Shown here piece by piece: positions 1 through 64,000 of a stretch of DNA of 64,000 bases. The stretch is from an uncultured bacterium. Its GTDB lineage: Bacteria; Babelota; Babeliae; Babelales; Babelaceae. The translations under genes were made by a program, and so were the position numbers. The notes below the pieces were generated by a model that saw nothing but the letters and a program-made list of their open reading frames with translations, was not told the origin of the DNA and ran no database searches. How positions within the stretch are numbered: position 1 is the stretch's first letter; each line of letters starts with the position of its first letter. The stretch spans positions 832,001 to 896,000 of the forward strand of contig CAVRKK010000002.1 in the NCBI GenBank assembly GCA_963722385.1. The letters run 5' to 3'.

Positions 1-1146
1 TGATCTAATCAAGGTTTCATTATGAAACCGCACCTTCCAACTTGCCATCGAAAATGGGATGGTTTTTGACATGGCGCTCGCTTCTTGTCGATCCTGAATT
101 TTAATAAGATTAAGAGCCATAAAGCTGGCATTGAAATGAAAATGAAGACTTTCTTTGTAACGCGCTTGGCAATCACTTAATCCTGCAAACTGCTTGGCAT
201 CCCGAATTGAAAATTCGATTTGAAACCGCGTTGAGTAATACTGATAAATTTTTGATGCTGTATCTGTTGAGAAAAGAATAGCTTGACGGTATTTATTAGC
301 ACTAATTGCTTGACGAACTAATACAATTCGAATGTTTTGCTCAAGCGAGATGCTTTTTACAATTGCTGTATATAACTGAATCTCTTTGCCGTTATCCTCT
401 TCTATGCCTACAAATTCGAGTGCTTGCAGATTATTGATATCAAATTTAGCGGAGTAAAGCCTCTTCCGACCACGTGCATTTTGCTTGCCGTGGTATAAGT
501 AACGTAAATTTGCATCTTTTCGCAATTTGCCGATCACATGCAAATCAAGCAAACGCACACCTTCGATAAATCTTTTTTTTGTAAAAAATGCATCGACCGT
601 TAAGTAAAGCACATCGGAAGATAGGTACTTTCTGTCTTCTGTGATATGAGCTAAATACGCATCAATACGGTTGTCTGAATGTTTGCTGGTATCTTTTTGT
701 TCTTTCTTGTTTACTTTGGGAAACGATGGTGTTTGCCGGGCTGAATTAATATATGCAGTATTCTGCTTGATATCAACTGTTGCCAAAACAGAGACCTCTA
801 GGCCCTTTTCTGATCGTCCAGCTGTTCCACTCCAAAAACTACCGTGACCATATGTTGCCTTGCCTGACTTTGGTACAAACACTGGATCAAATGCAGCAAC
901 ACGTTCCAATGGAGTACTACCTTCTTTTTGCTCCTCAAGAAGTAATTGATTAAAGTAAGCAAAATTAAAATATTTTCGAAAGTTCCGCGAGAAAGTTTTC
1001 TCTGAATAATTGCTATAGCGGCTCATATTGAGAAAGTTAGCTCGCCCATATACGCTAACGATTATTTCCATCAACATGCCGATAAATTCTTTTTGTTGCT
1101 TGCGAATTCCTACCATTTTGTTTAAAATTATTTCTACGAGCTTCAT
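1..1146 (-). CDS. DDE transposase, 3'-partial (absent from the ORF track)
   Basis: Manual translation from ATG 1146: MKLVEIILNKMVGIRKQQKEF...GRANFLNMSRYSNYSEKTFSRNF...AAFDPVFVPKSGKATYGHGSFWSG...LTVDAFF...YSTRFQIEFSIRDAKQFAGLSDCQAR, typical DDE motifs. Confidence 0.85.
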   Translation of the reverse strand, partial: MKLVEIILNKMVGIRKQQKEFIGMLMEIIVSVYGRANFLNMSRYSNYSEKTFSRNFRKYFNFAYFNQLLLEEQKEGSTPLERVAAFDPVFVPKSGKATYGHGSFWSGTAGRSEKGLEVSVLATVDIKQNTAYINSARQTPSFPKVNKKEQKDTSKHSDNRIDAYLAHITEDRKYLSSDVLYLTVDAFFTKKRFIEGVRLLDLHVIGKLRKDANLRYLYHGKQNARGRKRLYSAKFDINNLQALEFVGIEEDNGKEIQLYTAIVKSISLEQNIRIVLVRQAISANKYRQAILFSTDTASKIYQYYSTRFQIEFSIRDAKQFAGLSDCQARYKESLHFHFNASFMALNLIKIQDRQEASAMSKTIPFSMASWKVRFHNETLIRS

Positions 1147-1240
1147 TCCTACATCCTGATTTTTTAGTTTTTTCCGATAAAAAAATCTAACATGTAGTTG
1201 TTTGAAGCTCAACTTATTTTAAAATCTGTCCGAACCATTG
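1..1240 (-). mobile_element. Insertion sequence (IS4/IS701-like DDE superfamily), truncated by the window start
   Basis: Transposase-like ORF runs off the window; putative terminal sequence CAATGGTTCGGACAG (minus strand) at 1226-1240. The other end is outside the window, so the TIR is unconfirmed. Confidence 0.7.
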
Positions 1241-1537
1241 TTTTTTAAAGAAGCTAAGAATAAAATCTCCTACGCGGAGGGCGGATAAGGGAGATCTTCC
1301 CTTATCTATCCCAGAAGCTGCGTTGCAATGGTTAAACGACCTAACGTACGCCCACGTACGCTAGGTCATAGCATTCGCTCACCTAAGCTACTCCATGGCT
1401 TAAGTGAGCGAAAAAGGCAATCAGCAGTGGATTTGGCTCCACACTTAAAAATAGTTGCATCTTAATTAAAAAGATATTAAGTTGATATAATCTATAATTG
1501 CAAATCAGAACATGAGCTCTTGCACAAGGGGATAGTA

Positions 1538-2710
1538 ATGAGAAAAATCATATCTTTTGCTCTAATAACCGCTCTCTTAGCCACACAACTATGGTCAAAG
1601 CCAATCATTGAAAAGCGAGCACATGTACCATTACCTAAAAATACTAACTGGACTTATCAAGCTACCTTAAGCCAAAAAATAGCAAACTCAGGCGAGGGAA
1701 ACTCAGTAGCGCTATCAGGGGATGGAGCAACTTTAGCAGTTATGGGTGATAGTGCCCAGATTTACCACTGGTCAGGATCATCATGGATACATGAAACAAC
1801 TTTAACTCAAAGCGGGTCCGTAGTAGCATTATCCAAGGATGGTAAAACGCTTGCGATTGGCGACCCTGACTTTAACAACAGCGGGGCAATTTTCCTTTAC
1901 TATAAATTTGATTCCGCATGGCGTTATTGGACCATGCTTACCCAGGGGATAGAAAATGCCTACGAGGGTTATTCAATTGCTTTATCAGATAGTGGAGATG
2001 TACTTTTAGCTGGGTTACCTGGTTCTAATAATGGCGCCGGTTCACTCGCAGTTTACCAAATAGCTAATCAAACGTGGTTCCATTTTGCTACTTTTAGCCA
2101 AGGAGTCCCAAACGCACAGGAAGGATTAGCTGTTGCATTATCATCCAATTTTCAAACAATTGCCGCAGGATCTCCAAGTTTTAATATGAGTGCGGGAGCA
2201 ACACAAATTTATACCAAGTACTATTTTACCTGGAGATATAATACTACCTTAACACAAGCCATCCCTAACGCTAAAGAAGGCAGGGCACTTTCACTTTCTG
2301 CAGATGGAAACCTCCTTGCTGTTGGTTCACCTCACTGTTGGTCAAATAGTGTAGCGTATACAGGAATAACATATATATATCAAAATCAAGCAGGCAACTG
2401 GCGCTATCAAGCAGGCCTATCGCTCCAAGAACCCTATTCCTATGAAGGAACGGCTGTAGCGCTATCGGCAGATGGTACAACATTAATGGCAGGTGCTCCC
2501 CAATTAGGCACTCCTTTTGAACCATGGACAATCGGAGGTACGCAAGTATATGTTAGGTCAAGCGATGCGTGGTGGCACTTAACAACGTTAACTCAAAAAA
2601 AAGGTGGCGATGAAGGATTTTCAGTAGCACTTTCTAATACTACCTTTGCTGCTGGAGCTCCTACATTATGGGAAAATACGGGAGCAACACAAATCTATAC
2701 CGCATCATAG
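1538..2710 (+). CDS. Secreted beta-propeller protein with FG-GAP-like repeats
   Basis: Signal peptide MRKIISFALITALLA; about 7 repeats of EGxxVALSxDGxxLAxGxP...GATQIY. Confidence 0.8.
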   Translation: MRKIISFALITALLATQLWSKPIIEKRAHVPLPKNTNWTYQATLSQKIANSGEGNSVALSGDGATLAVMGDSAQIYHWSGSSWIHETTLTQSGSVVALSKDGKTLAIGDPDFNNSGAIFLYYKFDSAWRYWTMLTQGIENAYEGYSIALSDSGDVLLAGLPGSNNGAGSLAVYQIANQTWFHFATFSQGVPNAQEGLAVALSSNFQTIAAGSPSFNMSAGATQIYTKYYFTWRYNTTLTQAIPNAKEGRALSLSADGNLLAVGSPHCWSNSVAYTGITYIYQNQAGNWRYQAGLSLQEPYSYEGTAVALSADGTTLMAGAPQLGTPFEPWTIGGTQVYVRSSDAWWHLTTLTQKKGGDEGFSVALSNTTFAAGAPTLWENTGATQIYTAS

Positions 2711-2763
2711 CGAAGATTCATATTTTATACGCCTATCACAAATTCAACTCAAAGGAGTGTACG

Positions 2764-4023
2764 ATGAAAATTGCTGTTTTCCTAAGCGTACTATTGAGCG
2801 GGAGTAGCTTAATAAATGCCGGTTGCTCTATGAATGAAGTATCATATGCTTTACCAGCTGATTCTACTAATCCTAACTCCGTCGCCTTTTCGCCAAATGG
2901 TCTTTATTGTGCTACCGCTAATACAGGGTCAAATAATGTAACAATATATCAAGTAGGAGAAGGGGGCAACCTATCGGGAGGGACATCGTATGCATTACCA
3001 TCAGGATCTACTAATCCTTATTCGGTAGCTTTTTCTCCTAATGGCTCATATCTTGCTGTCGCTAGGAACCCTAGTAGTAACAATGCAGCTGATATAGTAA
3101 TATTTCAAGTAGCTAGTGATGGGGTTCTCAGCAACGGTACATCATATCAACTACCTTCAGGAGCTTATGGCGCTCAATCACTTGCATTTTCTCCTAATGG
3201 GTTATACCTAGCTGTTGCTAATAATACGTCAGGGACCATAACCATATTCCAAGTAGAAACAGGAGGAGTTCTCAATAACGGTCAATCATATCCACTAGAC
3301 GTTGCTGGTAACGGTCCCTGGTCAGTAGCATTTTCACCTAATGGCTTATATCTTGCCACGGCTTACGGAACTTCTACCGTGACTGCCTGGAACGGTGTAG
3401 TAATGTTTCAAGTAAGTTCAACAGGTGAATTAAGTGGGCGAACTTCTTATACCTTACCTTCTAATTCACTATTTCCTCAATCAATAGTATTTTCACCTAA
3501 TGGATTATACCTCGCTACCGCTAACTTTTATTCGAATGATGTAACAGTATTTCAAGTACAGCCCAATGGAGTCCTATCAAAGGGAATCTCTTACTCTTTA
3601 CCAAGTTATAATGATCAAAATCCCGCATCAGTAGCGTTTTCACTTAATGGCGCATATCTTGCTACCGTTAATGAATTTTCGAATGGTATAACGCTATTTC
3701 ATGTAGGGCTAGGAGGCATATTATCAGGAGGGGCTTCTTATGCGTTACCAAGCGGATCTAGCCAGCCTGGATCAGTAGCATTTTCACCAGATGGCTCCTA
3801 TCTAGTTACTGCTAACTTTAACTCAAATAATGTCACTGTATTTAATACAACATTAGAATGCGCCCCAAGCGGTGGCTTTAGCTGCGATACTCCTTGCATT
3901 ATAGGAGTTAGTGTTGGTGGTGGAGCTGTAGTAACTCTCTGCGCTGGACTAATTGGTGGATTTTTACTAAAAAGATATATATCAAATCGTGCTCCGGATG
4001 AACATGTTAAGTTGCTTAACTAA
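2764..4023 (+). CDS. Membrane-anchored beta-propeller (lactonase/WD40-like) protein
   Basis: AAGGAG before ATG 2764; signal peptide; 7 repeats of SYxLPxxSxxPxSVAFSPNGxYLATAN; C-terminal TM helix and basic tail. Confidence 0.8.
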   Translation: MKIAVFLSVLLSGSSLINAGCSMNEVSYALPADSTNPNSVAFSPNGLYCATANTGSNNVTIYQVGEGGNLSGGTSYALPSGSTNPYSVAFSPNGSYLAVARNPSSNNAADIVIFQVASDGVLSNGTSYQLPSGAYGAQSLAFSPNGLYLAVANNTSGTITIFQVETGGVLNNGQSYPLDVAGNGPWSVAFSPNGLYLATAYGTSTVTAWNGVVMFQVSSTGELSGRTSYTLPSNSLFPQSIVFSPNGLYLATANFYSNDVTVFQVQPNGVLSKGISYSLPSYNDQNPASVAFSLNGAYLATVNEFSNGITLFHVGLGGILSGGASYALPSGSSQPGSVAFSPDGSYLVTANFNSNNVTVFNTTLECAPSGGFSCDTPCIIGVSVGGGAVVTLCAGLIGGFLLKRYISNRAPDEHVKLLN

Positions 4024-4218
4024 ATAGGTAAATTCTAGATTGATAATAATAAGTAATACTTCAATAAAGACTTAAATTGCTTTTAAAGAAGCACATACCG
4101 AAATCGCTAAAAGCTACGGCGCTTCCATAAGCTTAAGCTTGTAAAGATAGCATTATCTTCTCTAGCCATATCCCAGCTTGGCGATATCAGCTTTCGTACT
4201 TATGCGGTTACTTAGCAG

Positions 4219-4623
4219 CTAAATCCCAAAGCTAAGGCGAGCGGGACTAAAAAGAACAGACTCTATAAGCTGGGCATGCTCTCGTCGCAATTCTTCCCCT
4301 GTGATCTGGGTTGTGCCTTGTAGTTTTTCTCGACGTACCCAACGTATAATATTATCTACCAACCAAGGCCCAGAATCCCTATCACCTGCTGAATGAGATG
4401 AAGTATTTTCTCTAAATCGGAGATACTTCATTAGTATAAAGAGCTCTTTGAAGCATTTTTTGAGTGATTCTGGCTCATAGAGCTGTGAGATGATCCATTC
4501 AATATTATAAAGCTTAGGATCTTTCTCACTTTGCTGTATAATCAATCCTATCCAATAACCACTCGGTAACGCTGCACTAGTCAAATTAATAGGAATTGTT
4601 GGAATGGAAATGGTAGGTTGCAA
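4219..4623 (-). CDS. Hypothetical protein, possibly a remnant
   Basis: 134-aa ORF with no recognised motif; its 5' end overlaps the toxin-tip remnant on the other strand. Confidence 0.3.
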   Translation of the reverse strand: MQPTISIPTIPINLTSAALPSGYWIGLIIQQSEKDPKLYNIEWIISQLYEPESLKKCFKELFILMKYLRFRENTSSHSAGDRDSGPWLVDNIIRWVRREKLQGTTQITGEELRREHAQLIESVLFSPARLSFGI

Positions 4624-4782
4624 AGTCCATTAAGACTTGATTCAGATCCCTCGAGAGGCCCTCATATTAACGTAGTTGATTTTCGACTTGGTAAAAAAGA
4701 AAGAGGCGTTGTAAACATAGTTATCCGATCTGAGCGCGACTTAAACACTGCTCTCAATTTATTAACGCATCTTAATAAATAA
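4595..4782 (+). pseudogene. Orphan toxin C-terminal tip, decayed copy
   Basis: IVGMEMVGCKVH/LRLDSDPSRGPHINVVDFRLGKKERGVVNIVIRSERDLNTALNLLTHLNK*; homologous to 38272-38460 and 1 nt shorter (frameshift near 4630). Confidence 0.8.
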
Positions 4783-4812
4783 TTAAAAAAATAGTTATAT
4801 AAGGAGCTGACG

Positions 4813-5467
4813 ATGTCCACTTTGTTTGAAGATTATATGAATGAAATTGATCCGAGACGAAGAACGATACTTTCACGATCAAGCGCAAATGAAATCGATG
4901 AAGTTTTAACCAAAATGTTCCCTTTTGTTTTATGGGGAAGGGTAAATTGGGAAAAAGTGAATGAGAAAACATTGATTGATCTTGAAAAACCCCTTCTAGA
5001 ACAAATTTATCAATTTCTAGATCAGCACGGTCTCAACATTGCGGAAGCAGATAATTGCGTATATAATTTGGGATGACGGTTCTTTACCAGCTGTAAAAAC
5101 AGAAGCGAAAGATGCTATTACCTTTCTGCAAAATACCCTTGATTATCAGGGAGATAGTGTTTGGATATTTTCACCTAGCAAAAGATACGTCATAGAGTTA
5201 GTTTTTTCATGAGGAGAAATCATAGCAGGAATCGCGCCAGATTTAAATATTAAGCTAGAAGCGGCTTATAAGAATTTTTTACAGACCAAAATAAAAAAAG
5301 AAGAATTCCCTCTTGAGTATAGAAATATTATTAGCGACATTATAAGCGTCGGGGAAGATATAGCAAAGCTAGCAGCACGTATTCTTGCTCATGAAGAAAT
5401 AGAAGACGCTGATAAGCTTGTTATACAAAAGAAATATTTGACTAAATCCGCTTAGCGTGTTCCTCTA
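4813..5467 (+). pseudogene. CdiI-like immunity gene, decayed and cut by IS5
   Basis: Near-identical 5' part to 37471-38244; 2-nt deletion in an ATAT run near 5062, indels near 5200, TGG to TAG at 5453-5455, ends at the IS left end. Confidence 0.85.
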
Positions 5468-6322
5468 GGCTCTGTTGACTTTAGCTAAAATAAGATTTTT
5501 AGGGTATGATAGCACCGAAAAAAAAGGATGCAAAATCTTTTATTAATCGGTACTATCATGAAAGTAGAGTATATCAGCAAAATGGCGTGGAGCAAAATTT
5601 TAACTTTTTTAAAAAATATTAAGAGTATACGTATAGGTAAAGAAGAAAACTGCAAAATGTTTCTAGAATCGATATATTGGCTTGCAAAAACAGGAGCGCA
5701 ATGGAGGGAGATTCCAGAACAATATGGCAAATGGAATAGCATATTCAAAAGGTTTAATTCCTGGTCAAGGAAGCAGGTATGGCAAGGCTTGCTTGATTTT
5801 TGCGTCCAAGATCCTGATTTGGAATATATTATGATTGACTCAACAATAATACGAGCACACGCTTGCGCGGCTGGTTATGGAAACCAAGAAGCCGAAGGCC
5901 TCGGTCGTAGTAAAGGTGGATTCACCAGTAAAATTCATGCAAAAGTTGATGCTTTAGGCAACCCATTGCAGTTTGTTATTACCGCTGGCCAGCGCAATGA
6001 CATCACGCAGGCTGATATATTATTAAAAGATATAGCCGATTGTTACATAATAGCTGATAGAGGTTACCATTCAAATGCCCTTCGAGATAATCTTATTCAA
6101 AGGAATTGTCAACCTGTTATACCGCCTAAAATTAATAGCAGAACTCATTATGAATATGATAAGCACATCTATAAAGAACGTCATGTCATTGAATGTTTCT
6201 TTTCAAAGATAAAATATTTCAGGCGTATCTTCTCTCGCTTTGATAAATCGGCGCGAAATTTCCTCGCCTTTTTATCTTTTGTTGGGGTTTTTATATGGTT
6301 AAGATAATAAGTCAACAGAGCC
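5468..6322 (+). mobile_element. IS5 family element (IS427-like), 855 bp
   Basis: Perfect 14-bp TIR GGCTCTGTTGACTT (5468-5481) / AAGTCAACAGAGCC (6309-6322), flanked by TA on both sides. Confidence 0.93.
5528..6307 (+). CDS. IS5 family transposase
   Basis: TGAQWREIPEQYGKWNSIFKRF, IDSTIIRAH, GRSKGGFTSKIH, ADRGY, YKERHVIECFF. Confidence 0.95.
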   Translation: MQNLLLIGTIMKVEYISKMAWSKILTFLKNIKSIRIGKEENCKMFLESIYWLAKTGAQWREIPEQYGKWNSIFKRFNSWSRKQVWQGLLDFCVQDPDLEYIMIDSTIIRAHACAAGYGNQEAEGLGRSKGGFTSKIHAKVDALGNPLQFVITAGQRNDITQADILLKDIADCYIIADRGYHSNALRDNLIQRNCQPVIPPKINSRTHYEYDKHIYKERHVIECFFSKIKYFRRIFSRFDKSARNFLAFLSFVGVFIWLR

Positions 6323-6651
6323 TAGGCAAAAAGCCTTTGCAAGACATCCAGAATTTCCTCTGCTTGGGATTGGGTAATGCTACCAAGCCTTTTAACCAAG
6401 CGAGCTTTATCGACGGTTCTTATTTGATCTAAAACAATTTGCCCTGCTTTATTCATAAATTCACAATAGATTCTGGTTGGGTAATCTCTGCCTTTGGTAG
6501 TCATTGGAGCAATAATAACAGTGCGTATAGAATCATTAAGCTCATCTGGAGATATGATAAGGCATGGTCTTGTTTTATTTATTTCGCATCCTTGCGTTGG
6601 ATCTAAGGATACTAAGAAAACGTCAAATTGGCGAATAATTACCATTCCCAC
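6322..6651 (-). CDS. mazF: MazF/PemK family toxin
   Basis: LVSLDPTQGCEINKTRPCLIISPD, IIAPMTT, LDQIRTVDKARL. Confidence 0.92.
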   Translation of the reverse strand: MGMVIIRQFDVFLVSLDPTQGCEINKTRPCLIISPDELNDSIRTVIIAPMTTKGRDYPTRIYCEFMNKAGQIVLDQIRTVDKARLVKRLGSITQSQAEEILDVLQRLFA

Positions 6652-6890
6652 TCATCCTTATCAAAGGCTGACTCAATGTAATCCGCATCAACTAACTTAT
6701 CATCACCATGTTGAGCCATTTTCTTGAATGCTTCCTTCCAGCCATGGCGAGGATCGGGTACAGCTGATAGTATTAATTTGCAGTCTTCAACAGTGGCAAT
6801 AACTTTACCTTTAAAGCCACATTGCTTGAGTAATGCTTTTGGTATCCTTATGCCTTGAGAATTGCCTATAGTAATCAGTATCAGTTTCAT
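6639..6890 (-). CDS. mazE: MazE/AbrB family antitoxin
   Basis: IGNSQGIRIPKALL motif; overlaps the toxin start. Confidence 0.9.
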   Translation of the reverse strand: MKLILITIGNSQGIRIPKALLKQCGFKGKVIATVEDCKLILSAVPDPRHGWKEAFKKMAQHGDDKLVDADYIESAFDKDEWEW

Positions 6891-6904
6891 GATTAACCTT
6901 TCAC

Positions 6905-6916
6905 TTGTAATTACAA
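6905..6916. promoter_or_regulatory. Palindromic operator of the mazEF operon
   Basis: Perfect palindrome TTGTAATTACAA 15 nt upstream of the antitoxin start. Confidence 0.55.
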
Positions 6917-6966
6917 AGTAATTATATCATGGTCTAGAGGGAAGAGTCAAGCGTGAGCGTGTTTCA

Positions 6967-7494
6967 GTGAGTTTTGAATATGGCCTTACGATAGCAAGCC
7001 CTTTTCGCTTCATTATTTTGGCGTCACAAGACTTTAACGATGTTAAATTTGATGAGTTTGCCTTATATCACGAGATTGGGCACCTGTATTATCATCATGT
7101 GTTCAAAAGAACGATAAATTCTCGTTCGAATTTCCTTGCTGCTCCTCTTGCCCTGGTTGGAAGTTTAATCGGATTAATATCAATTCCTGTAGCATTTGGA
7201 GCCCTAATGATTGCCGCCGTTAATATTGTTATAACAACGGCTTATGAACGTTCGCAAGAGCGAGAAGCAGATCTTTTTGCTTGTGATCAACTTATTAAGC
7301 AAGGGCGAGCAGATCTGGTTTATAAAGAAGTTGAATACCCTCGCGGAAGCCCTGAACATCATGAAAAGACCTATCAAGTATGGCCCTATCTCAGCGAAAC
7401 CCATCCAAGTTTTCCTGAAAAGCGGCTCTATTTGAAAGAATGCTTAAAAAAGCATGGTTTTTCAATGACAGATACTCAAGCTGTAAAGGCTTGA
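6967..7494 (+). CDS. M48-like zinc metallopeptidase, probably 5'-truncated
   Basis: HEIGH, hydrophobic segment, EREAD, ETHPS; GTG start with no clear RBS. Confidence 0.7.
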   Translation: MSFEYGLTIASPFRFIILASQDFNDVKFDEFALYHEIGHLYYHHVFKRTINSRSNFLAAPLALVGSLIGLISIPVAFGALMIAAVNIVITTAYERSQEREADLFACDQLIKQGRADLVYKEVEYPRGSPEHHEKTYQVWPYLSETHPSFPEKRLYLKECLKKHGFSMTDTQAVKA

Positions 7495-7863
7495 GCGAAC
7501 CTCCATTACCTTTATGTTGTAAGCACTTGGTTTTTTAACGTAGACAAGAAAGAAAAGGCCATATCTCTTATGTTGAGCTTTTTTTACTATATCATAGGCT
7601 GCTAAAATTTTTTTACGTTGGACTTGTTGGTCCTTGCTGGAATCGAGGAAATCAAAATCAAAATCAACAGAAAGCGCGGTAACTCATAGAAGAGAAGAGC
7701 AGCAGCACCTCCCTTAAATCAAAGCATGATGCCTAAACGATGCTTCAGGAAAAAGCGAAATTAGTCTTAAACAAAGTCCTCACAAGCTACAAGTTATTAC
7801 GAAAACCTTTGGTGAATTTTGCAATGATAAAATGTTGTTAATGACCTTTCTATTGACTTTTTT

Positions 7864-7877
7864 TCCAATATATTGGA
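7864..7877. promoter_or_regulatory. Palindrome before a decayed RelE-like gene
   Basis: TCCAATATATTGGA just downstream of TTGACT. Confidence 0.4.
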
Positions 7878-7904
7878 GAGTAGCATTTAGAAAAGTTTAC
7901 AAAC

Positions 7905-8083
7905 TTTATTAAACTCCTGAGTATGATGCTTGGCTTGAACAACAGACATTTAAGTCGCAAGGGCAGGTTGCTGGCGCCTTTCTAAAATAGAATTGAGGGA
8001 TATTTTGGCAATCACAAGCTGCTTGAAGATAATGTTTGGGAGCTAAACTAGGAAAATGGCACAAGAGTTATTATGCCTATATT
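7905..8083 (+). pseudogene. Degenerate RelE/HigB-like (addiction module killer) toxin fragment
   Basis: Across frames: TPEYDAWLEQQT..SQGQV..LSKIEL.GYFGNHKLLEDNVWEL..ENGTRV.YAYI, with multiple indels and stops. Confidence 0.55.
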
Positions 8084-8108
8084 ATTTCTTTAGATATTTT
8101 AATTTTAC

Positions 8109-8478
8109 TTGGGGAAAATAAAAGTATATAGACCAGGAACAAGGGATGAACAATTTGATATCTTTAACGTTGTTTTTTCTGGAGTTTCGTCGTTTTACTT
8201 CATAGAAGATATCGGAAAACGGAGATCTGATATATACGACACGGACCCAGGAGGCACAACAGAGTTGACTACTATAAGTTACTATAAAGATGGTATGAAA
8301 AATTAACGTTGTTGCCCTTAAGGGAGGTGAAGATGCAAGATGGGCAAACCAATGGTATTCATCGGCAAATTTCGGCCTAGAACTTGATCCATCAGCATTA
8401 TTCATTGAAGCCAGAAGTATAACCATAAATGATAAAACCTATGAGGTAGGCTATCCCCAAGATGAAGGAGGTTTATAA
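8109..8478 (+). pseudogene. YxiG-like putative immunity protein, frameshifted and 5'-truncated
   Basis: Joined frames: VVFSGVSSFYFIED...ELTTISYYKDGMK/INVVALKGGEDARWANQWYSSANFGLELDPSALFIEARSITINDKTYEVGYP; break in an A5 run near 8300. Family from recalled similarity. Confidence 0.55.
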
Positions 8479-8656
8479 CGTCCAATAAAACCTGGTTGAG
8501 ATTATCACATGCTTCATTTTGTTGGCATCTGGCAAAAAAATTTGTTATTATCAGAAATAATATCGCTAGATTATTTAAAAAATTGTCAAATATCAATAAA
8601 CATGCTAGTTTGATGGATATATTTATCTTTTATTATATAAAACTGAAAGGATTGTT

Positions 8657-9460
8657 ATGGACATGAGAAAAATTCTCGGAATCATAGGTCTATCTGTAGT
8701 ACTTACTCTGGGTAGCTGGCAAGCGACTGGGATGGAAGCTCCTGGTCATGAATCAAGCAGCGATGAGGAAACAAGTGCAAAAGAATACTCGCCCGAGGAA
8801 GCAGAACAGGGCAGAAAGCTTATCCAAGCGGTTAAAGATGAAGATATGGATCTCATTTATGCCTTAATTGACGCAACACCAGCTATCATTAACTACCAAG
8901 ACCCAGAAACGGGCAACACACCACTTTTAGAAGCAGTGGAAGACTCTAACCGTCCAATAATCAAGCTTCTCCTTCAAAAAGGTGCTGACCCTTTGATTAA
9001 AAACGCTCAAGGATTTCCGCCAATTTTCATCATTCTTCAGAAGTGGAGTGAACGTGAAGAGCTTTTAAGGCTGTTGATTTCTTACAATATAAAAGCTCGT
9101 GATGCACGTGGCCCTAATGGGCAAACAGCGTTGCAATATGCTGTTGAACATGATTTACCCGAAACAGATGTCCTCTTGGGTTTATGGGCTAATATTAATG
9201 CACAAGATGACAGGGGCTGGACGGCTTTGCATTATGCTGTTGATTCAAGCAATAGCACAATGGTAGATTTTTTGCTTGAAAAAAGAGCAAATCCTAATAT
9301 TAGAAGCTTCGATAGCGATGGTAATCGTACAGCTGATATGGTTATTAACTATGCTAGAGCAGGGAGAAGGGCGCCTGATATAGTTGATGCTGTGCAAAGG
9401 GCTCAATTAAGCTATGGAAAAGGATGGTTTAGCGGTCTTAGAAGCCTCATCGGTTTGTAA
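8657..9460 (+). CDS. Secreted ankyrin repeat protein, paralog A
   Basis: Signal peptide ending ATG-ME (amino acids); GNTPLLEAV, GQTALQYAV, GWTALHYAV repeats. Confidence 0.92.
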   Translation: MDMRKILGIIGLSVVLTLGSWQATGMEAPGHESSSDEETSAKEYSPEEAEQGRKLIQAVKDEDMDLIYALIDATPAIINYQDPETGNTPLLEAVEDSNRPIIKLLLQKGADPLIKNAQGFPPIFIILQKWSEREELLRLLISYNIKARDARGPNGQTALQYAVEHDLPETDVLLGLWANINAQDDRGWTALHYAVDSSNSTMVDFLLEKRANPNIRSFDSDGNRTADMVINYARAGRRAPDIVDAVQRAQLSYGKGWFSGLRSLIGL

Positions 9461-9485
9461 TTTACTACAAGTCTTAGTTTTTTTG

Positions 9486-9513
9486 AAGCCAGCACAAGGT
9501 GCTGGCTTTTTTA
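9486..9513 (+). terminator. Intrinsic terminator
   Basis: AAGCCAGCAC-AAG-GTGCTGGCTT followed by a T-run; also present in copy B near 36404-36432. Confidence 0.75.
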
Positions 9514-9584
9514 TTTATATTGCAATTCATGATACATATTAATTATAATTACTTTTAAATAGCAAATTAAAACAGGAGTAAGTA

Positions 9585-12500
9585 ATGAAGCAGCTAAACG
9601 TAATCTGCATTTTAGCTTTCTTATGTTGCAGTTTACTGGTTCGGCTAGCACATGCCCAAGAAATTGAAACTCCAGAAGAGCTATCGGCCAGGAAAGCTCA
9701 TTTAGAAAAGGAACAAGGGCAACTTGAGCAAAAATTACTTTTAGCTCAACGAGAAAACAAACCGGAAGAAGTTTTAAAAATTGAAAACCAGAAAAAGCAA
9801 ATTGCTCAGCAGCTTAAGAAGATAGATGAAGAGGAATCACGAGCAGTTCCCGTTGTCTCCCCAACAACACCGTCTAATCAAGTGCCAATTGTAGTCACAA
9901 AAGCTGGTAGTGAACAAGATGTTCTCCAAGCACCAGATATAATAAGTTGGCAAAAAGCTTGGGAAGCATTTGCTGAACAACCTGGCAGACTTTGGGGCAA
10001 AGGCGGCGCTTTGTTTGCCGCTACTTCCCCTGGAGAAAGAGCACAGAATATTGTTGAAATTATAAAGAAATTACCTGATAACTTTACTGCTAATCAAAGT
10101 ATTGATGCGCTCTCTCTTATAGCTCAGCAAGCGCTTGACATGAAAAATAAGAATTATTTTACGCCAGATGAAGCTAATCGTGATTACGGCCGAATAATCA
10201 AAGCTCTAGCTAAAAAGCTAGGCCAAGTCATCGAAAATGCCCATTATCAAGATCAAAGTCCTGAACAGGTAAATCAGTTACTTATGACAATCCTCAAAAA
10301 AATTAAGGCAGACCCTCAATTTGAAAGACTGATACAAACTACCATTGTTACTAAGATGGTTGAATATTTAAAGACCATGCCATTACAAGAGGGTTCTGCA
10401 AATATCTTAAGTAATTTTGGCGACATAATAGACGTTTTTCTTAAACTCTCAAAAGGTATTGTTCTGGCTGAAATTCATATTCACGCGATTCAAACTGCTT
10501 TGGCAGAAGTCATTGAAAAAATAGCTGAGCCTATTGCTAACCTATCATTTGAACAGGGACTAAGTACGCTCAAGGATATAGCGGAAAGTAAGAATGTTAA
10601 AGCATTATCCAAGAAGATGCCACAGCTTTCCCATATATTTGTTATTACTGCGAATCGACTTTTATCGAACGAATTAAGCAATCATAGTTTAACACGCGAT
10701 ATTTCACCGCTTACGCAACCTGGCCAAACGGAAGAGCAGAAAGAAGCATTATACCTGAATGCTTATGTTAAAGAAGTAGACTTGCTCAATAAATATTTAA
10801 TTTTTACCAAGAAGAATGGCGCCAGCAAAACAGACCCAGAATTTCAAGCAGCGGCACGAAGGCTTTCTCGCGTTAACGATTTTATGAATGAACAAAAGGA
10901 TTTGCCAGAAACACAAGCCAATAAGCAACTTTTTAACAAGCTCAATAAGGCTATTTTTAAGGTGCTCGACACGCTGGTCGATGAAGGCGGCATCATGGGT
11001 GTTCTCGAGCATGATACAGAATTTGAGTCAAAAGAAGAGGAACAAAGCAAGCTTTTCAATCGGCTGTCTGCGCTTCCTGAAGATATGCTCGCTGGGATGA
11101 ATCAAGAAGCTACCAGCGTACTTGAACAAATGAGCAAAACTACTGATCCAAAAAGGCTTAAAGAGCTTTATGATAACTTAGAGGCTATCTACGTAAACCT
11201 TACCCAGCCACTCATCGAGGAGAAAGATAAAAGCTATGACTTAAAAGATTTACTTATTGAATCGGCTGATCTTGCAAACTTAAGTAAGCTTACCGAACAA
11301 ATCGAAAAAGCCCTTGGGCCTCGAAAAGAAGTACTCCAAAAGAATGTTAAGCGCCTCGTAACGATAAGAGACCGCTTTAATGAAATATTGCCAAAGCTTA
11401 AAGAATCTTCTCTTGCAAATATCACCGCCCATGGCAAAGAACTTGGTCAGCAAAAACAGGATCTTGAGAAAATAACAGAATATGCAGTACCCGAAGGGAT
11501 GGTGCCAGAGTTTCAACGTACCTATGGGCAGGTAGAGGCATGGACGGACATCATCGACGCAGCTGAAGCATATAAAGCGTTAACTAGTGCGCCTGCTCAA
11601 TTAACCGAGCAAGAAAAAGCAACTGTTGGCCAAGTGTATGTAACCGTAACCAAAGCTTTTGCTGGCATTCCTGTTTCCCTCGATTATGATCAAGAAAAAA
11701 TATTTACCGATCGTCTTGAGGCTATGAAGAAGCAACAAGAAGCATTGGATAAGCTTACGAGTCTCGTGCGTGAGCCAAAAGCAACTATCGGTGGCAAAGA
11801 GTACGATTTGCTGCAGGTTGCGGGCTTTATTAAAAAGCTTGCTTATCGTTTTGAGAAACTTTCGTCACAGCAGCTTGATGATTTAGAAAAAAGTGGCTTT
11901 TTGATTCATGACGTACGAGAGGGTCAAACATATTATAGGCCAAGTGATCGTGGCCTTTATTTAGTCAGCATTGCTGATACGCTTAATGACGTTGAACGCC
12001 GCGCAAAGCAGCTTGATGAATATCAAAAGCAGCATGCTTCTGGTATAGAGCCAAGCCTTCAGAGACTCAGCCCTACGGGGCGACCTATCGAAATTGCAGA
12101 GGCTTATAGACTGCAGTTGCTTATTCTTGATGATCAGGTTGATGTTCTTCAGTATCTCTATCGTAGAAACATTCTCGAAAACAAAGTTGAAGAAGCAGTT
12201 TCTGGTGTTGTTAATACTACTGCTATCAATAACCCGCCGCCACTGGCCAAAATTGATAAAACAGAATTGCTCAATGATATAAGTGATTTGCTCTCCGTAG
12301 CACGTGCCGAGTTAAGAAAGGAATCAGTCAATCCCTATTTTGAGTCACTTGTTGAAAGTGAAGCTTATATTGAGTCGTTACCTCAAAAAGAGCAGGCGGA
12401 AGCACGCAAGGCAGCTGGCTTAACAACCTGGATTATGCGCATTATTGGCCTCTCTGATCCTGAGGCAGTTTTTACCGCTGATGAGGCAACTATTACTGAA

Positions 12501-13643
12501 GAGGTCAAAGATATCTATACCAAGTTGAAAAGTGCCGTTAATGCCAGCTTAGCTGATCTTGCTGCTCGCTGGAAGCAAGCGATGATTGCTGGTAAAGAGA
12601 CTGCCAGTAAAGTAGCATGGTACAGCGCAATTCCCGCCGCTGTTGTTGCTTTCTTTGCCACTAAAATAACGGTGCAGGCGGGAGCACCGATAATCGGCGG
12701 AACCCTGGGAAGCGCCATTGGACCCGTAGGAACCGTTGCTGGGGCAACTATTGGAAGCATGGTGGGCGGTGTGACAGGCGATATTGCTGCTCTCTTTGCT
12801 GGCGCCGGTGCAGGAGCGAGCTTGTACCTTCTTTATGCGACCCTGAAGCCAACCGAACAAGATTATGAAAAATTAAACGAGCTTCTTTTTAAAGCAGGCT
12901 ATGTGCCTGAATATATTCAAAAAGATCCTGGACTTTGGAATAAAGCCGTTGAGAAAATGAAAAGCTTGTTTTCTTCTGAGGTCACCAATATGGTCAAGGA
13001 TGCAGAAAAGGTAAAAGAGGGAGTTGATCAAAAAATAGCATGGGCTACTAAAGCACAAGAAGAGCTTTATGCGCAGCTTGGCATTGAACCCAATGCGCGA
13101 GCGACTGCTGTAGAAGCTGGCTTTAAGCAAAAAGAAGAAGCGCTCAAAGGTCGGCTTTTCTTAAATCGGTGGCTTACCAAAAAGAACTTAACGCGAGACT
13201 ATCGCCGTATGCTTAAATGCCATATCGAAGCACGCCGCGCCCAAATAGAATACAACAGTGTTCTTGTTGACATAGCTACCAAAATTATGGCTGATGTAGC
13301 ACGGGAAAATACCGGCATCCTCGATGGCATCTGGAATTTTATCTGGGGCACTAAACAAGGGACTGAAGAGAAACCAACCGCTGACAAATTGATCCAAACG
13401 GCGCGCGACACTATCGATGTATATCGTCGCCAAGTGGCTGATCTTATTGCCCTTGAATCAATGATTGAAAAGCAGGCGGGGGACATTAGCAAAGCTGATC
13501 CTTTTGGTAAAGGAAACACGTTAATTGACGCATTTAGAGATCAGTTTAATAGTAGAGTTAACGATTTAGAAGTCTCATACGTCGATAATGTTAATCTTCT
13601 GCTTGAGTCTCAAGGCAAGAAAACGCTCAGCCTCCCTACCTAA
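9585..13643 (+). CDS. Large secreted alpha-helical protein with a glycine-zipper hydrophobic segment, paralog A (1352 aa)
   Basis: AGGAG RBS; signal peptide (AHA-Q); coiled-coil character; Gly/Ala-rich hydrophobic block at about aa 1010-1085. Confidence 0.85.
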   Translation: MKQLNVICILAFLCCSLLVRLAHAQEIETPEELSARKAHLEKEQGQLEQKLLLAQRENKPEEVLKIENQKKQIAQQLKKIDEEESRAVPVVSPTTPSNQVPIVVTKAGSEQDVLQAPDIISWQKAWEAFAEQPGRLWGKGGALFAATSPGERAQNIVEIIKKLPDNFTANQSIDALSLIAQQALDMKNKNYFTPDEANRDYGRIIKALAKKLGQVIENAHYQDQSPEQVNQLLMTILKKIKADPQFERLIQTTIVTKMVEYLKTMPLQEGSANILSNFGDIIDVFLKLSKGIVLAEIHIHAIQTALAEVIEKIAEPIANLSFEQGLSTLKDIAESKNVKALSKKMPQLSHIFVITANRLLSNELSNHSLTRDISPLTQPGQTEEQKEALYLNAYVKEVDLLNKYLIFTKKNGASKTDPEFQAAARRLSRVNDFMNEQKDLPETQANKQLFNKLNKAIFKVLDTLVDEGGIMGVLEHDTEFESKEEEQSKLFNRLSALPEDMLAGMNQEATSVLEQMSKTTDPKRLKELYDNLEAIYVNLTQPLIEEKDKSYDLKDLLIESADLANLSKLTEQIEKALGPRKEVLQKNVKRLVTIRDRFNEILPKLKESSLANITAHGKELGQQKQDLEKITEYAVPEGMVPEFQRTYGQVEAWTDIIDAAEAYKALTSAPAQLTEQEKATVGQVYVTVTKAFAGIPVSLDYDQEKIFTDRLEAMKKQQEALDKLTSLVREPKATIGGKEYDLLQVAGFIKKLAYRFEKLSSQQLDDLEKSGFLIHDVREGQTYYRPSDRGLYLVSIADTLNDVERRAKQLDEYQKQHASGIEPSLQRLSPTGRPIEIAEAYRLQLLILDDQVDVLQYLYRRNILENKVEEAVSGVVNTTAINNPPPLAKIDKTELLNDISDLLSVARAELRKESVNPYFESLVESEAYIESLPQKEQAEARKAAGLTTWIMRIIGLSDPEAVFTADEATITEEVKDIYTKLKSAVNASLADLAARWKQAMIAGKETASKVAWYSAIPAAVVAFFATKITVQAGAPIIGGTLGSAIGPVGTVAGATIGSMVGGVTGDIAALFAGAGAGASLYLLYATLKPTEQDYEKLNELLFKAGYVPEYIQKDPGLWNKAVEKMKSLFSSEVTNMVKDAEKVKEGVDQKIAWATKAQEELYAQLGIEPNARATAVEAGFKQKEEALKGRLFLNRWLTKKNLTRDYRRMLKCHIEARRAQIEYNSVLVDIATKIMADVARENTGILDGIWNFIWGTKQGTEEKPTADKLIQTARDTIDVYRRQVADLIALESMIEKQAGDISKADPFGKGNTLIDAFRDQFNSRVNDLEVSYVDNVNLLLESQGKKTLSLPT

Positions 13644-13720
13644 AAATTTGACTCTTAGAGGGGAGGTGCGATTATAACGCATCTCCCGGTAAGTTTTTGC
13701 TGAATTTAGAATTTAGTTTC

Positions 13721-14783
13721 CTAAAGCTCTGCTGGAACTGGTGCTGTCGCATAATTCACCGAGCCACCCGTGCGATGACGGTTAACAAAATATTTATAGG
13801 CAAAATAACCAGCGATACCAGCTACAACTAACCCAGTAAGACCAGCAACCCCACCTACAATAGGTCCTGCGATTATAGCGATATTGGTCGAACCGCCATC
13901 ACCTGAATTTTCTTGGCCCGCATTACTCAACCCAAAGACTTGGGCAATCGATACGTCATCAGAGTAAAAATTAGCAGTAGCAACAAGCGAGCTTCCATCT
14001 TCGGCGAGTTGCGGTGAAAAGACTATTGATACGCAATCCATGGAATCGCCTGGCAGAACATATGATGTACTGTTATGTATTATGCCGTTTGTTGTTTGCA
14101 AAAGAGCAATGGTACTCGAGCCACTGTTAGCGGTGGCAAACTGCGAAGCATCGGGCGAAAGAGCAATTGAACCAGGTTGGGCATTGCCTTGCGGTAGCTG
14201 GCGAGACTGGCCGTCGGACAGCGAATTTCCTTGAACAAGGAAAAGAGAAATATCATCTGACCCACTGTTTGCGGCAACAACCACCGTGTTGCCATTGCTG
14301 TCCAAGAAAGAAATAACAGAAGCGGGGACGGAAGACCCGGTTGGTAGTGGCTTTGAACCGCTGTAATCTAACAGCCCATTTACAAGCTTAAAAAGCGAGA
14401 TATCGTGCGACTTCGCATTGGCAGTGACAAGAAAGTTGCTATCGGGCGTAAAGGTCAAAGCTACCGGTTGCGTAGAATTTATCAAAGAGTAAGAGCGGGA
14501 TTTTGGGGTGTTTCTGCAACTACTTTAAAGAGTGTTACATCACTCGAGTTGCTGTTGGCGGTTGCAAGATAAGCATCGTTTGGCGAAAAAGCAACTGCAA
14601 CGGGAACGGTTGATCCTGCAGGAAGTGCGTATGAGCTAGCATCAGCAAGCTTCCCAATTACCACGTTAAAAAGGGTCACATCGCTAGAGTTACTATTAGC
14701 CGTTGCTAAGTAACTGCTATTTGATGAGAACGTTATTCCCGTAGGGCTTAATGAGCCTGCAGGAAGTACTAGTTGATCAGCTC
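13721..14783 (-). pseudogene. Beta-propeller TM protein (paralog of 2764-4023), frameshifted and 5'-truncated
   Basis: Same LPxGSxxPxxVAFSP..LATAN repeats in two frames broken near 14485; C-terminal TM intact; no signal peptide. Confidence 0.75.
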
Positions 14784-14863
14784 ACGTCGCTTCCCCCGTA
14801 TTTCTCATAACTTAGGAGTAATACTTAGTGATCCCTGTTTTTTAAAAACATAGAAAGGTTTAG

Positions 14864-14895
14864 AAAAGAGCCGGTAGAGCATTAAGCTCTACCGG
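14864..14895 (-). terminator. Intrinsic terminator after the collagen-like gene
   Basis: CCGGTAGAGC-ATTAA-GCTCTACCGG 10-bp stem, followed by CTCTTTT on the minus strand. Confidence 0.65.
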
Positions 14896-14909
14896 GTTAA
14901 AATAATAAA

Positions 14910-16262
14910 TTAACCTATTCTTATGATTGAGACAGTAGCTATAGGTGCATCTGCTGAAGTGCCATCTACATTTGGTATTTCACACAAAGATATACCTGTT
15001 GTTGAGAAGCAGCCCCATTGGAAGGTAAGGTCTGTTCCTCCTGTGTAATTGAGAATAAAGGTGTTTGATACCTCAGTTGCTCCTATATTTGACGTTGTAA
15101 TTATTGTGGTAGGAATGGTTACCGATTCCTGACTTCCTGAATAGGTAGTACCCCCAATTTGAGCGTGTGCCGAGAGGACAACGGTACCAGCTGCGTCAAG
15201 ATTAGCTGAGGTTGCTATATTATATGATACGGAATAAATACCGGAGTTCGGGTTGGAAAATGTTGTGCCACCAGTCAGCGTCCATCCATCTGCTATTACT
15301 TCAGTGAACTGCGTTATTGTATTATATGTATTGGCAGAACCTGTTGACAAGTTTGTCTGGAAAGCATTTATATAGTCGTGATTTGTAAAAACAACACCGG
15401 TCGAACCCGTTGGACCTGTTTGCCCAGTCGAACCAGTCGAGCCTATAGTACCAGTTGGGCCAGTTTGTCCCGTCGATCCTGTCGAGCCTACTCCTGTTGG
15501 ACCAGTGAAACCAGTTGAACCGGTCGAGCCTATGAGACCCGTTGGGCCAGTTTGTCCCGTCGATCCTGTCGAGCCTACTCCTGTTGGACCAGTGAAACCA
15601 GTTGAACCGGTCGAGCCTATGAGACCCGTTGGACCCGTTTGTCCCGTCGATCCTGTCGAGCCTGCTCCCGTTGGGCCAGTGAAACCAGTTGAACCGGTCG
15701 AGCCTATGAGACCCGTTGGACCCGTTTGTCCCGTCGATCCTGTCGAGCCTGCTCCCGTTGGGCCAGTGAAACCAGTTGAACCAGTCGAGCCTATTGCACC
15801 AGTTGGGCCAGTTTGTCCCGTCGATCCTGTCGAGCCTGCTCCCGTTGGGCCAGTGAAACCAGTTGAACCAGTCGAGCCTATTGCACCAGTTGGGCCAGTT
15901 TGTCCCGTCGATCCTGTCTGACCTGTTGAGCCTGTATGACCACGCCTGCCCCTTCTGCCTCGATTTCCCTGGTTACCTTTGCGACCTCGATGGCCAGTAG
16001 GCCCTGTTGGTCCCGGACGACCATGTTTGCCGCGTTTACCTTCTTCCCCGTGCTTGCCGCGGTGTCCGGTAGTTCCGGTAGAGCCGGTTGAGCCAACTCG
16101 CCGATGTCGGTGCCGGTCATGATGTGCATCTTTTTGCTGCCTTGAAAGTATAGGCTGGTGGTGCCGCACTTTTTGTGCGGAGTCGGGCTTGCTCAGGGTG
16201 TCGCCGGCAATCAGGCCAAATAACCCCAAGAGCATGGCAAATAAGACAAAATTTTTCCTCAT
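14910..16262 (-). CDS. Secreted collagen-like protein (GXT repeats, BclA-like layout)
   Basis: Signal peptide, Arg/His-rich G-X-Y region, long [12 protein letters not shown] run, beta-rich C-terminal domain. Confidence 0.88.
15395..15935. repeat. 87-bp tandem repeat, about 6 units
   Basis: GTCGAGCCTACTCC recurs at 15481 and 15568; unit encodes [13 protein letters not shown](A/L)[14 protein letters not shown](A/V). Confidence 0.9.
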
Positions 16263-16602
16263 TGACCTCTCCTTTTTAATAACTATTTCTTCTTGCCTCC
16301 CCCTCAGAATTTAGCATCCTCCCTTTCGTATATAAGCGTGACTGTTCAAGAATGGGTTTGTTAGCATCCATCTTGCTTTTAAATCATCGATTCTATAATT
16401 AGTACATTATTATTAAAATTAACGAATGCTCCTCTAGTTAAGTACTTTTTTGTGCTACTCGTCAACCAAATATTTCACTATTACAGTCATATAAAAAAGA
16501 TAGAATAAAAAAATTGCGCAAAAATCAGCTCTTAAAAAGCAAGTTGCTACTAGCACAGAAAAGCTATCCTTGCTATTCTGAATATACTGTGGCGATTTTT
16601 TT

Positions 16603-17286
16603 ATGGTTATGAACGAACTTATTTTTTTTATCTACCTCTTAGCGACCTCGCTCTCGTTACTGATAGCTCTGCTCCTGGGCAAAGAGGCGCTTGTTGCTTT
16701 AGTAAGCCTCCAGCTTGTTCTTGCCAATCTTTTTGTTATCAAGCAAATTACCCTCGTGGGCTTTACCGTGACCTCCTCAGATGCTTTGGCGGTTAGCATC
16801 ACGCTGGGCATGAATCTTATACAAGAATACTACGGCAAACAGTCTGTTCTGCGTGCAATAGCCATTAGCTTTTTCTGTATGCTCTTTTTTACCATTACTT
16901 CACTCCTTCACGTTGCGTATCTGCCAAGCGTGGAAGATAAAGCACATGCATGCTTCAGTCTTATCTTAAGTCCTATGCCGCGCCTTATTATTGCCTCGCT
17001 TGTTACCTATCTTATCGTGCAGTTGCTTGATTCATGGCTCTATGGCGCCTTGAAAAAAATTGTTCATGATAGATTCTTTATTTTCCGTAATTATGTATCT
17101 ATCAGTATCACTCAATTTGTCGATACCGTCCTTTTTAGCTTTTTGGGACTTTATGGTATAATAGAGCACTTAGGAGACGTGATTGTGCTGAGTTATGCGG
17201 TAAAGCTTGCAACGCTTATTATTGCCGTACCGTTTCTTGCTCTTTCACGCTGGATGACAAAAACCATTTTCAAGAAAAAACTATAA
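16603..17286 (+). CDS. yhhQ: Queuosine precursor/queuine transporter (YhhQ/Vut_1)
   Basis: Polytopic; ANLFVIKQI, EYYGK, PRLIIASLVTYLIVQLLD, RNYVS..ITQFVDTVLF; adjacent to tgt. Confidence 0.88.
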   Translation: MVMNELIFFIYLLATSLSLLIALLLGKEALVALVSLQLVLANLFVIKQITLVGFTVTSSDALAVSITLGMNLIQEYYGKQSVLRAIAISFFCMLFFTITSLLHVAYLPSVEDKAHACFSLILSPMPRLIIASLVTYLIVQLLDSWLYGALKKIVHDRFFIFRNYVSISITQFVDTVLFSFLGLYGIIEHLGDVIVLSYAVKLATLIIAVPFLALSRWMTKTIFKKKL

Positions 17287-17288
17287 GT

Positions 17289-18410
17289 ATGCGATTTGAG
17301 ATAGTACATCAATCACGTATTTCTCGAGCTCGTGTAGGTCGCATCTATACGCCTCATGGCGTTATTGACACGCCTGGCTTTGTTCCTGTCGCAACGAATG
17401 CCGCCGTAAAAGCCATCGATTCGCAGACCGTTCAAAATCTCGGTACCCAGCTTATTTTTTGCAACACGTATCACCTTCTCTTACACCCAGGGCCGGAGGT
17501 AGTTCGTGCATGTGGGGGCCTCCATGCCTTTATGAATTACACGCATCCGCTTATAACCGATTCAGGGGGCTTTCAGGTATTTAGCCTGGCCTATGGCACC
17601 GTCCATGATGAGCTTAAAAGTAAGGGTGTTAAAAAGCAGGAAGGCTCTGTGGTGAAGATCACAGAGGAGGGCGTCCTTTTTAGGTCATACCGTGATGGCA
17701 CGCTTATTTTGTTAACGCCCGAATCCTCAATACAAGCACAGAAAGACCTGGGCGCCGATATTATCATACCGCTTGATGAACTGCCGCCTTATCATATTAC
17801 TGAACATGCGCTAAAGCGCTCTCTTGAACGTACCCATCGATGGGAAAAGCGGTCGCTTGATGAGCACCTCAAAAATCCCGCAGGGCAAGCAATATACGCG
17901 GTGATCCATGGTGGCATAAACCAGCAGCTGCGTCAGGCCAGTTGCCAAGAGCTTTCTCGACACCCTTGGGATGGCTTTGCCATCGGCGGCAGCATGGGCA
18001 AAAACCGTACCGAAATGGTAACCATGCTCACGGCGCTCATGCCGTTTATTCCTTCAGATAAGCCAAATCACCTGCTTGGCATAGGCGATATTGCATCACT
18101 TGATGAGTGTGTGCCTCTAGGTATCGATACGTTTGATAGCTCACACCCTACACGCGCAGCACGGCACGGTCTTCTTTTTACCAGTACGGGCCCGCTCAAA
18201 ATTCTCCAGACAAGCCATCGAAGCTCATGCGTGCCCATCGACCCCGCTTGTTCATGCCCAACATGTATTAACTATACTCGTGCGTATCTCCATCACCTCT
18301 TTAAGGCCCATGAAATGAGCTCGTTTACCCTTGCTAGTATCCATAACCTTCACTACATGGTAGGCCTTATGGCAAACTATAGAGCAAAAATTATGCGAGA
18401 TGAGCTATGA
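17289..18410 (+). CDS. tgt: tRNA-guanine transglycosylase
   Basis: TPGFVPVAT, CNTYHL, TDSGGFQVFSL, HLLGIG, CSCPTC zinc site, HNL. Confidence 0.96.
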   Translation: MRFEIVHQSRISRARVGRIYTPHGVIDTPGFVPVATNAAVKAIDSQTVQNLGTQLIFCNTYHLLLHPGPEVVRACGGLHAFMNYTHPLITDSGGFQVFSLAYGTVHDELKSKGVKKQEGSVVKITEEGVLFRSYRDGTLILLTPESSIQAQKDLGADIIIPLDELPPYHITEHALKRSLERTHRWEKRSLDEHLKNPAGQAIYAVIHGGINQQLRQASCQELSRHPWDGFAIGGSMGKNRTEMVTMLTALMPFIPSDKPNHLLGIGDIASLDECVPLGIDTFDSSHPTRAARHGLLFTSTGPLKILQTSHRSSCVPIDPACSCPTCINYTRAYLHHLFKAHEMSSFTLASIHNLHYMVGLMANYRAKIMRDEL

Positions 18411-19159
18411 GGCAGCTGACCTCAGTGCGTAACCCCGAGGTTAAAAAAGTTGTCGCTCTTCACGACAAGAAGGGCCGAACCGAGCATCGCCTGTTTATTG
18501 TTGAGGGTAAGCGCGGCATTCGCTCATTTCTGGACGCGGGATGGCAACCAGCAGAGCTCTTTATGACACACGCAACCTCTGCAAGTGTTGGGAATTTCTT
18601 TCAACCATACACCCTCGTAAGCGATCACGTTATGCAGAAAATGAGCACGAGCACTACGCCAAGCGGTTTACTCGCGCTCTTTCCGCTGCCGGCAAAGCAG
18701 CACCCTAGAGCTCTTGCACCGGGGCTTGTCATGGCCCGTATAAGTGATGCCGGCAATATGGGTACCTTGATACGAACAGCAGCTGCCGTTGGTAATCGAT
18801 CAATCGTTGTTATTGAAGGCTGTGATCCCTGGAGCCCTAAGGTTGTGCAGGCGAGCGCTGGCGCGCTCTCTCTGCTTTCAGTTATTGAGCTTACCTGGCA
18901 AGACTTAGTTGCTGAAAAGGGGTCGTTGGCACTCTGTGCGTTGGTTATCACCGGCGGCAAGCCACCAGAAGAACTCAATCTGTCATCTGCTTTGCTCGTT
19001 GTGGGCAATGAGGCACACGGGATACCGCCGGAATGGCTTGCGCAATGCGATGCGCGCCTAACACTTCCGATGCCGGGCAATACCGAGAGTCTCAATGCAG
19101 CAGTTGCTGGATCGATTGCTTTGTATTTGCAATATCGTCCTTGCTCGAAAACGCGATGA
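18407..19159 (+). CDS. TrmH/SpoU family RNA methyltransferase
   Basis: ISDAGNMGTLIRTA, VGNEAHGI, ESLNAAVA. Confidence 0.92.
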   Translation: MRQLTSVRNPEVKKVVALHDKKGRTEHRLFIVEGKRGIRSFLDAGWQPAELFMTHATSASVGNFFQPYTLVSDHVMQKMSTSTTPSGLLALFPLPAKQHPRALAPGLVMARISDAGNMGTLIRTAAAVGNRSIVVIEGCDPWSPKVVQASAGALSLLSVIELTWQDLVAEKGSLALCALVITGGKPPEELNLSSALLVVGNEAHGIPPEWLAQCDARLTLPMPGNTESLNAAVAGSIALYLQYRPCSKTR

Positions 19160-19248
19160 AAACGCGCGAACCATGTACCTTTTGACAATTTATCCACAAA
19201 GTGGTAGATTTTTAGCCACTTAATGGATAAAAATAAAAATGGTGCTCT

Positions 19249-20484
19249 ATGTTTCAACGGAATCTACGACCTATACTTGAAAAAGCTCTTGCGAGAAGCC
19301 CTGTCGTTCTGCTCAATGGCGCGAGGCAAACGGGGAAAACGACGCTCGTTAAGCTTATCGGACAGGAAAAGGGTTACACCTACATCACGTTTGACGATTT
19401 GCACTTCTTATCTTTAGCCAAGCAAGATCCGGTTGGCTTTCTTGCTGGCATACCAAAGCCCGTTATTTTTGATGAAGTTCAGCGTGCTCCAGAAATACTT
19501 TTGGGCATCAAGAAAGATGTCGATGAACATCGAGAGCCGGGACGTTATTTAGTAACGGGATCGGCTAACCCGCTGCTTATTTCTCATTTAGGAGAATTTC
19601 TTGTCGGGCGGATGGAGATACTCGAGATGTACCCGCTTTCTCAAGGAGAACTCATAGGCAAAGTCGAAGGCTTTATCGATTATGCTTTCGCTGATGGCGC
19701 ATTGCCAACTTTGGCGACTTCGCTATCCAAACGAGATCTCTTTAAGCGGGTTCTCGTGGGAGGGTATCCTCTTGTCCAAGACATCAGCCAAGAAGATCGT
19801 GCGAGTTGGTTTGCAAGCTATCTCAAGACCCTGGTAGAGCGTGATGTAAAGGACCTTGCTAATGTGGCAGGGCTTACTGAATTACCATTTTTGCTACGAC
19901 TTCTCGCCACACGAGCGGGCAATTTGCTCAATATTGCTGAAGTTTCACGGGTAAGCGGCGTTGCTTTGACAACATTGAGGCGTTACCTTGCTTTGCTTAA
20001 GGCCCTTTTTATCATAGATTTTCAGCAACCGTGGGCTTCTCACGAAGGAAAGAGGCTTGTCAAAACGCCAAAGCTTTATATGATAGATGCTGGGCTCTTG
20101 TCATATCTTTTAGCAATTACGCTTAATACGCTTGATGCTGAAAATAAGCTGGTTGTTATGGGGAGTATTTTGGAAAACTTTGTTTTCAACGAGCTTACCA
20201 AGCAAAGTACCTGGAGCTCCAAGCGAGTCACCAATTATCATTACCGTACTCAAACGGGTACTGAGGTTGACTTTGTTCTCGAGGATGACGCGCGGCGCAT
20301 AGTTGGTCTCGAGGTTAAGTCAGCCAGCACATTGATACCAAATGATTTTAAAGGGCTTATGCATCTCCAGCAGGAAATGGGAAAAAATTTTGCTAAAGGT
20401 ATAATTTTATATACTGGCGCTCAATACATTCCTATGAATAAGCAAATTTTTGCCTTGCCGATAAGTTCATTGTGGACAATGTAG
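19249..20484 (+). CDS. AAA+ ATPase with DUF4143 domain
   Basis: GARQTGKTT, FDEVQR, TGS, GGYP, KTPKLYMIDAGL, EVDFVLE..LEVK. Confidence 0.9.
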   Translation: MFQRNLRPILEKALARSPVVLLNGARQTGKTTLVKLIGQEKGYTYITFDDLHFLSLAKQDPVGFLAGIPKPVIFDEVQRAPEILLGIKKDVDEHREPGRYLVTGSANPLLISHLGEFLVGRMEILEMYPLSQGELIGKVEGFIDYAFADGALPTLATSLSKRDLFKRVLVGGYPLVQDISQEDRASWFASYLKTLVERDVKDLANVAGLTELPFLLRLLATRAGNLLNIAEVSRVSGVALTTLRRYLALLKALFIIDFQQPWASHEGKRLVKTPKLYMIDAGLLSYLLAITLNTLDAENKLVVMGSILENFVFNELTKQSTWSSKRVTNYHYRTQTGTEVDFVLEDDARRIVGLEVKSASTLIPNDFKGLMHLQQEMGKNFAKGIILYTGAQYIPMNKQIFALPISSLWTM

Positions 20485-20520
20485 GCTGACTATCGAAAAA
20501 ATATAAACAAGGAACTACTT

Positions 20521-20973
20521 ATGGTAGACAGGCGACCTCACCTGGGTGTGGCGGTTATTATCCGAAAAGGTAACACTATTCTGTTGGGTAAAAGAAAAAA
20601 TGCTCACGGAGAGGGCACCTGGGCAACACCTGGTGGGCATCTTGAATTTGGGGAAACGTTCGAGCAATGTGCGATACGTGAAGTCTTAGAAGAGACCGGC
20701 TTGCAACTTGGTATGATGTGGCAAGGTCCCTCGGTCAACAATATTTTTTTTCAAGAAAACATGCATTACGTTACGATTTTTATGGTAGCCGATTATGTTG
20801 GCGGTGTTCCGGAAGCTCGTGAGCCTGATAAGTGCGAGCAGTGGGAGTGGTTTGATTGGAGTGCTTTACCCAAGCCTTTGTTTATGTCCTACCATATGCT
20901 CAATATACCCGAAAATCATCTTGCGCTAACGCATCTTAAGGGTCATCAGGGCGACCAGGCACAAAATTCCTGA
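20521..20973 (+). CDS. NUDIX hydrolase (NUDT15-like)
   Basis: [24 protein letters not shown]udix box; [11 protein letters not shown]; tail reads antisense into the mraY remnant. Confidence 0.9.
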
Positions 20974-21039
20974 GACAAGGCCAAAGCGCACGGTAATTTT
21001 TGCTTCCTGCCAGCCCATGAGCTCAAAATGATGGTGGAG
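20926..21039 (-). pseudogene. mraY: Stranded 3' fragment of mraY (last 37 codons)
   Basis: Encodes [37 protein letters not shown], the same peptide as the mraY C-terminus at 27169-27282. Confidence 0.92.
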
Positions 21040-21075
21040 TGAGGAGATTGATTAGTTGATAATTATAAATATTTA

Positions 21076-22236
21076 TTAGCAGCAAAACTTCTTTAAAAAA
21101 TCGTATATGATTGCATAGCCTATCTCTAGATCTTCGAGCCTAATGGATTCATTTACCTCATGTAATGCGGGCTTTATGGCAAATGGTGTAAGTCCTAAAG
21201 TTTCCGAACCATAGTGGCTATAAAACCGTGAATCGGTAGTTGCTTCAAAGTACAATGGCTTTGCATGGTAACCGCTCTTTTTTATTGCTTGAGCAAGCGA
21301 GTGGTAAAAGAGAGTGTCTGTTGGAGCAATTTTCATGCGCTCAGTACTGGTAGCAAGGATTTTATAAGCTATAGAGTTGTATTTTATACAAAGCTCATCG
21401 AGCTGCTCTGTTATATGGGAGTATTCCATCTGCAGTGGTATTCGAATATCTACTGTTGCTGACGCTTTGGAAGGTATGACGTTTAAGATATTTGAGCATC
21501 CGGCTTGCAGCGATGTAACTTGGTAGGAACATAATAGTCCAGCGGTTTGTTGAGAAGCGTTTTTTTGTTGTTTAGCGTGTAATTGATAGAGATCATATAA
21601 AAAACGAACAAGCTCATATGCTGCATTGGGCGACACAAGCGATGACCCGTGTGCGTTTTTTCCTATTGATGTTATTTGAATCTGTAATGGCGTTCGCTCA
21701 CCTATTTTTATAAATAGGTGGGCGTCATTTCCTGATGCAAGGCCCTCATCAAGAACGTAACCAGGAGCATAGTACTTATATGCTGGGTGTTCAATAAACT
21801 GCTTTGTTCCTAAAAAACCACCTCGTTCTTCATCAGGTACCATAAAAATATGGATTGTTCGTTGAGGAACAATCCCTGATTTTTTAAGTGCAGATAATGC
21901 TGCATAGTGAACAACGCCAACTCCTTTCATATCTTGTGTGCCACGTCCTATTATACGTTGATCTTGTACTACACCATTGAAAGGACCGACGCGCCACTCA
22001 CTTGCTGTAGCTGGTACAACGTCCATATGATGATTTAAAGCAAGCGGTTTTAATGCTTGGTCTTTGGCTTCCAAGGTTATGATCAAAACTGGATAACCTG
22101 ATGGTAATGCGATTACCTGGCTTGTTAAGCCATCAGCATTTGCATAATTGAGAAATAGTTCTACGCAGGCATAGTATGCTTGTTGCTCGCCTTCGCTTGT
22201 ATCGATGGCGATATAGGAACATAGTAGATCTTTCAC
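21076..22236 (-). CDS. M20 family aminoacylase-1-like metallohydrolase
   Basis: LNHHMDVVPA, GRGTQDMKGVG, VPDEERGG, LDEG, TTDSRF, LHEVNE. Confidence 0.88.
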   Translation of the reverse strand: MKDLLCSYIAIDTSEGEQQAYYACVELFLNYANADGLTSQVIALPSGYPVLIITLEAKDQALKPLALNHHMDVVPATASEWRVGPFNGVVQDQRIIGRGTQDMKGVGVVHYAALSALKKSGIVPQRTIHIFMVPDEERGGFLGTKQFIEHPAYKYYAPGYVLDEGLASGNDAHLFIKIGERTPLQIQITSIGKNAHGSSLVSPNAAYELVRFLYDLYQLHAKQQKNASQQTAGLLCSYQVTSLQAGCSNILNVIPSKASATVDIRIPLQMEYSHITEQLDELCIKYNSIAYKILATSTERMKIAPTDTLFYHSLAQAIKKSGYHAKPLYFEATTDSRFYSHYGSETLGLTPFAIKPALHEVNESIRLEDLEIGYAIIYDFLKKFCC

Positions 22237-22255
22237 GTCGAAACTCGCTGTGGGT

Positions 22256-22282
22256 TGCCGAGCTGACTTAGTCAGCTCGGCA
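22256..22282. terminator. Strong intergenic hairpin
   Basis: TGCCGAGCTGACT-T-AGTCAGCTCGGCA; no clear U-tract. Confidence 0.45.
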
Positions 22283-22289
22283 TTGTTTA

Positions 22290-23162
22290 TTATTTATATT
22301 CGTAGGTACTTGCTAGCAATACATAGCCAAAACCAGATACACTCTCAGGTATGAGCATTCCAGTATCATTAAACTCTGGTTTGTATGCTTTAAACCTAAT
22401 ACAATCAAGCGGTAAGCAAGTGCGTGAAGTGTCTGACAGGAGCCGTTGCATTTCCTCAGCAAACACAAGTGCGATGCTTTTGGTTCTTCCTTCGGCTAAG
22501 CTTCCTCCCGCTAGCTCTTGTATCAATCCATAAACTAACCCTATTCCATCATAGTTTTTCGCTTTAATAGTGTTAACTATATCTTGACCTCGCAATTGTA
22601 GCGCCGTTCGTAAAAGCTCGGCATTAATTCCCTGGCCTCGATGTGCAGGTAGCGTGTAGTCGCTGCCGTTGTAGATAAAGAGTGTACTTAGAGGATTTGA
22701 ACGCGAGATATGATTGAGTGGCCTAAAAAGGATTTTTCGTTGAGTAGGCCGCGCTAAGAAAATTGCGCAGCCTTGATGATCTTCTTTATAATATAATTTG
22801 TCTTCGAAGCAGCGAATTTCACCAAAAAGTATTTCGTAGAACTCTTCTGTATTTTCAGTAATAAGAAAGAGTTTTTTAAAAGCGACAAGCTGACCATCGC
22901 TTGTTGCCGCAACAAAAATACGACCTTTTTCAATCGCTTCTTTCAATGCTGGTTCCCTCAACGACTCAGGCAAGACAACGAGCGCATGCTTGGCTTCATC
23001 ATCAAATCCAGCAATCATTTTTAATAGCTCTGGTATGTCATCAGAAGCTGCTTGACGATAGGTTATTTTCGCCTGGCTAGGAGAAGAGTCTGAAGGTGAC
23101 TCCATGCCATTGACTAAATTAAAAATGGAAATTATAAGAAATAAGCTCATAAAGCGGAACAT
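22290..23162 (-). CDS. Secreted GNAT-like acetyltransferase
   Basis: Signal peptide ending VNG-ME; YRQAASDDIPEL and TLPAHRGQGINAELL (acetyl-CoA motif A). Confidence 0.65.
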   Translation of the reverse strand: MFRFMSLFLIISIFNLVNGMESPSDSSPSQAKITYRQAASDDIPELLKMIAGFDDEAKHALVVLPESLREPALKEAIEKGRIFVAATSDGQLVAFKKLFLITENTEEFYEILFGEIRCFEDKLYYKEDHQGCAIFLARPTQRKILFRPLNHISRSNPLSTLFIYNGSDYTLPAHRGQGINAELLRTALQLRGQDIVNTIKAKNYDGIGLVYGLIQELAGGSLAEGRTKSIALVFAEEMQRLLSDTSRTCLPLDCIRFKAYKPEFNDTGMLIPESVSGFGYVLLASTYEYK

Positions 23163-23222
23163 ATGTTTATCTCCAAATATAGGTAGAAAATACTTAAGTT
23201 AAATAAAATAAGTTAATAAGCA

Positions 23223-24143
23223 TTAAAAAGTAGTAGGCGACAAGCGCCAAGGAATAAATGAGCCGATATGTTGAACTAATTCCTCAGGTAGTCTTTGTCG
23301 CAATTGGTTGAGACCCTTCCTTTGTTGGTAATTTTTCATAACTTCAACTATCTGTTCCATAGCAGTGTAGCGTATGCTTTGGCTTGCTGCTTCTACGTAG
23401 GCCTGCGCTTGTTGTGCTTTTTTGAGAATATGGTGGATATTAATTGCTATGCTATAAAAGGACATTGCATCTAAAATGAGCTCTACGACAGCGGGATGTC
23501 CTTGAGCGATTGCCCAGTATAAGGCTTGAGTTATAACATAAGTAAAGCAAGCACTGGTAGGATTCAAAGAAGCTAATAATAGCGCAATCTCTTCCTGTTG
23601 ACCAGTAAATGCTGCTATGTAAAAGGCTTCTGCAATGGTATTACCCGTAATCAAATGTTTACCATTCTTCCAAATAAAATTTTTCACTTCAGTCTTTTGT
23701 CTACCAAGTGCTATCAGGAATGCTTCGTTAAGTATTTTGATTTCTTCATCTGACAGCGAGCTTTCTCTTGCGAGAAGCGCGGTAATAAATTGTAAAGCTT
23801 TATTTTGGTTGCCGAATGCAACTGCTCTTAAAACCTTTTCCGGATGCGCCTTTTTAAAATCTGCGCAAAATTGCTCGTCATGACAAAGGTATGCAAGAGC
23901 ACCGTAACGAATGATCCAGCGCATTGCTTCGCTTGTCAGGCGCCCTTCTTCATAGGGAAGCTGAGCTAAAAATATCCCAAGTGATTCACCTTGAGCGAGC
24001 ATTTTTTTAATAGCGGCCACCGATAGTTGTTTTTTGAAATAATGGCAAAGTGGGTCCTTTGTAGGCATGAAGTCTGCGCAAAACTCCATGCTTTTAAGCG
24101 ATGTGCTTATGCAGATCAGCAACAATAAATATTTGTATATCAT
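23223..24143 (-). CDS. Secreted ankyrin-like helical repeat protein
   Basis: Likely start MIYKYLLLL (24143), signal ending LKS-ME; ALYWAIAQGHPAVVELIL; C-terminal LPEELVQHIGSFI. Confidence 0.7.
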   Translation of the reverse strand: MIYKYLLLLICISTSLKSMEFCADFMPTKDPLCHYFKKQLSVAAIKKMLAQGESLGIFLAQLPYEEGRLTSEAMRWIIRYGALAYLCHDEQFCADFKKAHPEKVLRAVAFGNQNKALQFITALLARESSLSDEEIKILNEAFLIALGRQKTEVKNFIWKNGKHLITGNTIAEAFYIAAFTGQQEEIALLLASLNPTSACFTYVITQALYWAIAQGHPAVVELILDAMSFYSIAINIHHILKKAQQAQAYVEAASQSIRYTAMEQIVEVMKNYQQRKGLNQLRQRLPEELVQHIGSFIPWRLSPTTF

Positions 24144-24171
24144 TTTTATTACCTTGTGTGAAAATTTTTGC

Positions 24172-24810
24172 CTATCCGAGCTTAATGGGTTCCCCGGTCT
24201 GGTAATCTTGTATAATGGCGTCATCATGACAAATGCAAATGCAGAATATATCCTTGCTAATATGCTTGATCATATCCATGACATGGCGAGCGTTTGCTTG
24301 ATCAAGCGCTGAAGTTGGCTCATCAAGAATAAGTATCAGTGGATTTTTTGCTAATGCCATACTTAAAGTGAGTAATTGACGCTGTCCACCAGAAAGATTT
24401 TTCGCAGGCATGTTATCTGGTATTCCAAAAGGTATATTTGGAGTACTCGTAGCCAAGCTTAATCCCGGGTATGCCGGAAAGCTTGAAGCACAGATATTTT
24501 CTTTTGCCGAGAAATTAAGTGCTAACATGTTATCTACCTGTTGATGGACATAAACAGCATGGTTGTATAGGAATTGCTTGGTCCTTTTGTGTGCTAAGTT
24601 ATGGATGCTATTTTGTACGGTGATGGTGCCGCTTAAGAGTCCAGGTGATTCTACCAGTCCAGCGAGAATATGGGCGAGTGTTGTCTTACCAGTACCGTTT
24701 TGTCCTGTTAAAAAGTAAAGCCCATATTCCTCAAGAGTGAACGAGAGCTTATTAAAGAGTTGCTTTCCGGCAGGAAAGGTAAAAGTAAGGTTATTTACAC
24801 TAAGTTTCAT
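24172..24810 (-). CDS. ABC transporter ATP-binding protein
   Basis: GQNGTGKTT, LSGGQRQ, ILDEPTSALD, CH; real start MKLSV at 24810. Confidence 0.92.
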   Translation of the reverse strand: MKLSVNNLTFTFPAGKQLFNKLSFTLEEYGLYFLTGQNGTGKTTLAHILAGLVESPGLLSGTITVQNSIHNLAHKRTKQFLYNHAVYVHQQVDNMLALNFSAKENICASSFPAYPGLSLATSTPNIPFGIPDNMPAKNLSGGQRQLLTLSMALAKNPLILILDEPTSALDQANARHVMDMIKHISKDIFCICICHDDAIIQDYQTGEPIKLG

Positions 24811-24812
24811 GG

Positions 24813-25688
24813 TTATATTCCTAAGGTAATAGGCGATTTTTGCATAAGGAAAAGGCATGTTAGTACCACTGCTTGTACAAGCTGAAAGTAGTGAAGATCG
24901 ATGCCAATATGAAGCAGGCACGATTGTACAACAAAGTAGCAAGCAATTCCGATTAGGGGTTGGACGGCGCTGATTGTTGCTTTTGTAGGATTGACTGTTT
25001 TGCCCAGCATTAAGGCGGTGATGCATAAAAGAGGTATGCCGTGAGCCATGCTTGTATCAATAAAGCCATTGTTTTGTGCTACCAAAAACCCGCTGATTCC
25101 TGCTAGTGCGTTGGCGATAGCAAGGCCTGCGCATACGCTGTAGGTCGTTGATATCTTATGGCTTGCTAAAAATTGGGCATTATCGCCATAAAAAGCACAA
25201 GTTATCCCAAGCCTTGTCTTTAATAGATAGGCCATGCAAAGGATGGCGCCAACGCCGGTAAGAAGCAGTATCGGCAATGTCGGATGTGCAGGAATGAAAG
25301 AAAGCATGTTTAGTGCCGCGTGATTGGTAAGTGATTTATGACTTCCACCGAGAACCAACAAGCTTGCGCCATGCGCAAAGCCCACAATAACGATGCTACA
25401 CAAAAGATGTGACAGCCTACCATAGGCATTCAGCAACCCGGCTGCGAGGCCAACAGTGCTTCCTGCCACGAAGGCTGCTGCAAGCCCAATTACAAGACTT
25501 GCCAAGGGACCTCCTGGCATTGCGGTAGTGGCAAAACTTCCCGCAAGAGCTCCTATAAGCATAGCACTTTCGATGCTGAGATTTGGTATTTTCATAAGAC
25601 CTATTACAAAGTAGGCCCCGAGGATTAACGGGGCGTACAGTAATGTATGTTCGGTGATAATGAGGCCTTGTTGCAGTAGGCTATACAT
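24813..25688 (-). CDS. ABC transporter permease
   Basis: Polytopic; PNLSIES, LLKTRLG, ANALAGISGFL. Confidence 0.88.
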   Translation of the reverse strand: MYSLLQQGLIITEHTLLYAPLILGAYFVIGLMKIPNLSIESAMLIGALAGSFATTAMPGGPLASLVIGLAAAFVAGSTVGLAAGLLNAYGRLSHLLCSIVIVGFAHGASLLVLGGSHKSLTNHAALNMLSFIPAHPTLPILLLTGVGAILCMAYLLKTRLGITCAFYGDNAQFLASHKISTTYSVCAGLAIANALAGISGFLVAQNNGFIDTSMAHGIPLLCITALMLGKTVNPTKATISAVQPLIGIACYFVVQSCLLHIGIDLHYFQLVQAVVLTCLFLMQKSPITLGI

Positions 25689-26651
25689 AGGTTACCTCTG
25701 GAAATATTTCTGATTGAGCTATTCCAAGAGACTGTAGGGCCTTTTGATTTATTAGAAATCGGCATTGATCGAGAACTTTGCTTGGAACCTCGCTCGGTTT
25801 TTTACGGTCATGAAGAATTACATAAGCTTGATGAGCAGCTGAGGAACCAAACTCATATATTCATAAAGACCATAGGCACAGGTTGCGCCTGCGCTTAATG
25901 AGTTTAAATCTGAGGCATAGAGTGGCAGATGGAGATGATTGCAAAGCATCACCAATTTTTCTATGGAGGCAACAACAGTATTATCACGAAGAATAATAAC
26001 TCCGTCCTGGCCTGGCATAAGCACGGAAGCTTTATGTGAAAGCTCAGCAGATGTGAATATGGGGGCGAGCGTAAGTTCTATACCATGTTCCTTGCAGCAG
26101 GTGGCTAGTGTATCCTTGGCTGCATCGATCATAGGGCTTGGGCAATAGATCAAGAGAAGTCTTTTAATGTTGGGAAAGAGCTTTTGGAAAAAATCAAGTT
26201 GCTTCTGGTAGTGATTTTTGCCAAAGACCTCTGTTACTGTCGTGAAAGTACTGCCTGATGAGGCGAGCGAGGCAATAATCCCGTTTTGTATAGGATTATC
26301 GACAGCCGTGCCAATAATCGGGAGGTTGCTATTGCGCTGGAGCGCCACCTCTTTCATGATTATAGCTGGTTGCGTAGCTACAACAAGCGCAAGATCGTAT
26401 GAGTCTTGGATGATTTTTTCAGCCTGAGTTCGTAGCATTACACGGTCACCGTGAGCGTTGAAGACATCAAAGGTGCACGTTAGACTTTTTGATAAAGTTT
26501 CTTTAAATCCTTTGATAATTTCTTCAAGAGCTCCATGGGAGATTGGCGTCAAAATAGCAATGCGGTGATGATCTCCTTGGTGATTTTTTTTATGATAATA
26601 TGCGTAACAAGCTATAGTTGCTATTAAAATTAGTATAATATACATTTTCAT
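25681..26651 (-). pseudogene. ABC substrate-binding protein (ABC_sub_bind/TrpX-like), frameshifted near the 3' end
   Basis: SHGALEEIIKGF, NAHGD, DNTVVAS. Removing 2 nt in GAATATATGAG near 25857 restores YEFGSSAAHQAYVIL...KPSEVP...EVTYV*, ending 25681. Confidence 0.8.
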
Positions 26652-26792
26652 GAATTTTCCTTAAAAGCTAAATAGTACCAAGTGTGGAGAAAGATCTTGG
26701 ATTGCTATCGCCAGGGAAAATTCGTAACTAAGTTAGAAGAGGGGGAAAAGAGACAATAAAAAGAATAGAGAGGGAAACTTAAAAAAATAAGA

Positions 26793-26834
26793 TTATTTTG
26801 ACGCGAGCCAGGGATACCCCCGATAAATAGCCAT
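26793..26834 (-). CDS. Putative leader peptide MAIYRGYPWLASK
   Basis: AAGGAG 5 nt before ATG; 2 Tyr and 1 Trp in 13 codons; lies between a promoter and the ABC operon. Confidence 0.6.
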   Translation of the reverse strand: MAIYRGYPWLASK

Positions 26835-26874
26835 AACGACTCCTTGTAATGGCAGGTTTAAGAGATTACTTTAA

Positions 26875-26904
26875 AGTGTAGCAAATTGAATGGGCCTATG
26901 TCAA
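26875..26904 (-). promoter_or_regulatory. Sigma70 promoter of the ABC operon
   Basis: TTGACA, 18-nt spacer ending TGC, TACACT (extended -10). Confidence 0.7.
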
Positions 26905-27088
26905 GGTATCACTCAGCGGAGCGAATGGTGAATTAAAGAGCAGAATCAAAAGCTCTTAACAGGTAGACGAGGAGAGCCACTTTAACATGAGCCAAGAAGC
27001 CATTAATTGATCTAGCAAATCGATAGAGAGCGGAGGCTCGTATTTTAAGATAACTAAAGATTGTTCTATCCGGCAATTGAGGAGAAAC

Positions 27089-27119
27089 CTTGGTACCTGA
27101 ATATGTCTCAGGTACCAAG
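27089..27119. terminator. Hairpin downstream of mraY
   Basis: CTTGGTACCTGA-7 nt-TCAGGTACCAAG, 12-bp stem. Confidence 0.5.
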
Positions 27120-27168
27120 CTGTTGTTTGAGCCTACTAAATCCTCAATATACCGAAAATCTTATTGCG

Positions 27169-28233
27169 CTAGCGCATCTTAAGGGTCATCAGGGCGACCA
27201 GGCACAAAATTCCTGAGACAAGGCCAAAGCGCACGGTAATTTTTGCTTCTTGCCAGCCCATGAGTTCAAAGTGGTGGTGGAGCGGCGCCATACGAAAAAT
27301 ACGTTTATTGCGCAGCTTATATGAGAAGACCTGCATTATAACAGACAGCGTCTCAAGCACAAAGAGCCCGCCTGCTACAGCAAGTAAGAGCTCCTGCTTT
27401 GCCATAAGCGCCATCAGGGCGAGGCCGCTTCCGAGCGCAAGTGAGCCGACGTCGCCCATAAATATTTGTGCAGGGTAGGCATTATACCAGAGAAAGCCCA
27501 GCGAAGCGCCCACTAAAGTTGCCCCTAACACCGCAATCTCGGCATTGGCCATAAAAGGGATATGCAAATATGACGCAAAAACAGCATGTCCTGATATGTA
27601 TAAAAGACCAGTAAATGTTGCAAAATTTGAGATCAGTGAGCCGATAGCAAGACCGTCCAAGCCATCGGTTAGGTTGACTGCGTTGCTCGTCCCCACCAGT
27701 AAAAAAATTGCCCACGGTATAAATAAGAGGCCAAGCTCTGGGCAGATATTTTTAAAAAAGGGAACGCATATAGTAGTTGCTGGGTTACACAACCAGAGCC
27801 AGGCGAGGACGACAAGCGTTGCAACGCCTATCTGCGCGCGAAATTTGTATTTTTCTGAGATACCCTTGCGGTATTTTACTTTGTTCCAGTCATCCCAAAA
27901 GCCTATAGCTCCGAAGCCGCATAAGCATGCGAGGAAGACCCAGACCTGGTATTTCGTTAAGTTACACCAGAGCAGGGTAGTGATAATCACTATGGCCAAG
28001 ATAAACAACCCGCCCATGGTCGGCATGCCGTCTTTTGCTTTGTGCGATTCAGGAGCATGTTGGCGGCTTGCTGAAACAAACCATTGACGCGAGCGGCGAA
28101 TAAACCATGGACCAAAAATGAAAAACAGGAATAACGCGGTAAGCAGTGACGCCATAATTCGGAAGCTAACGTAATGCACAACGTTAAAAAAGTTGACATA
28201 TTGTCTTAAAAATAGCGATGAGTGGTAAATCAT
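27169..28233 (-). CDS. mraY: Phospho-N-acetylmuramoyl-pentapeptide transferase
   Basis: PTMGG, GFWDD, SNAVNLTDGLDGL, FMGDVGS, MAPLHHHFE. Confidence 0.97.
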   Translation of the reverse strand: MIYHSSLFLRQYVNFFNVVHYVSFRIMASLLTALFLFFIFGPWFIRRSRQWFVSASRQHAPESHKAKDGMPTMGGLFILAIVIITTLLWCNLTKYQVWVFLACLCGFGAIGFWDDWNKVKYRKGISEKYKFRAQIGVATLVVLAWLWLCNPATTICVPFFKNICPELGLLFIPWAIFLLVGTSNAVNLTDGLDGLAIGSLISNFATFTGLLYISGHAVFASYLHIPFMANAEIAVLGATLVGASLGFLWYNAYPAQIFMGDVGSLALGSGLALMALMAKQELLLAVAGGLFVLETLSVIMQVFSYKLRNKRIFRMAPLHHHFELMGWQEAKITVRFGLVSGILCLVALMTLKMR

Positions 28234-28324
28234 AGGTGCTCTAGTAATTTTTACAAAATCTATGAGTAAGATATAGCATTGTTGAGCGTATCATAAACTT
28301 ACCGCGGAACCAAACCAAATACAA

Positions 28325-28812
28325 TTGCCGGTGCGGGAAAAATATCGCCTATGCGGCCGACTTCGCCAAGGCTGGGGCGCCTATGCGGCGGGCACACCTA
28401 CGCAGTGGCGGCAGGAGCGTGCTCCTGCACCTGTCGATTTGTTTTTTGTATTTTACCAGCTATATTTTAGTCCCGCCGTAACCATGCGCCCCGCATGGTT
28501 ACGGCAACCGCAATTCTCCTAACGGAGAATAAAAAGTTTTTTCGGATGGCAACAGCAGTCTCTTGATTAAAAGAGAACTAAAATCTTTAATAAATAAAAT
28601 CTGATGAGGACCCTCGTAATAGCCCGGCTCATCCTTCCGGGATGCAAAATGCACGAGTAGGGCCGCTTGGATGGGGATCCAAAGGAACAGGGCATGGGTG
28701 CCGGACATAAACATGCGAAGTAACGCATGTTTATGTCCGGAGCAGCCTTCGAAAGAAGGCGATTAGCGTAGGTCACGCAAGCACGCCTGCCGCTCGCGCC
28801 GCGGAGGCGCTA
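28325..28812. ncRNA. Candidate structured RNA or cluster of palindromic repeats, family unknown
   Basis: GC-rich relative to flanks; perfect stems at 28411-28428, 28475-28505, 28701-28740 and 28745-28760 (GAAA loop). Confidence 0.35.
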
Positions 28813-29044
28813 TTTTAGATAATTCATGTAGACAGTTTATTTAAGTCAAAATTTAAATATGCTGCCTGTAACTATCCTATTTATTATGAGATGCTAAGTT
28901 CCGTTATTATTTTGAGCTTTAAAGCTGTTATTATTACTTGATAAATTTTTTTAGTTTGTTAAAATTTAAAATTATTATACGCAATAAACGATAAAGGCAC
29001 CTCAACGTTTACGGACCGAAATATTCTTGATAATGGAATTAAAC

Positions 29045-30517
29045 ATGGTGCGAAACAAAAGCACATTGCTTGCAATCCTATTGAGCTTTTTTACGCTTTC
29101 TGGAATGGAAGCGCCTAAAAAAAAGAATAAATCTCGTATAGGTACGGTGGTGCGTTATGCACGCAAGCACAAGATGCGTGAGATTGCCCAGAAACTAGAA
29201 CAAGCAATGAGCAACGACAATCAAAAAATGATTCGCCAGCTATTTGGATTGCTTGAGATACTTAAAGAAAAGCCATCAGAACACATAGCAGAAGAATTCT
29301 CCCAAGTGCCAGCAAGAATATTGGTGAATATGCTGTTTGCTCAGGGCCACAGGGAACTTGGTCACGACCTTATTAACGCTTATGCTACCAATGATGAAAA
29401 AAGAATTAAGGAAATCACTGATGGTATTGTTATTGTTGAACATGAAGGCGGTCTACGGTCATTATTAAGCGCCCTTGAGTCTCAGAATATCAGCATTCTT
29501 CAAGGTCTGTTGTTTGATGGTGTGGTTTCTGATGCGGTGATGACAGCAATCGCGAGCGAAGCCGTTTATCAAGAAAAGCTCACGGTTGCCGAGTGGCTTT
29601 TTGAGCACGGTGTACGTTTTCTATCTATTAGATCAGAAAAGTTGAGCACGGCGAGCCTGCTATGGTTATATCAACATGGTAACGTTGTGTCAGTTAATTC
29701 TCAGGAATCAATAAGCTTGCCATGTCTTTGCTATGCAATAATGAGGAATAACGAAGATTTTGTACGTATGGGCATCCAGTATATGCGCCAATATAGACGT
29801 CTCAGAAATAAAAATCAAGTAGACGATGCATTAGTAACGGCCGTTGGTCTGGGAAAGCTAGCATATGTCAAAATGATCTTGAGTGAGTTTGGCAGCGACT
29901 TTAGGCCCTCGGTACAAGCCTTATGTGTAACCAGAGCAGCTGCTCTTGGCTATAGCGATGTTTTAGCATTTCTTCTTAAGAGCTTTGAGGTACCCGATAA
30001 CATTCTTGGTGATGCTCTCACGATAGCCGCATCGCGAAAGCACGATGAGACCGTAAAATTTATTCTAAAAAATTACCGAGATCGGGTTATTCGTTTTTTA
30101 AGTAGCGCTTTTGCAAAAGCGGTGATGAGAGGAAATAAAAATATCGCAGCTGCTATCCTTGACCAAGCACGGCTTCATGAAAATAACGAGCTTTTATCGA
30201 CCTGGGAAGAGCCTTTTCAACTTGCTTTATATACCGCTGGCACCCATGAAAGCTGGGGCCTCTTTTTTTGGGTTCTTGATCAAGCACTTTCCCATGGGTT
30301 CACGATAGAATGCTTGCGGGATTATTTTACTGAAATTTTACAAGATACCTCGCTTACGCCAGCCCTCAAAAGCAAAATCCATACAATGCAAAGGTTTCTC
30401 GAGCAAACTCAGCTCGATCAATCGATGCTGTATGGCCACCTCGCCGCATGTCCTCAACCCGTTGTGCGGAAAGTATTACGTAATTATCTGCTCAATAATA
30501 TTGATATCATCTCTTAG
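29045..30517 (+). CDS. Secreted ankyrin-like repeat protein
   Basis: Signal ending LSG-ME; degenerate repeats ALVTAVGLGKLAYVKMIL, AAALGYSDVLAFLL, ALTIAASRKHDETVKFIL. Confidence 0.75.
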   Translation: MVRNKSTLLAILLSFFTLSGMEAPKKKNKSRIGTVVRYARKHKMREIAQKLEQAMSNDNQKMIRQLFGLLEILKEKPSEHIAEEFSQVPARILVNMLFAQGHRELGHDLINAYATNDEKRIKEITDGIVIVEHEGGLRSLLSALESQNISILQGLLFDGVVSDAVMTAIASEAVYQEKLTVAEWLFEHGVRFLSIRSEKLSTASLLWLYQHGNVVSVNSQESISLPCLCYAIMRNNEDFVRMGIQYMRQYRRLRNKNQVDDALVTAVGLGKLAYVKMILSEFGSDFRPSVQALCVTRAAALGYSDVLAFLLKSFEVPDNILGDALTIAASRKHDETVKFILKNYRDRVIRFLSSAFAKAVMRGNKNIAAAILDQARLHENNELLSTWEEPFQLALYTAGTHESWGLFFWVLDQALSHGFTIECLRDYFTEILQDTSLTPALKSKIHTMQRFLEQTQLDQSMLYGHLAACPQPVVRKVLRNYLLNNIDIIS

Positions 30518-30713
30518 CTGATTTCTTTAAAAACTGGGAGCTTTCTTATTCTTGAGCTTCACGAAGAAACCGACCGTGGCAACAGGTGACGTTTCTAAAC
30601 TTGAATTCTACTATTGATAGGTATTGAAACGCGTCAACTAATAAAAAGACTTGACTTGCAATAGCGGCTTGTTAAGGTAAATACACTTTTTAACTTTACG
30701 AAGGAGAACTAAT

Positions 30714-32058
30714 ATGAAGCAGCTTAAAGTACTCGCGCTATGTCTCGTTTGTTATACAAGTTATTCGTACGATGGTCAGGTAGATCCATCTTTTGGAAAT
30801 AACGGGACAACCATTACTCGTTTTAGTCAAAAAAATGATGTTCTTTGGAAAATAAGACTCCAGAAGGATGATAAAATTATAGCTGCGGCTTCGTTGGGAG
30901 GTCAATTTAATACGGCGTTTGCCGTGGCTCGCTACACTAAAAATGGGACTCTAGACAAATCATTCAATGCATTGGGAAAAACGCCAGGATTGGCTATTCC
31001 TGAGTTTGGGAGGTTTGATACCGCCCAAGCACATTCAGCTATCGTTCAACCCGATGGGAAAATTGTCGTTGCAGGATATGCTGTTACCAATTATCCAGCC
31101 ACGGGTCTTGCATTAGCTAGGTACTATCAAAATGGAACATTGGACAAATCATTCAATGCTGAAAAAACACCCGGAACGGCGCTTACCAGTTGCTGTAAAA
31201 ATGGTAGTGACCAAGGGTATTCGGTAGCTCTTCAAAAAGATGGCAAAATTGTTGTTGGGGGGAAACAATCTTAGTGCTATCGAAGTTGCTCGGTACAATT
31301 CGAATGGTACCCTGGATACATCATTTAATGCTGAAGGAAAATTTGGCGCACAACCTGGCACCGTGATCACGAGTTTTGGGAATTTCTCTCCTTTTGGCTT
31401 GGGGCTTGTTATTCAGCCAGATAGCAAAATTGTTATTGCAGGTTACTTAAATGGCCTTTTCGCAACGGAAATTCAGTATGTTATAGTCCGTTATAATCCT
31501 GATGGCACGCTTGATACCTCTTTTAATGCTCACAAAACTCCTGGTTTTTTAATTGATAGCTTTGGTAATAGCTACCCAACCAATCAAGTGAACGATATGA
31601 TACTGCTTAAAAATGGCAAAATTTTTGTTGTAGGTTGGGTCTCAAGCGGTATCAATAGCCTTGCAATTGCCTCGTACAACAGTGATGGAAGCGTTGATAC
31701 TACATTTAATCCAAAAGGAATCGGTGCAAGGGTTGGTGCTGTCATAGGAAACTTTGGTATGGCCGGTTCGGATACCAAAGCAGAGGCTGTGCTCGAGCAG
31801 GGAGATGGCAAGATTGTAGTTGGTGGACAAGGAAGCAACTTGTTTGATCAAAATAATCAGTTTTTCGTCACACGTTATTACGCCAATGGGACGCTCGACC
31901 AATCTTTTGGTCAACAAGGACTAGTCTTAACTAATTTAGGAGGACTAGACGATACAATTTTAAGTCTTGCTTTTGATTCGCAAGAAAACATTGTTGCTGG
32001 AGGCATAACAGGAAGCCGCGGCGATTATGGGTTTGGATTAACTCGATACCTAGATTAG
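30714..32058 (+). pseudogene. Delta-60 repeat beta-propeller protein, split by a frameshift in a G6 run
   Basis: Repeats QxDGKIVxAG...LARYxxNGTLDxSF in both ORFs; G5 instead of G6 at 31257-31262 would join them. Confidence 0.85.
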
Positions 32059-32274
32059 GGCGTATATTTTATATTTTTTGCAAGAGCCAGATTATGAGCA
32101 AGAATTATAATGCTTTTAAAGAAAGTTTTTTTTGTGTTGTGGGAGTATTGCGATGAAAATGTATCGCTATTTTTTTGTTTTTTCTAGCGGGGTTCAGCTG
32201 GAACAGGCTTTGCCTTAGCACGATATTTAGATAGCATAGATTAGCTTTGGCATAATGGAGGACGAGAAATATCC

Positions 32275-35200
32275 TCACGTAGGCAGGCTGAGCGTTTTCT
32301 TACCTTGAGATTCAAGAAGAAGGTTAACGTTATCGACGTATGATATTTCTAAATCTTTAACTCTACTATTGAACTGATCTCTAAATGCGTCAATTAAAGT
32401 ATTTCCTTTACCGAAGGGATCAGCTTTGCCAATGTCCCCCGCCTCCTTCTCAATCATTGATTCAAGAGCTATGAGATCAGCCACTTGACGACGATACACA
32501 TCGATAGTGTCGCGCGCCGTTTGGATCAATTTGTCAGCGGTTGGTTTCTCTTGTGTTCCCTCTTTAGCACCCCAAATTAAATTCCAGATGCCATCGAGGA
32601 TGCCGGTATTTTCCCGTGCTACATCAGCCATAATTTTGGTAGCTATGTCAACAAGAACACTGTTGTATTCTATTTGGGCGCGGCGTGCTTCGATATGGCA
32701 TTTAAGCATACGGCGATAGTCTCGCGTTAAGTTCTTTTTGGTAAGCCACCGATTTAAGAAAAGCCGACCTTTGAGCGCTTCTTCTTTTTGCTTAAAGCCA
32801 GCTTCTACAGCAGTCGCTCGCGCATTGGGTTCAATGCCAAGCTGCGCATAAAGCTCTTCTTGTGCTTTAGTAGCCCACGCTATTTTTTGATCAACGCCCT
32901 CTTTTACTTTTTCTGCGTTCCTGACCATATTGGTGACCTCAGAAGAAAACAAGCTTTTCATTTTCTCAACGGCTTTATTCCAAAGTCCAGGATCTTTTTG
33001 AATATATTCAGGCACATAGCCTGCTTTAAAAAGAAGCTCGTTTAATTTTTCATAATCTTGTTCGGTTGGCTTCAGGGTCGCATAAAGAAGGTACAAGCTC
33101 GCTCCTGCACCGGCGCCAGCAAAGAGAGCAGCAATATCGCCTGTCACACCGCCCACCATGCTTCCAATAGTTGCCCCAGCAACGGTTCCTACGGGTCCAA
33201 TGGCGCTTCCCAGGGTTCCGCCGATTATCGGTGCTCCCGCCTGCACCGTTATTTTAGTGGCAAAGAAAGCAACAACAGCGGCGGGAATTGCGCTGTACCA
33301 TGCTACTTTACTGGCAGTCTCTTTACCAGCAATCATCGCTTGCTTCCAGCGAGCAGCAAGATCAGCTAAGCTGGCATTAACGGCACTTTTCAACTTGGTA
33401 TAGATATCTTTGACCTCTTCAGTAATAGTTGCCTCATCAGCGGTAAAAACTGCCTCAGGATCAGAGAGGCCAATAATTCGCATAATCCAGGTTGTTAAGC
33501 CAGCTGCCTTGCGTGTTTCCGCCTGCTCTTTTTGAGGTAACGACTCAATATAAGCTTCACTTTCAACAAGTGACTCAAAATAGGGATTGACTGATTCCTT
33601 TCTTAACTCGGCACGTGCTACGGAGAGCAAATCACTTATATCATTGAGCAATTCTGTTTTATCAATTTTGGCCAGTGGCGGCGGGTTATTGATAGCAGTA
33701 GTATTAACAACACCAGAAACTGCTTCTTCAACTTTGTTTTCGAGAATGTTTCTACGATAGAGATACTGAAGAACATCAACCTGATCATCAAGAATAAGCA
33801 ACTGCAGTCTATAAGCCTCTGCAATTTCGATAGGTCGCCCCGTAGGGCTGAGTCTCTGAAGGCTTGGCTCTATACCAGAAGCATGCTGCTTTTGATATTC
33901 ATCAAGCTGCTTTGCGCGGCGCTCAATGTCGCTTAGAGTATCAACAATGCTTACTAAATATAGCCCACGATCACTTGGCCTATAATATGTTTGACCTTCT
34001 CGTACATCACGAATCAAAAAGCCACTTTTTTCTAAATCATCAAGCTGCTGTGCTGAGAGTTTCTCAAAATGATAAGCAAGCCTTTTAATAAAGTCCGCCA
34101 CCTGCAGCAAATCGTACTCTTTGCCATCAATCGTTGCTTTTGGCTCACGCACGAGACTCGTAAGCTTATCCAATGCTTCTTGTTGCTTCTTCATAGCCTC
34201 AAGACGATCGGTAAATATTTTTTCTTGATCATAATCGAGGGAAACAGGAATGCCAGCAAAAGCTTTGGTTACGGTTACATACACTTGGCCAATAGTTGCT
34301 TTTTCTTGCTCGCTTAATTGAGCAGACGCCTTGGTTAATGCGTTATAGGCGTCAGCTGCATCGATAATATCCGTCCATGCCTCTACCTGCCCATAGGTAC
34401 GTTGAAACTCTGGTACCATCCCTTCGGGTACTGCATGTTCTGTTATTGCTTCAAGCTCCTGCTTCTGCTGTCCAAGTTCTTTGCCATGGGCTGTGATATT
34501 GGCGAGATCAGATTTTGTAAGCTCTGGCAATATTTCGTTGAACCGGTCTCTTATCGCTACGAGACGCTTAACATTCGTTTGAAGTACTTCTTTTCGAGGC
34601 CCAAGGGCTTTTTCGATTTGTTCGGTGAGACTATTTAAGTTTGTAAGATCAGCTGATTCGCTCAGTAAATCTTTTAAGCTATAACTTTTATCTTTCTCCT
34701 CGATGAGTGGCTGGGTAAGGTTTACGTAGATAGCCTCTAAGTTATCATAAAGCTCTTTAAGCCTTTTTGGATCAGTCGTTTTGCTCATTTGCTCAAGTGT
34801 GCTCGTAGCTTCTTGATTCATCCCAGCGAGCATATCTTCAGGAAGCGCAGACAGCCGATTGAAAAGCTTGCTTTGTTCCTCTTCTTTTGACTCAAATTCT
34901 ATATCATGCTCGAGAACACCCATGATGCCGCCTTCATCGACCAGCGTGTCGAGCACCTTAAAAATAGCCTTATTGAGCTTGTTAAAAAGTTGCTTATTGG
35001 CTTGTGTTTCTGGCAAATCCTTTTGTTCATTCATAAAATCGTTAACGCGAGAAAGCCTTCGTGCCGCTGCTTGAAATTCTGGGTCTGTTTTGCTGGCGCC
35101 ATTCTTCTTGGTAAAAATTAAATATTTATTGAGCAAGTCCACTTCTTTAACATAAGCATTCAGGTATAATGCTTCTTTCTGCTCTTCTGTTTGGCCAGGT

Positions 35201-36333
35201 TGCGTAAGCGGTGAAATATCGCGTGTTAAACTATGATTGCTTAATTCGTTCGACAAAAGTCGATTCGCGGTAATAACGAATATATGAGAAAGCTTGGGCA
35301 TTTGCTTGGATAAAGTTTCGGCTTTCTCACTTTCCGCTATATCCTTGAGCGTACTTAGTCCCTGTTCAAATGATAAAGCGTCAACCGGTTTAGTTATTTT
35401 TTCAATAATTTCTGCTAAAGCATTTTGAATGGCGTGATGGTGAATTTCAGATAACATAAGGCCCTTAGAGATGCCTAAATAATCGCTTATTACGTCAGTA
35501 AAATTTTGCGAAATATTTGAAGAGCCTTCTTTAAGTCCAGCAGTCTGTAAGTAATCAATGATTTTCCGAGTAATCATGATTTCTATTGAATTTTTAAATT
35601 GAGGGCCTACCTTAATTTTTTTGAGAATTGTTATAATCAATTCATTCACTTGTTCAGGCTCCTGATTTTTAAATTGGCTGTTTTCGATAACTTGATCTAA
35701 CTTTTTAGCGAGGGCTTTGATGATTTGGCCATAATCGTGATCAGCTTCATCAGGCGTAAAATAATTTTTATTTTTCATGTCAAGAGCTTGCTGAGCTATA
35801 AGCGAGAGTGCATCTATGCTTTGATTAGCACCAAAGCTTGCAGGCAATTTCTCCACAATTTCAATTATATGCTGTGCTCGTTCTTCGGGAGGGGTAGCGA
35901 CAAACAAAGCGCCTCCTTTGCCCCAAATCCTGCCAGGTTGTTCCGCAAATGTTTCCCAAGCTTTTTGCCAACTTGTTATATCTGATGCTTGGAGAACTTC
36001 TTGTTCACTGCCAGCTTTTGCGACTACAATTGGCACCTGATTAGACGGTGTTGATGGGGGAAAAGCAGGAACTGCTTTTGATTCTTCTTCAGAGACCTCT
36101 TTAAGCTGCTGAGCAATTTGCTTTTGCTGGCCTTCGATTTTTGAAACTTCTTCTGGTTTGTTTTCTCGTTGAGCTAAAAGTAATCTTTGCTCAAGTTGTC
36201 CTTGTTCCTTTTCTAAATGAGCTTTCCTGGCCGATAGCTCTTCTGGAGTCTCAGCATCTTGGGCTTGTGTTAGCGGAACAAGTAAACTAAAACATAAGAA
36301 AGCTGAAATGAAAATTAGGCTGAGCTGCTTCAT
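32275..36333 (-). CDS. Large secreted alpha-helical glycine-zipper protein, paralog B (1352 aa)
   Basis: Same length as, and colinear with, 9585-13643. Confidence 0.85.
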   Translation of the reverse strand: MKQLSLIFISAFLCFSLLVPLTQAQDAETPEELSARKAHLEKEQGQLEQRLLLAQRENKPEEVSKIEGQQKQIAQQLKEVSEEESKAVPAFPPSTPSNQVPIVVAKAGSEQEVLQASDITSWQKAWETFAEQPGRIWGKGGALFVATPPEERAQHIIEIVEKLPASFGANQSIDALSLIAQQALDMKNKNYFTPDEADHDYGQIIKALAKKLDQVIENSQFKNQEPEQVNELIITILKKIKVGPQFKNSIEIMITRKIIDYLQTAGLKEGSSNISQNFTDVISDYLGISKGLMLSEIHHHAIQNALAEIIEKITKPVDALSFEQGLSTLKDIAESEKAETLSKQMPKLSHIFVITANRLLSNELSNHSLTRDISPLTQPGQTEEQKEALYLNAYVKEVDLLNKYLIFTKKNGASKTDPEFQAAARRLSRVNDFMNEQKDLPETQANKQLFNKLNKAIFKVLDTLVDEGGIMGVLEHDIEFESKEEEQSKLFNRLSALPEDMLAGMNQEATSTLEQMSKTTDPKRLKELYDNLEAIYVNLTQPLIEEKDKSYSLKDLLSESADLTNLNSLTEQIEKALGPRKEVLQTNVKRLVAIRDRFNEILPELTKSDLANITAHGKELGQQKQELEAITEHAVPEGMVPEFQRTYGQVEAWTDIIDAADAYNALTKASAQLSEQEKATIGQVYVTVTKAFAGIPVSLDYDQEKIFTDRLEAMKKQQEALDKLTSLVREPKATIDGKEYDLLQVADFIKRLAYHFEKLSAQQLDDLEKSGFLIRDVREGQTYYRPSDRGLYLVSIVDTLSDIERRAKQLDEYQKQHASGIEPSLQRLSPTGRPIEIAEAYRLQLLILDDQVDVLQYLYRRNILENKVEEAVSGVVNTTAINNPPPLAKIDKTELLNDISDLLSVARAELRKESVNPYFESLVESEAYIESLPQKEQAETRKAAGLTTWIMRIIGLSDPEAVFTADEATITEEVKDIYTKLKSAVNASLADLAARWKQAMIAGKETASKVAWYSAIPAAVVAFFATKITVQAGAPIIGGTLGSAIGPVGTVAGATIGSMVGGVTGDIAALFAGAGAGASLYLLYATLKPTEQDYEKLNELLFKAGYVPEYIQKDPGLWNKAVEKMKSLFSSEVTNMVRNAEKVKEGVDQKIAWATKAQEELYAQLGIEPNARATAVEAGFKQKEEALKGRLFLNRWLTKKNLTRDYRRMLKCHIEARRAQIEYNSVLVDIATKIMADVARENTGILDGIWNLIWGAKEGTQEKPTADKLIQTARDTIDVYRRQVADLIALESMIEKEAGDIGKADPFGKGNTLIDAFRDQFNSRVKDLEISYVDNVNLLLESQGKKTLSLPT

Positions 36334-36458
36334 TACGCACTCCTGATTTTAATTTGCTATTTACAAATAATCATAACTAATATTTAGCATGAATTGCAAT
36401 ATAAAAAAGGCCAGCACATAAAGTGCTGGCTTAAAGATCAACTAAGACTTGAAGTAAA

Positions 36459-37262
36459 TTACAAACCAACAAGGCTTCTAAGGCCGCTCAACCATCCTTT
36501 ACCGTAGCTTTGTTGGGCTGTCAAGATGGCCCTAGCCATGCTTGGCCCTCTTCTTCCTGCCGTATCGGGATTAATAACCATATCAGCTGTACGATTTCCG
36601 TCGCTATCAAAGCTCCGGATATTGGGGTTCGCACCCTTTTCAATCAAAAAATTTACGGCTAAGCTCTCTCCTTGGGCTACCGCATAATGCAGTGCTGTCC
36701 AGCCTCTGTCATCTTGCGCATCGATATCAGCCCACAAACTTAAAAGAACCCTTTTTTCGGGTAAATCATGTTCAACAGCGTATTGTAATGCTGTTTGACC
36801 ATTAGGACCACGGCCTTCAAGAGCTTTTATATTATAAGAAATCAGCAGCCTTAAAAGCTCTTCACGATCAGTAAATTTCTGAAGTATAATGAAAATTGGC
36901 GGAAATCCTTGAGCGTTTTTAATCAAAGGATCTGCGCCTTTTTGAAGGAGATCCTTGATTATTTGGCGATTAGAGCCTCCTACTGCTTCTAAGAGTGGTG
37001 TATTGCCCGTTTCTGGGTCTCGGTAGTTAATGATATCAGATGTCGCCTTAGTTAAGGCATAAATGAGATCCGTATCTTCGTCACTAACCGCTTGGATAAG
37101 CTTTCTGCCCTGTTCCGCTTCCTCAGGGGAGTATTCTTTTGCACTCGTTTCCTCATCGCTGCTTGATTCATGACCAGGGGCTTCCATCCCGGTCGCTTGC
37201 CAGCTACCCAGAGCGAGCACTACAGATAGACCTATGATTCCGAGAATTTTTCTCATGTCCAT
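36459..37262 (-). CDS. Secreted ankyrin repeat protein, paralog B
   Basis: Same length (267 aa) as, and colinear with, 8657-9460. Confidence 0.92.
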   Translation of the reverse strand: MDMRKILGIIGLSVVLALGSWQATGMEAPGHESSSDEETSAKEYSPEEAEQGRKLIQAVSDEDTDLIYALTKATSDIINYRDPETGNTPLLEAVGGSNRQIIKDLLQKGADPLIKNAQGFPPIFIILQKFTDREELLRLLISYNIKALEGRGPNGQTALQYAVEHDLPEKRVLLSLWADIDAQDDRGWTALHYAVAQGESLAVNFLIEKGANPNIRSFDSDGNRTADMVINPDTAGRRGPSMARAILTAQQSYGKGWLSGLRSLVGL

Positions 37263-37470
37263 AACAATCCTTTCAGTTTATATAATAAAAGATAAATATA
37301 TCCATCAAACTAGCACGTTTATTAGTATTTGACAATTTTTTAAATAATCTAGTGATATTATTTCTGATAATAACAAATTTTATTGTCAGATGCCAACAAA
37401 ATGAAGCGTGCCGCCATATTTGAGCCCACCAGCCAAATTGAGAGCACTATCTTGTTAAAGAAGGATAATA

Positions 37471-38244
37471 TTAAAGCTTTAAAACCTCTCTGTAAAGGAG
37501 CACGTTTGAACAAAGGCTCTTCAATTCTTCCAATTTTCGTGCATAGTTTAAAATAAGGGGAATTTTTACAAGAGGGTAAGGGCTAGCAAAAGAAACACGC
37601 CAAGCAGATTTAGTCAAATATTCCTTTTGTAGAACTAGCTGATCAGCCTTATCTATTTCTTCATCAGCAAGAATACGATCTGCTAGCTTCACTATATATT
37701 CACCTACACTTATAATGTCAGCAATGATATTTTTATATTCCGAAGGAAATTCTTCTTTCTTGATTTTTATTTGTAAAAAATTTTTATAAGCGGCTTCTAG
37801 TTTAATAATTAATTCTGGTGCGATTCCTGCTACGATTTCTCCTTCATGAAAAAACTCTATGGCATATCTTTTGCTAGGTGAAAATATCCAAACATTATCT
37901 CCCTGATAATCAAGGGTATTTTGTAGAAAGGTAATAGCATCTTTCGCTTCTGTTTTTACAGCTGGTAAAGAACCGTTATCCCAAATTATATATACGCAAT
38001 TGTCTGCTTCCGCAATGTTGATACCGTGCTGATCTAGAAATTGATATATTTGTTCTAGAAGGGGTTTTTCAAGATCAATCAATGTTTTCTCATTCACTTT
38101 TTCCCAATTTACCCTTCCCCATAAAACAAAAGGGAACATTTTGGTTAAAACTTCATCAACTTCATTTGTGCTTGATTGCGAAAGTATCGTTCTTTTTCTC
38201 GGATCAATTTCATTCATATAATCCTCAAACAAAGTGGACATCAT
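37471..38244 (-). CDS. CdiI-like immunity protein with constant C-terminal extension
   Basis: TLFED..FPFVLWGRVNW..YIIWDNGSLPAVKT..VWIF..IEFFHEG; directly follows the orphan toxin tip; AAGGAG RBS. Confidence 0.75.
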   Translation of the reverse strand: MMSTLFEDYMNEIDPRKRTILSQSSTNEVDEVLTKMFPFVLWGRVNWEKVNEKTLIDLEKPLLEQIYQFLDQHGINIAEADNCVYIIWDNGSLPAVKTEAKDAITFLQNTLDYQGDNVWIFSPSKRYAIEFFHEGEIVAGIAPELIIKLEAAYKNFLQIKIKKEEFPSEYKNIIADIISVGEYIVKLADRILADEEIDKADQLVLQKEYLTKSAWRVSFASPYPLVKIPLILNYARKLEELKSLCSNVLLYREVLKL

Positions 38245-38271
38245 CAGCTCCTTATATAACTAATTTTTTAA

Positions 38272-38460
38272 TTATTTATTAAGATGCGTTAATAAGTTGA
38301 GAACAGTGTTTAAGTCTCCTTCGAATGGAATAGCAATGTTTACACCGCCATTTCCTTTTTTACCAAGCCGAAAATCAACCACATTAATATGAGGCCCTTT
38401 CGTAGGATCCCAATCAAGCCTAAAATGAGCTTTGCAACCTACCATTTCCATTCCAACAAT
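38272..38460 (-). pseudogene. Orphan toxin C-terminal tip (not in the ORF track)
   Basis: IVGMEMVGCKAHFRLDWDPTKGPHINVVDFRLGKKGNGGVNIAIPFEGDLNTVLNLLTHLNK*; homologous to the tip of 39999-41720. Confidence 0.85.
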
Positions 38461-38807
38461 CTTTCGTTGTTGCTTTTTAAAGCTGCAATATACTGATCAA
38501 TTTTCTTATCATCGAGCACGTGATTTGGCTCGTCGAGCTCCTCAAGTTCATTCATTACGCTCGCAATAGAATCACATTCATTATCTGCATAGTCGAATAG
38601 TTCTGAAAACCATACTACGTTAACCCAATTAAGCAAAAATTCCTTGTTGATTTTTCCTAATTTATATTTGCTCAGCAAATTAATAACATGCTTACTTGCG
38701 ATTATTACGGATGCAGCTTTTTCTCTATCGCGAGGAAGTAGTTGAAAAAGCTCTTCTTTTGAAAGTTCTAAGTCTCTAAATTTTTCTAATGCGCTACTTA
38801 TCTGCAT
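38439..38807 (-). CDS. Small acidic helical protein, probable unrelated orphan immunity protein
   Basis: 122 aa, low GC, inside the immunity array; function inferred from position only. Confidence 0.55.
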   Translation of the reverse strand: MQISSALEKFRDLELSKEELFQLLPRDREKAASVIIASKHVINLLSKYKLGKINKEFLLNWVNVVWFSELFDYADNECDSIASVMNELEELDEPNHVLDDKKIDQYIAALKSNNERLLEWKW

Positions 38808-38841
38808 TAATACCTTGTTTATTGGTAAAAGAAGGGTAATG

Positions 38842-39585
38842 CTACAATTTTAAAACCTCTCTGTAAAGGAGCACGTTTGAACAAACGTTCTTCAATTCTT
38901 CCATTTTTCGCGCATAGTCTAAGACAGGAGGAATTTTTACAAGGGGACAAGGGTTAGCAAGAGGAACGCGCCAAGCAGATTTAGTCAAGTACTCCTTTCG
39001 TAGAACAAGCTGATCAGCATTATCTATTTCTTCATGAGCAAGAATACGTGCTGCTAGCACTGCTATATGTTCCCCCGCGCTTATAATGTCGGTAATAATA
39101 TTTCTATACTCAAGAGGGAATTCTTCTTTTTTTATTTTGGTTTGCAAAAAAGTTTTGTAAGCCGCTTCCAGTTTAATATTTAAATCTGGTGCAACTCCAA
39201 TAGTAATACCTCCTATATTGTAATATTCAATCGCATACCTAGATATAGGGCAAAAAATCCATGTACGTGAACCAAGTATAGTAATAGTATCGATCTCCCA
39301 GAGAAACTTCGTTAACTTTGCTTTACAAGGAAATGTTTCAGCATTATCCCATAGGGCAATAGTTTCCATATTTGCATTAGGTACCAACATATTAACTGTG
39401 GTAATTACTTCTTCGATCGTATCAACCTCTACCTTTTTGTCTATTTTTTCCCAGTCGATTGCAGAGAACAGAAAAGGGAAAAGTACCTCAAAAATAGTGA
39501 AAATTTTTTCGTCTTCTTCTCCTCGAATAACTTGAACATCGTTCCCTATTTCTTCAATAACTTCGTCAAATAAAGTGTTTTCCAT
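38842..39585 (-). CDS. CdiI-like immunity protein with constant C-terminal extension
   Basis: TLFDEVIEEIG..FPF..IDW..ALWDNAETFP..TWIF..IEY; last ~115 aa strongly similar to 37471-38244. Confidence 0.75.
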   Translation of the reverse strand: MENTLFDEVIEEIGNDVQVIRGEEDEKIFTIFEVLFPFLFSAIDWEKIDKKVEVDTIEEVITTVNMLVPNANMETIALWDNAETFPCKAKLTKFLWEIDTITILGSRTWIFCPISRYAIEYYNIGGITIGVAPDLNIKLEAAYKTFLQTKIKKEEFPLEYRNIITDIISAGEHIAVLAARILAHEEIDNADQLVLRKEYLTKSAWRVPLANPCPLVKIPPVLDYARKMEELKNVCSNVLLYREVLKL

Positions 39586-39607
39586 ATAATGCCCTCAGGT
39601 AGCTTCT

Positions 39608-39990
39608 TAAATGTGAAAATTGTTCATTCTTGATTTTTAATATAAAGCAATTTGCGAGTTAGTTCTGCCCCTCATGATAAATACAATTTCCTATCTTTCA
39701 CTCGAAGAAATATCATTATATCAAAGGCTGCTGCAGTAAACATAACTAATATTGCCAAAGCTATGTTTAAATTGTTAGTTAACAGCAGGAATATATTATT
39801 CCATAAGATAAATATCCTTGGCCTTTCTTATCCAAGCTATCAGTTATCCATAGATATCTTGGTTCATTTCTGTTACACTACTATTTCAATTGACCAACCT
39901 CATCAACAACCCAGCGCATTAAAAAGCTCACAAGCTTGCCTTTTGTCTAATATTGTAATATTTTGTTTGCCCAAGGCGCCTCGAGTGCAT
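39608..39990 (-). pseudogene. Heavily degenerate CdiI-like gene immediately after the toxin
   Basis: RBS plus ATG at 39990; fragments in different frames NITILDK, IFILWNN, IPAV, TAAAFDIMIF, YHEG match the order of motifs in the neighbouring immunity genes. Confidence 0.6.
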
Positions 39991-39998
39991 TTATTTCC

Positions 39999-42900
39999 TT
40001 AACTATTTATTGAAACATCTGTAAATATTTTTTCGAAGTGTCTGTAAATATCATCAACATCCTCTTTTGTTCCTTCAAAGAGTATTACTAAGTTACTTCC
40101 TTTAGCGCTTTTGCCCATTGTAAAGTCTTCCACATGCACATGAGGGCCCTTAGTGGGATCCCAATCCAATCTCCATCTGCCTTTTTTCGGAAATTCTCGT
40201 CCGACAATTTTACCCTTACCTATACCTATCCTGCCGAAATGAGGTTGAGAATTAAGTTTCAAAAGACCCAAATGATCCAAGATTTCAAAAGCCTTATCTC
40301 TAGCTTGCTCAAAGGTTTTAACTTTGTCTAAGATTATCTCTCTGCCAGCACCAGCAGCTGCCCTTGCATTTTTGAGAAGCTTTGCTGGAGTAGTTACGAA
40401 ACGAGTGGTAGATGCCTTGCTTATTAATTCCCCAGCTGCTGTACGGGCTCTGAGTTCCGGCAAAGCATAATTTGCTAATGAGGGACCGATGGCAGAAGCC
40501 TTATCTTTCAAATTTTTTAGTTTCTTGCCGGTCTTATTTGCCAAGAATTTTACTGGCCAAAGTATTGTTCTAACGAATTTTAGATTTTTTACATAGGGGA
40601 ATATAATGGCAGCGGCGTGCAATGCCCGTTCGCCGTATCCAATGTCTTGTCCACCTACATAATCCCGGCCAAGGCCAAACTCAGCGGTAGATTTAACGTT
40701 CCCTACAATCGGTACGAAGTCGAGCATGGTTGATACGAGCGGTCGAACGAATGAAGCTAACTCATCATTGAGCATTTCTTGGTTCGCCTGCGCTTGAAAA
40801 GTATCTTCGAGCTTTTGATAAATTTGTTCAGCAACGTCTAAGATATCCGCCGATTGCTGCTCATTAAACAAGTCGAGAAGGTTATCAAAACTCGGTGAAT
40901 CCTCTGGAGCAACATCGGGTGCTGTTTTGGTGGCATCACCCTGTTGCTTGATCAACTCGTAGCTTCCATATAGCTTTTCTACGAAATCTGCTGTTTCTTC
41001 TGACGAAGCTGATTCAACAGGCCACCCCTGACTATATTCACCTGCTTGGTCATCAAGATTAATCTCTTCGAAGTCCTCATTCTCTTCCTGCGCAGCGTAT
41101 CCCTCGGTGCCAGGATATTTTTGATCAAAATCTTCCCTGAGCAGGTCCTTAAGTTCTTCAGTTTTTTCTGCAGGCTGCCCTGATGCCATGTTTTCGGCGA
41201 ACTCTGCTTCATGTGACGTAAACGGCTCTCCCTGCTTCTTTTTCTGCTCAAGGAACTCGTTAAGAAGCTTCTCCTCAGCATCCCGCGCTTGCTGCTTAAT
41301 CTCTTCTCGTTGTTCCGCTGCAGCCTCTTTCATTGTTTGATTGATGGCGTCGAGGTTATTGCCGTCTTCAGCAAATAACTCTTTAATGCGCTGCATCTTC
41401 TGGGCAAACTTTGACGGGTTGATGATTGGTATCACCAAGCGCATAACTGTTTCATCTTCAACATATGTCTCTTGCATCATGCGCATATTGCGATTTAACT
41501 CGGCAATCGCGGCACCCAAAATATCAAGGTCTATGTTTTCGGAAATGGTTGCCCGTGTAATACCGTCTTTCGACTTAGAAGTATAGCGCCCATCAATCAT
41601 GCCATAGAGGCCAAGGTCATCGCCATTGGGTATAAAGCTGGCACCAACACTAAAGCCACGCGTTTCTTTGCCTTCATGAATATCTTCAGAAGCGAGGTGG
41701 CGAGCTTTCGACGGTGGCATTGGTTGAGTTACTGCTTATATAAGCACCCGTGAGATCTATCGTATCGCCAACATGCACCTCAAGATGCTCGGTGCCCTCA
41801 ATACCTGAAGCTTGGCTAACTTTATGTTCATAGGTCTCTTTTTGAGCATAATATGCGCCACCAGCCGCTGAACCAACATAGGCACTAGCACCGCTCGAAA
41901 AGCTATAGTGCGTATCCTCAACTGATTCCACCATCAGGTTATGCTCAACATTAATGGTTGTAGAGATGCCCTGTACCCGGGCTCCTTTGAGCTCTGCATT
42001 CTTGACATCAATGACAATGGTATCGGCGTTTATCTGCGCATTATCATGCGTCACCGTATATGAAGTGCTTGTCTGCTTTGATGCGTCAACGGTACCACTA
42101 AGCGTTACACCAACACTTTGTGATTGTTGATTAACGGTGACCGTATGTTGTGCTGCAGTTGCTTGGAAGTTCTGTCCCTTAATGGTTGCTTTCTCGGCTT
42201 CTAGGGTTGTTCCGTCAAGCTGAACATCATCGCCACTCTCGATATGGACTTCTTGACCAGAAATATGGCTCGGCACCGTAATGGTTTGCTCGCGGCGTAT
42301 GGTATCATGTGCAATATTGAAATATAAATCAGGCGCGAAGGAGCCTTGTGCATCGGCAATACCCAACCGCACGGCCAAGAACTTGCCGGTGCTTCCTTCT
42401 TTCTGCTTGTACTGATTAAACAAGCGCAAAGCCTCAATACCCATCATCGTTGTGCTTGCAAGGGTGTCAGCAGTGCTTGCCGAACTGGCAAGTCGGTGAA
42501 TAGAGGCAATCAGTGGGTCCTCATCATTGAGCGCCCACAAAGCTCTGCGATATTCTTCGTCGGCAAGCAAACCGAGAGCATCTGAGCCAAAAAAGGTCAC
42601 ACCGAATGACCAGCTATCAGTCATTGATGATGAATGCTGTTTGGCTCCTTTGATAACATTATTGCGCTTGGCAATCAAGTGAATAGGCTGACCTGCATAA
42701 ACAGCCACTGCCTCAAGCACATTGTCCTCGCCCGACTCAAAGGTCACCTTGCCACCAACATTAATCTCAGTTTTGATTATATGGTCCTGCAGATGCTTTT
42801 TGCTGGTAGCATAGAGCCCAAACAAATCAAGCCCCAGCTGCTTCTGCTCGCCTTTAAGCGTTGTGGTCACTACGGCAAGATCATTACTCTTTTTTGCCTT

Positions 42901-45441
42901 AAACAAGGCATCACGGATGGCAGTAAAAGAAGCACCATAGCTTTTGATTGAACCATTGGTAGACTCTACCGTAAGATTCTTTCCAGCACCTATCTCTGAG
43001 CGCTCCATAGTCATCGCCTCTTTGACCACTTGCTTAACCGAAAAGCCCTGCAGCGATGTACCGCTATATGATGTATGCTTGTTGGTAAGTGTTTTAAAGA
43101 CGGCATCACCGTATGCTTTCAACTGGACATTCTGAGCGCCAATAATTTTCGATCCCTCATTAAACAGCTTGCCCGTCTCGCTTATAAGCTCAATATTGCC
43201 CTCAGAAGTAATGTTTCCTGGATAAAAATCTACTATTTCCGAAGAGCTTTGATGGCCAAAGAGCCTGCCAAAAAAGCCAGGGTCCCACGTTACGGTATGG
43301 CTTCCCAAAAGAACCGTGTTGGTGATGTCTCCCTGCTTGGCATAGAGCGATACTTTCTGCTTGCCCACAATAGAGCCACCAATGTTCTTAATACCCGCTT
43401 TACCAACGGCATCTTGGGGAACTTCAAGCTCGATATCAAAGCCAATAATATCACCGCCTTCTAACGGCGTGCGCACGGAGTATTTTTTTACCTTATTGGC
43501 TTTGTTAATAATCGTATCTGCTTGTATCTTTACACGATTAATGGCACGAATCATGCCCTTGTTGACGACTCGATGCATCTTATCAATAGTAACATCATGA
43601 GCAAGAAAAGAGCCCATACGCTTATTGGCATCACGGTCTGCTGCACACACATGAAGGACAGGGACTAAACAATCAACACCATCGAATTTTTGAACCTGGT
43701 AATAGATAAATGAAAATGGCAACTCATGTATAAGCTCTTGCGTGAGTATTCCAAGATTTTGGCCTTCTTGTACGTCCGTCATTTTGCTTTTGAGCCATGA
43801 AGGATAACCATTAATTTTATGGCTGTAGCGCTTGAGAAGTCTGGCGAGCTCTTGCTTTTCTTCCTCAGCCAATTCGACCTTGGTTTCTTGCGGCTGATCT
43901 TTCAACGACTTTCGCGGTTTATTGTGTCCCCGTGGTAGCGGCTCCCTTTTCTTCATGTTTCCTATTTTCCTACCATTGACAAGGGCTACGAGATAGCCAG
44001 CACGTTGGAGCTCCCGGAGTTGGGTAGCAAAGTCACCTTCGCCCCCAAGTGCGGGAAGGCCGAGCTCAAATAAAAGCCGAGAGAGTATCTCTACCTGAGA
44101 ACTAAAAGAGAGAAGCATAGCTGGTTTGTTCAAAGTTGTGCCATGAAAAAATGCAAGCTCATTGCCAGGCTGCCATTCTTCTGTGCTCTCTTTTTGTGAA
44201 GGATGGGTAAAGATAAAGCGCGGGTCATTACAGAGAATGGTAGTGGTGGGATCGATAAACTGAGCAAATGAGAGAGAAATTGGGCCATAAGATCTCAGAT
44301 CATCTACGTCGGACTTATGATTATGCATAACCCCTTGCTTGTTTGATGATGAGACATGAGCCTCTTGCCCAATAACAATCTGGCCTGTGCTTTCAAATGC
44401 CGGATAGTGCTTGATATCATGTATCTTCACCGGCTGGCCCTGAAGCATGAGCTTGAAATCTTTGCCCGCTTGCAGGATTGCTACATCGTCGCAGCTTTCA
44501 AAGTAATCAGCCACTGCTCGGGTAACCATGTTTTTGAAGATCCAGCCAGTATCTTCTTTATAGGTCTCACAACGCTTATGATCATTACACTGCGTTAGAA
44601 GCTCAAACTTTTGATCAATATCAGCAATAATATTTTCTTTTGCATGCAGAATGCCGCCATAAATACCAACATGATTGGCAGCAAGAGAGATATTCCCTTG
44701 CGACCTCACCAATGAGCGCCTTGGCGAGACCATATCGTACTCAACACATGTCCAGGGATACCCGTTATCATTGATAGCACGGTATCGGTTACCCTCAATT
44801 CTTTGCGCTCCGCCATAGAACTGCTTATAGCTGTTTGCTTTGATACGTAGATCTCCCGTTGACGCAAAGCTACCCCTAATTGCCACCGTTCCTTCGTCAA
44901 ATAACAAATCAGCTTTGCCGCCAACATGCCAGTCAGCCTTGGCACCACTCCAGAAAACACCTCGAGGCATAGTAAGCACCAAGTCTTTCTTAAGCAAGAT
45001 CGGCGTCTGGGAGGCAATTCTGCCACTGCCAGACACCTCAAGCGAAAATGAGTCAGCCATCTCAAGCTCGTGAATCGCGATATTGCCTTCGGGATCCATG
45101 GTGAGACAAAAGCAGTTATCGCCTTCTTGAACACGTATTTGTAAATTGCGAGTATCTATGAACGAAAAAGGCTGCGCTAATTCTGATGGCTTGAATGTAT
45201 CACGTACCGCATGTATAACAGCAGCACGTGCAATCTGCTTACCATTCTTGATGATCTTGCAGTGTGTTGCTTTTTCTGGGCTCTCTTGGCCGCGCAGCTT
45301 AGGTATGTGGCGGGATGCTGGTTCGTCACGTGTAATAATTACGTGATAGCCCTCTCGGGGCTCCGTGCTTGCTTGACAATATATTGCTAGTAGAGAAAAA
45401 ATAGAGACAAGAGCATAACGTGTGAAAGCCTTAATAAACAT
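39999..45441 (-). pseudogene. CdiA/FhaB-like polymorphic toxin, about 1810 aa, split by one extra base near 41707
   Basis: Sec signal; beta-rich haemagglutinin-like repeats; junction TNATV-(E/K)-ARHLASEDIH; PT-TG-like LDFVPIVGNVKS..GRDYVGGQ..ERAL; tip TFEQARDKA..WRLDWDPTKGPH. Confidence 0.85.
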
Positions 45442-45676
45442 AAAGCCAGTCCTCGGAATAAAAGGTTGCGTACACCCTTCATTACTACCGAGTCCTTGCT
45501 TCTTGTCTATCTCGCTTTAATTTATTGAATATTACCTGATATTTATTAATTAAGCAAATCGGCTTTTTACCAGCGATAATTTTCAATTTTTGATTGTGCC
45601 AAACAGCTCTTTGGTATTAAAATAATCTATTGCTTATAGGGTTTAAGATTTTGCCAGGTTTGTTCGCAAATTTGGG

Positions 45677-45720
45677 TAACGAAAGCCTCTTGCCTTATCA
45701 AGGAAGGAGGCTTTCGTTAA
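45677..45720. terminator. Hairpin/terminator
   Basis: TAACGAAAGCCTC...GAGGCTTTCGTTA. Confidence 0.55.
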
Positions 45721-45727
45721 TTCTGAT

Positions 45728-46072
45728 CTAATCAATTATAGTTGATTGGTTTCCTGATCCCCAAGAAAGCACCTCAGGAGGATGAGCAAAGACGTAGACA
45801 ACGTGTCCATTTGCATCACACGCAGTTTTGCCAATATAGAATGGGTCCTGCTCGTATCCCTGGACATTAACATAGGAAGCCACCTCAGGAAAAATCCTGT
45901 CAGTACAGCGAACAGCTTTGGTTACTTCATTCCCTTGTTTTTCTTCATGATAGATGCATACACCTTTGAGGCCAAACTTGTTGCCCGATATATCAAGTTT
46001 TCTTGCGATAGCAAAGCTCGAGATACTCCACAGCGACATGCAAAGTAAACTCGCGGTAGCCAATAATTTCAT
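45728..46072 (-). CDS. Small secreted hypothetical protein
   Basis: Signal peptide MKLLATASLLCMSLWSISSFA; 3 Cys in the mature part. Confidence 0.6.
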   Translation of the reverse strand: MKLLATASLLCMSLWSISSFAIARKLDISGNKFGLKGVCIYHEEKQGNEVTKAVRCTDRIFPEVASYVNVQGYEQDPFYIGKTACDANGHVVYVFAHPPEVLSWGSGNQSTIID

Positions 46073-46415
46073 TGTTTTCCTCAAGATTTGTAGTTTTGTT
46101 TACTGATTGGCAAATTATATCATATTTTGTGATTAAAATTCAATGGCGAATCTACGAGTCTGCGGATCAACTTTATGAGTGAGAAACGTTGGCGCTTAAG
46201 CGTACACACAAACTGCTAGATAGGGGAACAAGCAAGCGGTATGGGGTGACTTTTTTAGCTCGGGATTTTAGAATTATGTTATACATACCATCATTTTTCG
46301 ACGAAATTTGATTGTTGTATCATCAAATTTCGCCAAAATTTATGAGCTAAATCAAAATTGCTTACATAGACCCTTGACATTGTTGACCATTGATTAATAA
46401 GCTAAAATTAAATAA

Positions 46416-47045
46416 ATGTTTTTTGACTATTTTAAAAAAGAGATGGCTATGTCTATGAAAAAAATAAACCTGGTACTTCTTTTTCTGCTTCTAGGGAACA
46501 GCGTTGCCTGGTCGGCAGAGGAGAGCACTTGGGATAATGCGGCTTTGACCGCTTTGCTAACCAAGGTACCTAATGTAGAAAGCGCGCTTAATACTATAGC
46601 ACAAAGCTTAAATTACCTGGATACGACGTATATTCTTACCCACGTCGATGATGAAGGAAATCCTTATGCTACTGATGATCTGAAGCAAGATGTAAATCTG
46701 CGCTTAATAAACTTTGAGATACGTTTGGCAGCTATGGAAGAGACAGCTGGCTCATTTTGCTTAAGTGAGCAAGAATGTGCTGCGAATTGTCCCAAGGCAA
46801 ATACGCTGACGGCTTATACATGTGGGCCAGACTGTAAAAAGGCGCACCGACTAGCACTGATAAGTACCCTCGAACCAGCCAGTCGTATCAAAGATCTTGC
46901 CAATCGCTTGCTGGCTGTTGCACCATTACTCAATACCACAACACCACCCGCTAGCCTTTCGAATTGCTCAGGTGGTGCCACGCCTAGCACGACACCAACC
47001 GAGCCTAAAAAAGGCGAGACAACGGGACTTTTTAACGGTGGTTAA
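46416..47045 (+). CDS. Secreted Cys-containing hypothetical protein
   Basis: Signal peptide MKKINLVLLFLLLGNSVAWS (true start probably 46449 or 46455); upstream TTGACA and an inverted repeat at 46302-46332. Confidence 0.7.
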   Translation: MFFDYFKKEMAMSMKKINLVLLFLLLGNSVAWSAEESTWDNAALTALLTKVPNVESALNTIAQSLNYLDTTYILTHVDDEGNPYATDDLKQDVNLRLINFEIRLAAMEETAGSFCLSEQECAANCPKANTLTAYTCGPDCKKAHRLALISTLEPASRIKDLANRLLAVAPLLNTTTPPASLSNCSGGATPSTTPTEPKKGETTGLFNGG

Positions 47046-48073
47046 TGATTCTCGTCCCAATCTAATGATCCAGCAGATTGGTATTCGACCACCCTGGTTT
47101 CAAAGAAATTCTTTTCTTTGGTAAGATCAGTTGCTTGTGACATCCACAAGAAAGGATTCTCCGTATAATACACTTTGGGTAATCCAAGTCTTTCCAGGCG
47201 GCGATCGGCAACATATTCAACATAGTGGCCAAACTGTTGCGCATTCATCCCTAGGGTGCCCTGAGGACAGGCGTCAGCGGCATACCGCTTTTCGAGTGTT
47301 ACCGCATGCTTAATGAGGCCAACAATCTCTTCTTGGAAATCTGCTGTCCAAATCTCAGGATTCTCAACGATCACGGTATTGATGAGATCGCAACCATAGG
47401 CAAGATGAATACTTTCATCGCGCATAATATATTCAAATTGTTGGCCAATGCCCACCATCTTGTTTTGACGCTTAAGAGCGAGCATCATAGCAAAACCGGC
47501 GTAAAAGAAAATTCCTTCCATAATGACATAGTATCCGACGAGGTCATGCACGAATTTTCTCATATTTGCAGTACCTTCAGGCACAAAGTTGCTATCAAAG
47601 ATAGAAGCAGTCAACTGAACAACAAATTCATCTTTTTCTTTAATAGAGGGTATTGTCAAATACATGGTATAAATTTCTTCGGGGTCGAGGCCGAGTGAAT
47701 CACAGCAATAAATAAACGTATCAGTATGCACCGCTTCTTCAAATGCTTGGCGTAGCATGTATTGACGGCATTCAGGATTGGTCACGTGCTTATAAACTGC
47801 TAAAACAATATTATTGGCAGTCAAAGACTCTGCTGTTGCAAAGAAGCCAAGGTTCCACAAAATAAGCCGACGCTCTTGGGGTGTAAGAAAGGTTGACGAT
47901 TTCCACTGTTCAATATCCAACTGCATTGAAATCTCTTCAGGGGTCCAATTATTAGCAATGCCGTGCTTATAATGCTCTCGCGCCCATGGGTAACGCAATG
48001 GCAATATCTTATTAGGGTCAACGGCAGCGTTATTAATAATGCCTGCCTTTTTTTCAGACGAAAATGTCGCCAT
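47042..48073 (-). CDS. nrdB: Ribonucleotide reductase beta subunit, class Ic-like
   Basis: GFFATAES, FEEAVHTDTF, MEGIFFY, RDESIH, NFFETRV. Confidence 0.95.
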   Translation of the reverse strand: MATFSSEKKAGIINNAAVDPNKILPLRYPWAREHYKHGIANNWTPEEISMQLDIEQWKSSTFLTPQERRLILWNLGFFATAESLTANNIVLAVYKHVTNPECRQYMLRQAFEEAVHTDTFIYCCDSLGLDPEEIYTMYLTIPSIKEKDEFVVQLTASIFDSNFVPEGTANMRKFVHDLVGYYVIMEGIFFYAGFAMMLALKRQNKMVGIGQQFEYIMRDESIHLAYGCDLINTVIVENPEIWTADFQEEIVGLIKHAVTLEKRYAADACPQGTLGMNAQQFGHYVEYVADRRLERLGLPKVYYTENPFLWMSQATDLTKEKNFFETRVVEYQSAGSLDWDENH

Positions 48074-48105
48074 AACGGTCATCCTTAACGTTAATAATTT
48101 GTTAG

Positions 48106-50574
48106 CTATTGGCAAGATTCGCAATCACTATTGGCGAGATTACAAGAGCTTGTCGGTGCTTGATATTCTCGCTTTTGCGTAAAACCAAAGGTTTTTGCAT
48201 CGAGCGTTGATTTTTCCACTTGGGTAGCAGCAAGCGTACGTAGGTAATACATTGTTTTAAGCCCGCATCGCCAGGCGGTCATGTAAATGCTTTCTATTTT
48301 TTTGCCTGAAGCTCCTTTGAGAAATACGTTGTGTGATTGCGATTGGTCAATCCATTTACTGCGTGCTGCGGTCAGTCGAATGAGCCATTCAGGATCGAGC
48401 TCAAAAGCGGTTTTGTATTTTTCCTTAAGAAATGCCGGGATACGTTGAATATTTTGGAGATCACCATCATGGTACTTAATTTGATCAAGCAGGTTCTGAT
48501 CCCAAAGGCCTAATTTTTTTAAGTCATTGATCAAGAAGGTATTAACCACGGTAAATTCACCGCTCACATTGGCTTTAACGTAGATGTTTTTGAAAATAGG
48601 CTCGATGCTTGGGTAGCAGCCAGCTATCGTCGAAATAGTTGCGGTAGGGGCAATAGCCATTACGTTAGAATTACGCATCCCATACTGTGCAACCATCTTC
48701 TTAAGCGCTGACCAATCAAGCGTTGCTGTTCGTGAAACGTCAAGAGGGACCCCGCGCTCAGCCTCCAAGAGCTCAAGTGTATCAAAAGGGAAAATGCCGC
48801 GGTCCCATTTTGAGCCTTTATAGGAAGCGTACGTTCCTCGTTCTTTTGCCAGTGAAGCCGATGTTTGAATAGCATAATATGATATATGCTCCATAACCTC
48901 ATCGGCGCATTGCAAAGCTTCTGCAGAAGAAAACGGAATATCAAGCTCAAAGAGGGCATCTTGGAATCCCATGAGCCCCAAACCAAGTGGGCGGTTTTTC
49001 AAATTCGAAGCGTGGGCTTCTTTGGTTGGATAAAAATTTAAGTCGATTATGTTGTCGAGCATGTGAATTGCCGTCGCGACCGTCTCTTGCATAAGCGCGT
49101 AATCAAAAGTCCCCTGCTTAATATGCGCTTTAAGGTTAACGGAGCCGAGGTTGCAAACCGCTGTCTCTTGTGGTGACGTATTGAGCACAATTTCTGTACA
49201 GAGATTTGAGCAATGTACGACACCAACGTGATCTTGGGGTGACCTAATGTTGCATGGGTCTTTAAAGGTGATCCATGGATGGCCCGTTTCAAAGAGCCGC
49301 GTTAACATCTTTCGCCATAACTGTTGGGCAGGAACTGTTCTGGAGAGAGTAATATGCTCGGTGCTGACGAGCTGTTCATAGTGCTCGTAGGCAGTCTCAA
49401 AGGCTTTGCCATAAATATGGTGTAGGTCGGGTGTTTCGTGAGGTGAAAAGAGCGTCCAGTTACCGTTTGACATGACGCGCTTCATAAATAGATCAGGAAT
49501 CCAAACAGCCGTGTTCATGTCATGAGTACGTCGCCGTTCGTCGCCCGTATTACGCCTCAGATCCAGAAATTCCTCGATATCCAAATGCCAGGTTTCAAGG
49601 TAAGCGCATGACCCGCCGCGCCGAATGCCGGTACGCGTTATAGCAACAACAACATCATTAGCGATCTTAAGATAGGGTATGACTCCTTGGCTGCTTGCTT
49701 TAATACTTTTGATGAGAGCGCCTGATCCACGGATATTGGTCCAGTCAGTTCCCAGGCCGCCTGCCCATTTTGCAAGTTGGGCATTGTCACCAAGGCACTT
49801 AAAAATGTCGCTCAAGTCGTCTCCCACCGTGTTTAAATAACAAGAGCTCAACTGAGCATGCGTAAAACCAGAATGAAAGAGCGTGGGCGTTGAGGGAACA
49901 TAGCGTAGCGTCGAGATAATCGTATAAAAGTCGATAGCGCGAGCATTTTTATCGGACTCATTCAGAGAAAGGCCCATCGCTATACGCATCCAAAATGCTT
50001 GCGGTGTTTCGTGATGGATGCTTTTATTTTTCAAAAAATAGCGCTCATAGAGCGTATGCATGCCCATATAGTCAATAAGGTCATCACGCTCTAAGCATAA
50101 TTGTGTGGCCAAATAGGGTAGGTCGAACTCAGCAAGGCGCTTATCTAAGTTATCATGAGCGATGCCTCGCGCGATACCATCAATAAAGGCCTGACGATAG
50201 GCAGCTTCGCTCTGCTGCTCATTATCATATGATGTACCTATCACTTCGCGTAGGCACTTGGTGCGTAACAAGCGTGATGCCAGCTTGCTATAAGCAGGGT
50301 CACGTTCGATAAAAGTTGTCGCTGCCAGAATTAAGCCTTTTTCAATCTCAGCTGTTGTAATGCCATCAAAGATCGTGCGATAAAGCTCGCTCACCATCAA
50401 GGAGATATCAATTGCGGAGTCCAGCCCCTTGCATGCATTCTTAAGCACATTTACCACAACCAATTCATCGAATGCTTCACGCTGTCCATCTCGTTTAGTT
50501 ACCAGGTAACTCACTGCTGGCTGCCCCATTACACCATCAGCATAACTGATACCCGATATGCTGCTTTTATTCAT
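48106..50574 (-). CDS. nrdA: Ribonucleotide reductase alpha subunit with ATP-cone
   Basis: VTKRDG, PSTPTL, LSSCY, SNLCTEI, APTATIS, KTMYY, C-terminal CESCQ; GGAGG RBS before 50574. Confidence 0.96.
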   Translation of the reverse strand: MNKSSISGISYADGVMGQPAVSYLVTKRDGQREAFDELVVVNVLKNACKGLDSAIDISLMVSELYRTIFDGITTAEIEKGLILAATTFIERDPAYSKLASRLLRTKCLREVIGTSYDNEQQSEAAYRQAFIDGIARGIAHDNLDKRLAEFDLPYLATQLCLERDDLIDYMGMHTLYERYFLKNKSIHHETPQAFWMRIAMGLSLNESDKNARAIDFYTIISTLRYVPSTPTLFHSGFTHAQLSSCYLNTVGDDLSDIFKCLGDNAQLAKWAGGLGTDWTNIRGSGALIKSIKASSQGVIPYLKIANDVVVAITRTGIRRGGSCAYLETWHLDIEEFLDLRRNTGDERRRTHDMNTAVWIPDLFMKRVMSNGNWTLFSPHETPDLHHIYGKAFETAYEHYEQLVSTEHITLSRTVPAQQLWRKMLTRLFETGHPWITFKDPCNIRSPQDHVGVVHCSNLCTEIVLNTSPQETAVCNLGSVNLKAHIKQGTFDYALMQETVATAIHMLDNIIDLNFYPTKEAHASNLKNRPLGLGLMGFQDALFELDIPFSSAEALQCADEVMEHISYYAIQTSASLAKERGTYASYKGSKWDRGIFPFDTLELLEAERGVPLDVSRTATLDWSALKKMVAQYGMRNSNVMAIAPTATISTIAGCYPSIEPIFKNIYVKANVSGEFTVVNTFLINDLKKLGLWDQNLLDQIKYHDGDLQNIQRIPAFLKEKYKTAFELDPEWLIRLTAARSKWIDQSQSHNVFLKGASGKKIESIYMTAWRCGLKTMYYLRTLAATQVEKSTLDAKTFGFTQKREYQAPTSSCNLANSDCESCQ

Positions 50575-50931
50575 GTTTTTCCTCCATAATTTTTTTGACA
50601 AAAAAGGGGGCTTGCGCGATTTTTTGCGCGCCCATTTATTTTCTAAATGAAATAACAGCATTCCGCCTTGTTGAATTAAATGTACCAGCTAAAGCCTAAA
50701 TGTTCAACAAAATTAAGAAACCAATTTTGCAAAAAATATTCTTAATTTTTTAGGCTCTTTGAATGCTGTATAATGCGTTTTGAAACTATTTTTTCTGATC
50801 GGCGACAGTGTGACATGCTCTTGTTTTTATTACCTCATAGAGCGGATACTATCCTAAAGCTTGCATGAGCTTTAAGGCTCGTGTTAATCTCCCATAATGA
50901 CAAGTAAACCTACCACCAAAAGGGGTGATCC

Positions 50932-51960
50932 ATGAAATCGCTACGCATGCTTTATCGTGCGCTTCCGCTTACGCTGCTCTTAAGTTCTTCCGTGCGCCTA
51001 CTCTCTCAGAGTGCTCTTGATATAAAACAGAAGCTACCTGCTGATGAAGGTGTTCAACATCGCAAAATACCCGAAGAAAAAGTGGAGGTTGAGAAGCATT
51101 TTCTCGAAGCAAAGCCTGCTAAAGAAACGCCAAAAATGCCGGAGCTAAAGCCGCCTGCTGCTCCAAAAGAGCCAACCAAAATGGCAGGCGAGCAAAAACC
51201 TGCGGGCGTTGTTACTGAACTTAAAACGAAAGAAGATCTCAAACAGGCCCATACCGGCGAGCCAAAAGCAACAGCGTTAAAAATTGGCGCTGATTGGTGT
51301 GGCGCATGCACGATGTCTAAGGAGCCATTTAAAAAAGCTGTTCAGGCACAGGGCGGCGCGCTTAAAGGGTATGACATTAATGCCGATAATCCTAATTTCA
51401 AAGATGTTATAGATGTTTTAAATGTACAAGGCTTGCCGACGACGGTGTATACTAAAGTAGAACATGTTACGCCACCTGCAGGAGGAAAAGCCGAAGGCAA
51501 ACCAATCGAGCCGGCGCGGCGTATTACTACGAAAAAAGGGCTTAAGGAAGCTATTAGCAAAGAAGCGGCCAAGCCGCCGCAAGGAAGCTATCACGTCATT
51601 TTTGTTGTAGGAACTGCTGACTGTGCGACGTGTCCAGAGGCAGAGAAAGTCGCCAATCGTGGCTTCGGACCACGAGTTGGGGTATATGCTATTGACCTTG
51701 ATAAAGCGGAACCGTTTGTTCAAAACTTCCTCAATTTATTTGGCGTTTCTTCAGCAAATGTGCCAGCGAAAGTGCATATTAGGTCTGAAATCGGTTCGCG
51801 TAGTGCGGGGGAATTCAGCGAAACGATGGGCGAGTTTACCGGCAAGCCTGCTGCCATGGCGCCGGAGCACGAAGAGAGGGCAATGGGCCGACGTTCACGA
51901 AGCAATGAACGCCAAGAAGAAAGAGCGCCTCGAAGAGAACGGCGGTTTCTCTGGGGTTAA
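50932..51960 (+). CDS. Exported protein with two thioredoxin-like CxxC motifs
   Basis: ADWCGAC..VQGLPT and ADCATC; signal-like N-terminus; Pro/Lys/Glu linkers. Confidence 0.75.
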   Translation: MKSLRMLYRALPLTLLLSSSVRLLSQSALDIKQKLPADEGVQHRKIPEEKVEVEKHFLEAKPAKETPKMPELKPPAAPKEPTKMAGEQKPAGVVTELKTKEDLKQAHTGEPKATALKIGADWCGACTMSKEPFKKAVQAQGGALKGYDINADNPNFKDVIDVLNVQGLPTTVYTKVEHVTPPAGGKAEGKPIEPARRITTKKGLKEAISKEAAKPPQGSYHVIFVVGTADCATCPEAEKVANRGFGPRVGVYAIDLDKAEPFVQNFLNLFGVSSANVPAKVHIRSEIGSRSAGEFSETMGEFTGKPAAMAPEHEERAMGRRSRSNERQEERAPRRERRFLWG

Positions 51961-51970
51961 GAAGAATAAG

Positions 51971-52018
51971 GGATGCAATAAAAAAGACCCGGCACATGCC
52001 GGGTCTTTTTTATTGCAT
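51971..52018. terminator. Bidirectional intrinsic terminator
   Basis: AATAAAAAAGACCCGGCA-CA-TGCCGGGTCTTTTTTATT between convergent genes. Confidence 0.85.
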
Positions 52019-52025
52019 GAGATGT

Positions 52026-53999
52026 TTAGAGCGAAGCTAATAATAAAGCGACCATCGACATGAGCTTAATCAATATATTGAGCGCAGGTCCTGAGGTATC
52101 TTTAAAAGGATCCCCAACCGTATCGCCAACAATTGCTGCTTTATGAGTATCTGAACCCTTGCCGCCAAAATGACCAGCTTCTATATACTTTTTCGCATTA
52201 TCCCAAGCGCCGCCGCCAGTTGCCATCATAAGCGCTAAGAGCACGCCAACAACCGTAGCACCGACTAACAGGCCGCCCAAAGCAAGCGGTCCAAGCAGAT
52301 ACCGAACGGTAACAGGTACAGCAACCGTAAGAAGACCAGGCAAGAGCATCTCGCGCAGCGAAGCCTTCGTGCTTATGGCTATACAGCGTGCGTAGTCAGG
52401 CAACGTTGTGCCCTCCATGATACCGGGGATCTCTTTAAACTGGCGGCGCACTTCCATGACCATGAGTAACGCGGCCTTGCCCACCGACCTCATGGTAAGT
52501 GCTGATATCCAGAATGGCATTGTACCGCCAATAAAAATACCAACAAGAACAATGGGGTTTAGTAAATTGAGCGTATCGATACCAGCCTTTAAACCATAAG
52601 CGGCAAATATACCAAGGGCAGCAAGCAATGCTGATCCGATGGCAAAACCTTTGCCGAGCGCTGCCGTTGTATTGCCCAAAGCATCGAGCTTGTCAGTAAT
52701 CTCGCGAACATTTTTTCCAAGACCTGCCATCTCCGCTATACCACCTGCGTTATCGGCAATGGGGCCATACCCATCAACGGTCATTAGAATGCCGACGGTT
52801 CCCAACATCGCAACCGCAGCAAGCGAAACGCCAAAGAGTTGCCCGCCATAGATATACGAAATGAGCACACCAAGAGCTAAGAGGATGACAGGAAGCACCG
52901 TTGATTCCATGCCAACCGACAAGCCGTAGATAATATTGGTTGCCGCCCCCGAGCGAGCGCTTTCAGCAACACGTATCATGGGTGTACTGCTGGTATAGTA
53001 TTCGGTAATAAAGCCAACAATAATGCCCGCGATACAGCCAACAATAATCGATATAAAGAGGCTAATATCGATGCCGGCATAGAAAAAGTAACCGTAGCTT
53101 AAGGCAAGTAATACGCCGAGCGCGCTTACGGTAGCGATGCGCAGCGACATTGCTGAGCTTGCCTTTGAGACGACGCCAAGTATGAGACCAATAAATGAAC
53201 CTATAAGCCCAAAGAGTGATATCATTAAAGGCAGTGTCATATAGGCTAAGCTACCCGGGCGATAAGCGAGGGCGAGAATGATAGTTGAGACCATGGCCCC
53301 AACATATGACTCATAAATATCTGCGCCCATGCCGGCGGTATCACCGACACAATCGCCAACATTATCAGCGATAACGGCAGGATTGCGAGGGTCATCTTCG
53401 GGAATACCTGCTTCTATTTTACCAACGAGATCGGCACCGACGTCGGCTGACTTTGTATAGATGCCGCCACCAACACGAGCAAAAAAGGCTACCAGGGAAG
53501 CGCCAAGAGCAAAGCTTGTAATAAGCAATTCGAAATCAGGCCGGCTGCTTGATATCATGACCAACAACGTAAGGCCGAGCAGGCCAATGCTGGCCACGGC
53601 AAATCCCATAGCACCGCCACCCAAGAGTGCCGTATAAAAAGCATGACGCTCGCCATGCTTTTGCGCTTCAAGGGTTGTGCGCACATTAGCATCCGTTGCA
53701 GCACACATACCAATATAGCCGGTTGTAAGCGACAAAATAGAGCCTATGGCAAAACAAGCGGCAGCCCATATATTAGCAAAAATTGAGAGCAGAATAACGC
53801 CTGCTATTACGACGAGCCCAATAACGCGATACTCTTCACGTAAAAAAGTCATGGCGCCTAAGCGTATAGCCTGCGCTATTGCTTCAGCTTTTTTGTTATC
53901 GACAGGTAACGATCTTACCCGCTTTATAAAGTACCATACCAACACCAATCCTATGACTGACGAAAGTATAATAGCAGTGTATATAGGGGTGATGAGCAT
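52026..53999 (-). CDS. hppA: Membrane ion-translocating pyrophosphatase
   Basis: DVGADLVGKIE, DNVGD, EYYT, GNTTAA, GDTVGDPFKDTSGP. Confidence 0.96.
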   Translation of the reverse strand: MLITPIYTAIILSSVIGLVLVWYFIKRVRSLPVDNKKAEAIAQAIRLGAMTFLREEYRVIGLVVIAGVILLSIFANIWAAACFAIGSILSLTTGYIGMCAATDANVRTTLEAQKHGERHAFYTALLGGGAMGFAVASIGLLGLTLLVMISSSRPDFELLITSFALGASLVAFFARVGGGIYTKSADVGADLVGKIEAGIPEDDPRNPAVIADNVGDCVGDTAGMGADIYESYVGAMVSTIILALAYRPGSLAYMTLPLMISLFGLIGSFIGLILGVVSKASSAMSLRIATVSALGVLLALSYGYFFYAGIDISLFISIIVGCIAGIIVGFITEYYTSSTPMIRVAESARSGAATNIIYGLSVGMESTVLPVILLALGVLISYIYGGQLFGVSLAAVAMLGTVGILMTVDGYGPIADNAGGIAEMAGLGKNVREITDKLDALGNTTAALGKGFAIGSALLAALGIFAAYGLKAGIDTLNLLNPIVLVGIFIGGTMPFWISALTMRSVGKAALLMVMEVRRQFKEIPGIMEGTTLPDYARCIAISTKASLREMLLPGLLTVAVPVTVRYLLGPLALGGLLVGATVVGVLLALMMATGGGAWDNAKKYIEAGHFGGKGSDTHKAAIVGDTVGDPFKDTSGPALNILIKLMSMVALLLASL

Positions 54000-54198
54000 G
54001 CAGCCTCCACGTTAAAAAACAATAGCATTCTGAAAACTCTTTTAGGGTACAGTGATTCAGCATCTTTGTAAAGAACGTTAAGTGGAGGCAGCGATCACCG
54101 GAATGACCTTTAGAAATACTTTACTAAAAATATTGAATTTTATATTAACAATAGTATAAAATTGTAATAGTTATTCTTAATTAAAAAGGAGCTTTGTT

Positions 54199-54441
54199 AT
54201 GGTAAAATTCTCTGTCTTGGGACCCTTAGCGGGATTACTCGTCGTGCTGGGTAGTCAGGGATTTATGCTCACCAACAAAGTGCCAAAAGCCTTCGAGCTC
54301 ACCATGCACTATAGCTACCCTAAGGATAACCCAAACTATCTGAATGCGCCGGGTGTTAAAATCGCTGCGCTGTTTCCAGGTTCGACAGCAGAAATAGACG
54401 TTAACTACCTTGATGAGGCGGTGCTTGAAGAAGCGCGCTAG
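54199..54441 (+). CDS. Short exported hypothetical protein, possibly truncated
   Basis: AAGGAG RBS and hydrophobic N-terminus. Confidence 0.5.
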   Translation: MVKFSVLGPLAGLLVVLGSQGFMLTNKVPKAFELTMHYSYPKDNPNYLNAPGVKIAALFPGSTAEIDVNYLDEAVLEEAR

Positions 54442-54616
54442 AGTTGTTTTGAGCAATTAAGTAAAATAATCTTTATCACTGTTGTAGGCCATAAGCAGCA
54501 TATCAAACTCCCTTCGAAAAGCATTGACTAAGCCATGCAAGATGCTACAGTAAGAATGCTTTTTTCTTGTGCGAAGTTTAAATGCTCTCTGGAGTAGTCA
54601 TGGGGGGATAAGAGGT

Positions 54617-54913
54617 ATGAATAACACAAATCCTGAATATAAGAGAGCAATAATAAGAGCAATTGAGTACCACTTTCCTACAGCAAAAGTGATACTTTTT
54701 GGCTTACGAGCTCGTGGCACGAATCGCCCTGGTGCCGATGTTGATATTGCTATAGATAATGGCGCTGCCGTAAAATTAAGAGAAATAAATAGAGCTCGAA
54801 CAACATTGGACAACCTGCCTATACCATTAGAAGTAGATTTTGTTGATCTAAATGCTAGCCCCGCTGAGCTTAAAAAAATAATTCTAAGTGAGGGGATAGT
54901 ATGGAAAGATTAA
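54617..54913 (+). CDS. Minimal nucleotidyltransferase (MNT) antitoxin
   Basis: VILFGLRARG...ADVDIAID...VDFVD; overlapped by a 23-codon stub at 54901-54972. Confidence 0.8.
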   Translation: MNNTNPEYKRAIIRAIEYHFPTAKVILFGLRARGTNRPGADVDIAIDNGAAVKLREINRARTTLDNLPIPLEVDFVDLNASPAELKKIILSEGIVWKD

Positions 54914-55048
54914 AGATTCCAGAAGCTCAAGAAATAGGCGATCCTGCATTAGCTGCTGAAGAGAAGTTTTAGTTCGCCTGGGTTCTTGACATATTTTGTT
55001 TTCTGAGCTAAGTCAAGTGTCGGATTTATATACAAAGGACCCTTAATT

Positions 55049-56089
55049 ATGAAACTAAAAAATCTCCATAAACTCACCCTGTTAGCGCTTATAAGTGGCT
55101 CGCTATTTTGTTCGCAAACGTCGACAAAATCACTGCTTGATAACGTAGCAAAGCCCTCCGCCAAGCCCGATCTGGCATTATCAGTTCTAAAAACCAATGG
55201 GTTTGTTCTAAAAAATGACTTTTTGAGGGAAATTAAAAATTTATTTAAGGCAACGACGTTTATTGAAACGGGAACGTATATTGGCCAAACGACGCTGGCA
55301 GCGAGCGCTGTCTTTGATGAGGTCTATACGGTTGAGTTATCAACGGCGCTCTATGACAGTTGTTCCCAGCTTTTTGAAGAGCATAAAAATATCCACCTCT
55401 ATCCAGGAACTTCACCAGAATTCTTGCAAACGATTCTCCCGCAGGTGAATGGGCAAGTAATTTTTTGGTTAGATGCTCACGATAGCTTAGGCATAACAGC
55501 TCGTGGTGACAAAGAGACACCTATTGTTGAAGAATTACGCGCTATCCAGGAATCACCGGTGAAAGATGGTATCATTTTGATTGATGACGTACGCCAATTT
55601 TATAAGACAGGATCTGACTATCCAACCTTTAGCGCTCTTTGCCAGCTGATAATTGATATTAATCCGAATTATAAATTGGCGGTGCTGGGCGACGTCTTGA
55701 TAGCGTTTCCTGAATCATGTAATATTACGGTATCACCGCTGGTGTGGGCGCTTACCTTGAGCCGACTCTATGATGAAAATAGCAATTTGGCTATCAATAT
55801 TGTGGCCGTTGATCGTATTATAGCGCATGCTCAGGGGCACGAGCTTGCAGGCCTTGAATGGATTGTGGCCTTGCCCGAAGAAGGACTTGGGCATGGTTCA
55901 TATCGCTGGTGGTACGGATTGTCTCGATTATATAAGGGAGATACCGCTCAAGGAATTGCTGCCTTACAAACTGCCTGGCTTGCGGAATCCAAAAAGCAAC
56001 GATTAGCGCTGTTAGTAGCTGATTGCCTCAAAGGGCTTAATAATGTTATTGGAACATCTTGTCTTCAACGAGAGGCCCTCTTAATTTAG
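55049..56089 (+). CDS. Exported SAM-dependent methyltransferase-like protein
   Basis: FIETGTYIGQTT, TVEL, FWLDAH, ILIDD; signal peptide; helical tail. Confidence 0.7.
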   Translation: MKLKNLHKLTLLALISGSLFCSQTSTKSLLDNVAKPSAKPDLALSVLKTNGFVLKNDFLREIKNLFKATTFIETGTYIGQTTLAASAVFDEVYTVELSTALYDSCSQLFEEHKNIHLYPGTSPEFLQTILPQVNGQVIFWLDAHDSLGITARGDKETPIVEELRAIQESPVKDGIILIDDVRQFYKTGSDYPTFSALCQLIIDINPNYKLAVLGDVLIAFPESCNITVSPLVWALTLSRLYDENSNLAINIVAVDRIIAHAQGHELAGLEWIVALPEEGLGHGSYRWWYGLSRLYKGDTAQGIAALQTAWLAESKKQRLALLVADCLKGLNNVIGTSCLQREALLI

Positions 56090-56118
56090 TAATTATAAAA
56101 AATAACAGGGAATTCAGC

Positions 56119-56772
56119 ATGAAAAGTACGATAAGGTTGCTTGTGTTTATAGGCTGCCTCTTTGCCAATGATGTCCTGGGCATGGAAAAGCAAAATTTGC
56201 GTACTATACGTGAATGTAAAACCTGTCTCGAGGATGCAAATCAAAAATACAATGCAAAGAAATTAAACAAAATGATTGCTATGCTTAAGACGCATATGCA
56301 AGAAAAGCTTTCTCCAAAAACGCTGAATAAGCTGCTTATTTTTCTTGCTCAGCAAATAAACACGTTAAGAACAGATGACGCAGTCGAAGATGCAGCGGAG
56401 CCGGTTGGCGATCCGTTCGATGATGATAAGAGCGATACGTCCTCGGATGATGATGGCGCCGCTTGGGGTGATTCTACGGGTGAGGGGAAAGCTTTTGTAT
56501 GTCTTTTTTTGATTACTTGCCTTGTCGTCTACTGGGTAGTTCAAGCAATTATGAGCAGCATGCATAACAATAGCGAGAAATCATTGGCTTTGCGTAGGCA
56601 AGAATACATTCCTCAGGCGGTAGATCATATGAGTGATTTGATGGGTGACATTATGGATAATATTCGCAACCAAGACTATCAGGTAGATGCTAACGCTCGA
56701 TCGGTCTTGAGATCGCTCGCTGAAACTAATCAAGTTATACGGTCTTTTGTTGGCGTGCAGAGCTTTATGTGA
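56119..56772 (+). CDS. Hypothetical exported protein with one TM segment
   Basis: Signal ending VLG-ME; acidic linker; hydrophobic AFVCLFLITCLVVYWVV. Confidence 0.7.
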   Translation: MKSTIRLLVFIGCLFANDVLGMEKQNLRTIRECKTCLEDANQKYNAKKLNKMIAMLKTHMQEKLSPKTLNKLLIFLAQQINTLRTDDAVEDAAEPVGDPFDDDKSDTSSDDDGAAWGDSTGEGKAFVCLFLITCLVVYWVVQAIMSSMHNNSEKSLALRRQEYIPQAVDHMSDLMGDIMDNIRNQDYQVDANARSVLRSLAETNQVIRSFVGVQSFM

Positions 56773-56867
56773 TGTTGGCTCCAGCTAAAGGGGTACTTTC
56801 TGACGCGTGTAATTTTACGCGGTTATGCTATAGTTAAGCTATAAAGATGTAATAGCAAAGGACCAGC

Positions 56868-59129
56868 ATGAAACTCAGTATTGCACCCGAGATCCTGAGG
56901 GACTTCCCCGGGCTTACCATTGGTATCGTGGTTGCACATGGAAGCGACAATAGTCAGCAACACGAGGCGATTGAGCATTTGTTGCGTAGCCAAGAAGAAC
57001 TTATAACCAAAGCACTCACCAAAGAAAAGCTTGGTCAGCATCCGGCAATTCTGGTATGGCGTGCAGCCTATAAAAATTTTGGTGCACGGCCGAAAGACCA
57101 CCTCTCATCCGTTGAGAAGCTGGCCCAGCGTGTGCTAACTGGCCATCAGTTGCCCGCTATTAATTCTTTCGTTGATATCTATAATTATGTTTCGTTGAAA
57201 TACCTTCTGCCTGTTGGTGGGGAAGACCTTGATACCATCGAAGGTGATATCTCACTTGCCTATGCGGGCCCCCATGAGCCACCGGTACGCTTGCTGGGTG
57301 AATCAGAAGCTCGCCAACCAACACCAGGTGAAATTATATATAAGGACGCTAAGAGTGCGCTCTGCCGCCGCTGGAACTGGAAAGAGGCCGACCGGACCAA
57401 AATAATACCAACGACCAAGCACGCTATCTTTGTCGTTGAATTACTACCACCTGTCGATGCGCGTATCGTCAAAAGTGCGACGTATGAGCTGGCGGCTCTC
57501 ATTAAGCGCTTCTGCCAAGGGACAGTAAGCGTGGCTTTCTTAGATGAGCAACATCCCGAGGTTGTCCTCAAGCAGGATAATCACTATACCGAACTTCAGC
57601 ACCCATCAAAAGACTTTGCACTCGAGATCTCAGCTTATGCATTGCCTGAGGAAATGCATGAAGAGGAAGATATCTCTTCTGAACATGCCATACGTGCCGA
57701 AAAAGTACGCTTACTGCGCAAGGAAGGATATGAACCCTGGCCGGCAGGCAAGCCGGTAAGCGCTACCTGTGCAGAGATTGTTGCCGCTTTTGAGGCTGAT
57801 AATCAGAGTAAAGCTTATCAAGTAGCAGGGCGCGTTATGTCGCTGCGCATACATGGCAAAGCGGCATTTGCCGATATCCAAGATCGCTCGGGCAAGATCC
57901 AGGTACATATTAAGCAGGATGCCGTAGGCCATGAGCAGTTTTTGTTTTTTACAACGTTTATTGACGTTGGGGATATTCTGTGGTGCTCGGGCTCCACGTT
58001 CAGAACAAAAACGGGTCAGGTAACGCTTGAGGTTGAAAGCTTTAGCTTGCTCAGCAAGAGTCTCTATCCCTTGCCAGAAAAATTTCATGGGCTTACCCAT
58101 ATCGAGACCAAGTATCGCCAGCGGTACCTTGATTTGATCATTAATCCTACAACGCGAGCACGCTTTAGAAAGCGTACTGCCGTTATAAAATATATTCGTT
58201 GTTATTTAGATAAGCACGACTTTATTGAAGTGGAGACACCTATGCTGCATCCCATTGCTGGTGGTGCGGCAGCACGGCCCTTTATTACTCACCATAATGC
58301 TTTAAATACTGATTTTTACTTGCGTATCGCACCCGAATTGTACCTCAAGCGTTTGGTGATTGGCGGTATCGAACGCGTGTATGAGATTAATCGCAATTTC
58401 CGTAATGAGGGTGTCTCAACACGGCATAATCCCGAATTTACCATGCTTGAATTTTATATGGCATATCAGGATTATCATTTTATTATGGACTTTGTTGAAA
58501 ACCTGCTGCGGTCTTTGATACGAGCAGTATGCGGATCACTCCAGATACCGTACGAGCAGTATACACTCGACTTTGAGCAGCCCTTTTTGCGTATGCCAAT
58601 GCGCCAAGCTCTGATAACGTATGCTGGATTGAGCGAGCAGGAACTCACTCCTCGCATGCTTGATGCAACCCTTGCTGCGCATAAGCTTAAAGTTGACCAG
58701 CATGCTTCTGAGGGTGAAAAAATATATGCTCTTTTTGAGGAGCTTGCTGAGTCAAAGCTGATCCAGCCCATCTTTATTACTGATTTTCCTATTGAGGTCT
58801 CACCGCTGTCGAAACGAGATGTGCAAAATCCTATGCTTGCAGCGCGTTTTGAGCTCTTTATTGCTGGTATGGAGCTCAGTAATGGCTTCAATGAGCTTAA
58901 TGATCCCTACGACCAGGCTGAGCGATTTAAAGAGCAAGTAGCTGCTCATGCTCGAGGAAATAAGGAGGCGCACCAGTATGACAGCGACTATGTCCATGCG
59001 CTTGAGTATGCTCTTCCTCCTACGGTGGGCGTTGGTATCGGTATCGATCGGCTGGTTATGCTGTTGACCAATACCCCCTCTATTAAAGAAGTCATTCTGT
59101 TTCCAACGCTTAAGCGCAAAGAAGGCTAA
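56868..59129 (+). CDS. lysS: Class II lysyl-tRNA synthetase with N-terminal B3/4 domain
   Basis: YRQRYLDL, GGAAARPF, LRIAPELYLK, FRNEG..RHNPEF, GIGIDRL; first ~230 aa have WRAAY..FG..SSVEKL..LPAIN..VDIYN..PVGGED..CRRWNW. Confidence 0.95.
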   Translation: MKLSIAPEILRDFPGLTIGIVVAHGSDNSQQHEAIEHLLRSQEELITKALTKEKLGQHPAILVWRAAYKNFGARPKDHLSSVEKLAQRVLTGHQLPAINSFVDIYNYVSLKYLLPVGGEDLDTIEGDISLAYAGPHEPPVRLLGESEARQPTPGEIIYKDAKSALCRRWNWKEADRTKIIPTTKHAIFVVELLPPVDARIVKSATYELAALIKRFCQGTVSVAFLDEQHPEVVLKQDNHYTELQHPSKDFALEISAYALPEEMHEEEDISSEHAIRAEKVRLLRKEGYEPWPAGKPVSATCAEIVAAFEADNQSKAYQVAGRVMSLRIHGKAAFADIQDRSGKIQVHIKQDAVGHEQFLFFTTFIDVGDILWCSGSTFRTKTGQVTLEVESFSLLSKSLYPLPEKFHGLTHIETKYRQRYLDLIINPTTRARFRKRTAVIKYIRCYLDKHDFIEVETPMLHPIAGGAAARPFITHHNALNTDFYLRIAPELYLKRLVIGGIERVYEINRNFRNEGVSTRHNPEFTMLEFYMAYQDYHFIMDFVENLLRSLIRAVCGSLQIPYEQYTLDFEQPFLRMPMRQALITYAGLSEQELTPRMLDATLAAHKLKVDQHASEGEKIYALFEELAESKLIQPIFITDFPIEVSPLSKRDVQNPMLAARFELFIAGMELSNGFNELNDPYDQAERFKEQVAAHARGNKEAHQYDSDYVHALEYALPPTVGVGIGIDRLVMLLTNTPSIKEVILFPTLKRKEG

Positions 59130-59130
59130 G

Positions 59131-60855
59131 ATGCTTCAGGGAGAAAAATACCGTTGGCTTCTAGCGCAACCCGATGAACAGCTTATACGTGCGCTTGCTT
59201 TACGCTTTAACCTATCTATACCTGTTATACAGACGCTTATTAATCGCCGCTTAACGACGGTGGAAGTTATCGAGCGATTCCTCTTTAGCAGCAAAGAAAA
59301 AGATGTCGGCCATGCGGGCAGGCTTAAGGACGCCGAAAAGGCGGTTGATCGTATTATGTATGCGATTAAGTATAAAGAAAAAATGTTGATTTGTGGCGAT
59401 TATGATGTTGATGGTATCACTTCATCGGCGCTCATTTTGAGCTGCCTTTTGCCCTTAGATGCCTCGGTGAACTTTTTCTTGCCCAACCGAGTACGCGATG
59501 GCTACGGTTTATCGACAACAACAGTTGAGCGTGCTGCGCGCAATGGTTATCGCGTAATCATTACCGTTGACAATGGTATCACCGCATTTGAGCCTGCTCT
59601 CGTTGCTAAGCAGCATGGTATAGACCTTATTATTACCGATCATCATCGGCCACATGAGCATGTTCCTGATGCATTTGCCATTGTTAATCCCCATCAGGAA
59701 GACTGCCCCTACCCATTTAAGGGCTTTGCAGGGGTTGGCGTTAGCTTTAAGCTCATGTCGCTTCTCTACGAGCGGCTGAACCTTCCACTACCAGCTCAAG
59801 TCTATGAGCTTTTGCTGTTGGGTACCGTAGCTGATGTTGTACCTTTGGTTGAGGAAAATCGATTTTGGGTTCGCTATGGCCTCCAGCACATCAGAAAGCA
59901 GGAGAGTACGGCATTACAGGTGCTTAAGAAAAATGCGCGCGTTACCAGGCCGGTGATAACTTCGCAGGATATTGGATTTTTTATTACGCCACAGATTAAT
60001 GCGCTCGGCAGACTTGACGATCCTCGGGATGGCGTTAAATTTCTTATGAGTATTGATGCTGCTGAAGTTGAGCGAATTGGTGCCGTCTTGAGCAGTTTCA
60101 ACGAAGCGCGGAAGGCAGTTGAGCGCTCTATCCTTGACGATATCGAGCGTGAGCTCGCTGACATAGACTTTTCGAAAGAGCGCGTTATTGTGGCTTTCAG
60201 TAAACGATGGCCTACGGGGGTTATAGGCCTAGCCGCCTCTCGCTTGGTGAGTGCCTATCATCGGCCTGCTTTCTTGTTTCATATTACGGCGGAAGGAATT
60301 GCTAAAGGCTCGTGTCGGTCAATCCCAGCATTTAATATTTTTAACGCGCTGACTACTCTACGTGATATGTTAATTACCTTTGGCGGCCATGCGGTGGCCG
60401 CAGGTCTTTCTTTACCAGCGGTACGCTTGCCAGAGTTTAAAGCACGGCTCGAAGAGCTCGTTGATAAAGCATTAACTCCCGATGACCTGTTGCCGACCTT
60501 GCATATTGATGCAGAACTGCCATTACGTGAAGCTAACAGCAAGCTTATGGCGGACTTAGCGTATTTAGAGCCGTTTGGTTGTGAAAATAGTGTACCTCTC
60601 TTTTACGTACGCCAGGTGACGTTATTGGGTCAGCCACAGCTTCTTAAAGAAGCCCATGTAAAATGCACCGTGTTTTCTGATGGTATTGCCAAGCCGGTTA
60701 TTTTTTTCAACAGGCCAGAGCTGTATAAAAAATTACAGGAGGCAGAAGCGATGAGTTGTAGCTTGGTTGTGCACGCACTTGAAAATCATTGGAACAATGA
60801 GACTCGCATTGAATTACAGGGCATTGATATTGTGCTCGGTGAGGAAGCATTATGA
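59131..60855 (+). CDS. recJ: ssDNA exonuclease RecJ
   Basis: GDYDVDG, ITVDNG, TDHH, GTVAD, GSCRS, GGHAVAAG. Confidence 0.96.
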   Translation: MLQGEKYRWLLAQPDEQLIRALALRFNLSIPVIQTLINRRLTTVEVIERFLFSSKEKDVGHAGRLKDAEKAVDRIMYAIKYKEKMLICGDYDVDGITSSALILSCLLPLDASVNFFLPNRVRDGYGLSTTTVERAARNGYRVIITVDNGITAFEPALVAKQHGIDLIITDHHRPHEHVPDAFAIVNPHQEDCPYPFKGFAGVGVSFKLMSLLYERLNLPLPAQVYELLLLGTVADVVPLVEENRFWVRYGLQHIRKQESTALQVLKKNARVTRPVITSQDIGFFITPQINALGRLDDPRDGVKFLMSIDAAEVERIGAVLSSFNEARKAVERSILDDIERELADIDFSKERVIVAFSKRWPTGVIGLAASRLVSAYHRPAFLFHITAEGIAKGSCRSIPAFNIFNALTTLRDMLITFGGHAVAAGLSLPAVRLPEFKARLEELVDKALTPDDLLPTLHIDAELPLREANSKLMADLAYLEPFGCENSVPLFYVRQVTLLGQPQLLKEAHVKCTVFSDGIAKPVIFFNRPELYKKLQEAEAMSCSLVVHALENHWNNETRIELQGIDIVLGEEAL

Positions 60856-61541
60856 TTATCACCATTGATGGCCCTGCGGCGAGCGGCAAGTCTTCGGCGG
60901 CACGCTTATTGGCAAAAGATTTGGGCTATAAGTATCTTGGTACCGGGTTACTCTATCGTGCACTTGCGTATCTTTTAGTAAAGCATTACGGGTACACGGT
61001 TAAAACTATTGTACACCCAACGTCGATCGATATTACGCACGTTTTGGATGGGCATGTTTTCCAGTATTGCCATGTTGGTGATGTGTCAAGCATTGAATAT
61101 AAGGGTGTTGATATTACGGCGCACCTCAAGGCACCTGATGTTGATGAATGGTCGTCGCTCATTAGCCAAAATACTCAGGTACGTATCATGATCGTGAGCT
61201 TGGCAAGAAAATGCGCAGAAGGTAAGAACATGATTGCTGAGGGACGTGACTGCGGCTCGGTGATTTTTCCGCAAGCTGCATACAAATTCTTTCTCACCGC
61301 GTCGCTCGACGTTCGTGCCGAACGGTGGCAAGAGAGCCAGCGGCATCATGGAATTGTTGTGCCATTTGATCAAGCGCGTGCTTTTATCGTAGAGCGAGAT
61401 GAGCGTGATATGACACGTAAAGTCGATCCGCTCGTTATTCCCCCGGGGGCTAAAGTAATCGATAACTCAACGTTAAGCCTTGAGCAGACGGTAGAGCTGC
61501 TTAAGAGCTTTATTGTGCAAAAGCATAATCATAACCACTAG
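60852..61541 (+). CDS. cmk: Cytidylate kinase
   Basis: IDGPAASGKS, TGLLYR, EGRD, RDERD. Confidence 0.95.
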   Translation: MIITIDGPAASGKSSAARLLAKDLGYKYLGTGLLYRALAYLLVKHYGYTVKTIVHPTSIDITHVLDGHVFQYCHVGDVSSIEYKGVDITAHLKAPDVDEWSSLISQNTQVRIMIVSLARKCAEGKNMIAEGRDCGSVIFPQAAYKFFLTASLDVRAERWQESQRHHGIVVPFDQARAFIVERDERDMTRKVDPLVIPPGAKVIDNSTLSLEQTVELLKSFIVQKHNHNH

Positions 61542-61873
61542 GTTAAAGCCTATTCGTGACTTGGTGCTCGAGGAAGGGAGCTGCTTCTTCCTCTTCTTCC
61601 CCGCGGGGAACTATTATAGGTTCCTGATGGCGCTCTTCTGTTTCCTCTTCCCCATTTTTGAGCACGGCGGAAAAAGAGCAGTATTGCGCTCGCCTAAGTT
61701 GCTATTGTAGCAGGTATTGGATCAATACATAAAGAAGCGTAATGGCTATCTTAGTGAAGGCGAGCGGTGGTGCTTTGTTGCTTTCCATGGGTCTCTGGTA
61801 GCCTAACTCTCCCCATGGCGCTCTTGACAAATCATGCATTGCAATGTAGGATTTGTCAAAAACAGAAAAGGTC

Positions 61874-63052
61874 ATGATGTTTAAAAGAGAGCTAGCGCAT
61901 ATAATCAAACAAAGGGCGGAAAAGATACCAGTCATTGGGATTCTAGGTCCTCGTCAATCAGGTAAGACTACTCTTGCTCAAAAGGTATTTGATAAGCATA
62001 CGTATATATCTTTAGAAAGCTATGATGAACGAGAATTCGCATCAAAGGACCCCCATCGATTTATAGAAACATATAAGAGTTCTTCTGGGATCATACTTGA
62101 TGAAATTCAGCATGTTCCTACCTTATTATCGTATATACAGACCTACGTAGACAAAGAACATAAGCCAGGCTCTGTGGTGCTAACGGGATCACAGAATATT
62201 TTAGTCAACCAAGCGATATCTCAAACGCTAGCGGGCAGGATTGGGCTTTTTACTCTTCTGCCCTTGTCTATTGCCGAACTATCGACCAATTCTCTTCTTC
62301 CAAGGACGGTAGAAGAACTTGCCTTTAAAGGGAGCTATCCGCGTATTTATGCATATGATCTTGAGCCTAATCCTTGGTATCTAGACTATATAGAGACCTA
62401 TGTTGAGCGGGATGTGCGTCAGGTTGGGAATATAATCAATTTGAGGCTCTTCAGAAAATTTCTGAAAATATGTGCTGGTCGTATAGGTCAGCTTCTTAAT
62501 TATACGTCTCTCGCTAACGATTGTGGCATTGATCAACGAACAGCCCAAGCATGGATTTTTATCTTGGAAGCAAGCTATATAATTTTTCTTTTGCCTCCCC
62601 ATCATAATAATCTTAATAAGCGTTTGATTAGATCACCAAAACTTTATTTTTACGATACTGGTCTCGCGTGTGCTTTGCTTGAAATTCTGTCGGTTAGCCA
62701 ACTGAATACTCATTATTTGAGGGGAAGCCTTATAGAATCGTTAATAATAGCGGATATCTATAAATATTATTATAACTGCGGACGGAGGCCTGTTGTTGAT
62801 TTTTGGCGTGACCAGACGGGCAATGAAATCGATTGCCTCATTACCCGCGACAATCAGCTGGTGCCTATTGAAATTAAGGCCGGCAAAACGATAGCGAGCG
62901 ATTTTTTTAAAGGGCTGCTCTATTGGGCTCGTCTTACCGAGCAGGAACCTCCAATCGGGTATGTTATTTATGGTGGCTTGCAAAATCAACAAAGAGCTCA
63001 GGCAACAGTGCTCAGCTGGCAGCAGGTTGGTGCTCTTTTTGGTTCTACCTGA
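61874..63052 (+). CDS. AAA+ ATPase with DUF4143 domain
   Basis: GPRQSGKTT, LDEIQ, TGSQN, SPKLYFYDTGL, EIDC..IEIK. Confidence 0.9.
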   Translation: MMFKRELAHIIKQRAEKIPVIGILGPRQSGKTTLAQKVFDKHTYISLESYDEREFASKDPHRFIETYKSSSGIILDEIQHVPTLLSYIQTYVDKEHKPGSVVLTGSQNILVNQAISQTLAGRIGLFTLLPLSIAELSTNSLLPRTVEELAFKGSYPRIYAYDLEPNPWYLDYIETYVERDVRQVGNIINLRLFRKFLKICAGRIGQLLNYTSLANDCGIDQRTAQAWIFILEASYIIFLLPPHHNNLNKRLIRSPKLYFYDTGLACALLEILSVSQLNTHYLRGSLIESLIIADIYKYYYNCGRRPVVDFWRDQTGNEIDCLITRDNQLVPIEIKAGKTIASDFFKGLLYWARLTEQEPPIGYVIYGGLQNQQRAQATVLSWQQVGALFGST

Positions 63053-63234
63053 TTCTTCAAGCAGAATATCTTGCTTTTCCAACTCAGCTTCAATTTCTTC
63101 AATCGTTCGAACACCATTGCAATAGAACTAAAGGGAGAGAAGGAAGAAAGCTCATGATAGACTATGAGGGTTGATTATTATATTATTGATAATATATATT
63201 AAATATGATAGTATTAAATTTGAAAGGATAAGCT

Positions 63235-63456
63235 ATGAAAACAAAAAATGTAACATTTAGCCTTCCAGAAAATGTAATTGATATGATGCATTCCCTTATT
63301 GGAAAACAAAAAATGAGCAGCTTTGCAGCCCAGGCTCTTGAGCAAGCTCTTGAACAAAAGAAAGAATCTTTAAGAAAACAGTATACCGAGGCAGCCCAGG
63401 ATGCAGATAGACTAAAAACAATTGAAGAATGGTCTGTAACAGATGTAGAAGGTTGA
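63235..63456 (+). CDS. Putative ribbon-helix-helix antitoxin
   Basis: NVTFSLPE..MSSFAAQALEQAL; directly upstream of a MazF gene. Confidence 0.7.
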   Translation: MKTKNVTFSLPENVIDMMHSLIGKQKMSSFAAQALEQALEQKKESLRKQYTEAAQDADRLKTIEEWSVTDVEG

Positions 63457-63458
63457 GA

Positions 63459-63797
63459 ATGAGTTATACTTTTCCTCTCCGAGGCGAGGTTTACTGGGTG
63501 AATTTAGATCCTACAATAGGAACCGAAATTAAAAAAACGAGGCCTGGAGTAATCATTTCAAATGACATAGGAAACGAACTTTTGCCACGCGTTATTATAG
63601 CGCCGGTGACATCCTCTGTCGCTAAAATTTTTGATTTTGAAGTTAAGGTTCAAATTAATAACCTAAGTGGAAAGATATTGCTAGATCAAATTAGGGCAAT
63701 CGATAAAAAAAGATTGGGCAAAAAAATAACAAAATTGGATAGGGACACATTATATCAAGTTGATGAAGCACTCAAAATTGCGCTTGATTTATTATAA
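63459..63797 (+). CDS. mazF: MazF/PemK family toxin
   Basis: RGEVYWVNLDPTIGTEIKKTRPGVIISND, LDQIRAIDKKRL. Confidence 0.92.
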   Translation: MSYTFPLRGEVYWVNLDPTIGTEIKKTRPGVIISNDIGNELLPRVIIAPVTSSVAKIFDFEVKVQINNLSGKILLDQIRAIDKKRLGKKITKLDRDTLYQVDEALKIALDLL

Positions 63798-64000
63798 GTT
63801 ATAGCATGGCGCCTCTTTAGGGCATGGAACATGTCTTGAAAGTCAAGCATGAATTAAACGACATTTAAGATATTGGCAATCTACTTTCTGCTTGAGGTTC
63901 ACATTCGCAAGCCTCGCGAAACGCATCTTAAAGTAGGTTAAGAAGCCAATTACCAAATGCGAACAATACTTTCATTAGATGGGTTTGCTGCCTTACGTAG

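Follow-up and report, generated by a model that had tools for sequence, protein, structure and literature searches.

A shortened CdiA-derived polymorphic toxin with adjacent immunity genes, and its candidate routes of export, in a probable member of the Dependentiae

The locus at 37471..45441 of the DNA analysed here (64,000 nucleotides, hereafter the window) raises the question of how a CdiA-like toxin leaves the cell when no CdiB transporter is found beside it, and against which cells such a protein would be directed. The original prediction, made from the letters of the window, had read it as a CdiA-like hybrid toxin with an immunity array in a probably intracellular bacterium. The small genome that holds the window (G000; 1.60 Mb in 2 contigs, 93% complete), its ATP/ADP translocases, its many ankyrin genes, its two copies of gspD, a number reported for all TM6 genomes (PMC4776705, in part), and a search by phylum that gave the same 21 families as one by order point to the Dependentiae (Babelota), whose life in protists is described as strictly intracellular (PMC12172432, in part). 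The ATP/ADP translocases, found with an energy-parasite gene set, support the intracellular life proposed earlier, and the bacterium is likely to be host-dependent and parasitic in a protist.

Organisation of the locus

The toxin is a single gene split into two overlapping open reading frames (45441-41686 and 41720-39999; features lie on the reverse strand unless stated), a split that was absent from the original prediction. The N-terminal frame (41686..45441, 1251 aa), which ends just past the frameshift, carries a signal peptide, a short beta-helical region, the YP/FHA-2 landmark and the FHA-2 stalk, and the C-terminal frame (39999..41720, 573 aa) carries the end of the stalk, an acidic linker, the PT-TG domain and the tip. 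The Sec signal that had been proposed is again predicted, with a length of ~24 residues (45370..45441; hydrophobic window 2.67), and a similar hydrophobic N-terminus was present in 8 of the 9 family proteins scored. It is followed by a family-specific N-terminal beta-helix (44407..45369) and by the conserved TpsA landmark that opens the FHA-2 half (43648..43746, residue 566-567). What had been noticed as haemagglutinin-like repeats corresponds to Fil_haemagg_2 (PF13332) in five stretches, the best of them at 41896..42141 (Pfam, E 7e-23), and with colinear matches to TpsA proteins this identifies an FHA-2 haemagglutinin stalk. Likewise, the PT-TG-like motif noted at about 40604-40735 lies within the PT-TG pre-toxin domain (PF14449) that Pfam places at 40578..40739 (E 1.7e-7). 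The tip (39999..40343), a member of the PDB 5T86_A family, contains both motifs described earlier, FEQAR (40313-40299) and RLDWDPTKGPH (40172-40140), and its GC content is indeed lower than that of the stalk (0.38 vs 0.46; 0.34-0.37 in the immunity region). Residues D519, K524 and H527 are invariant in 22/22 aligned tips.

Behind the tip lies a degenerate AT-rich spacer of 413 bp (39586..39998), which is common with a sister locus at C2:1243108. Then come the immunity protein I1 (38842..39585), composed of a CdiI_ImmP domain and a helical C-terminal extension of ~115 aa; a 122-aa frame (38439..38807), judged from its position to be a likely orphan immunity gene, with no significant match to families and none in the PDB; a truncated orphan tip (38272..38463) that keeps the last ~63 residues of a 5T86-type toxin and is 49% identical to the main tip; and a second immunity protein, I2 (37471..38244), which has the same ImmP domain and extension, is 49% identical to I1 and pairs with the orphan tip. 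The predicted order of immunity gene, small frame, orphan tip and immunity gene is thus as it had been given. The spacer, possibly a decayed immunity gene as originally proposed, was not retained as one: a profile search in which stop codons were treated as X returned no immunity match, and the frameshift-aware score of 24.6, against 19.3 ± 2.1 for shuffled sequences, was reached by 1/60 shuffles and is marginal and not significant. For the spacer of the sister locus the corresponding score was 25.3, reached by 3/60. An ankyrin gene (267 aa) and a 1352-aa gene (32275..37262) follow the array, as they do behind 4/5 toxin loci, and the remains of the orphan tip and an I2-type immunity gene, inverted and broken, lie on the forward strand at 4595..5473.

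Frameshift and genomic copies

Relative to the four sister copies, the frameshift (41705..41709) is the sole frame-breaking indel upstream of 41000, and represents either an assembly error or a recent pseudogene; in its assembled form the copy in the window would yield no full protein. Contigs from soil runs that cross this position are without the break in 5/5 and 6/6 cases, and each of these contigs carries 7-33 further differences from the window allele and may be a sister copy. Two family proteins in the database, P0003 and P0004, encoded on other contigs, also appear by eye to switch frame, which fits assembly errors.

In total, G000 contains five dispersed copies, of which the four sisters are intact single frames of 1745-1832 aa that are 88-95% identical to the window N-terminal frame. 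The copies are mosaic, with long tracts of 100% identity and two tip types, between which identity drops to ~50% past PT-TG; we infer gene conversion and tip swapping among them. These intact copies bear on the possibility that the system goes back to an acquired CDI locus now in decay, its cdiB lost and its export ended. Such decay would accommodate the frameshift in the window copy, the degenerate spacer, the broken relic and a relative without a tip in genome G021, and among Rickettsiales haemagglutinin toxins are often pseudogenised (PMC11077975, in part). However, besides the four intact copies in G000, intact frames of 1,700-1,830 aa with full tips occur at 21-33% identity in G001, G008, P0005, P0007 and P0011, and we consider decay highly improbable.

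Identity of the tip and of the immunity proteins

The tip matches PDB 5T86_A alone (E 2.4e-15 as a single sequence, 3.4e-29 as a profile) and is homologous to it over 100 residues; 5T86 is the pair titled E. coli A0 34/86. I1 and I2 match PF24172, CdiI_ImmP (Pfam, E 6e-21 and 5e-18), the immunity profile matches 5T86_I with E 2.8e-5, and the immunity model (pLDDT 84.5) compares with 5T86_I at a TM of 0.84 and an rmsd of 2.1. I1 is likely to be the immunity protein cognate to the main tip, because the intact sister at C2:1248538-1243109, with a tip 73% identical, has the same spacer and a copy of I1 that is 89% identical. An immunity gene follows every intact tip seen. For the other tip type no PDB match was obtained and for the immunity extension no match was found; in its full length the extension is confined to G000 and G008 among 24 genomes with ImmP.

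The original prediction had instead likened tip and immunity to the tRNase/CdiI pair of Pseudomonas aeruginosa PABL017 and had suggested a fold search of both. This identity was not supported: the PABL017 structure, 6D7Y, was absent from the sequence matches of the tip (E up to 10) and of the immunity protein (E up to 5) and from the fold matches of the latter, the fold search having led to 5T86_I for immunity and the comparison by sequence to 5T86_A for the tip. The 5T86 toxin is described as a BECR nuclease fold without a published mechanism (bioRxiv 10.64898/2026.05.10.723254, in part), and 5T86_A has elsewhere been assigned to the VOC fold, with a metal site (PMC9424270, in part). On the strength of the BECR fold class and the invariant D519, K524 and H527, RNase activity of the tip is predicted to be likely; a specificity for tRNA would be a guess.

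The same type of tip is present in 20/261 genomes of the phylum, and ImmP in 24/261. When ten such loci were extended and their neighbours read by eye, 9/11 tip-bearing frames proved to be long carriers other than haemagglutinins, each with a hydrophobic N-terminus, and 2/11 to be orphan cassettes; one unrelated carrier bears PT-HINT. The 22 aligned tips are now available for the 5T86 family.

The carrier and its N-terminal region

The carrier belongs to a rare family. Its residues 1-650 match 9 proteins only among 1.84 billion representatives, and a stalk profile matches 4/261 phylum genomes (G000, G001, G008 and G021), all in one family; three of these four went into the profile, and the fourth, G021, is the one whose relative lacks a tip. 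A single-query pattern scan of genome contigs and a pattern scan of metagenome contigs returned no relatives, an alignment scan returned G001 and G008 only, and a search for longer proteins with the tip returned the sister copy only. The proteins measure about 1,700-1,860 aa (1712-1822 aa for full-length members) and end in barnase-type PF00545 (P0005), Ntox35 (G008), 5T86-type (P0007) or other tips without assignment. The family has the traits of polymorphic toxins: the carrier is conserved, the toxin domain at its C-terminus varies, immunity genes lie next to it and orphan cassettes occur.

In comparison with ordinary TpsA proteins the carrier is shortened at its N-terminus. The FHA-2 landmark, at residue 566-567 here, lies at 1180 and 1572 in two ordinary TpsA (annotated proteins near ShlB-family genes) with colinear matches, so that ~565 residues precede it, 600-1,000 fewer than in ordinary TpsA. 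The TPS domain profile PF05860 found no match in 4 full-length family proteins nor in a set of 8 proteins, whereas the two TpsA controls gave E 1e-46 and 6e-50, and neither NPNG nor NPNL occurs in the first 400 residues of the window toxin. Genome searches with PF05860 were negative (0/1 and 0/261), but their positive controls also failed, so that they carry no weight alone.

The structural comparison pointed in another direction than these sequence searches. The N-terminal model has a pLDDT of 62 overall, mostly >85 over residues 81-180, and in a fold ranking its five best matches were all TpsA/TPS structures (Z 16.0-12.9, rmsd 2.6-4.1), other beta-helices reaching at most 12.2. The secretion domains of HMW1, HxuA, EtpA and FHA head the ranking, with EtpA at Z 14.3 and rmsd 2.6 over 176 aligned residues (model residues 2-344). 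Foldseek returned nothing at E up to 0.001, with weak HpmA/HxuA rows, and hhalign scored FHA-1 repeats at 78% vs 0.2% for TPS, on shallow, two-sequence templates. In the atlas the region lies nearest to haemagglutinin-repeat clusters (0.91-0.92), which serves as a lead only. On the model, the N-terminal region is a predicted TpsA-type beta-helix, and given this fold ranking it may be a diverged TPS domain with an Omp85 route. The earlier statement that the toxin lacks a TPS motif holds by sequence, and by predicted fold a TPS domain may be present.

Routes of export

The absence of a TpsB/CdiB gene, originally noted for the window, extends to the whole of G000 (93% complete), in which none was detected. 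The ShlB profile PF03865 gave a weak BamA match only in G000 and nothing above the cut-off in G000, G001, G008 or G021, and in the positive control it recovered two real TpsB (2/2, E ~1e-81). Across the 261 phylum genomes there were 2 matches at E up to 1e-5, to BamA-sized frames of 821 and 834 aa and over a short part of the profile. A two-sequence TpsB profile run against 1356 frames of G000 reached a best E of 0.43, the profile being so shallow that BamA itself appeared at E 2. The missing transporter in G000 is a solid observation, save that a very diverged TpsB might escape these profiles. The search for TpsB and BamA paralogs suggested at the outset thus yielded no TpsB, and did yield two Omp85 genes, whose products show five and three POTRA matches. 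Of these, the second has strong matches in 27/41 family genomes and was not found in the toxin-bearing G001 and G021; G001, a single contig with an intact toxin, has one Omp85 alone, of BamA size. As a dedicated exporter the second Omp85 was therefore rejected, since it does not co-occur with the toxin. G000 also encodes several outer-membrane-like proteins of 350-790 aa without a Pfam match.

Were the N-terminal beta-helix a diverged TPS domain, the toxin could be exported by BamA or an unrecognised TpsB and displayed on the surface as in CDI. The secretion domains at the top of the fold list and the two Omp85 genes speak for this, as does the retained YP/FHA-2 landmark, which goes with secretion arrest in CdiA (PMC9086364, in part). 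Conversely, the PF05860 and hhalign results and the distribution of the second Omp85 count against it, and BamA and TamA insert proteins and do not secrete them (PMC7644211, in part). We regard this reading, and an Omp85 route as such, as unlikely.

Among general machineries, type II parts are present in G000 as two GspD secretins, GspC and a PilM/GspL-like gene, and GspE-type ATPases occur in 4/4 family-bearing genomes. VipB and VirB10 were found in 0/4 of these genomes, with positive controls found, and no TolC was detected in G000. Across the phylum type II systems are general (PMC4776705, in part), and their presence is therefore not tied to the toxin; type II secretion is the simplest shared general exit and our tentative choice of route, held at somewhat below even confidence.

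Passive release is a little less probable still than an Omp85 route. The toxin would then stay periplasmic or vesicular and be freed on lysis of the cell or inclusion as a diffusible bacteriocin, a scheme that we think rather improbable as a whole. It would explain the short filament and why no dedicated exporter was found; moreover, the outer membrane of the phylum is described as degenerate (PMC4776705, in part) and several unrelated carriers bear the same tip. However, no lysis gene was recognised by eye beside the loci, and regulated export would account at least equally well for five retained 5-kb genes whose signal peptides are intact.

Mode of action and target

On balance we favour, by a modest degree of belief, a shortened CdiA-derived polymorphic toxin that would kill competing bacteria via a tip predicted to cut RNA. 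The immunity protein encoded next to it would neutralise it, and it would leave the cell without TpsB, most likely by Sec and then type II. Sec would carry the toxin into the periplasm and the type II system would take it across the outer membrane; the short beta-helical N-terminal region would bind a neighbouring cell, and the retained FHA-2 half would move PT-TG and the tip across the target outer membrane, as in CdiA. The tip would then be cut off and attack RNA of the translation machinery, and recombination at PT-TG would swap tips. Likely targets would be other Dependentiae or bacteria co-resident inside the protist.

The antibacterial role in itself is held with good confidence. Host-directed toxins of endosymbionts typically lack immunity genes (PMC3482391, in part), so that the immunity genes after every intact tip count in its favour. 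The alternative, that the tip acts mainly on RNA or mitochondria of the protist host and that immunity only protects the producer during synthesis, would be in keeping with the energy-parasite gene set, with the ankyrin genes that accompany the loci and with the description of some BECR effectors as trans-kingdom (bioRxiv 10.64898/2026.05.10.723254, in part). It appears very unlikely, as orphan immunity arrays and ImmP in 24/261 genomes point to defence against incoming bacterial toxin and the tips are polymorphic, as in kin conflict. The earlier suggestion that host tRNA might be a target found no support here.

A more far-reaching version of the favoured reading is possible though doubtful: a TPS passenger uncoupled from its transporter and rerouted via type II, whose FHA-2 half is a self-contained outer-membrane delivery device, and which belongs to a set of at least three unrelated carriers of the Sec type with a common pool of warheads and immunity genes that Dependentiae turn on one another inside protists. 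How FHA-2 moves toxin across the target outer membrane is described as unclear (PMC9086364, in part). A natural family that retains FHA-2 and the tip but neither CdiB nor most of the filament is a minimal setting in which to ask whether FHA-2 suffices by itself. Toxin-mediated conflict between bacteria would with it also be known from a phylum whose members are strict intracellular parasites.

Comparison with known systems

The closest counterpart of the warhead is the CdiA-CT/CdiI pair of E. coli A0 34/86 (5T86; PF24172), with which it shares the 100-residue tip homology and the immunity fold (TM 0.84); the immunity protein here differs by the added helical extension of ~115 aa. The PABL017 pair (6D7Y) is similar in that both are described as BECR-fold CDI toxins, but no sequence or fold match to it was listed here, and its immunity protein belongs to another structural group than 5T86_I (PMC9424270, in part).

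With the CdiB/CdiA/CdiI systems of type Vb (PMC9086364, in part) the locus shares a signal peptide, a beta-helical stalk, the YP/FHA-2 landmark, a pre-toxin domain, a swappable tip, an adjacent immunity gene and orphan cassettes. It differs in that no TpsB and no TPS sequence match were found, PT-TG replaces VENN, ~600-1,000 fewer residues precede the FHA-2 landmark and five copies are dispersed in the genome. The locus thus resembles the CdiA delivery half, yet is better kept apart from CDI systems, because no CdiB was found.

Of the hybrid originally proposed, the CdiA-derived polymorphic toxin stands, whereas the combination of haemagglutinin repeats with PT-TG has already been published, for Achromobacter, Fusobacterium and Leptotrichia (PMC13483458, in part). 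Pandoomain groups 20/21 of that work likewise have PF13332 followed by PF14449, some PF00545 tips and diderm bacteria; no Babelota or Dependentiae rows were present in the 9 of its supplementary files that were searched. A literature search, with most subscription journals outside its scope, returned no report of such toxins in Dependentiae and none of TpsA export without TpsB.

That intracellular bacteria may carry haemagglutinin toxins but no CdiB had been described before in general terms. Rickettsiales have such toxins with CdiA-CT/CdiI modules (PMC9111745 and PMC11077975, both in part), and these CRCT/CRCA modules share with the present family an obligate intracellular setting, tip/antidote pairs on haemagglutinin toxins, divergent warheads, the lack of cdiB and a proposed interbacterial role. 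They belong to another phylum, bear other tips and can call on type I and IV systems, whereas TolC, VirB10 and VipB were not found here. In the available text on the Rickettsiales, their modules are mostly degraded or without signal peptides; the carriers described here are, in contrast, intact and of the Sec type.

Toxin locus remnant and neighbouring genes in the window

The region at window 4595-8470 is a remnant of a sixth toxin locus. It contains a broken tip and a broken ImmP gene, together with a transposase-like ORF (5528-6307), probably IS5-like, and, as judged by eye, a YxiG-like gene near 8030-8470 that is also broken. A pair made up of an ankyrin gene and a gene for a 1352-aa protein is duplicated in inverted orientation at window 8657-13643 and 32275-37262, with 83-94% DNA identity, and it sits behind most toxin loci of the source genome (G000). 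A DUF5122 repeat gene at 30714-32058 is present as two overlapping ORFs, possibly reflecting another frameshift.

The ImmP immunity proteins I1 and I2 carry a helical C-terminal extension of ~115 aa (window 38842-39240 and 37471-37850, respectively), for which no match was found in Pfam, PDB or Atlas. Between the two, the extension retains 84% DNA identity over 300 nt, exceeding the conservation of their immunity domains.

Further tips and carriers

A second tip type, without Pfam or PDB match, was found in G000 at C2:314192, 337429 and 359866 (contig coordinates), where YxiG-like (PF24711) genes follow it, and also in G001. Also in G000, a 1294-aa signal-peptide protein without Pfam match is preceded by two near-identical 275-aa genes (C2:322855-328734, L141; also C2:1249201-1251155). 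Fragments occur at other G000 toxin loci, and these genes may form another toxin/immunity system. One operon (C2:774048-783335) encodes two GspD secretins (~1000 aa), GspC and PilM/GspL-like genes. In G021, the family member that lacks a tip is followed, two genes further on, by a long repeat-rich ORF of >1750 aa (L018:13665-18935).

Carriers other than haemagglutinins, 674-1475 aa long and hydrophobic at the N-terminus, bear the tip/ImmP pair of the window locus as well (loci L115-L124; genomes G187, G189, G191, G227, G096, G243, G208, G229, G019 and G171). Six related carriers gave no Pfam match above the cut-off, the G019 carrier is of PT-HINT type, that of G227 represents a separate type, and G229 and G171 contain long orphan cassette arrays. 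These carriers look like further, undescribed polymorphic toxin families.
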